Positions 1 to 48,652 of a DNA stretch of 48,652 nt are shown piece by piece (positions within the stretch are counted from its first letter, which is position 1; every line of letters begins with the position of its first letter). The translations under genes and the position numbers were made by a program. A model generated the notes under the pieces. The model saw only the letters and a list, made by a program, of their open reading frames with translations, ran no database searches and was not told where the DNA came from. The DNA lies in contig JBFLGF010000226.1 in assembly GCA_050230475.1 (NCBI GenBank), positions 62,001-110,652 of the forward strand. Direction: 5' to 3'. The DNA is from Ancylonema sp. (taxonomy: Eukaryota).

Positions 1-1112
1 GCTTAGTGGTGGGAGATATAGAAACAACACTAAGGTTAATCAGGCGTTGCAGATTACAACACTTCACAACAGGTGACAGCTACTGGCTGATAGAAAGAAC
101 GCAAGGCAAATAGCTATAGAATTTCTACAAGGGTGCAAAATGAAGGATAGCTGGTTGCGACGGGGTGCGCACTCACTATTGGTTTCGAGAATCAAACGTT
201 GTCGTGAATAAAACGATTCACTAATTCAGGAACGGGTGCACGCAATTCAAAGGGTGAATTGTCTGACTGAGCGTGCACGAAATGGTGCAGCTAATAGTAA
301 CGATTTTTGACGTCAGCGAAACGGCTGACAATCAACGGCTTGCAAGGGTCACGATTTTGCAAAGGTAACGATAATTCTGATTACGGCAGAATTTCACACG
401 ATGCGTATGCGAAACGGCACACGAATGTTTGTACTACATGAGATGCGACAACACGCACAAGCAAACCTGCAATTTCGCAAAACTTACGGCTGAATGGAGC
501 GACGCAAAGTTTGTATAAATTCACAGGGAATATAAAAGGCGAAACGGCACACTTGATAACGATTGTTGACGATTGCAAAATACACGAATTCACAGAGATT
601 GCAAAGATGACAATTGCAAACAGTTGTTGAAATTCAGACAGCGTAAACTGACAGCGGAAGCTGGCAGTTCAGAAAGCGACTTAGGCTTTAATACAATCGA
701 CGCGCCGTTTCACACGCGCGCGGTAGTCTAGATCTTATCTTGATCTATGGTTGAAAAAAAACGACTAGACAACTAATCGTGACTTTATATTCTAGAGTTA
801 TAGATTCAACACGTTATTCTGTTCAAACGTCAGGCTGGCTGACTGAGATAAAACTCGACACACACTGGGAATCTACTAACTCATCGATACGACAAAATAC
901 TCCAAATTGAAATCTAAAAAGTGGTACACCGACTTTTCTAGATTGAGTGAGTACAACAAAAATATAAAATCAAACGTCTGACTGATCGAAACTCATATAA
1001 CGACAGAGTTCGATATAACGACTAAAAATCGACAATTACCAAAATTGTTATTTTTCAAGCGGATCAACAATTAAAAATACTTTACTTTCTATCGATTTCT
1101 AGCGGCATGACA
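1..1112 (-). repeat. 'A'-type terminal unit (LTR-like), D subfamily, truncated by the window start
   Basis: Colinear with ~34990-36082; minus strand begins TGTCATGCCGCTAG at 1112; contains the conserved GCCAGCTTCCGCTGTCA motif (~648-664). Confidence 0.85.
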
Positions 1113-1114
1113 GT

Positions 1115-1318
1115 TGACGTGCCAGATGGAGTCGGCACAGAGCGTGTCGACGAAATCTCTCAAAAACAAAGAAATCGACAGATTTTGGAGAAATATGCAA
1201 AACTTGACTTTTTATATTTTTTTGCGTCGACGAAAGTGACGGATGACGGTTGATGACTTGGCTGCTTGTCTGGGTGAGCAGCAGCAGGATTGAGCCTTGA
1301 TTCATCATCTAGATCTCA
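1115..1318 (-). repeat. 'B'-type 3' terminal unit of element D (204 bp)
   Basis: Minus strand TGAGATC...CCGACTCCATCTGGCACGTCA, directly after the G12 tract; same terminal motifs as 38538-38742 and 44398-44604. Confidence 0.75.
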
Positions 1319-1330
1319 CCCCCCCCCCCC
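1319..1330 (-). promoter_or_regulatory. Polypurine tract (G12) of element D
   Basis: C12 on the plus strand abutting the TG start of the B unit; same arrangement at 31655-31666 and 44605-44615. Confidence 0.7.
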
Positions 1331-1791
1331 TAGCTACTTTTAGGGATGTTACGTGATTGGTGTGCAAGGCAGTGTGATTCTTTCCGTACAAGGAACTTAC
1401 GTCTCTCAGAAGTGATCAATGACAAAGTGTTGAGTTGGACGAATAATCTTGTATGGTCGGCATCGTGTAGGTATACCACGATGCCTCGTCCACAACATGA
1501 ATCTACAAAGCGTGCCGACGGTCGTGTCTACGAACCGTCGGCCTATCATAATCAACAACAGTCAGATCTGTCAACGGCACACGCCGGACAGTCGGACAAA
1601 ACATAACGTCTAGATTCGGAACCATCTAGACGCACGTGCTACAAACGGCACAATCGAAACGTCATATTCGGGTGCCCGGACATAAGTCCGGCCCCTCATT
1701 ATAAGCACACCCGAGGAACCCTACCGGTTACACTAACCGGCAGTCCGGACTAGCACGCTAGCAAACATGGCTATCCGATATAATTCCTACA
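1331..1791 (-). repeat. 3' LTR of copia A
   Basis: Direct repeat of 7436-7917; minus strand TGTAGGAA...TAGCTA; adjacent to the PPT. Confidence 0.93.
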
Positions 1792-2491
1792 CACCCCCTC
1801 GGATGCCATGCCAAGTTTGGCATTAAGTCAGCACCAAAGGACCACCCTCTCAACAGCTAAGTCATGGCAAGACCATCATCCATCTAATTCATGGCAAGAC
1901 CATTGCATAGCCCATGGAATAGTAGGGTCTTCTCTAGCATATCAATGTGCTAGAGGCATTTATCAAAAAAATCACAGCCGATAGGAAGACGATCGGAAGC
2001 CGATCGGAAGCCGATCTGAACTCCAGAAGACGATCGCTCCAGATCCTTAGTCGTTTTTCGGGCCGGAGCCCAAGACCACAAGTTAGGGCAATACAAAAAT
2101 GACAACAAGTCAATCTTCTGTAGTTTTTCTCCGAATAACTTGAAAATATGCAAAACTTCACAACTTTCTCAGAACTTCACCATTTTCTTAAAACTACTTC
2201 ATAACTTTCTCAATACATCACCAAATCAACCAAACGAACTTTTGACACAACTGCAACATACGAATGGCAACACATATGCCAGAATTCATGAACAACTGAC
2301 AACTCTAGATGCAAACAGATCTGCAACTTTTCAGGTGTCCTCGAGTGTTTTCAGGGCAGAAAAAAAGGAGTAGGGTGACTTAGCTGGATAGACGAGCGTT
2401 GAGAGCCCTCCACAGGTGCATTCTGCAATAAGAATAACAGAACATACACCCCCTTCCAAACACAGCATGGCAGCCGAAAATCCCCTAGAAC

Positions 2492-5400
2492 CTAATGTGC
2501 ACCCCCATTTCTGTTAACCCTCCCAAAACCTATATACTTTCCGTGTCTGTCAAGTAAGAACCTGTGGAAGAGCCTTAGTGAACATATCGGCTGGTTGATT
2601 GGCCCCTGCCAGATACATATATACTTCAGCCTACCAGTTCTGTGGCACTCTCTCACCCAGTGGTATACCACATTGAAGTGCTTTGGGGCCTTCTGGCGCT
2701 GGACTGGGTTCTGGATCATTGAAGAGTGCAGCAGTTGAGTCACTGTAAACTGTAATTTCATTAGAGAGTTTGAGCTCATGCAAGAGCGACTTCAGGTAAC
2801 AGCATTCCTTAGACACACTACAGGCAGCAATATATTCAGCCTCTGTTGTACTCTGTGCGACTGTAGACTGTTTCTGTGACTTCCAGCTTAAAGCAGTCCC
2901 CCCAACAGTAGTGACCCACCCTGTGACCGATTTCCCAGTCATACTGCAGCTGTTCCAACTAGCATCACAGTACCCCCTGATCTCTAACTTCCTTTGCCTC
3001 ACGTAGCATATTCCGTGATCCACTGTACCCTTTAAATATCTGAACACTTGGTGTAAGGATTTGATGTGAGCAGTCCGAGGATTCCCCATGTGTTTTGCCA
3101 GTACCCCCAGTGCATGCGCAATATCCGGTCTGGTGTGTTTCATTGCATAAATGAGTGACCCAATTTTTCCCCGGAATTCAGTTATCTGTTCAGGTGTAGG
3201 GGGGAGTTAGAGGTTCATCTTCTTGGTGAAATGTCAGTCCAGGTGGTAAGGGTAGTTTTGTAGGGTTACAGTTTGCCATGCCAAAAACGGTTCCAGAACC
3301 TGTTTTTATGAACCCTCCCTGATTTGCAACGACAGCACCCCCTTGTTGTCTGTCCCTTTTCACTTCCGCCCCCAGGATATGGGTTAGGGCCCCAAGATCC
3401 TTCATTTTGAATTTCCCTGATAGTTCTTGTTTGAATGCCTTAATGACCATGGTGTTAGGACCAACTATCACCTGATCATCTACGTGTATTCCCACTATGA
3501 TCCGTGACTGTCTCGTGTTCCTCTGGTGTATATGCATGTGTCCATAATACACTGTTTGAACCCTATACTGAGCATGAAGGTTGTGAACATTTCACCCCAG
3601 ACCTTGCTACTCTGTGTTTCAGTCCGTACAGTGCCCCCCCTCATTCTCAAAACTTTTCCCTCAGCCCCTCCCTCAATCTCCATAAATGGTGGAATTTTCA
3701 TGTATACTTCTTCCGTCAGTCTTCCGTGCAAGAAAGCAGTGACCACATCCATCTGTTCAATTTCCCAACCCTCCTGATTCCAATAGCTAGTAGAAGAGAG
3801 ATAGAGTTACTATCTACTACAGGTGCGAATATTTCATTATAGTCAACTCCTTCTTGTTGTAGAAAACCTTGGGATCAAGGGTTCCCGTGGGTGTGTATTT
3901 TGTTTTGAATACATTTTTGCACCCCACAGCCCTTTTACCTCGTGGAAGTTCACACACCTCGAAGGTGTTGAATTCCCCCAAGCTCTTCAGCTCCTCCTGG
4001 ATAGTTCTTGGATAGCAGCTAACCACTGATCCCACTCTGGCCTCATCATGGCCTGGTTCAGCGTCAGAGGGTCGGAGGAGTCAGCAGACGTGGCAATCAT
4101 ACAGAATCCAGGGTTAGAGGGGCCATTGAAGCCTGTGAAGAAACATTGAAGCCTGTGAAGAAGCATGTTGCCTCCCACTCCTCGTCTCTGGTCGTCGAAC
4201 TCCTCCCCATCGTATCAGAGGACATCCCCAAAGTGGGCGAAGTTTGCCCTCCTTCTCCCCATCACCCTCTCAGCTATGCTCAAAGCATTTACCCCTTGCC
4301 CCTCCCCTTCACCTTCTCCTTGAACCTCCTCCTCCTCGCCTGCCACTCCTGCGTTGTTGATCCCTGATTGGCTGTCAGACAGCTCAACCACAGAGATAGG
4401 GACCTCAGCAGCTGGTGGTGGCGGAACCTGTAACACTAGGATCTAGGCTCCTGGGTCGTTGTGTGCTGCTGCTGCTGGCACTACTGCTGGAGCTGCTGCT
4501 GGTACTGCTGCTGTTGGTACTGCTGCTGCTGCTTCTGCTGCTGGCGTTGCAGCTGTTACTGCTGCTTGTCCTGTCACCCCTCCAGCCTTAGGCTCATCAT
4601 CCGTGTCGGGGAACAGGTGGAGAAAGTCTCCATCTGCTTTCGCCTCGACCTGGGGAACTCTCCCCCCCATGAGTCTCGGGTACCCCAGCACTTCCTCGAA
4701 GAAACGGACGTCCTGTTCGCACCATTCCGCCGGCTCTGAGCGGGTCGAAGATGTTGTACCCAGCCTGATCTGGTGCCAGCCCAATATACACCCCAAAAGC
4801 AGTCCTGGCAGCATACTTGTCCCCTTTTGTTTATTTTTATCATGCCCAACTAGCAAATATTGAACCAGACAGCCGAATGTGTGACTTCTGTGTCCATTTT
4901 TATCTGACGTCCTGTCCACTCCTCAATAGGTTATCCCCCCTGTCGTCAATGAACTATAGGGGTCTTGTTCCTTAACCAATTTGCGTGCATCAGTGCCACA
5001 TCCCAATACGATTTAGGCAATTTAAGACCACATCAGCAAACACCTCATCATCTTTTTTTCCATCAATGTTATGTTCAACTTTTCACACATTCCATTCTGT
5101 TGAGGGCTGTAGGGAGCAGTCAGTTCATGTCTGATGCCTTTATCCTCACAATAGCCTCTCCACTCTTTACTTGTGTATTCACCCCCCCCATCTGTCATGG
5201 ACTTCAACGCCAGTCCTGATTCAACTTCAAGTTTTTGTACAGTGATGCGCGTTTGACTGAGAGCCTCGCTCTTGTGCCTGAGGAGAGGAGAGATACTGTT
5301 GACAGTCTAGTATTGACCTCTATCCCGTGCGTAGTCAAACCCTCCGTGCATTGACTTAACACCAAAAGGACCTATCAGATCTAGGATGCAACCTTCCCAT

Positions 5401-7238
5401 TTTCGGCATAGTGGCCACATCATCGCTAGCAATAGCATGCCCCTTCTGTCCCATTTTCCCCATACAACAGATCTCACAATCCCTGAGCTCAGTCAACTCT
5501 TCCTGATTCAGTCTCGGTATATCACCACGTCTGGCCATGTCTGACATGGCTGGTATACCAGGGTGACCCCAGTTTGCCATGCCAGAGCATGCGATGGACA
5601 GATTAGCTTGCAGACCAGAAGAACCAGGCATGATGATAGATGCATGCAGCAACGACAGACCATTCCTCTCCCTGCTGACATCAGCCCGTTTTAGTCCATT
5701 CTTAGTCAATTTGGGGCCATGTGGGGTCTGGGCAAAGCTCAGCCCACCTCTTTGGACGAGGCAGTCGGTGGACACCAGGGTCGCAGCGAATGTAGGGACG
5801 TGCAGAGCAGCGAGAGGGACGACGAAAGAGGAGTCGTCGTTCTTCACTTTCACGTGCACGAAGCCTGTCCCCTCGACCTTGTGAGGCGTGCCCCGTCAGG
5901 CGTGTGGATGAAAGAATGCTGCATTGGGACGTTGGTGTCGTACTCGACGAAGTGGTTTCGGTTTACGAAGACGTGATCAGTCGAGCCTGAATCAAGCGAT
6001 GCGAACAATCAGTTCCAGCTGCCATCGCAATCCTTGCGTCAGATGAGAATGCTGCATAAGCTAAGGATTTAGAGGCATCGAAAGGTGTGTCTGGTCTTGC
6101 AGCACAAGTCTAGCCTGAGCTTGATTACGGAGATTTCGAATCAGGTGCAGACAATGCCAGATCAGATTTACGCTTTAAACATTCTGCCAATGTGTGTCCA
6201 AGCTCTTATCACAGTATCTGCACAGGTTTCGGACTGCCACTTCCCAGGCCAGCCGATCTTCCTCCTCCACCTTGCCGTTGCTGGCCGCATTGCGACAGCC
6301 TGTGGCCGGTCTGGTTGCAGCCATGGCACCTCATTGGCGGACGCACGGGGCAATCCGACTTCAGGTGGCCATACTGGTTGCAGCCGTAGCACTGAGTTTT
6401 CGTCAGGTCGCGACTTCCGGGAACGCCGATCCCACCTGGTCGACTTGGGCCAGCTCCGGAGCTGCCCCCGAGTAACCTCCCCTTCCTGCGAAATTGGACT
6501 GCTGCCCTCCCGGCAGCGCCCCTCTCTTCCGGTCGTTGCAGACCTCCCGTCGATCGCCAGCTGACAGAGTGTTGACGGCCTGAGGGATCGTGAAGAGTGA
6601 TGGTGCAGAAACTGCCCAGGACATCACGCTCTCCACTCGTGCGCTGTAGCGAGTGTTCAGGGAATTCAGGAAATTTATCGTCTGCTTTGCCGGACTGGCT
6701 CCCCCAGATGCCCCAACCGCCGATCGTGCAGCTCCTGAAGTCGCTTGACGTAATCGCTAGCTCCTCCGCCTCTCCCATGATAATTGCCGTGAGCTCAGCT
6801 TCAGCGTTGGCAATTTCGATGGCTCCCTGAATGTCGTAGAAAGACTCCAGGGCCTCCCACATCTCTGCAGCAGTCGTGCAGTTCCTCACATGCGTCAGCT
6901 CCCCCGTCTGGAGGTGTTTGACGATGTAGGCCATCGCGGCGATGTTCTTCTTCGACCAGACCTCTCGAAAATCGACCGATGAGCTGGGTGCGTGCCGTGA
7001 CCGTTCTAGCGACGTCCGCAGCATCCAGCGTATCGAGCTCATCCTGCGTGACTGGTGGATCATCCTGCGTGTGTGGTAGAAACACGGCAGGCTCTTCTTG
7101 CCTCGGCGATTTTCCCCAATCCATAACTATGTCGTGCAGCTCCTGGTCTGCCAGACCACACTTGATCTTAAATGCCCACCCTTTGTAGTCTGCTCCTGTG
7201 AAGACCGGAATGTATGATTTGTCCGTCATGTTAGGCAA
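2492..7238 (-). pseudogene. copia A gag-pol, multiply frameshifted
   Basis: Gag knuckles CYGCNQYGHLKSDC and CHGCNQTGHRLSQC; protease DSGSTDH (~5990); integrase TDGGGEY and PYSPQQNGMCEKLN; RT MDVVTAFLHG, IHVDD, TRPDIAHA; RNaseH GYCDASW, STTEAEY. Confidence 0.95.
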
Positions 7239-7435
7239 GAGCTAAAATTCTTGGTGCTCAGCTCCCAGCTACTTTCTTGAGCGTGTTTCGTGCAGCGCTA
7301 CTCACACCTAGCGCAATCGAAGGATTACGTGCACCCTCAATAACCTCTACCTCGGAGTCTCTTGCCTTTAGCAGCGAATCGCGTGGATGCCTGTAGTTAT
7401 TGACACAGCGTCTTTAACTAGACCGCCTGTGGGCC

Positions 7436-7917
7436 TAGCTACTTTTAGGGATGTTACGTGATCGGTGTGCAAGGTAGTGTGATTCTTTCCGTACAAGGAA
7501 CTTACGTCTCTCAGAAATGATCAATGACAAAGTGTTGAGTTGGACGAATAATCTTGTATGGTCGGCATCGTGTAGGTATACCACGATGCCTCGTCCACAA
7601 CATGAATCTACAAAGCGTGCCGACGGTCGTGTCTACGAACCGTCGGCCTATCATAACTCAACAATAATCAGATCCTGTCAATGGCACACGCCGGACAGTC
7701 TGACAAAACATAATGTCTAGATTCGGAACCATCTAGACCGCAGCACGTGTGCTACAAACGGCACAATCGAAACGTCATATCATATTCGGGTGCCCGGACA
7801 TAAGTCCGGCCCCTCAATATAGCACCACACAACCTAGGAACACTACCGCGGTTACACACTAACCGGCAGTCCGGACTAGCACGCTAGCAAACTTGGCTAT
7901 CCGATATAATTCCTACA
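7436..7917 (-). repeat. 5' LTR of copia A
   Basis: Direct repeat of 1331-1791; followed on the minus strand by a partially deleted PBS (GGCCCA) and a leader homologous to the copia B leaders. Confidence 0.93.
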
Positions 7918-8074
7918 GCTACGAAAGCTCTACGTCGGAGGCTGGGACACATAGACAGATGATGTAGAGCCTGGTGAAATATAATGTACATAAACAAGGG
8001 TAAAAGGAAGATAAAACCCACGGGTGCAAGGTGAGGTGATTGGTGTCCCCCCCCCAATGTAGAAAATCCAATGA

Positions 8075-9297
8075 TTAATGTTCCGGACAAAACCACTCCC
8101 CTTCGGGGATGGCAGTGAGAGGTGATGACAAGCAATAGATGTGGTATCCATGGTTGCAATTATCACAGAGGATCATATTCTTCCCGTCCTTACGGTCCCC
8201 ACATTCTCTGCAAAAGTTTGGGTCAGATATGTTGAACCGGGTGACATCGATGTTTTTATCCTTCATGGTGAGACTGCATGGGGAAATATTTTTCATATGT
8301 TCCCACATGCGGCGATTATCGCGACCTTGGAGCTGCACGTTCCCCGAAGGTCGGATTTTGGTGATCTGCAGGATCTGCGGGTGGGTTGCGATGTCCAAGG
8401 TACCTTTGGTTTGTCGTTTGACGTAGACGAGCTCTCCAGGGTGATAAGTTGCCTTGGGTGTGTCATAACGGTAATGTACCTTGAAGTAGTGGTGTCTGTC
8501 ACGTTGTTGAGCGATGGCAAGGTTGCGCATGGCTAACGGCATAACTTGTTGGTACAACTTACCTCGTTCCTCCAAGAACTTGGGGAGGTTCTTGTCCAAT
8601 GGTAAGAAGTCATGTTCGGCGTCCTGGTTGTTGGCTTGAAACAAAGGGTGACGACCATAGGTCAGGTAGTAAGGGGTGTACCTTGTCGATGCCTGTTTGG
8701 TCATTCTGTAACCCATTTCAATGTAGGGTAAGTACATATCCCAATCCTGTCGATGCCTGGTAAGAAGGGTTTTTTGAAAGGCAGACTTGAGGGTTTGTAC
8801 TAGGCGTTCCGCTAGCCCATCCGATTGTGGGTGCTCTCTGCCAGCAGTGCGGTGGGTGATATGAATGATGTTGGTTGAGAAGGGTAAAGCACCTTCAAAC
8901 TCCGATCCTTGGCCAGTGAAGACTTCCCTAGGTGCTCCAAAGCGGGCTAGGATGTGGTTCAAAAACTGCACCAGAGGTGGTTTTGGCGCTCTTATCAGGT
9001 ACCGCCATGAATTCAGCCCACTTGCTAAAATGGTCAACTGCTACAAGAATGTACTTGTTGCCTTTGGCGGTTGGTGGAAAAGGACCACAAAAATCAATGC
9101 CCCAGCAGTAAAACAATCCACGAATGGGCAAGGGTTGAAGTTGTGTACGTCCCTGACGGAAGTGAGTTTTCGAACGAGAGCAAGCGGTGCAATTACGGAT
9201 GAACTGGATAACCATATCACCCATGCAATGCCACCAGTAATCTTGCTGCAAAGCGTGAAGAATCCGTTTGACACCGAAGTGTCCATAATGGTTGATA
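8075..9297 (-). pseudogene. Gypsy integrase with C-terminal PHD finger (element D), frameshift near 8960
   Basis: HHCC region YGHFGVKR...WW...CTACSR; core WGIDFCGPFP, VDHFSKWAE, HPQSDGLAERLVQT; PHD CRECG...MILCDNCNHGYHIYCL...GEWFCPEH (8075-~8215). Confidence 0.92.
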
Positions 9298-10329
9298 TAG
9301 GGTGCTTCGGGGTGCAAGTCTGCTGGTGCTAGTTGGAGGAGTTTGGTGAGGTTGGCACCAATCATGGTTTCTTTGGCGCCGGTACCCAAAACATTCTCCA
9401 CAGGTTTCACTTCTCCCACGAGTAATACACCACGTTTTTGGGGAAGCATGGTGATGCCGTAATGCTTCGCCAGTCGATTGTGGTGAGTGCATAAGTGTGT
9501 TGTTTCCTTGAGGAGAGCGGGGTTGGTGGTACGTGCGGTTGCAGGATCTTGCATGAAATTGACCAAATCGGGTGCCTCGTGAAGTGCTGACTCCGTTCCT
9601 TGGACCATGGCGCGTTCAAAATGTCATGAAGACGATCACAATGAATTTGAGCTTTTGCCAGAGGTAAAGGTGGTGGCACATCTGAGACGTTCATGGGATG
9701 CAAACTAGTTGTACCGGGTTCAAGTTGCACAGGAAAGTGTGGTTCGAAAGAATCAAGCATTTTTGTACTATAACCCTGTCGTCGACCATAGTCTTCTCCC
9801 TCTTGTGCAACAACTTCCAACAATGTTTTAGGGTGAGGAGTGGGATACTCCCCCCATTCTGCCTAAGCATCTTGGTAAATAGGAGTGTCTGGATTTATAG
9901 TGGGTGAAGGAGACCGTAGTCTAGTTTGCAATTCTTCACCGTCACTAGATGAGCTTTGGTTTGCCGAATGCATGGGGGTGCTAATATCGACAACAACTCT
10001 TGCACTTTATTTCTGTCTCTCCTTTCTCTGCCCTTCCTTGTCTACAATGGCTGCGACTGTGGGTGATCGACGTGGTGCCATCATATAATGCGAAGGTAGA
10101 TCGGGGTAAAATACCTTATGCGTCTCCCTCGGGGTGAGAGTGGTGCTTTCCTTCGCATAGTTTTCGAGGTAGGGCAAGGACGAGGTGATCGGCCGATGCA
10201 TGTACGATGTTGGTGGCTCACGGCTGTCCCACTCGGTTATGGTTGCAGTTGCAAAAGGTGAAGCATCAACATGAATGGTGAGATTCTGACTTGCTCTCTT
10301 GGCTTTTTGGCACCGGGTGACAGTATGGT
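9298..10329 (-). pseudogene. Element D gag C-terminus and N-terminal half of the aspartic protease
   Basis: NVLGTGAKETMIG aligns with CVVDSGAINTMIG of element F (catalytic Asp replaced by Gly); upstream PPPLPLAKAQIHCDRLH aligns with PPPLPLPQAQALHDTLH at 47027-47548. Confidence 0.75.
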
Positions 10330-10986
10330 TCTCATGACGCTAGAGATCTCTAAGGAAAAAACCCCTCTAGATTGATCAGAAACCTCTCTATATTAATACT
10401 CCTCTATAACGAGAGTATTCGATATAACGATTTTTAGAATTCGTACTTTACTATAAAAATAGTGAAGTACGAAATTTGTACGACTCGAAATTAACGCGTG
10501 GCGTATTTTCCGAAGTCTAGAATCCAGCAGTTTCAACAAATAGCTGCGTGTCGATTTTTGTTAAAATCGCAAGTCACTTTCGACTTGTCGATAATCCCAA
10601 CGATTAAATCCAGCCGTAGAAGTAGAGTAATATCTCGCGCCGTTTCATCGTACCGTCGAGGTTAATTGAAATGTTCTAGAAGCCAACTTGTTGTGATATT
10701 CGATAGTTTAACTCTAGTTAACTATGCCGGTTAGCACCGCGCAACAATTTTTGTGATAAAAGTCAATTGTACTTTCATATATGCCAGCTTCCGCTGTCAC
10801 ATTGCGCAGTTAAGAAATCCCTTCCAACAATCTCTTGTGTTATCTGAGTCCTCGCAATTTTGTGAATACTGCATCCCTTCGCTTACGCGACTTCGCAACG
10901 TGATCGTCTTTCGTCTCAGCCTGACATCCATCAGCCAGACGGTAAGTTTTGCAAATCATTCTTTGCAATTCGTGTATGTGTGTAAT

Positions 10987-11451
10987 TGTTAGGAGTGGAA
11001 TATGATGGAGCTCGTAGCAATCTGGGTTGCAAATGCACACACAAGATGATGGCGAAAATGAGTCGATAGGATAGAGGGGAATGTGCCGATGGTCAAAATG
11101 GTGGGGTTGATATGGTAGGGGCACAAGGTGCAAGTACATGAGTTGATAGGAATGCTCTATAGGCATTCCTATCGGCTAGATATAGGAAAGTCCGGCCCTA
11201 GCCGACTCTAGGAAACATGTGGGGTAAATAAGTCAAGGGCGGCTTGAGTACACAACCACAAAATGTAGCTAAAGGCACAACTGCCCAGACTAAGGACACA
11301 CCAGAATACTCCCTAGGGGCCCGGCGGCCGCTAGGGGACACAACTCCCCCCGCTCTATAGGGACAGACCTCGCTATAGAGGAAACTGAGCAGCTAGTAGC
11401 GCTCTAGGACCTCGCTAGGGAACCCTAGTGACTGTAGCGAGGGTCCTAACA
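10987..11451 (-). repeat. Chromovirus 3' LTR
   Basis: Direct repeat of 16048-16532. Confidence 0.95.
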
Positions 11452-11478
11452 GTGAGCGACCAGTCTGGTACCCCCCCC

Positions 11479-14400
11479 TCAAGGCGCGGAACGCGATGAG
11501 GGAGGCGGTGCAGGACGAGCGGGAAACGTGGCATGGAAATCTGCGACCGCGTCAGCAACATTTTCCATGTTGTCGGCAGCTTCCCAAGAACGCTCCGATT
11601 CCTCGTACCCGACCCAATCGACGAGGTAAAATAGCCGGCCCCGCACGAACTTGGAATCCAAAACTGTGGCCACTTCAATGTGGCGCGCCGTCCACAACGA
11701 CCGGAGGTGGAGGCGCCACGACACGACTCGCCGGGACTGTGTTGGCATGGTACGGCTCGAGGAGGCTGACGTGGAAGACGGGATGGAGTTTCATATCGGA
11801 GCAGATTTGCGCTTCCGATTGGCCGAAATTTCCATCGCCCGCTGGGATTTGCGAAGCGCTGACTGGAGGAAATCTTGGGTGTCGTGAATGGTTTTGACAT
11901 AATCGTCGGCTGCGGGGTTGGGGGTAATTGGGGAGGGTGGGAGCAGTGACATGTGCGGGTGGAAGCCGTAGTTGGCAAAGAACGGGGAAAGGGTGGTGGC
12001 GGAGTGCTTGGAGTTGTTGTAAGCGAACTCCGCCAGCAGCAGGAGTTGGGACCAATCGGATTGCTGGTAATCGGTGTAGATTCGCAGATATTGTTCGGGA
12101 ACCGAATTAAGGCGCTCCGTCTGCCCGTCCGTCTGCGGGTGAAAAGCACAGGAGCGGTTGGCCCGTACACCGAGCAGCTCCAACAGCCGGCGCCAAAAGT
12201 GGCTGATGTGAAGATGGGATCGCGGTCGCTGATGAGGCTGCTGGGCACCCCATGCAGGCGCACGACTTGCTGCACGAACAGCGCAGCGACCTCAGGAGCC
12301 GCCATGGCCTTGGTGGTAGGAATGAACTGGGCCTGCTTCGTCAGCCGGTCGACGACCACTAGAATGGCGTCGTGGTAGTTGCTCGGGGGTAGGTCAGTGA
12401 TCCAATCTAGGGAGACGCTCGCCCATGGCTGAGTAGGGATAGGGAGAGGGGATAGCAAGCCATAGGGATGGCGCACCGGCTTGTTCCGGGCGCATATGTC
12501 GCACGTGCGCACGTAGTTTTCCACTGCCTTCGAGAGAAGACCAGGCCAGTGAAAATACTGCGCTATCAACGCGTGCGTGCGGGCACTGCCGAAGTGGCCT
12601 GCCATGGGTGCGTCGTGGTATTGCGTCAGAATAGAGAGAATAATGGTAGCAGCGGTAGGAGGGATAGCGAGGCGGCCGCGATGGTATAGAAGGCCGTCTC
12701 GTAGGGTGTAGGGGATTTGGGACTCGCCTGCAGTGCGACTCGGGTTGGATTCCCGAGCGGGTCCGGGTTGCAGGGATGTAGCTATAGCACGGAGGGTAGG
12801 GTTAGCTAGTTGAGCAGCGCGAATGTCCAGGAGTATAGGGTCGTTAGGTGCCTGCAGGATAGCTGCCGCACGCACCGGGGGAATTGGTAGAAGAGCTGGT
12901 GGGGGGAGGATTGGGTGGGGGGATGTAGCTGGCAGCAGATAGTCAGTTCTTCGGGATAGGGCGTCTGGCTTGCCATTGCTGGACCCTTTCCTGTAGACGA
13001 TAGTGAAGTCGTAGGCTCCCAGCGTCTCGGCCCACCTTGCGTGCCTGCGGGATGTAGTTCTGGCTGCTTGGAAGTACACCAGGTTCTTGTGGTCGGTGTA
13101 GACCACGATAGGATGTGCTGCTCTTTCAAGATAGACCCGCCACTGGCGAAAGGCAGCCACTATGGCGAGCAGCTCTTTATCGTAGATAGGGTAATTTAGT
13201 TCTGAATGAACTTGCGGGAGTACAATGCTACGGGGTGGAGCTCGGCGCTGGGATCTCGCTGCGATAAAATGCAGCCGAGGCCGAAGTCGGAGGCGTCGGC
13301 TTCGAGGGTGAGTGGCTGCAGGGGTTGGAAGTGCTGCAAGACTGGAGCGGAAGTGAAGGCCAGCTTGAGGGATGTGAAAGCTGCATCCGCCTCCGTTGTC
13401 CAGCCAAAGGTTGCTCCCTGTCGTGTTAATGAGGTAAGGGGGCACGCCACCGTAGAATAGTCTTTGACAAAACGCCTGTAGAAATTAGCGAACCCAAGGA
13501 ATGAGTGGACCTCCTTGACGGACTGGGGCTGCGGCCACTCAAGGAGAGATGCCACTTTCTGGGGGTCCATACCCACGCCTGCTAGGGAGACCTGGTAGCC
13601 TAGAAAGGCGATAGTGTCAGTATTAAACTGACACTTCTCGATATCTTAGCGTAGAGTTTGTTTTCCCGTAGGATTGAGGATAGCACGGACGTGGGGCGTG
13701 TTCAGCCGGGGATAGGGAGTAGATAATCATGTCGTCGAGAAGGTTTGCTAGGTAGACGTCGAGAGGGTCACGAAAGACGTCGTTGATGAAAGAGTGAAAT
13801 GCTGCCGGGGCATTGGTGGGCCCGAAAGGGCAGACCTGGTACTCGTAGTGTCCGTAGCGGTAGCGGAATGCAATCTTGTACTCATCCCCCTCCTTTACTC
13901 GCAGCTGGTGATAAGCGTTGCGGAGATCGATCTTCGTGAAGATCGTTGCGGAGTTGAGGCGGTCGGGCAGCTCAGGTATGAGGGGTAGAGGGCAGCGGTT
14001 TTTGATAGTCACTGAATTGAGCTTGCGGTAGTCGACACACAAGCGTAGTTTCCCGTCAGGTTGTTTGATGAACATGACAGGTGCTCCTCCCGGGCTGGAC
14101 GACGGCCGGATGAAGCCGTTTCGCAGGTTGTCAGTGATGTACGTCTTTAGAGTTTCCAGCTCTGGTTTTGACAGGGAATAAATTGGCCCCCAGGGGGGTT
14201 CTGCACCTGGCAGGAGGGGGATCTCTAAGTCGAAAGGCCTGTGGGGGGGAAGGGTGTTTGTAGCCTGCTCGGAGAACACGTCTGCAAAGTCGTGGTATTC
14301 GGGAGGCAGCTGGGCTAGAAGGGCAGGGTCTGGAGGAAGCTGAACAGCGTTTAAAACTGCAGGTTTTGGCTGGGCATGGGGTAAGGGAAGTGGGGGAGTG

Positions 14401-14774
14401 GGGGAAGGGGAGGGGGGGGACTGGGGGGGGGGGGGGGGGGTTGACATCAAGCACTGAGCAGCACAGTGTGGACTGGTGAGGGATATTGTGCCTGACTGCC
14501 AGTGTATTGCTGGATTATGCTTGTGCAGCCACGGGAAACCGAGGACAACCGGGGTGTGCGCCAGTCTGGTAACGTCCAAGGTGATAGTCTCCGTGTGGTT
14601 GCTTGGAGATCTGAGCTGCGCCGAAAAATAGCAAGTAATGGGGCCAGCGGCTGGGGGGCTGCCATCTATAAGCTCGACCGGGATAGGTTGGGGATGGGGG
14701 TGGGTGGGTAGGTTGTTGTCTGACAAAAGCTGGGGGTCGATAAAGTTGCCTGACGCCCCAGAGTCGATCAGCAC
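11479..14774 (-). pseudogene. Chromovirus pol (PR-RT-RH-INT-chromodomain), frameshifted
   Basis: LIDSGASGNF; LRLCVDYRKLN, KIDLRNAYHQLR, LLDDMIIYS; EADASDFGLG, YDKELLAIV; SLDWITDLP, FHPQTDGQTERLN; chromodomain VLDSKFVRGRLFYLVDWVGYEESERSWE. Confidence 0.95.
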
Positions 14775-14884
14775 TTTGACAGATATGGGCGGGAGGGGGT
14801 AACGGAGCAGATGGCAGGCCAGCAGAAGCTGGCGGGGGTGGGGAAAGGGGGAGGGTAGGGGAAGGGGACCCGCACAGACCCCTC

Positions 14885-15971
14885 CTAGGACTGTGTGGAG
14901 TAATCGTTTTTTGACTCGGAGGGTTGCAGATCGAGGAAGCGCACGGTGCGGCCCTTGCCCTTGTTGGGGCAGGTTCTGTTGTCATGGCCTGGCAGGACAC
15001 AGTAAAGACACAGGTTGCCAGCCACACGGCGGGCCATCTCCGCGGGTTCTACCTTGAGGATCTGGCGGCGGGTGCCATCTATTTCCATGGGGACAATCTG
15101 CAGGTGAGAGGGCAGCTGTTGGGGGAACTGATCTGCAACTCTGGCTTGGGGGGGGACGTAGGTTGATTGGGAGGGTCTGTCCAAACGAGCAGCAGCCAGG
15201 GCGTTTTCTTCGATGTTCTTCACGAAGGTAACATACTCGGAGAAGGTGTCACGGGAGGACTGAACCTTCAAGATCTCCTGCCTGAGCTCTGGCTTCAGCA
15301 GTTTGTCAAAGTAAGTGAATACCAATGGATGATCCCCCCACCCCTGAAACCCTCTGACTAAGGCTCTGAACCTGGAAGTGAAGTCCTGAACGCCCCCTGT
15401 TTGTTTGAGTTCCCGCAGCTGGCTATCTGTGGTCAGGTTGGAGGGGGTGTCGCCAAAAGCTTCACTCAGACCCTTGAGGAGGGCGTTCACGTCATAGCCC
15501 GCGGGAAGGTTGCTGTCTGAGTCGTGGTTGCTGAGTGAACCATTCGCCAGCAGCACCAGTTAGAAATGACGAGAAGTAGAGGACTGTATGCTCAGGATCA
15601 GAGAATCGGATAGGAGCCACCCGAATCTGGTTACGCACTAGTCGTAGAAAAGTTGCCAGACTTGCAGAATCTCCTGAATATTTCTGTAAATCAAGGAGGA
15701 CCATTTTTGAGGGAGGTGGCTTATAGACTGGTGGGGAAACAAGGATAGGTTGAGGAAGTGGGTAGGGGTAAGAAGAAGAGGTGGTGGGTAGGGCTGAGAT
15801 AGGAGATGGGGTGCTGAGGTGCGCCTCCACCACCTTTTGTTTATCGTGAAGCTCGCTTGATTGAGCAAATAAGGTTGTTATTCTATCATCTGTTTCCGCC
15901 TGCCGTTCCATGTTTTCGTTGAGTTGCAAACTCATTGCTTTTAGAGTCTCGACAATCTGTTGCAACTCCAT
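14885..15971 (-). pseudogene. Chromovirus gag, one frameshift near 15540
   Basis: LTGAAGEWF, LRELKQTGGVQDFTSRF, PMEIDG, knuckle CLYCVLPGHDNRTCP. Confidence 0.9.
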
Positions 15972-16047
15972 GAGGAAAACTGAACTGAAAAAAATGATTT
16001 TTTTTGCCTAAAAATGTTAAAAAACCTCAAGTGTATTCCTATCAAAG

Positions 16048-16532
16048 TGTTAGGAGTGGAATATGATGAAGCTCCTAGCAAGCAATCTGGGTTGCAAATG
16101 CACACACAAGATGATGGTGAAAATGAGTCGAATAGGAGATAGGATTGAGTGAGCCGATGGTCAAAAGGGTCGGGTTGATATGGTAGGGGCACAAGGTGCA
16201 AGTACATGAGTTGATAGGAATGCTCTATAGGGCATTCCTATATCGGCTAGATATATGAAAGTCGGCCCTAGCCGACTCTAGGAAAACATGTACTCTAGGA
16301 AACATGTGGGATAAATAAGTCAAACAACAAAATGTAGCTAAAGGCACAAACTGCCAGACTAAGGACACACCAGAATACTCCCTAGGGGCCAGGCGGCCGC
16401 TAGGGACACAACTCCCCGCTCTATAAGGGACAGAACTCGCTAATAGAGGAAACCTGAGCTAGTAGCGCTCTAAGCGCTAAGTGTGGAGAACCTCGCTAGG
16501 GAACCCTAGTGACTGTAGCGAGGGTCCTAACA
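16048..16532 (-). repeat. Chromovirus 5' LTR
   Basis: Direct repeat of 10987-11451; upstream of gag on the minus strand. Confidence 0.95.
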
Positions 16533-17162
16533 GTAATTGTGAGTCATCTGAATTTGTTGCTGACGCTCTTTTTGAGCTAGCACTGCTATCGACTGTAATG
16601 TCTTACATCGATTCGCTAACGCTCTCTGTGAGCCAGCAAGCGTGCGTGTGTGTGTGACACATCTGTCGATTTTCCCGCGTTCGCTCCGAACCGGCACTTT
16701 TCTTTGTGTGTGTGTGTTTGTTGTCGCTCGCTCCGAGCTAGCATTTGTTGTAAACACGTGTCTGCTTACGCTCTTTCTGAGCCAACATCTTTTATCGACG
16801 CGCCGTCGATACTTTGCTTTCGCACCGACAGTAACTCTTACGGTTGCTAACCTTGATAGTTTGCACCGGACTATCTTGTTTGCTTTATAGTATTTTCACA
16901 TACTTTTGTACTATAAACCATCTGTTAGCTCGCCCTCGGCGTTAAGTAGTGAATTTCATTTCACCAGACCGCTGAGACGTGTGATAGATATAATATTGAT
17001 ATCTCAGCAGAGACCTACAATACTACTTCAATCCGACCGCGGAAGACCTTGAATTATCAAAAATTTAAAGTCAGAAAAGGTAAACAACCTCGATTTTTTT
17101 TATTTTTTTTAGACACCTTTTTTCTACTATCTCGTATTTCGATGTGCTCACAAGAGTAGTGC

Positions 17163-19030
17163 ATGCAGTGGTCACGAGATAGTAAAGGTAGGTTGACAAA
17201 ACTAGAGATAACTAATCCTTTTAAAATTGTCGATCCACGAGCTGCACCAGCTGTCGACAATTTAAATTGTCCACGATCACCGGACATCGATATAGTTACC
17301 ATCGAATCACTAGCTGCACCAGTTGTGGATAATATTATTCATACTGATATTGACAATACGGCTGCACAGGGTGTCGATATCCCTACATTCCATTTACCTA
17401 CCAATCTTCTTGATACCAATTCCGCAACCCAAGTGTAATTGAAATTTGAACCCAACAAATTGACACGGTCTACATCAGAACCAGAACAGCCTGTGGAACG
17501 CCTACCTACAGGCTCCATTAACCTCAAACTTGTTTTGATTATTGACAGAGAAGACCACATCGTCGATACCACAACACCTGTGGCTGGACCATCGACAATT
17601 GTTCCCGCTACAACGCCACCAAGAGCTGCAACAACATCCATTTACCGACACAAGATAAAAGGTGGGAGAGACTCTACCATGGCTAACCCAACCGTTACCG
17701 ACATATACTGAAGAAACTGGTGTCAAACAAGACGAATTCATCAATAGTTTGAGACGGTTAGACCGAACCCAACAACGCACATAACGTATGGGGCATGTAC
17801 ATTGGGACTTAGTACTTGCAGTGGGTCAGTATATGAAGGCAGAAGCTCATAGAGAATGGCAACAATTTGTACGAGACAACCGTGGTACCACTACTACGGA
17901 AGATATTCGAGACATGTACCAAGAACATAATTCAAACATTGCATATTATCGTCTGCAAGGTAGAGTGGATTGACAGAATGCACCGATCAAACCCACAGCA
18001 TCGGCGGCATAACCAACCGAATTGGAATTGTTCATCACTATCATCAAAAATCGTTTTCGATCTTCGGCTGCAGAATTTGTTACTCAAATTGAAACATTTT
18101 CAGCCAGACACAATGACAGCGTCGCAACCACATTTGCACGCTTTAACGAACCAGCAACTTTTAGGGATGTTACGTGATGGGTGTGCAAGGCAGTGTGATT
18201 CTTTCCGTACAAGGAACTTACGTCTCTCAGAAATGATCAATGACAAAGTGTTGTGTTGGATGAATAATCTTGAATGGTCGGCATCGTGTTGGTATACCAC
18301 GATGCCTCGTCCACAACGTGAATCTACAAAGCGTGCCGACGGTCGTGTCTGCGAACCGTCCGTCGGCCTATCATAACTCAACAACAGTCAGATCCTGTCA
18401 ACGGCACACGCCGGACAGTCTGACAAAAAAAACATAACGTCTAGATTCGATTCGGAACCATCTAGACCGCACGTGCGTGCTACAATACAAACGGTACAAC
18501 CGAAACGTCATATTCGGGTGCCCGGACATAAGTCCGGCCCCTCACTCAATATAAGCAAGCACACCCTAGGAAAACCTAGGAATACACTAACCGGCAGTCC
18601 GGACTAGCACGCTAGCAAACATGGCTATCCGATTAATTCCCATCAACAATTGTTCAAGAGACACGAGCCATGACAGAAGAACAACCGGCTAGGAGGTATC
18701 TACCACATATTCCTCTACCACTACAGCCTTATATAGACGACTGGCATTTTCGTGAGTTAGAGGAAAGGTACTACAAAACTCCACCAAATCCTCCTATCAC
18801 CCGGAAGGAAATCATGGAGAAAGCCAACAAGGTTGAATTATTACGTATGAAACAAGACGCTGACAACCGCGCAGTTGGGATCACCAAAACTCCTAAACTA
18901 CTTAAATAAACTCCTTCCACTCCTTACACTACTCCTAAACCAACAGACGTATTGAAACCACGACAAGATAACAGCATGGACTGCTACATTGCCATCAGAT
19001 CGGACACCTTTTGCGTGATTGTTCAGCACC
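17163..19030 (+). pseudogene. C1 gag, decayed and interrupted by a solo copia LTR
   Basis: GHVHWDLVLAVGQYMKAEAHREWQQF aligns with D gag GHVQWDTIKYGGQFTKGVAHDVWKKF; ELLRMKQDADNRAVGITK matches F (ELLKMKQDGDNRAAGITK); frameshifted knuckle CY-CHQIGHLLRDC at ~18982-19023. Confidence 0.8.
18152..18645 (-). repeat. Solo LTR of the copia A family
   Basis: Colinear with 1331-1791; flanked on both sides by C1 gag sequence; ends slightly degenerate and TSD not clear. Confidence 0.88.
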
Positions 19031-19597
19031 AAGGAAACATAAAAACTTCCACTCATCAGGTTACCAGTCTGAGAAAAAATCCAAAACCAACCAACCTTCA
19101 GGATCATAGTTTAAGGGAGGTGTGTAGGAATGTTCGGATAGCCATGCCTTATGATTGTTAGTCCGGTTGTGACTGGTTTCTCTCACCGGGCGCCATATTC
19201 CTAGATGTGCTTATATGCGGGGCCGGACACGATTGTGTCCGGGCACCTGATATGTTGCCACGCTTGATGTCGACACTTAGAGTCGTTAGTAGCGATTAGC
19301 ATGCTTGACGTGTCTTGATTGATTAGATCTAGTCATGTCAGGAGTGTCCGGCATGTGCCGTTGACACATATAGATGAGTTGTCAGTCAAGGATAGGCCGA
19401 CGGTCAATTGTACCGACCGTCGGCACACAGCAATCTCTAAAGCGCATCGGGTATTACCATCCCCGATGCGATCACACTAATTCGTTCCACACACGCAACT
19501 CTTGTCTCGTTGATCATCAGTGATAGAGATCCTTGTGCGTACGATTCGTTTGTCGCCCACCAAATCTCCTGCACGTCTAATCGCTCAAAAGCTTAAA

Positions 19598-19610
19598 GGT
19601 TATGGGCCCA
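19598..19610 (+). promoter_or_regulatory. Primer-binding site complementary to an internal (anticodon-arm) segment of initiator tRNA-Met
   Basis: GGTTATGGGCCCA directly after the LTR; also at 30225-30237 (-) and 39668-39680 (one mismatch); matches the Drosophila copia-type half-tRNA PBS. Confidence 0.8.
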
Positions 19611-19853
19611 CGTGCGGTCTAGTTTAGACGCCGTGTTGGTTAAGAACTACAGGCTCCACGCGATCCGCTGCGAAGATCTCTGTGACTCTGTGAACGTGTG
19701 AGGGCAAATTTAGCCGGGTTATTAAGCGCTGCACGTAATTTCGACATTGCGTGGCACGAAAATTGAGCTGTGAGCTGCATTGCAGGAATTGCACCACTGC
19801 GAGCTGAAAGCTGGCTGATAATTCTCGTAAATCCTACACAATTGTTGCCATAA

Positions 19854-22800
19854 ATGTCGGACAAGTCGCAAATTCCGCAGTTTACTGGAGCAGATTATAC
19901 AAGATGGGCCTTCAACAAATATGGGCTAGCAGACCAAAAGTTGCATCGTGTGGTCATGGATTGGGACAGTCTTCTCCGGCGGCGTCGTTCAGTGGTTATA
20001 TTTCCATTGACCGCAGATGAAGAGCTTCAATTTATTGCTAGGGGGATCGACATTGATGTCGAGAGGAGGACCAAGGAGCAGCGGATTTCCCAGCGGCTGC
20101 CACAGCTCGAGACATGGGACGAAGAGAATCTGGCTGCCATGGCCTACATTGTCAAGCATTTAGGTCCCTCGGAGCTGACGCACGTCACGGACTGCACGAC
20201 AACTGCCGGGATGTGGGAGGCATTGAAGACATTCTATATGGTGCAGGGAGCGATCGAGATCGCTAACACCGAGGCGCAACTGAGCGCGATTATACACGCG
20301 GAGGCTGAAGACCTCAACGTCTACGTGAAGCGGCTGTAGCAGATTCATCTGGTTCTGAAGAATCCGGGTGCGCCGGTGACGCTGATGAAGCAGGCAATCA
20401 ACTTGCTGAACTCCCTCAACACTCACTACAGCCCCATGGTGTCGACTCTTATGCCGTGGTCGGAGTCATCACCGCATCTCTTCACGATTCCGCACATCAT
20501 GAGTGCGCTGCTGCGCGACGACGTCCGCAAGGAGCTGAATGAGCGGAAGAGGGGGGCGTTGCCAGGAGGTCACAATGCCAACTATGGTGAATCTGGAGGG
20601 GATAGCGGAGCTGGAGGAAGCGGCAGACCTGGTGGTGGGGGTGGAGTCGGTCGCAGAGACGCTGGAGGCGTCGAATGCTTCAACTGCCACCAATTCGGCC
20701 ACATCGGGGTGAACTGTCCATCACCAAACGTTGGCGGAGGCCATGCCGGAGGTGGGAAATGCCACAGGTGCCACCAGGCAGGCCATAGGGCTGCGCAGTG
20801 CCCTACAGCATCGCCAGCAGCTGCAAATGTCGGACATGCACATCAGGGAAGTCCGGGGGGGGAGATCAAGAGTAGATACTGCAAATGTCGGGCATTCCAT
20901 TGACAAATTTAGAAAACGTGCATCTGATATATGGCATTGATGAACCCAGAGGCTACTCGAAAGGGTGAAGCACAGGCTAGACTTGCTCACTTTGCCAACA
21001 CACCTTTCGATGCCAATGTGGATTATCTTGCTTTCGGTGCATTCTCATTTGATGTTGCCCGAGCTCTGTCTGCTGGTTCTCACAAAGAGTCTCTTCCTGG
21101 ATTCAGGGGCTACTCACCACATCTTCACCGAGCGTGAACATTTCGTCGAGTACATCCCAACCCTGAGCACGCAAAGAGCCTTCATCACCACTGCTGACGG
21201 CTCGTCGCACAAGGTGACAGGCACGGGTTTCGTGCACATCCGAGTCAGGAACGGCAGCTCGTTATTCGTGCAGCCTCTCAACTCGATCCACGTCCCTACC
21301 TTTGCCTGCACCCTGGTGTCGACGTCATGCCTCGTCAAAAGAGGTGGGTTGAGCCTTCTTACAGCTGCCCACGGGTCTTGAATTGAAGAAGGGGGATGTG
21401 AAATGGGCAAATGTAGTTGAACAGCCTAGTGGTCTCACTTTTCTAGCCGCTTACCATCATCATGCCTGGGTCTCACAATACCACAACGAACTTATATCCA
21501 CAGGCATGATCTTCTGGCATCACAAACTGGGTCACCCTGGTGCTGAATGTAATGTCAGACTTTGTCAGACGTGGAGACATCCCTAAGTTAAGTTTTGAGG
21601 ACTCAGCTGAGGTCAAGGGTTGTCAGGTTTTATGTCAAGGGAAAATGCAACAGTTGAGTCACGCCATGGCCAACGAAGATCTAGGGACATGCCCCAAGAT
21701 GGGACGCATCCACCTGGATCTGATTGGACCACTTTCCGTTAGGTCTGCTAATGGAGGTTTCACATATGCACAGTAGTGTCCACACGTTTTTCAATTGTTA
21801 GTCTACTGAAAACAAAGGATGAAGCACTGGACCGAGCAAAGGTCACTATACAGTTGCTCGAGGCACAATCAGGGTTGCCACTACAATCTATCAGGACAAA
21901 CAAGGGTGGAGAGTATGTGTCTCAGGACTGGATGAACTACTGTGGGGGGGAGGGCATTGATAAACAAACTACAGATGCGTACAACCCTGAGCAGAATGGC
22001 ATATGTGAGAGACTGAACAGAATTTTGACATAAAAGATGCGTTGTATACTGATCTGGTCACGTTTACCGGGATTACTGGTCACGCTTATTGGGATGTCGC
22101 ACTCTTGCATGCAAATTGGTTAAGGAACAAAACCCCAACTAAATCGCTCGCTGGCAAAATACCCATTGAAATCTGGGAGGGAAAGAAGTTGAAAATGAAC
22201 AAAAGTCATAACTTTGGGTGTCTGGTGCAATACTTGAAAGTGGGGGTGGACAAAATCAGGCAAGGGGACAAGTTTGCCCCTCGCACTTGCTTTGGTGTGT
22301 TTGTGGGGATGGTTGCGGGGAGTGCAGGCTACAACGTATTCGACCCTCATAGGGCGGGGGTGATAGCGCGCACGGACGTGCGGTTCTTCGAAAAGGTGCC
22401 GGGGTACCCGAAACTGATGGGGAGGAGATCTCCCCAGGTTGAGGCCAACGCAGAGAAACACGTCTTCTATTTGTTCCCCGACACCGACGCTCAGCCCCCA
22501 GCAGCAGTTGTGCCAGCAGTAGCAATTCCCCTAGTAATGCCAGCAATCTTGCCAGCAGTGCCAGCACCAGCAGTTCCAGCAGCCCTAGCGCCAGCAGCTG
22601 CCAATAACCCCGCGCACGTACACTTCCAACCACAAGCTGCTGAGGTCCCCATCGATGCGATTGAGCTGTCTGACAACCAGTCAGGGATCAACAATGCAGG
22701 AGGTGGAGATGGAGGGGAGGAGGAGGTGCAAGGAGGGGGTGCGAACCCACAGGCGGGGGAGCCAGGCAGCATAGCTGAGCGGGTGATGGCCAGGCGGGGG

Positions 22801-23530
22801 GGCAACTTTGCACAATATGGGGACATTCTGTGGTGCGATGGGGAGGAGTTCGACGACGAGGCTCACGCCAACTATTCAACGACCGAGTGGGAGCGATATA
22901 TAGCGACCGGGTGTCAATATGTATTTAAGGTCAAAATCACACCTAAAGGGGATATTGAAAGATATAAAGTCAGACTGATCGCACAAGGATTCTTACAGCA
23001 AGAAGGGATCGACTATAATGAAGTATTTGCACCAATTATTGACGGTACATCTATCACCCTACTCCTCGCTATAGCAAACCACTTTGATTGGGAACTAGGA
23101 GAGATGGACGTGATCACAGCGTTCCTGCATGGACGTCTAGAAGAGGAAGTATATATGAAAATACCACCGCGTATGTATATTGAAGGGGGTGCTGAGGGCA
23201 AGGTTTTGCGATTGAAGGGTGCTTTGTACGGACTGAAATAGAGTAGCCACGTGTGGCAAGAAATGTTTAAGAAGTTCATGCTTGCTGAAAGGTTCAAACA
23301 GTGTGTCATGGATACTTACATTTACATGACAGGGGAGGGAAATAACAGAATCGTACTAGGCATTCATGTTGATGACTAGGTCATAACTGGTCCAAACGCA
23401 ATGGTGGTGAAAACATTTAAGGGGGACATGGGTTAAGAGTTCAAGGTCAAGGATCTGGGTCCTCTAACCCATATCCTGGGGGTGGAAGTGAAAAGAGATA
23501 GACCACGAAGACTGCTAACACTGGGACAGC
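19854..23530 (+). pseudogene. copia B1 gag-pol
   Basis: CFNCHQFGHIGVNC, LDSGATHH, IHLDLIGP, PEQNGICERLNR, YKVRLIAQGF, MDVITAFLHG; several stops and frameshifts. Confidence 0.93.
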
Positions 23531-26422
23531 TGGGCATCTGTTCTTCTATAGGGAAGATTGGGAAAAAAGTGATCTCTGCCTAGCATCTTTACCACTCACT
23601 ATACGCCACCAGTCAAACAAATTGGAAGTTTATATGACAGACAGTGCTTCACCATCTCTGACCCTCACACCTCGTGCTGCAACTCTCTAATAGAAGGAGA
23701 AGAAGGCCACAACAGACCAAACTGCCCGAGATAGTGAATCCGCACGTGTCAGCCCACGCTGTTCCACTCAATTCGGCTCCCAACCCGAGGAGGCCGTTTT
23801 TTCTACCTTACCACCGGTCAAAATCGTAGCAGGTGATTATGAGGAGAACTATCCCCCTACACCTGGCTCCACACGTATCGACCCTCCACTTGAGTTCACA
23901 GTGGATTACGGGGAGTCGCAAGAAACTATGGACACATCTCAGCAGGCCCAAGTACGACAACAACTGTACGCTGAAATTGAGGACAAAAGTAAGCGCAGAT
24001 GCATTCCTGAGGCGTTGGGACAAGCCAAGTTTATGGACTTCAATAAACCAATTACTTCACGAAACAATGGTTGTCAAACACTCTTACGTGCTGCTGGGTT
24101 CAACGACACAACCAATCTTGTACATACCCCTATGGAATTAGATACCTCAACCATTTCATCCTCAACCATTCAAACCACACCTACCTCACCTCTGCAACCT
24201 CCACTTGCTTCAAGCACTCAGCAATCTTTCAACCAATCTTGTGGATCCAGACCTCTCCAGACTTCCATTTCTGACCCTTCGAACTTGACGAGCTACACGA
24301 GCTTACCGAGGACGAATTGCGCAAACGCTACCACGACATGATCACTGAGCGGAAAATTTTCCAAACCATTATCTTCAAAGCGGCCAATAGAGAGGAAGAG
24401 GCAACCATCACGCGCAAAACGCAAAAACTCATCAAGGAGCACAACTTCATGCTCAACTACAAATATGAGAAGGCACAACTCGAGGTGGCTGCAGCGCGTG
24501 AGGAGGAGAACGAGAAATGGACCCAACGATATGACCTCCAACTGGACACACTCAACTCCACTTGGGCAGACAAGCTGCAAGACCTGGTAGTACACCACGA
24601 TAAGAAACTACTGGATGTTTGTCTGGAAGCTGCTCGTCTGGAGAAGCGGCTGCAGATTGAGATCGGCAAAAATGTATTGCGTGGAGAGAAGAAAACTCCG
24701 ATCCCCATCTCTCCACTAACCAGCTCAGCACCATCGACATCCCTTAGTCGTGCACCTTCTCGTGCTACCAGTAACCCAACTCCACCAGCGGGTGATACCA
24801 TGGACACTACAAAGGTATGGAGACCTGGTACCACTGTTGCGCGGAAAAGGGAGGCGAATTCAACTCACCCCATTTCCCCAAGTGAAGCGCGTCCCGCCAA
24901 CAGGCAGAGGATGCACACTGCATCACCCTCCACGGAACCACATCGCGTAGAGGCTTACCTCATGGATAGCAGACGGTCTACACAAACTACCCCTAGTTAT
25001 TCATCTCAGCTTCCTACTCCCAGAGATCCCGGGCAGGCGATCGTCATGGCAATAGAGATGGAGGCCACAACAAAAAGGCCACTCAGTGCATATGCAACCC
25101 TGCGAGACCCCCGCGACAAAACCGACGTTGCACAACGTCTCGCACGCACGAACACCACTCTGTCAGATTTTACCTTTAAACAACCATCAATTCGTCCTGC
25201 CATGGCGCACCTCCTCAATATAGGCGTTGTTCCTAAAGCCTTCTTTGGAGCTGATCGCAGCACATTGGTGGATTATATTTGCGCGCCAAAAGTCTTGCAT
25301 TTTGGCGACGCCCACTACACAACCATCAGGCGTCAAGGCCAATCACATCTTTGGGAAGCACACCTCAAGATAGAACACGACTACCAACCACCCAAACCTT
25401 CCCTCACCTGGGCAGGCCCAATCTTCCATAGCGCATACGCACTTCCACGCACCATCATCTCCACGCAAGCAACATCTAAAGCTTGTGGACTACACATCTA
25501 CATCCCATTCGGCAATCTAGAGATCGTGGAGATGTGTCTCGAAGGCGGCTCCATCGTGGCCAACGTCACGCCGCAGACAAACTGCATTTTTACAAAAAAT
25601 CGCTATCGGCAAAAGTTGCGCCAGTTGCAACGTCGCTTCCCAAACCAGGTGCCGAACTCTGCAATCGAACACTGCGACGAGATCTTTTAAAAAGCGTCAC
25701 CGACACGACTACGGAGTAGATGGATGCCCTCTGCCGTCAGAAAGGCCCCTTCGACGTGGTCGGCGGCAACTACCCCATGGAGGTGGAGCACACCTACAAC
25801 CCCCTGCGTGGCGGCTACGATCATCGCCTCGCTCCTCTCCTCGCAGTCATCAAGTGTATCCATTACAGCGCCAGGCTCGCTAAGTTCTACTCGGTGCACA
25901 TTTTTTACACCCACATAGGGACACCGGAGTATCCTCCCTGGGTAAATGACCTATACCACGTGGCGCGCGCATTCCTTGGCAACGGTGCAGAGCTCCAACC
26001 ACTTTGTTTCCAAGGTCACGTCCATCGCCCAACTCAGGTTTGGACCAACTACATTACTCCACGCGAGCTGGAACTGGCGCAACCAAACAAGCAGTACCGG
26101 GAACCCTTGCCAACCATCCTGGAACCTGGGCACACTGCTCGAATCATGACCCTTCCCGACCTGGTGAATCACCAGCTCAACCGCATGGGCAACCGCCTTG
26201 CCGTTTTCCCAACCTTGAGTCCTTACCTCTGGACATCCAACTATACGCGGCGATCAGATGGCCGACCAGGCATCGGCATGTTGTTCGATGCACCTTCTCA
26301 GCAATACGTGCCACCTTCCCCATTCGAGATCGAGCGCGCCCTCGGACGACCTGTTGGCTACACGGCGCATGCACGCATCATCTACCCCATGCGCGCATCG
26401 CATCTGGGCCACATGATGGATG
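23531..26422 (+). pseudogene. C1 accessory ORF: low-complexity and coiled-coil region followed by a C5 DNA-methyltransferase-like domain (~25400-26422; last ~17 codons at 30709-30758)
   Basis: ORFs 24317-25690 and 25720-26427; GPFDVVGGNYP, HVHRPTQVWTN, ILEPGH, FPTL, EIERALGRPVGYT, RASHLGHMMD occur in C5-MTase motif order; homologous to 45257-47082. Confidence 0.7.
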
Positions 26423-29400
26423 TATAAGCCTTTGAGTGATTAGACGTGCCGGAGTGATTAGACGTGCCGGAATAATTAGGGGGGCGACAAAACGAACCGT
26501 ACGCAAAAGGATCTCTATCACCGCTGATCAACGAGACAAGAGTTGCGTGTGTGGAACGAATTATTATTGTGATTGCATCGGGGATGGTAATACCCGATGC
26601 GCTTTGTTGTGTGCCGACGGTCGGCACAATTGACCGTCGACTGACAGCTCTTCTACATGTCAACGGCACATGCCGGACATTTCTGACACGACTAAACAAG
26701 CCAATCACGACGCTTCAAACAAATAACGTCTTTAAGCGTCGGAAACATGTCAGGTGTCCGGGCACAAACTTGCCCGGCCCCGCATATAGGCACATCTAGG
26801 AATATTGCTCCCGGTTAGAGTAACCGGTTACAACTGGACTAGCAAGCAAAACATATGGCTATCCAAAATATTCCAACACACCCCCTCGGATGCCATGCTA
26901 AAGTTGGCATAGATGTAGACACAAAAGGTAGTACCCAAGTCATTGCCAAACATGGAGAACCATTGCATAACATATAAGCAGTTTTGGTCTTCCCTAGCAT
27001 ACAAGCGTGCTAGGGGGCCCTATCGACATGCAGCCGTTCGGAAGCCGATCGGAACTCCATGAAGTCGAAAGCTCCAGATCCTTCGTTTAGGCCGAACTGA
27101 ACATACAAAATACCACAAGTGGCGAAAAACAAAAAAACAGAAAATATTTTTGAATTTTTAACTTTTTCAACTTTATGATTCTGAAAATTTTACACTTTCC
27201 AGTCAGAAAAATCTCAAAACAGTAACTTCAAAATTACACCAGTCCTATCAGCACCAACTTTTGACACAAGTTTTTGCAACAATATGATTAGGACATACAT
27301 TCGAAAATTCAGAACAAACTGAAGTTTAAAGTTGAGCAGATCCGCACTTTCTGATCTTAAAGTGTCCTTAAGTGTCCTTAAGCGTTTTCAAGTGTTCTTT
27401 TCAAGGTATTAAGGTAAGAATGTGACTTATCTGGATGAGCTGAAGTTGTTGTACCCTCCCCATTACTTCTTCATGAAAGAAACATAACAACACACCCCGT
27501 GCCAACATGCATGGCATTCGAAACCTCTGATCATAAAAATAAAAGAAAAGACTGACACCCCCAATTCAGTACAACCGTCCAAAACCTAGACTTTTGCTGT
27601 GTCTGTCCAGTAAAACTTGAGGAAGAGCTTTGGTTAGCATATCTGCTGGTTGATTGGCGCCTGGCAAGATACACATATTTTAGTCTCCCCGTGCTGTGGC
27701 ACATTCCCGTTTCGTACCTGCTGTCAGCAGACTCCTCTCCAGACTTTTACTGAATACCCTGCTGGACGCTATACAACCAGCTTTTCAGCTCACTTATCCA
27801 TCCAAATGACTTCAAACTAGATACAATACACCTCTAGTCAACCCTATCAGGCACCTGACTAGCTTTACAGATCAGATCAACAAACGACAAAATACTCAGC
27901 CCAATGTAAAATATTTGCTGGAGTACTGGTGGCAGACTGTGTGCAGACTCCAGAACTGCATTTATCACCCTCAGTCTATCCTCCACAAAAAAAACTTGGG
28001 CAGGAATGCCCCCTACCATAACCAAACATGACTTAAATCTGTCCCACACCCCCTAGCATCAGCTAGCACACCCCCATGACCACTACACCAGACCGCGCAC
28101 ACATCCAGCCGTTAAGTCAGGCGGGGCGTAGGGTTTGGAAGTTAGTAGGTGTGGACTGTTTGTTATGACACCTGTCCTGATCCTGGACCTATCCCTCACT
28201 AGGGCACCCTCATACTTCTTGATATCTGCCTGCTATCACCTAGCAACTCCTCTAGGATCTCATTCCGGTTTTCCTCCCTAAACCACCCAACTTGCCTTCA
28301 AGTTCATGGACTTAGGTGTTACAGGGATGGTTGAAGGTAGGGGTAGAGGCTCATGAGCTTCAACGTATTTGATTTGAGGGAAGGTAAGGGTTGAGGTTTC
28401 AAAGGTTCAGGCATGCGTTGAACTAGATTCACTTGCATCCATCTGGGCTGAATAATGGAGCCCTGCAACAAGAGCAATCCATTATGCCCCCTTTTCACCT
28501 CACACCACTTCCTACCCCCCCTAGTCAAACTAGACACACCCCCCACCTTCAAGTGGAACTCCACATCCCCCCTCTCGTTCAGCCGCGTCATGCTGACCCC
28601 AGGTGCTGCTCAATGCTTGGCACATGGAGTGCCGATCAGCCGGCGATGCACCACTTCCGAGCCACACTGCAAGGCAAGGGTCACGATCCCGCTCCCCTTC
28701 ACCTCGTGGGCTTTGTTGTCAGGCGTGTAGACGGAGTCGGGGCTGGCCAATTGACTATACCCAGGCATGCAATCCGAACTAGGATAGATGTGGTCCGATG
28801 CACCCGAGTCTAAGTTCAAACGCCCCTCTTTCTCCTCATAATCCCCGCCTCCTGCTGAAGATGCTCCATACGCCCTATGGAATGATAAGCAAACAGGATC
28901 GTCGGAGCATGCTGCAACCCTCGCTTGAGCTCTGTCCTTAGACTCGCAATCACTCAATTCATGCCACTGTTTGCCAAGGTAACGGCACTGGATTTCTGCT
29001 CCTCCCTGATGTTTTGATGGGGCCGCCGCTCTGCACTGTGCGGCTTTATGTCCTGGCTGAAGGCACCTATGGCATTTCCGAGCTCCAGCATGGCCTCCGC
29101 CAACGCCTGGTGAAGGACAATTCGCTCTGATGTGGCCAAATTTGTGGCAGCCGAAGCACTCGACGCCTGCAGCGTCTCTGCGACCAGCTCCAGTCCCACC
29201 ACCAGGTCTGCTGCTGCCTCCAGCTCCGCTACCCCCTCCAGGTCCACCATAATGAGCTTGGTGACCTCCTGGCAGCGCCCCCCTTCTTACGTTCATTCAG
29301 CTCCTTTCTGACGTCATCGCGCAGCAGCGCACTCACGATGTGGGGAATCGTAAACAGATGTGGTGACGATTCCGACCACGGCATCAGGCGTCGAGACCAT

Positions 29401-30703
29401 TGGGCTGTAATGAGTGTTTAGGGAGTTGAGCAGTGATCGCCTGCTTCGTAGGAGTTACTGGCGCGCCCAGATTCTTCAAATCCTGGTGTAGCTGCTGCAG
29501 ACGCTTGACATATACGTTGAGGTCCTCCGCCTCAGTCTGTATGATCGCGCTCAGCAACGCCTCGGTGTTCGCGATCTCCTCCCTGCACCTGGTAGAATGT
29601 CCTCAGGGCGTCCCACATTCCGTTCCGGCAGCTGTCGTGCAGTCCGTGACGTGCGTCAGCTCCGAAGGTCCCAAATGTTTGACTATGTAGGACCTGGCAG
29701 CCAGATTGTTCCCATTTCTCGTCTCGAGCTGCAGCAGCTGCTGGGAAATCTGCTGCTCCCTAACCATTCTCTCGACGTCATTCTCTCGACGTCAACGTCG
29801 ATCCCCCTAGCGGCCAATTGCAGCTCGTTGTCTGGTGTCAATGGAAGTATCACGTCTGGGCGACACCTCCGCGGCATGCTGTCCCAATCCATCACCAAAC
29901 GATGCAGCTTCTTGTCCGCCAACCCATATTTGACCTTGAAGGCCCATCCTCTGTAATCTGCTCCAGTGAACTGTGGGATTTGCGACCTATCCGACATTGT
30001 GGCAGCAGTAATTTCTCACTCAGCTCGAGCTCTCACTGCAATTCCTGCACTGCAGCACTCAGCTCGAATTCTTGCAGCGCAATGTGAAAATTCCGTGCAG
30101 CCCTTAACAATTACGAATATATTTGCGTTCACTGGCAGAATATACCGTTCTCAGAGATAATCGCAGCGAAATCGCGTGGAGCCTTTAGTTTTTAACCAAC
30201 ACGGCGTCTGAACTAGACCGCACGTGGGCCCATAACCTATAAGCTTTTGAGTGATTAGACGTGCCGGAATAATTAGGTGGGCGACAAAACGAACCGTACG
30301 CAAAAGAAGATCTCTATCACTGATGATCAACGAGACCAGGAGTTGCGTGTGTGGAACGAATTATAATTGTGATTGCATCGGGGATGGTAATACCCGATGC
30401 GCTTTACAGATTTGTTGGTGTGCCGACGGTCGGCACAATTGACCGTCCGGCCTATCATTGACTGGACAAGCTCTTCTAATATGTCAACGGCACATGGCGG
30501 ACATTTCTTGACACGACTAAACAAGCCAATCACGACGCGTCAAACAAATAACGTCTCTAAGCGTCGGGCAACATGTCAGGTGCCCGGACATAAACTTGCC
30601 CGGCCCCGCATATAAGCACATCTAGGAATATTGCTCCGGTTAGAGTCACCGGTTACAACTGGACTAGCAAGCATAACATATGGCTATCCAAAATATTCCA
30701 ACC
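26423..30703 (-). mobile_element. Ty1/copia copy B2; INT and RT missing and replaced by unrelated DNA
   Basis: LTRs 26423-26878 and 30238-30703; PBS 30225-30237; PPT 26879-26887; imperfect TSD GGATG/GGGTG; gag and PR at 29997-28610; RNaseH tail (NQPADMLTKAL) at ~27570-27710. Confidence 0.9.
28450..29997 (-). pseudogene. copia B2 gag-protease
   Basis: MSDRSQIPQFTGADY start, CFGCHKFGHIRANC, CHRCLQPGHKAAQC, LDSGASDH. Confidence 0.88.
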
Positions 30704-31654
30704 GGGTGGACGCTTCATCCTATTCATGGCGGAAATCCTCCAAGGAACCAAACCATAGGAATCAACCCTCACCTCGGAACAAAGGTATTTACCAACCTCA
30801 ACTCCGGGGAGGAGGGACACTGGATCTTCTGGTTAGATGATTTCTACCAATCCTGCAAAACCTTACGGACGGAACAAATCCAAATGGAAAGACAACAGTC
30901 AACCTGGCGATACGGGCCCACCGGCCTCATTCAAAAGTCCACACACCACATTACGACCTAAAAATGCATCGAAATCGGGTCCACGACCACGACCCTCCAC
31001 TTCCACCAAACTAGTTCCGAAACCAAAATTAAGGCCTAAAATCCCAACGGTCAAACCTACCCTTCCTGGTCCACGACATTCTGGTCTACAGCCCTTGTCT
31101 AGTCAATAGAATAATACCAGGCATCAATCTCAATCATTTCTTGCAACCATGGATATCGAACCAACCACGGAGACACTCTCACCCTACATCTCATGCTCCC
31201 TCTTACCAAAGACGGAAACACCAACAACAACAGCATGACGATTTCTCTTTTCTCATCCACACTTTCAAATACCAACCTCCTACACCACCTACAGTACCAC
31301 CTGTACAACTAAATTTCTCTTTATCACCATATTCTACCTCCATATCCACACTCTTGGATACTCTCAGTTTACCAGATAGCTTGCCAGATTTGCTAGAAGT
31401 ACCATCTTCACCAGATTATGAACACATTGTTTTTACTTATCTGGATGACTATACCATTCCTACCAACACTCAGGGATCTGCACCTGGCCCTGATGCACTT
31501 TTTGCATTATTACGTACAAGGTTCCCCACCACTGGTGATCCTGTATTAGCCTCACCACACAGTACTGTCCCACAACCACGGCGTACTTTTCTCATGTTCT
31601 TACACCAACTCGTCTGTTGCTCTTTCTTAGCTCCTTCACGACCGTTCTACAACT

Positions 31655-31742
31655 GGGGGGGGGGGGTGAGAGTAGCCGGACCACCAAGTCCACCAGATAA
31701 TCTTCTTCTACCACCTCAGACCATCATCGATACCACACGTCA
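31655..31742 (+). repeat. PPT (G12, 31655-31666) plus short B unit (31667-31742) closing C1
   Basis: G12-TGAGAGTAGCC...CACACGTCA, followed by TSD TGGT. Confidence 0.72.
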
Positions 31743-32855
31743 TGGTTAACCCCCCCACAGTGTGCGTAGTGAGCCCTTTGTGTATAGTCGGACTCTTTGT
31801 ATTGCCATGCCCGTGGTAATTTCTTTTGGTTATCCTGTGACTGTCCGTAATTGCCTCCCTTGAATGGTACCATGGCAGTGGTTGACGATGGCGGAGGGTT
31901 AGGACGTGTCGACAAAGGAGGTGAATTCGTCGATGATTTTTCTTTCCGAGGTAAGGGACAATCTCTGGAGTAGTGCCCTTATTGGTGACAATTGTAGCAT
32001 TCAATCGGCTTGTCGGCTCGAGATCGCGGGAGATCTGTAGAGAAGCTGACGTGTCGGAGAGAATTGGATGGAGTCCCCTAGAAGCTTCACCGCTCCAAAT
32101 GTCGACTAGAGCTGAGGTCCGGCCTCTCCTGCTGCTCGGTACTCAGAGCCAACTTTGGTGAGGATGAGTTCGAACCCATCAGTTTTGAGCATGAGCTCCT
32201 CGACTCAGATTGGTGGAGTAAGCGTTGTCTCATACAATTTATTATCAGTCTGTTGAATATACCAAATGTCTACCAGCTCACGAACTCCCTTCGGCAAATG
32301 TTTCTTCAGTTTGACCACCACTTGTTCCGTTGTCATAGCCTTATGCTCGACTACTATCTCTGCACGTTCTTTGAATCGACTGTACAAAGAGGAGACAGAC
32401 TCAGTGGGTGACAATGGTTTAAAATTTTGAATCTTGGTGATGTGTTCATTGATACACTCTCGGATTCGGTCACGTAGTTCCTTGCAGAATTGGGTGAGTT
32501 CGTTGGGTTTTGCTCCGGTTAGCGGTGTCTGTCTGGCCATAGGGGTGGTTGGGAATCTGCTTTGTGTCCGCCAATTATACGTCTCAGAATTCTTATCACG
32601 GTGGGTGTCTCGAGTGGCCATAATAGTTGCATCACCAAGGTTGTCTTTTCTAAACTTTTTCCAGACGTCGTGAGCAACACCCTTTGTAAATTGACCTCCA
32701 TACTTGATGGTATCCCATTGAACATGTCCGTTCCGTTCGTTTGAAGTTTTGTATCTGTAGTATGACCACAATGCATCGATAACTTCCTCTTGTTTCTCAC
32801 CAACCTCTCTAGAATACAAGGGTACTTTATGTTTAGACATGTCGTTTGTTGTGGT

Positions 32856-34348
<1,493 letters not shown>

Positions 34349-34867
34349 GTTGTGGTGTCAAAAATATGTTACGAGGTGACAGTAAAGGGTACTGTCTGTA
34401 TCACATCAACTAGTGTTGCGCCTGTGATGGCCTCTGCTGTAGGTCCACCTAATTGTATTACTACGTCTACAGGTGATTTGTCGAATAGACTGATTGGGAA
34501 AAAAGTTGCGAGTTCACTGAGGTTATTTTCTAACTCGGAATTGTCTATGTTCGCCAGAGTAAAATTCGATGGACTGTCGGGTGAGACCTTTATCAATCGG
34601 TTGGACTAGTCTCTTGTCCATTGCATACACTAGAATGCCAAAATCAAAATCTCCTTCGAGGTATTCGAGAAATTCTTCCTCTGGTCGGGGATTGTCTTTT
34701 TCAGCGGTTACTACTATGCCAATTTCGACTTGGTGAACACTCAAAGCCAGGGTGCTGAGAATTGACAAGGGTGACAGGTCACGGGTATCGGGGGGGGGGA
34801 AAATCTGGTTACACACCTGCCAAAAGTTGCAGACCTCGATGGTACGAAGCTCTTCCGTCGGTCAATT

Positions 34868-36082
34868 TAGAGTAGTTGGTGTACGTTGAATCCCTACTGA
34901 CAACACAAGAATGAAATTCAAGCGTTGTATGTGACTTATCAACGAAGTTTGCCGTAGCTACTACTCGCCGAGAGCTGAGATGCACTCAACGCAAAGTATT
35001 GGGACGTCTAATAAACAATACTGAGGTCAACCACGAATCGCTAATCACAACACTTCACAACACTCGACAGCTACTGGTGATGGGATTCAAGGCATTTATA
35101 CAAGGGTTGCAGAATGGTTGATGATTGGTTGCTTCAGAATACGCACACGATAATGGTCACGATAAATCAACCGTTGCGGTGAATGAACGATTCACGGATT
35201 TAGTAACGGGTGCACACAATTCAAAGGGTGAATTGTCTGACTGAGCTTGCACGAAATGGTGCAGCGAACTTGTAACGATTTCTGATATGAGCAAAACGGC
35301 TGGCAATCAACGACTTGCAAAGGTCACGGTATTGCAAAGGTAACGATAATTCTGACTACGGCAGAACTTCACACGATGCGTATGCAAAACGGCACACGGC
35401 TTTGCAGTTACTTGAGATGCGACAGCACGCACAAGCAAACGATTAATTTCCAAGAGACTTACGGCTGAATGAAGGGACGCGAAGCTTGCAGGGAATCACA
35501 GGAAATATCAACGGCTAAACGGCACACTTTATAGCGATGGTAAACGATTTCATAATACACGAATTTACAAAGATTGCAACAAGATGACAATTGCAATTTT
35601 TTTTGCTGAAATTCAGACAGCGTAAACTGACAGCGGAAGCTGGCAATTCAGAAAGCGACTTTTTCTTTAGTACACTCGACGCGGCTTTTCGCACGCCGAG
35701 TATTCTATATATTATCTTGATCTAGAGTTGAAAACAAATATCGACCTAGACAGATAATCTCGAGTGTCTATTCGGGAGTTATAGATTTTACATGTGCGGC
35801 AACTCACTAGCCAGGCTGGCTGACTAAAATTAACTCGGCGCGCACTGGTAATCTTTTAACTCGTCGATACGACAAAATACTCTAAATCAAAGATTAAAAA
35901 GTGGTACACCGACTTACTGAGCGTAACAAAATTATCAAATCAAGCGTCTGACTGACCGAAACTCATATTACGACAGAGTTCGATATAACGACTAAAAGTC
36001 GACAATTACCAAAATTGTTATATTTCAAGCGGATCGACAGTTAAAAAGTCTTTAGTTTCTAACGATCTCTAGCGGCATGAAA
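34868..36082 (-). repeat. 5' 'A' unit of element D
   Basis: Colinear with 1-1112; minus strand begins ..TCATGCCGCTAGAGATCG; lies upstream of D gag. Confidence 0.85.
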
Positions 36083-36318
36083 GGGGTGCACCCTCGGGGA
36101 GGGAATGCCCGTGTGCGCGGCGTCATCCTAGTCACTCTTGGGGGTGCTGGTAGTTCTCGGGACGCGAACCCCTTGGGGGGGAAGTGTCAGGGAACGGCAT
36201 CTTGATATATATTGTATTCGTGCTGTCCAAGTCCCATCTTGGACATTGTGCCTTTTATGTCCTGTTTATGAAGTTTTCTAAAGCAAGGTCCGGCAACGGT
36301 CGTAATAATCGTAATTTC

Positions 36319-36319
<1 letters not shown>

Positions 36320-36373
<54 letters not shown>

Positions 36374-36467
36374 GTTATTATTATTATTGTTATTATTATT
36401 ATTGTTATTATTATTATTGTTATTATTGTTATTATTATAATTGTTTGTTTTTTTTTTTTTTTTTTTT
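36320..36467 (+). repeat. (TTA/TTG)n microsatellite followed by poly-T
   Basis: Direct reading. Confidence 0.97.
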
Positions 36468-36479
36468 AAAGCAAGAGTT

Positions 36480-39211
36480 GTAACAATGCAAAACGCAACT
36501 ACAGTCTCTTTCATGGTGAATGTTTGGCTGTTATTTGGGCTGTGCAACACTGTCGTCAATTCCTATTTGGCAAACCTTTCACCCTCATCAGTGACCATGC
36601 ACCACTCAAATGGATCATGACCAGAACCAAACGCACGGGAAAACTTGCACGTTGGGCCTTACTCCTCCAAGAGTTCGAATTCGAGGTTATTCACCGTCCT
36701 CGCATGGCCAACTCCAACGTTGATGGGTGCAATCGCTGTCCGCTACCTAAAACGGCTACTGACAACCATGAGATCGAAACTTTGGGCGAGAAAACTCCTT
36801 GCTACTACGTTCAGACCTCACCAAGAGGTTACACACCACCATCCTACTTTCTGGGTTTTCACCACGGAGCACCACCTCCGGAAAACGCCAAAGTTGACAT
36901 CTAGGATGACAACGCAACCATGACACTTCTCAAGACTCATTCATACTTACCCGATCTAAACTCAACTACGGGACCGAACATATAGGCGGGCCTGAAATAC
37001 ATATGGATGGGACGTTATGTGTACAAAATTCCAACCTCCGTTCACATAACAATTGTTCCATCACCACCAGAATGTTTAGCACTCATCAATACCATGCACT
37101 CACGCTATGGCCAATTTTGTGTCAAACGCGTACTTCACGCATTACAACAAGATTACTAGTGGCATGGCACGGGTGATCATGTTATTAAATTCATCAAAGA
37201 GTGTTCAGCATGTTCTCGAGCCAAAACCAACTTGGTAGATGGACATACACAGTTACAACCATAACCTACGATCCGACGATTGTTCTACCGCTGGGGAGTT
37301 GACTTCGCAGGTCCCATGCCTGAAAATACCGGCAATAACCAATGCGTTATGGTCTGTATTGAACACACCACCAAATGGGTTGAACTCATCCCTGTCATGA
37401 CGCTAGAGATCGCTAAGGCGAAACCCCTCTAGATTGATCAGAAACCTCTCTGGATTAATACTCTGCCATAACCAGAGTGTTCGATGTATCGATTTTCTAG
37501 ATTTAGTACTCTTCTATAAAAATAGTGAAGTACGGAATTTGTACGACTTGAAAATAACGCGTGGCGTATTTTCCGAAGTCTAGAATCCAGCAGTCTTCAA
37601 CAAATAGTTGCGTGTCGATTTTGTTTAAATCACTAGTCTCTTTCGACTTGTCGATAATCCCGGCGATTTAATCCAGCCGTAGAACTAGAGTAATATTTCG
37701 CGCCGCTTCCATCGGAGCGCCGAGATGAATTGTACTGTTCTAGAAGCCAGCCTGTCGTGATCTTCGACAGTTTAACTCTAGTTAACTTTGCCGGTTAGCA
37801 CCGAGCAACAACTTTGTGATAAAATAAAAATTTCAGATCTGCCAGCTTCCGTTGTCAGATTGCGCTGTTAAGAAATCCCTTCCAACAATCTTCTGTAATC
37901 TGAATCCTTTGCAATTCTTTGAATGTTGCATCCCTTCGCTTACGCGACTTCGCAACGTGGTCGTCTTCCGACTCAGCCTGACATCCGTCAGCCAGCCGGT
38001 AAGATTGCAAATCATTCTTTGCAATCACTGTATGTGTGTATTTGATCTGATTCGTCTGAATTTGTTGCTGACGCTCTTCTTGAGCCAACTTGTTAATCGA
38101 CTGTAAATTCTTACATCGATTCGCTAACGCTCTCTCTGAGCCAGCAAGCGTGCGTGTGTGTGTGAAACATTTGTCGATTTGCCCGCGTTCGCTCCAAACC
38201 GGCACTTTCATTTGTGTGTGTGTGTTTGCTGTCGCTCGCTCCGAGCCAGCATTTGTTGTAAACACCTGTCTGCTTACGCTCTTTTTGAGCTAGCATCTTT
38301 TATCAACGCGCCGTCGATACTTTGCTTTCGCACCGAAAGTAACTCTTACGGCTCCTAACCTTGATAGTTTGCACCAGACTATCTTGTTTGCATTATAGTA
38401 TTTTCACACACTTTTGTACTATAAACCATCTGTTAGCTCGCCCTCGGCGTTAAGTAGTGAATTTCACCAGACCGCTGAGACGTGTGATAGATATAATATT
38501 GATATCTCACAGAGACTCAATCTGCAATACTACTTAGTGAGAGCAACACAATACCACATTGTGACTTTATGAGAGGTTACCAACATTTATCGATACAAGA
38601 TTGTGACTATATGAGATGATCAACATTCAAAACTTAGAGAAGAAGAAGTTATGAGGACATCAAAAGATAGAACTTCAGTTCAGAGAGAAGGTCAAGGTGT
38701 GAAGAACATCATTCCGGGTGACCGACTCCAAACAGCACGTCATCCCTTTACCCGACAAATCATCTAGATGAGTAGCACATGCTTTACTGACCAATGTTCT
38801 CTCTCGATTTGGCGCACCTGACGAAATCATCACAGATTAAGCGGCTGAATTTGAAGGGGCATTTACCGAACTGTTAGTAGGGCACCGTGTCACACATCGC
38901 ACTACTACTAGAGAACACTCACAATCCGATGGTTTGGTTGAACGCATGGTACAAACTATGAAACTCTCCTCACGCAAGATACTCCTCAAAGAACACCGCA
39001 CTGATTGGGAACTCTACCTCCCGAATGTGGCGAGGGGTTACCGCATGAACAAACAAGCGTCAAGTTGTTATTCACCCTACCATCTACTGTATGCCAAACA
39101 ACCTATCTTCCAGGCTCAAATCCAAGAGGCAGAACACGACCCCTTACTTGAGGCACTAAAAGAATTACCAAATTCCATACTCGAACCGACCAAACTCTTT
39201 AAAGAAGTTAT
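36480..39211 (+). pseudogene. Element G remnant: gypsy RNaseH-integrase of the D lineage, interrupted at 37393-38742 and cut at 39212
   Basis: ECLAVIWAVQHCRQFLFG, SDHAPLKW, KLARWALLLQEF; RWGVDFAGP, IEHTTKWVELIP|LPDKS, HSQSDGLVERMVQT, GYRMNKQAS (cf. D GYRMTKQAS). Confidence 0.9.
37393..38742 (+). mobile_element. A+B-only insertion (A 37393-38536, B 38538-38742), no coding region
   Basis: TG...CA ends, TSD TCCC; removal restores the in-frame integrase ELIPLPD. Confidence 0.85.
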
Positions 39212-42200
39212 TGTTAGAATATTTTGGATAGCCATATGTTATGCGTGCTAGTCCAATTGTGACCGGTTACTCTACTAACCGGGAGCAATATTCTAGATGT
39301 GCCTGTATGCAGGGCCGTGCAAGTTTGTGCCCGGGCACCTGACATGTTTCCGACGTTTAGAGACGTTATTTGTTTGAAGCGTCGTGACTGGCTTGTTTAG
39401 TCGTGTCAGAAATGGGCATGTGCCGTTGACATGTAGAAGAGCTGTCAGTCAATGATAGGCCGACGGTCAATTGTGCCGACCGTCGGTACGCAACAATCTG
39501 TAAAGCGCATCGGGTATTACCATCCCCGATGCAATCACAATAATAATTCGTTCCACACACACGCAACTCCTGTCTCGTTGATCATCAGTAAAGAGATCCT
39601 TTTGCGTACGGTTCGTTTTGTCGCCCACCTAATTATTCCGGCACGTCTAATCACTCAAAAGCTTCTAGGATATGGGCCCACGTGCGGTCTAGTTCAGACG
39701 CCGTGTTGGTTAAAAACTAAAGGCTCCACGCGATTTCGCTGCGGTAATCTCTGTGAACGGTATATGCCAGTGAGCGCAAATATATTCGTGGTTGTTAAGG
39801 TCTGCACGTAATTCTGTTGACATTGCGCTGCAAGCTTTCGAGCTGAGTGCTGCAGTGCAGGAATTGCACTGAGAACTCGAGCTGAGCGAGAAATTTTAAA
39901 ACTACACAATAGGCCATAATGTCGGATAGGTCGCAAATCCCTCTTTACTGGAGCTGATTATACACGATGGGCCATCAAGGTCAAGTATGGGCTGGCGGAT
40001 AAGAAACTGCACCGTTTGGTGATGGATTGGGACAGTTTGCCGCGAAAGTGTCGCCCAGACGTTATCCTTCCATACACCTGATAACGAGCTGCAATTTGCC
40101 GCCAGGGGGATCCGTGGGTGAAATATTGGTCAGAGAGCAGCAGATTTCCCAGCAGCTGCTGGAGCTGGAGAAATGGGAAAGACAATCTGGCTGCTGTGTC
40201 ATACATTGTAAGCACCTAGGTCCTTCGGAGCTGACGCACGTCACGGACTGCACTACAGCTGCCGGAATGTGGATGCCCTGAGGCATTCTACCAGGTGCAA
40301 GGTGCGATCGAGATCGCAAATACGGAAGCACTGCTGAGCGCGATCATATAGACAGAGGCGGAGGACCTCAACGTGTACGTCAAGCGTCTGCAGCAGCTGC
40401 ACCAGGATCTAAAAAATCTGGGGGCGCCAGTATCTCCGACGAAGCAGGCGATCAACCTGCTGAACTCGTTAAACACGCATTACAGCCCAATGGTCTCAAC
40501 GCTGATGCCATGGTCCGAGTCGTCACCACACCTCTTCACGATTCCACACATCGTGAGTGCGCTGCTGCGAGACGACGTGCGGAAGGAGCTGAATGAGCGG
40601 AAAAGGGGGGCGCTGCCAGGAGGTCACCAAGCGCATTATGGTGGACCTGGGGGGGGGAATGGAGCTGGAGGTAGCCGCAGATCTGGTGGTGGCACTGGAG
40701 CTGGTCGCAGAGACGCTGCAGGCGTCGAATGCTTCGGCTGCCACAAATTCGGGCACATCAGAGCGAATTGCCCTTCACCAGCTCCTGGCGGAGGCCATGC
40801 GGGAGCTTGGAAATGTCATAGGTGCCACCAGGCAGGCCACCGAGCTGCTCAGTGCCCTGCGACCTCGCCAGCAGCTGGAAATGTTGCGCACGCTACTCAG
40901 GGAAGTTCAGGGGGGAGGCAGAAGTGCAGGATATTCAACATTATAGGGCACACAATTGAACATTGTAGAAAAAGAACATCTGACATGGCTCTAATGAACC
41001 CAGAAGCTGCTAGGAGGGCTGATGCACATGCTAGACTTGCTCGCTTTGCTGACAAAAACCCTTCAACGAATGTGGATTATTTAGCTTTCGGTGCTTTCTC
41101 GTTCGATGTTGCCCGGGCATTGTCTGCTGGTCTTCACACAGACTCCCTGATCTTCTGGATACAGGTGCTACCGACCACATTTTCACGGCACGTGAACATT
41201 TTGTGGAGTACACACCTACCCTGAGCACGCAGAAGGCCTACATCACCACTGCTGACGGCTCGTCACACAAGGTGGAGGGCACTGGCTTCGTGCACATCCG
41301 AGTGAGGAATGGCGACGCTTTTTTTGTGCAGCCACTCAGCTCGATCCACGTCCCAACCTTTGCCTGCACCCTCGTGTCGACCTCGTGCCTCGTCAGAAGA
41401 GGTGGGCTGAGCTTTCTACAGCTGCCGCCCACGGGTCCAGAATTAAACAAGGGAAATGTGAAATGGGCTGATTTGCAGCAGCCTAGTGGTCTGACTCTGC
41501 TTGCTGCCACAATCGTTATTATTATGCCTGGATCTCATGATACAACAGCGAATTTGTCCACAGGCATGGTCTGGCATCACAAATTGGGTCACCCCAGTTC
41601 TGATGTGATGTCAGATTTCGCCAGACGTGGGGACATCCCAGAGTTAAGTCAGGGGGAATTAACTGAAGTTAAGGGATGTCAGGTTTGCTGTCAGGGGAAG
41701 ATGACTCAGCTCAGTCCTAAGGTCAGTGCAGATCTGGGGACATGCCCCAAGATGGGTCGCATTCACCTGGATCTCAATGGACCACTGTCTGTCAGGTCAG
41801 CTAACGGGGGATTTACATCTGCTCAGACAGGGATAGAGGTATCCACACGTCTGTCATTTGTCAGCTTGTTAAAAACAAAGGATGAAGCACTGAACCGAGC
41901 AAAAGTCACTATACAATTGCTCGAGGTCCAGTCAGGTCTGCCCCTACAGTCTATACGGACAGACAAGGGAGGGGAGTATATGTCTCAGGACTGGATAAAC
42001 TACTGTGGGGGGAAGGGTATTGACAAGCAAACCACAGAAGCATATAGTCCTGAACAAAACGGAATCTGTGAAAGACTGAATAGAACATTGATAGAAAAAA
42101 TGCGATGCATATTAATCTGGTCAGGTCTACCGAAGTCTTATTGGGATGTGGCATTATTACATGCAAACTGGTTAAGGAACAGAACACCCACAAAGTCGCT

Positions 42201-42950
42201 TTCTGGGAGAATTCCAATTGAGGTCTGGGAGGGAAAGAACATGACAGTTAATAAAAGTCATAATTTCGGGTGTCTGGTCCAATATCTGAAGGTTGGGGGG
42301 GAAAAGAACAGTCAAGGGGACAAGTTTGCCCCTCGCACTTGCTTTGGTGTGTTTCTGGGGATCGCTGCGGGGAGTGCAGGCTACAATGTTTTCGACCCCC
42401 ATAGAGCTGGGGTGATATCACGCACGGACGTGCGGTTCTTCGAGGAGGTGCCGGGGTACCCGAAGCTGATGGGGGGGAGAGCTCCCCAGATTGAGGAGGC
42501 AGCAGAAAAACACTTTTTCTACCTTTTCCCCGACCCTGAAGATGAACCAGCTGCAGCAGTTGTGCCAGCAGAAGCAGTCCACCCCAACATGCCAGCAGCA
42601 GCAGTCCACCCCACCAGCAGCAGCAGCAGTTCTGCAACCGATGCCAGCAGTTCTTCTGCAGCCAATCCCAGCACCAGCAGAAGCAGCAGTCCCTGAGCCA
42701 GCAGCTGCCGCCATCGACTATCCCGACAACTTCCAGCCACAAGCTGCTGAGGTCCCTAACGCTACGATTGTGCTGTCTAACAGCCAATCAGGGATCAACA
42801 ACGCAGGAGGTGGAGATGCAGGGGAGGAGGAGGTGCAAGGAGGGGGTGGAAACCCAGAAGTGGGGGAGCCTGGCAGCGTAGCTGATCGGATGATGGCTAG
42901 AAGGCGAGCCAACTTTGCAGAGTATGGGGATCTCATGTGATGTGATGGAG
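39212..42950 (+). mobile_element. Ty1/copia copy B3, truncated after integrase
   Basis: LTR 39212-39667, PBS 39668-39680, gag from ~39919, PR-INT ORF 41203-42696; homology ends ~42950. Confidence 0.92.
39919..42940 (+). pseudogene. copia B3 gag-PR-integrase
   Basis: CFGCHKFGHIRANC, LDTGATDH, WHHKLGHPS...CQVCCQGK, IRTDKGGEY, SPEQNGICERLNRTL. Confidence 0.92.
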
Positions 42951-43309
42951 AAAAATCATATTTTGATAAGCTTGCAAAGTTTTAGGACGAGGTGTTGAGT
43001 TTTCAATAATTGGTGAAACTTCCTAGACGGATCAGATTCATAGTTTTCAGAGGGCCCATGAGGAGAGGACGTTTTCCATTTGGGGGGTGTAGTACATTGC
43101 GGTACATTGGGAGAGATCAGTAGTACCAAAAAGTTGGGGGGTGACTTGGAGTACAACATGCGAGCGGCTTTTGAGATTGGGATTTAGAAGATACAATAAG
43201 TTGTTTTTTTTTTAATAATACAAGTTTGGGAGTAGGGGGTGTGGTATTTTCAATTAGGGGGTGTATTGAGATATAATTGTAAATGCAATCGTAGCTTTTC
43301 ATTGGTTAA

Positions 43310-44395
43310 TCCTGGGGATGATTTCGGGATATAATTCGGTTAGAATTTTTTTTTTAGTACGGGATATTTTCATATACGGACATTTTAGCGGGGGGCATAA
43401 TATCGATAGGAAGTATTTTCAGTGGCCCGCTTACGAAATCTAGTCACTATAGATAGATCGGTGGGGACCACACTCGGGATGACTAGATGGGACGATAAGT
43501 TGACTAGGATAAGCGGCGCCGCAACCTTATCCGGTGCGCTAAGATATTATAGGATCTTTGTACTCTCAAGGGATATAGCCTGTTCGGCGACAATCTCTAA
43601 TTCAATTCGATCAAGACATCCTTCTGACAATTATCGACTTGATAATAGTGTATGTTGTTGATCATTCCACCTTCCGTGAATAGTGTTACATTCACCGGAT
43701 TGAAGTGACAGCCAATGAGTTTGGCCTTGTCGAGAGTAGGAAAACAAGTCGAACACGGTCAACTTACAAAATTCGTCGACGGTAGTCGCACGAGCAATCG
43801 TAGACAAGACACAAAGATGATGGCAAGAACCGGCGTCAGCCAGGATTTGCAGAATTCAAAAAACACAATTGACAGGATTTCTGCGAAAAGATATTGAAAG
43901 TTTCTTGACGGCGCAATCTGACACCGGAAGCTAGCAGATCTGTACAATGAAAATGTCTTTATGCTATGATCGTCAAATCGTCAAACTAACTAGAGTTAAT
44001 CGACATGGTTAATCGACAGGCTGTACTCTAGAAAGTTATATTTAATCTTGGCGCTACAAATATAGACGTCTAAGTATTCTACGGCTGGATTTTATCGCCG
44101 AGATAATATCGACAAGTCAGAAATATCATCGTCGATAAAAGTTGCGCTAAGCGAAAAATCGACACGCAGTCTAAATTGTACGACTGCTGGATATTATACT
44201 TGGAAAATACGCCACGCGTTATTTTCGTGTTTACAAAAAGTTGTTGGATTGCGGAGTACTGATTCTAACTTCACCCAAAATCATGAAATCGCTATATCGA
44301 AATCTGGTTGCTTATAACAAGGTATTTTACTAGAGAGGTCTGGATATTGTTACAAAAGGGGTTTTACCCTTAACGATCTAACAAGGCGCCCGCTA
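43310..44395 (-). repeat. Diverged 'A' unit (F subfamily); left boundary approximate
   Basis: Shares blocks with the C1 A unit: AACGCGTGGCGTATTTTCC, GCGTGTCGATTTTT, AATCCAGCCGTAGAA, AACTCTAGTTA, AGCTTCCGGTGTCAGATTGCGC. Confidence 0.75.
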
Positions 44396-44397
44396 GC

Positions 44398-44604
44398 TGA
44401 CGTGCGGTTTGGAGTCGGTTGCTCATGATGGGTTTCTGTAGAATTCAAAGGTGTCGTCGATGTAGTCGATCGTTGTTGGAGAGTATTGAATGGATGAAGT
44501 GTTGTAGGTTCGGACTTTTGGAGTCAATGGTTCTTGTATGTCTTCGGCTTCAGCAACTACTTCTCGATGGTCATGTAGTGTTCAAGGTGGCTCGGTTGCT
44601 CTCA
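44398..44604 (-). repeat. B unit of element F (207 bp), preceded by a PPT at 44605-44615
   Basis: Minus strand G9AG-TGAGAGCAAC...CCGACTCCAAACCGCACGTCA; ends nearly identical to 38538-38742. Confidence 0.8.
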
Positions 44605-45256
44605 CTCCCCCCCCCAAGCTACGGAACTTTCGTAGAGAAGCTAGGTCACAGCACCAGACGAGTGTGTGAAGGATGGTAGTCAGGTAATTGGTAGTTGGTT
44701 GTTCAGTTGTAGGAGAAAGTGGTGTAGGTTCTGGGGAACGGTTAAGTAAGGAGTGTTGTTCACGTTGACGTTGGTTGAGATATGGTTCCAAGTTTTTGAA
44801 ATGCCATGGTGTATAAAGTTGTGGAGACGGTGTAGATGGTGGTGATGGTATAGGTTCCTCAAGCAATTATGGTAAACTATCGGGTAGACTATTAGAGTCG
44901 GATAGAGTATCGCTAGAAGTGGTGTAAGGAGATACGTAAAAATGTAGTTGGACTGGTGGTTGGGGAATAGGTTTATGAATTCCCAGGGTCAAATCAGAAA
45001 AGCATTCACAGTGTGCTTTGCCGTTGTGATAGCTTGGTTGGTTGTATTCTGGTTTCCATTGGCGTTTTGGTTTATGTTGTTGCCAGGGTGGTATGCTGGC
45101 AGGTGGATGTTGTGTAGAAGTGAAATAGGATTTTGTTGTTGGTTTTTTCTTTTTGTTAGTAGATTTTGATTTATTCCCGAATTGGTAAGTCTTGTTGTTC
45201 CTCCCCCCCAATGGTGGTATTGGTGCATACCTGGTGTCCGGGGTGAGGGTTGATTC

Positions 45257-47082
45257 CTATGTGGTGAGTCCCAAATGTAGTCTTGCAAGAAAGTTAGTGA
45301 TGCAGTCATCCATGCAGTGCCCCAAGAATTGTACACGTGTGGGTTGATCAATCATCTTGTGTGCAGTGATACCGATTTGGAGTCCCAAGGCGCGTTCCAA
45401 TTCGTATGGTGTGGGTGCCTACCATTGTTGAAGGTTTGCGTCGTCGACCATGCCAGAGCCCGGTGTCCCATCTGGTTTGAGGAAATAGTCGGGTGAGTCT
45501 AGGTATGGTGGAAGTTGGGGAAGAACGCACCGTGGGTGATCATAGGTGTTCGGGATGTGAGGTGTAGCTTCCTCCATAGAGACAGGTACCGCAGTATGGG
45601 TTGGTTCCAGCACGTGTTTGTCTAGAGCGAGTGCAAATCTACGTTCTGGTATGCAGTAGTGAAGTTCGCGTGGTGTGAGAATGTTGGTCCAGACTCGGGT
45701 GCGTCGAATGACATTTCCGGCCAAGGTGGCTGCGTCTATAGTGACTGATGGTCCGAGGAAAGCTTCAGCCAAGTATCCATGTTCGATGGCCCACAGTGGA
45801 CATTCTGGGTAATCCACATGTGTGAAGAAGAGTTGACGGGGTAGAAGCCATAGATCTCATTGTGCCAATGCAGCCATGATAGAACTGCGAAGAAGGGTAG
45901 TATACGGTAGTCATTGACCCCTTGCAGTCCACAGAATGATCGGCGTGTCTCCGTGTGCTAGTTCCCCCCCACCCTGTCAATTGGTCCATGTTTCGCGACT
46001 AGCTCCCCCATCTGGGCCAAGGTGACGTCTTCTGCTCGGGGTGGTAAGATAATGTGGCAGAGATCAATGGCTGAATCTGGTAATAGATGTGGGTAGATGA
46101 GTTGGAGTTTTTGCATGTTTTGCCGAACTACATTTTTGCGGTGCAGATCCGGTGTGGCGACGTTGACGCCTTTGATGAGTTTGCCTTGTTTGAGGATGTA
46201 GGTGAGTGGGGCCAGGTTTGCGTTAGGCCAGGAAATCCAAACGTGCACTCCTTGGGTGGAGCACTCTTCACGGATGTAGCTGATAGTAGAGGGAAGAGGT
46301 TTCGTGCCATGGAGTGGGCGTCCCTTCCAGGTAAGAGAGATGGGTAATGGTTGTGTGGTTGCTTGAGCTCTGGCTCTCCCTGAGGTTAGCACTTTCGTGC
46401 CTTGTCGTGCATGTTCATGTACAAAATGGGTGATGATGTCTGGTTGGGTTGGTTTCTATATCTGCCTTTAAATTTCTTCTTGTTGAATTTTCTGGAGGGT
46501 TGGAGGAATGATTTTCTAGTCTATCATGGTTTGAAGACCGGGTACTGTGAATGCGGAGGTAATTTGGAATGGGTTGGGGAATTGACGTATGATGGATCTG
46601 GAGATTTCTACAACTGTGAGATCCCTTTCATCTTGAGGGTATGCAGTGACCTCGCGTGGCGCACGTAGGCGAGATTTTGCTTCCATGTTGGTGATGAAGA
46701 GTTGTCCCAAGATGGTGTTTTCTCTAGTTGCGATATGTTGTACTGATGGTCTTATCGAGGAGAGTGGTTTTGACTTGACATGTTGGGGTGTAGATGTTGG
46801 TGAGGGTGTTGCGCTGGGTCCACGACTGGTCGTGGGATGCATGACCAAGTATGCTTCTACTTTTGGGATGGTAGGTAGTGGAGGAATATTTTGTTGATTT
46901 TTTTTGCGGCTGAGAGATCGTGCATCACTGGGAGATATGGGTCCACGTTGGTGGTCTTGCGTGGTACGTACCCTTGCAAGAGTGGTGATGTGGTCTGAGT
47001 CTCCCATAGGTGCATCATCGTCGGAGTCAGAAGATCCCGTGACCTCTTTCCCTTTTCGCAATGCTTCCCTTTCCTCTGCCAA
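45257..47082 (-). pseudogene. F accessory ORF with C5 DNA-methyltransferase-like domain (~46340-45257)
   Basis: YPHLLPDSA, GPIDRVGGN, FLGPSVTIDAA, RRTRVWTN, VLEPTH, GTPGSGM, ELERALGLQIGIT, RVQFLGHCMD; broken by stops and frameshifts. Confidence 0.72.
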
Positions 47083-48574
47083 TGTTGATGGGAAATTTCT
47101 CGCTAGTAGGTCCCAAGCTCATTTCTTGAGATCCAGATGCAGTGACGTAAGGTGTTCCAATTTTGAGCATATTTGCAGTGATGCCCATGCGATTAGCCAT
47201 GGGTCTGCCAATCATAGTATTAATAGCACCACTGTCAACTACACATTTGTTTGGTATATGGTCATAAATGGTCAAGACGCCTTTGTTGTTTTTGAGAAGC
47301 GCAATACCGAAGTTGGTGTCTTGTCGGCTGCGGTTCTTGGTTTTTAGTGGGTCTGACACTGCGATGTACAGCTCTGGTGGTGTGGGCTGCAGTGCGTCAA
47401 GTAGTTCCTTGACCTGATGTTCGGCCTTCTTTGCCACCTGCAATTGGGTAGGTAACGCAAGTACATGTGCATGCAAAGTGTCATGAAGTGCTTGTGCTTG
47501 AGGTAGTGGTAGAGGAGGTGGTGCCTTTGTATCATGAAATTGGTTCATGTTTGTTGTCCCTGCCTCGAGTCAGTTAGGAAATCTTGGTGTAAATGAATTC
47601 GGAATTTTAGAAGAATACCCCTGTCGTCTGCCATAATCTTCACCTTCCCTATTCTACATGTCCAACAATGTTTCTGGATGTGGTTATAGGTAAGGTGTGG
47701 TAGACGTAGATGGTTCAGGGTCTGGTAGATAATGCAGTGGTAGTGGATTTGGTAGAGGTGGAATGGGTGTTCTTGTATCCTCTCTTGAAGGTGGTGGTGT
47801 GTGGAAGTCCGTGTTCGAGCCTGAGCTAGGCGGTGTATCAAGCTGAACAAGTGGGTCATGAAATTATGTTTGTTGGTTCTTTGCAATCTGCTTTTTCTTC
47901 TTGGCGGATAGTCTGGTAGACAACCTGGTAGTCATGAGACATTGACATGGTATCGTGTGAATGATTACCTGCTCTGTTCCCTGGTTGTAATAGGACATAG
48001 CCTCCAATTCCCGGTGACGTTCCAGATCTGACTGCATGACAATGTAACTTGGTTGTTGGTCACGTTTGGACCATCCCAGTAACTTTGGTTGCTCTGCAGC
48101 ACGTGTAGTTGCCAAGGTAAGTAAGTTTTGTGCTTTGAATTTCCTGCATTGGTCTTTTGTGTGGTGTCGTCCTATGCAGTATTCACATTGTGCATCAATA
48201 ATACATTGTTTTGCATCATACTGTCGTTCGCGAGGTTTGAATGGTGGTGTGTTTTGTTGTCTATTCTCTTGGTTGCCTCCATAGTTTCCTCCCTTGAACT
48301 GTGTGTTCTATGAAAGGTTAGTTTTGGAGCCTCCTGTCTGGTTTTGAGTTGTGGACTGATAGTTGTTTGGTTTCTTGTTTCCAGGACAATCCCGAGCCAG
48401 ATGAGGTCTTCCACAAGAAAAACATGTCAATGGGATGTCCGACCGTGGTGGAAATCCATTGTTCTCTCGGTGTTGTGTGGAAGGAGTAGAAGTTGTTTGT
48501 GGTCGAGTAGGAGTATAAGATTTAGTAATTCCTGCAGCTCGATTATCTCCGTCTTGTTTCATTTTGAGGAGTTC
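47075..48574 (-). pseudogene. F gag C-terminus and aspartic protease N-terminal half
   Basis: Knuckles CFSCGRPHLARDC and YCIGRHHTKDQC; KCVVDSGAINTMIG. Confidence 0.82.
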
Positions 48575-48652
48575 CGTTGGAATATTTTGGATAGCCATAT
48601 GTTATGCTTGCTAGTCCAGTTGTAACCGGTTACTCTAACCGGGAGCAATATT
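48575..48652 (+). repeat. Start of a copia B-family LTR (runs off the window)
   Basis: GTTGGAATATTTTGGATAGCCATATGTTATGC matches 39212 onward and the reverse complement of the 30238-30703 LTR end. Confidence 0.9.

Follow-up and report, generated by a model that had tools for sequence, protein, structure and literature searches.

A predicted catalytically inactive DNMT3-type domain carried by Gypsy-type retroelements in a contig of Ancylonema sp.

The stretch of DNA analyzed here (the window, 48,652 nucleotides of an Ancylonema sp. contig) is crowded with nested, decayed eukaryotic retroelements, with both Copia and Gypsy pieces, in which two copies of one element carry a domain resembling the cytosine-C5 methyltransferases. 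Copy 1 lies on the forward strand. Its upstream part, in the open reading frame 24,275–25,690, consists of a charged helical stretch and a Ser/Thr/Pro-rich linker (24,275–25,399) and leads in the same frame into the N-terminal part of the domain, with motifs I–III (25,400–25,687). The frame is then broken by a one-base frameshift (near 25,688–25,692) and an in-frame TAG (25,717–25,719), the whole damaged stretch being 25,688–25,719, across which the relative P0040 is open. Motifs IV to X follow at 25,720–26,422, and the C-terminal helix of the domain, ending in a TAG stop (30,756–30,758), is found at 30,709–30,758. Between the two, on the reverse strand, is a degenerate Ty1/Copia insert (26,423–30,708, a span that takes in both LTRs and the second copy of the target site) which is separate from the methyltransferase element. 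Its LTRs (approximately 26,423–26,879 and 30,229–30,703) are 95% identical over 444 aligned bases, the primer-binding site GGTTATGGGCCCA adjoins the 5' LTR, and the target-site copies, GGATG (26,418–26,422) and GGGTG (30,704–30,708), match at four of five bases. The initial annotation of this DNA, made from the letters alone, had joined 25,400–26,422 to 30,709–30,758. This join is exact, because the uninterrupted relatives P0004, P0006, and P0048 span the insertion point and end in the same residues (database fragments spanning this point are 80–87% identical to copy 1), but the frame rebuilt in this way overlooked the frameshift and the TAG inside the domain. With its frameshift, stop, and Copia insertion, copy 1 is a dead copy of the element.

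In the region upstream of the domain, the linker is 26% identical between the two copies, and no family match to the 24,275–25,399 frame was obtained in Pfam or the ESM Atlas; for its charged N-terminal 140 residues, no ESM Atlas match exceeded 0.79. A coiled coil had been proposed to precede the domain. The charged helical stretch is indeed there, and a simple heptad scan gave a weak score for a coiled coil at about residues 96–127 of the frame starting at 24,275. Positions 23,530–23,600 gave the impression, by eye, of the last strand of a protease, which would place protease right next to the linker, but neither of two profile tests backed this, and the candidate was rejected.

All of the motifs quoted in the initial annotation were located in copy 1: IPFGNLE at motif I (25,502–25,522), which lacks FxGxG; GPFDVVGGNYPME at the motif IV position (25,744–25,782); HRPTQVWTN at motif VIII (26,023–26,049); ERALGRPVGYT at motif IX (26,332–26,364); and LGHMMD at motif X (26,404–26,421). 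The motif VI position reads HIFYTHI (25,897–25,917). The absence of Pro-Cys at motif IV stands, but the YPME of copy 1 is not the motif of the family: it is a decayed form of G-N-[WY]-H-T-E, and the codons for its P and M are each a single base away from those that encode H and T in copy 2 (CCC/CAC and ATG/ACG).

Copy 2, on the reverse strand, belongs to a second subfamily, and its domain (45,257–46,332) is broken by stops and a frameshift. At 47,078–48,575 it retains the end of gag and the N-terminal half of an aspartic protease, followed by an internal deletion, so that the order is gag zinc knuckle (CCHC, 48,424–48,386), half protease (VVDSGA, 47,242–47,225), deletion, linker, and domain. 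The protease matched Pfam gag-asp_proteas at E 7e-5, under the curated cut-off, and a protease profile at E 6e-6, and the gag/protease region is homologous to that of a neighboring gag-protease-integrase-PHD element at 8,075–10,340. Profile searches found no reverse transcriptase (RT), RNase H (RH), or integrase (INT) match within either element copy, and a stop codon closes the frame past motif X. The absence of these domains, reported earlier, thus holds for the stretches that are present; the 5' part of copy 1 is missing. Because the deletion in copy 2 begins inside the protease and the 5' end of copy 1 is lost, RT, RH, and INT could have lain upstream. A pair of LTRs was found for neither element within the window. 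However, at 31,655–31,672 (forward strand) and at the same place in copy 2, there is a G-run followed by TGAG, which resembles a polypurine tract and may mark the start of a 3' LTR. The stop, the post-stop region, the G-run, and the TG are common to both copies, and the loss of pol downstream of the domain is therefore old. On sequence grounds, the element belongs to a Gypsy-type retrotransposon lineage with a DNMT3-derived domain. It is plausibly non-autonomous; alternatively, it may be autonomous, with the domain as a 3' accessory frame and the 5' parts missing in both copies.

In both copies, the UAG is followed by the 8-nt spacer GAAUCAAC and a stem-loop (30,759–30,816, forward strand, in copy 1), which together form a candidate readthrough signal. 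The stem-loop has a z-score of -2.93 in copy 1 and -1.71 in copy 2, and 13 pairs are common to both, with three one-sided and no two-sided changes. Further downstream in copy 1 is a conserved frame without an early ATG (31,033–31,749, forward strand), which has no Pfam match and shows a coding signature: in the block 31,296–31,400, the two copies share a fraction of 0.34 of third codon positions and of 0.77 and 0.83 of the other two. This frame differs from that of the domain. In copy 2, the post-stop frame (44,582–45,256, reverse strand) is in frame with the domain and runs for about 225 codons, which include one internal stop but no Met. A search with Rfam found nothing in the window, and the sole JGI match to a 20-base stop-context pattern (L001) was discarded as a chance match of 20–23 bases on an unrelated contig. 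Stop-codon readthrough into the downstream frame is possible on this analysis. As in the readthrough described for MuLV gag and SIRE1 pol/env (PMC2194720), there is an in-frame stop, a short spacer, an RNA structure, and a further frame; unlike in those contexts, the structure here is a stem-loop, with no pseudoknot demonstrated, and is known from two sequences only. A context of the MuLV type is not in itself proof of readthrough, because the similar gag stop context of Tca2 is described as directing none in yeast (PMC2194720).

When pieces of the window were searched directly against Pfam and against PDB sequences, no methyltransferase match was returned, and neither window piece matched Pfam DNA_methylase, the family named for checking in the initial annotation. 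The link to methyltransferases came only through intermediate relatives. A 235-aa piece of copy 1, searched against 1.84 billion representatives, matched 25 proteins at E<=0.001, beyond what chance would give. Six of these are short relatives, close or middling, one is a repeat artefact, and the other 18 have canonical motifs. Eleven of the 25 match Pfam DNA_methylase above the curated cut-off, and several of these matches sit in Gypsy polyproteins, where the DNMT domain is followed by RT (P0012 and P0028) or by integrase (P0020 and P0025). The order is gag-protease-DNMT-RT-RH-INT in P0012 and RT-RH-DNMT-INT-PHD in P0020 and P0025. Among the relatives of the domain, names are attached only to proteins of Closterium (e.g., CAI7850249.1 and CAI7911866.1), which is loosely suggestive of a green alga or non-seed plant as the host, and phage records, IMG/VR, and JGI metagenome contigs yielded no relatives.

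A profile made exclusively from 17 canonical domains recovered copy 1 at E 3.1e-30 and copy 2 at E 1.5e-30, with motifs I–X collinear, in agreement with the C5-methyltransferase motif order first read by eye. The N-terminal half of the domain, motifs I–III, aligns unrearranged to the N-terminal halves of canonical retrotransposon DNMT3 domains (hhalign, probability 95.7%, E 9e-9). When the family profile, which includes canonical rows, was used to rank PDB entries, DNMT3B, DNMT3A, and DNMT3C came first (DNMT3B, E 1e-19), followed by DRM (5e-8) and M.HhaI (2e-7). The proposed methyltransferase fold was also recovered. An AlphaFold model (pLDDT 75) had DNMT3C, DNMT3A, and DNMT3B at the top (Foldseek E 8e-7; Z 9.9, rmsd 4.4, 182 aligned residues), with DNMT3 chains at ranks 1–34 and M.HhaI also matched; this result does not stand apart from the homology, because the 26-row input alignment held canonical relatives. 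The titles of the structures matched by the model include Glu119 and Arg165 mutants of M.HhaI. A model of the N-terminal part of P0040 shows alternating strands and helices, and its top five Foldseek rows are DRM (E 0.01–0.03), none of them reaching the mark of E 0.001. In an ESM Atlas feature search with the window sequence alone, the three neighbors listed are DNA_methylase clusters at 0.94, the family being present on 18–39% of their members; 154–168 features are shared, just below the 170 typical of same-family matches. These searches confirm that the domain is homologous over motifs I–X to the DNMT3-type methyltransferases of Gypsy retrotransposons and that, with its motif order unrearranged, it is closer to the DNMT3 lineage than to DRM, DNMT2, or the bacterial enzymes.

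To describe the family to which the two copies belong, hereafter the derived family, we used an alignment of 14 rows, the two window copies (with X at the breaks) and 12 relatives from ENA, all of them short metagenome fragments, so that each site is covered by 3 to 9 rows. None of the window copies or of the relatives found is intact and full-length. P0005, which appears chimeric, and P0019, a repeat artefact, were dropped; the motif counts exclude P0003, P0008, P0032, and P0046–P0050, none of which covers motif IV, along with P0024 and the near-duplicates P0034 and P0035. In a midpoint-rooted tree of 23 rows, six of them derived and eight short derived fragments having been left out, the derived rows form one clade (support 100/99) of three subfamilies that are 28–36% identical; copy 1 and copy 2 are 36% identical over 354 columns. 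The sister group consists of four canonical rows, a link that may be due to long-branch attraction, given a stem of 1.39.

Across this family, the residues of the active site are replaced. The catalytic Cys is found in 12 of 12 canonical rows and in none of the seven derived rows that cover the site (Thr in six, Met in one; among the seven is P0039, a frameshifted fragment of less certain register). The Glu of motif VI is likewise absent from seven of seven derived rows, all of which have Tyr or Phe. At motif VIII, the first Arg is kept in 6/6 derived rows, and the second is Thr in all six, as it also is in the canonical row P0026. The Gly of motif I (Asn in 3/3) and the acid of motif II are each missing from the three derived rows counted there, and P0048, which is outside the counts, gives the same reading at the motif VI Glu and motif VIII Arg sites. 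Where canonical database relatives read W-E-C-Q (motif IV) and E-N (motif VI), the derived family has G-N-[WY]-H-T-E at motif IV, and its replacing residues (H-T-E, F..H, and Thr) are common to all three subfamilies in spite of their low identity. Among the 34 columns that are at least 90% invariant in canonical relatives, 19 are retained by the derived rows, chiefly structural ones and those of motifs IX and X; the other 15 are lost, and these cluster in the cofactor site, the catalytic loop, motifs VI and VIII, and a portion of the recognition loop. The losses are not due to decay of copy 1 itself, because copy 2 and the 12 metagenome fragments share them. By the established mechanism of C5 methyltransferases, a domain that has lost the Cys, the Glu, the Arg, and the glycine loop is not expected to transfer a methyl group, and the family is predicted to be a catalytically inactive look-alike. 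The initial annotation had taken the domain for a pseudo-enzyme, which the presence of normal catalytic motifs in less-decayed members would have contradicted; no such member was found, their Cys and Glu being absent too, and, together with the match to the methyltransferase fold, this makes a conserved pseudo-enzyme highly probable.

The two copies also bear the mark of selection. Over 302 codons, they are identical at 0.53/0.58/0.34 of first, second, and third positions, compared with 0.73/0.80/0.35 for an integrase pair in the window. The dN/dS that had been suggested as a check is about 0.28 (dN 0.69, dS 2.47), an estimate from two decayed copies with dS near saturation, and pN/pS is 0.54–0.72 by bootstrap. 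Within the limits of two decayed copies and a nearly saturated dS, the copies are seen to have diverged under purifying selection. By parsimony, the loss of the catalytic residues predates the divergence of the copies, since they share the replacements, and selection would then have acted on an already dead domain.

What a dead domain might be kept for, with a decoy, an anti-silencing factor, and DNA binding as the candidate roles of the initial annotation, is suggested by the residues that were lost and kept. The catalytic and recognition loops contact DNA in C5 methyltransferases; in the derived family, the catalytic-loop residues S, A, and G are kept in 0/7 rows, and the recognition-loop G and T in 4/9 each. 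Positions equivalent to F732 and F772 were mapped through an alignment with DNMT3B, using DNMT3A numbering. In the published description, both residues lie at the FF interface of DNMT3, which is the surface bound by DNMT3L, and DNMT3L acts there without contacting DNA (PMC10908127). The F772 equivalent is Phe in 8/8 derived rows and aromatic in four of 17 canonical rows, these being the sister group, and the F732 equivalent is hydrophobic in 7/7 derived and 10/15 canonical rows. Because the FF positions are hydrophobic and the DNA-contacting loops are degraded, the pattern seems to favor a role with a protein partner over canonical DNA binding, although the needs of folding might by themselves explain why the FF positions are hydrophobic. 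A role like that of DNMT3L, in which the domain would bind an active DNMT3-type enzyme through a hydrophobic FF face, is accordingly put forward tentatively, somewhat short of probable.

According to this mechanism, the DNMT3-derived domain of a Gypsy lineage, its catalytic and cofactor residues lost family-wide, was afterwards held by purifying selection. It would be produced together with the Gag-protease protein of the element, travel with the new DNA copy, and bind an active DNMT3, of a sister element or of the host, through the FF face, thereby altering the methylation of new copies or their choice of landing site; the binding could either help or block the enzyme. Transposon anti-silencing proteins such as VANC provide a general precedent. 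A plausible type of host target is represented by the moss DNMT3b, to which de novo methylation of heterochromatin has been ascribed (PMC6453930). A predicted complex between the 235-aa piece and the canonical P0013 scored 0.00 in two runs in which alignments were not used and the fold of the partner was uncertain, a score that counts neither for nor against such binding. In its fullest form, the scenario would be that the lineage independently evolved a DNMT3L of its own, a selected, dead DNMT3 on RT-less elements that binds active DNMT3 to steer or block the methylation of new copies and has a C-terminal extension made by readthrough; we regard this full combination as somewhat unlikely.

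The dead domain could instead be a tether that binds DNA or chromatin, guiding integration or shielding the DNA of the element in the manner supposed for captured MBD or PHD domains, with no methyltransferase as a partner. The retention of the first Arg of motif VIII in all six rows, of motifs IX and X, and of a full-length recognition region is consistent with this, as are the new conserved His, Thr, and Glu residues lining the former active site and the PHD fingers of related Gypsy proteins, and CopiaMBD is described as a captured, non-enzymatic reader of methylation (PMC6673714). The complete loss of the catalytic-loop residues and the mixed state of the recognition-loop G and T speak against it, and we consider a tether rather unlikely. 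A folded spacer in a polyprotein or readthrough product, with no specific partner and with selection acting on stability alone, is also unlikely, and slightly more so. In its favor are the retained residues, the majority of which are Gly, Pro, Trp, and Leu in the core, the conserved frame beyond the stop, and a dN/dS looser than the <0.2 given for active retrotransposon DNMTs (PMC5890265). Nevertheless, a 350-residue domain that closes a frame could easily be lost by deletion, and the replacements at the old active site, which are not core positions, are common to subfamilies as divergent as these. It is quite improbable that the pocket was remodeled for a new, non-methylating chemistry or for binding a metal or small ligand through His/Thr/Glu and Tyr-x-His: H-T-E is present at motif IV in all three subfamilies and a His follows the motif VI position in 7/7 rows, but the His of motif VIII is kept in only 2/6 across the subfamilies, and we know of no side reaction of a C5 methyltransferase without its Cys. 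Finally, that these are fossils of an ordinary active retrotransposon DNMT3 is very improbable, since, although both window copies are broken and the YPME of copy 1 is a decayed motif, each catalytic site has the same replacement in three subfamilies 28–36% identical that form a single well-supported clade, and the divergence between the copies is biased to third positions.

The preferred reading, a dead DNMT3 acting like DNMT3L, has relatives among known systems but coincides with none of them. In Klebsormidium nitens, the Pol of KnitGypsy-Dnmt3 contains a DNMT3 whose key residues are reported as conserved (de Mendoza et al. 2018, PMC5890265). As far as these are described, that element and the Gypsy DNMT3 domains of Closterium and metagenomes resemble the present family in having an intronless DNMT3-type domain with gag and protease upstream and under purifying selection. 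The canonical Gypsy domains share the motif order at 20–24% identity; unlike in KnitGypsy-Dnmt3, by its published description, the catalytic and cofactor residues here are replaced family-wide, RT, RH, and INT are without a match, and the frame ends past motif X. DNMT3L, the inactive DNMT3 partner of mammals (PMC10908127), is, according to the accounts available, similarly derived from DNMT3, devoid of catalytic residues, predicted not to bind SAM, and hydrophobic at the FF-equivalent positions. It is, however, a host gene of independent origin with an ADD domain, whereas the present domain is borne by a retroelement without ADD, neither a Pfam domain nor a Cys-rich finger being found in the upstream frame. 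DNMT3L also lacks motifs IX and X and has no full-length recognition region, and these differences count against the analogy. The CopiaMBD elements of arthropods are alike in that a retrotransposon retains a non-enzymatic domain of the host methylation system, but there, as described, it is a working reader with demonstrated binding in an autonomous Copia, whereas here it is a disabled writer in a Gypsy-like element known from sequence (PMC6673714).

By their defining features, then, the domain appears to be outside the active C5 methyltransferases (PF00145), KnitGypsy-Dnmt3, and DNMT3L. In a literature search from which subscription journals were mostly absent, no publication dealing with a dead DNMT of a retrotransposon came up, and the accessible portions of four further articles (PMC6338049, PMC12344493, PMC12477816, and PMC9940879) added no inactive forms. 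It is a new type of retrotransposon-borne DNMT3, predicted to be dead, that may well work like DNMT3L. Because Pfam does not detect domains of this sort, they will have escaped surveys of the methyltransferases of transposons. For the retention of DNA methyltransferases by retrotransposons, the published guess is self-methylation of new copies; a domain selected after the loss of its catalytic residues would point to a use other than methyl transfer, and comparison of a dead member with an active sister makes such a use testable. If true, this would be a parallel to the origin of DNMT3L in mammals.

Two further gag frames, at 31750-32936 on the minus strand and at about 17800-19121 on the plus strand, belong to the family of copy 2, the second copy of the pseudo-methyltransferase, and both have in common with the gag of copy 2 an FKGG motif 3' of the zinc knuckle. 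At 8075-10340 (minus strand) lies a Gypsy derivative composed of gag, half a protease, integrase and PHD, without RT, whose gag-protease linker is 62% identical to that of copy 2 over 47 residues and whose protease is, as in copy 2, cut off partway through. Also present is a degenerate Gypsy element, a putative chromovirus, that comprises gag, protease, RT, RNase H and integrase plus a chromodomain-like tail (11400-16000, minus strand).

In the canonical retrotransposon DNMT3 proteins (P0012, P0016, P0020, P0021 and P0025), several of which are from Closterium, motif IV is mostly W-E-C-Q, not P-C. Within Pol, their DNMT3 domain occupies one of two kinds of site, either 5' of RT or flanked by RNase H and integrase.

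In both pseudo-methyltransferase copies, the domain ends at a UAG followed by an 8-nt spacer and a stem-loop conserved between the two sites (30756-30825, plus strand, in copy 1; 45190-45259, minus strand, in copy 2). Downstream of this arrangement comes a frame with no ATG that bears a coding signature. This frame is a candidate extension of the protein, of about 225 residues, by stop-codon readthrough.

The Copia family, with primer-binding site GGTTATGGGCCCA and LTRs that appear to end in TA instead of CA, has members at 19124-23535 (plus strand), 26423-30708 (minus strand), 39212-43100 (plus strand) and 48576-48652. The Gypsy-like family carrying the dead DNMT3-derived domain has been the target of at least three insertions of this Copia family, at 26422, 19121 and 48575.
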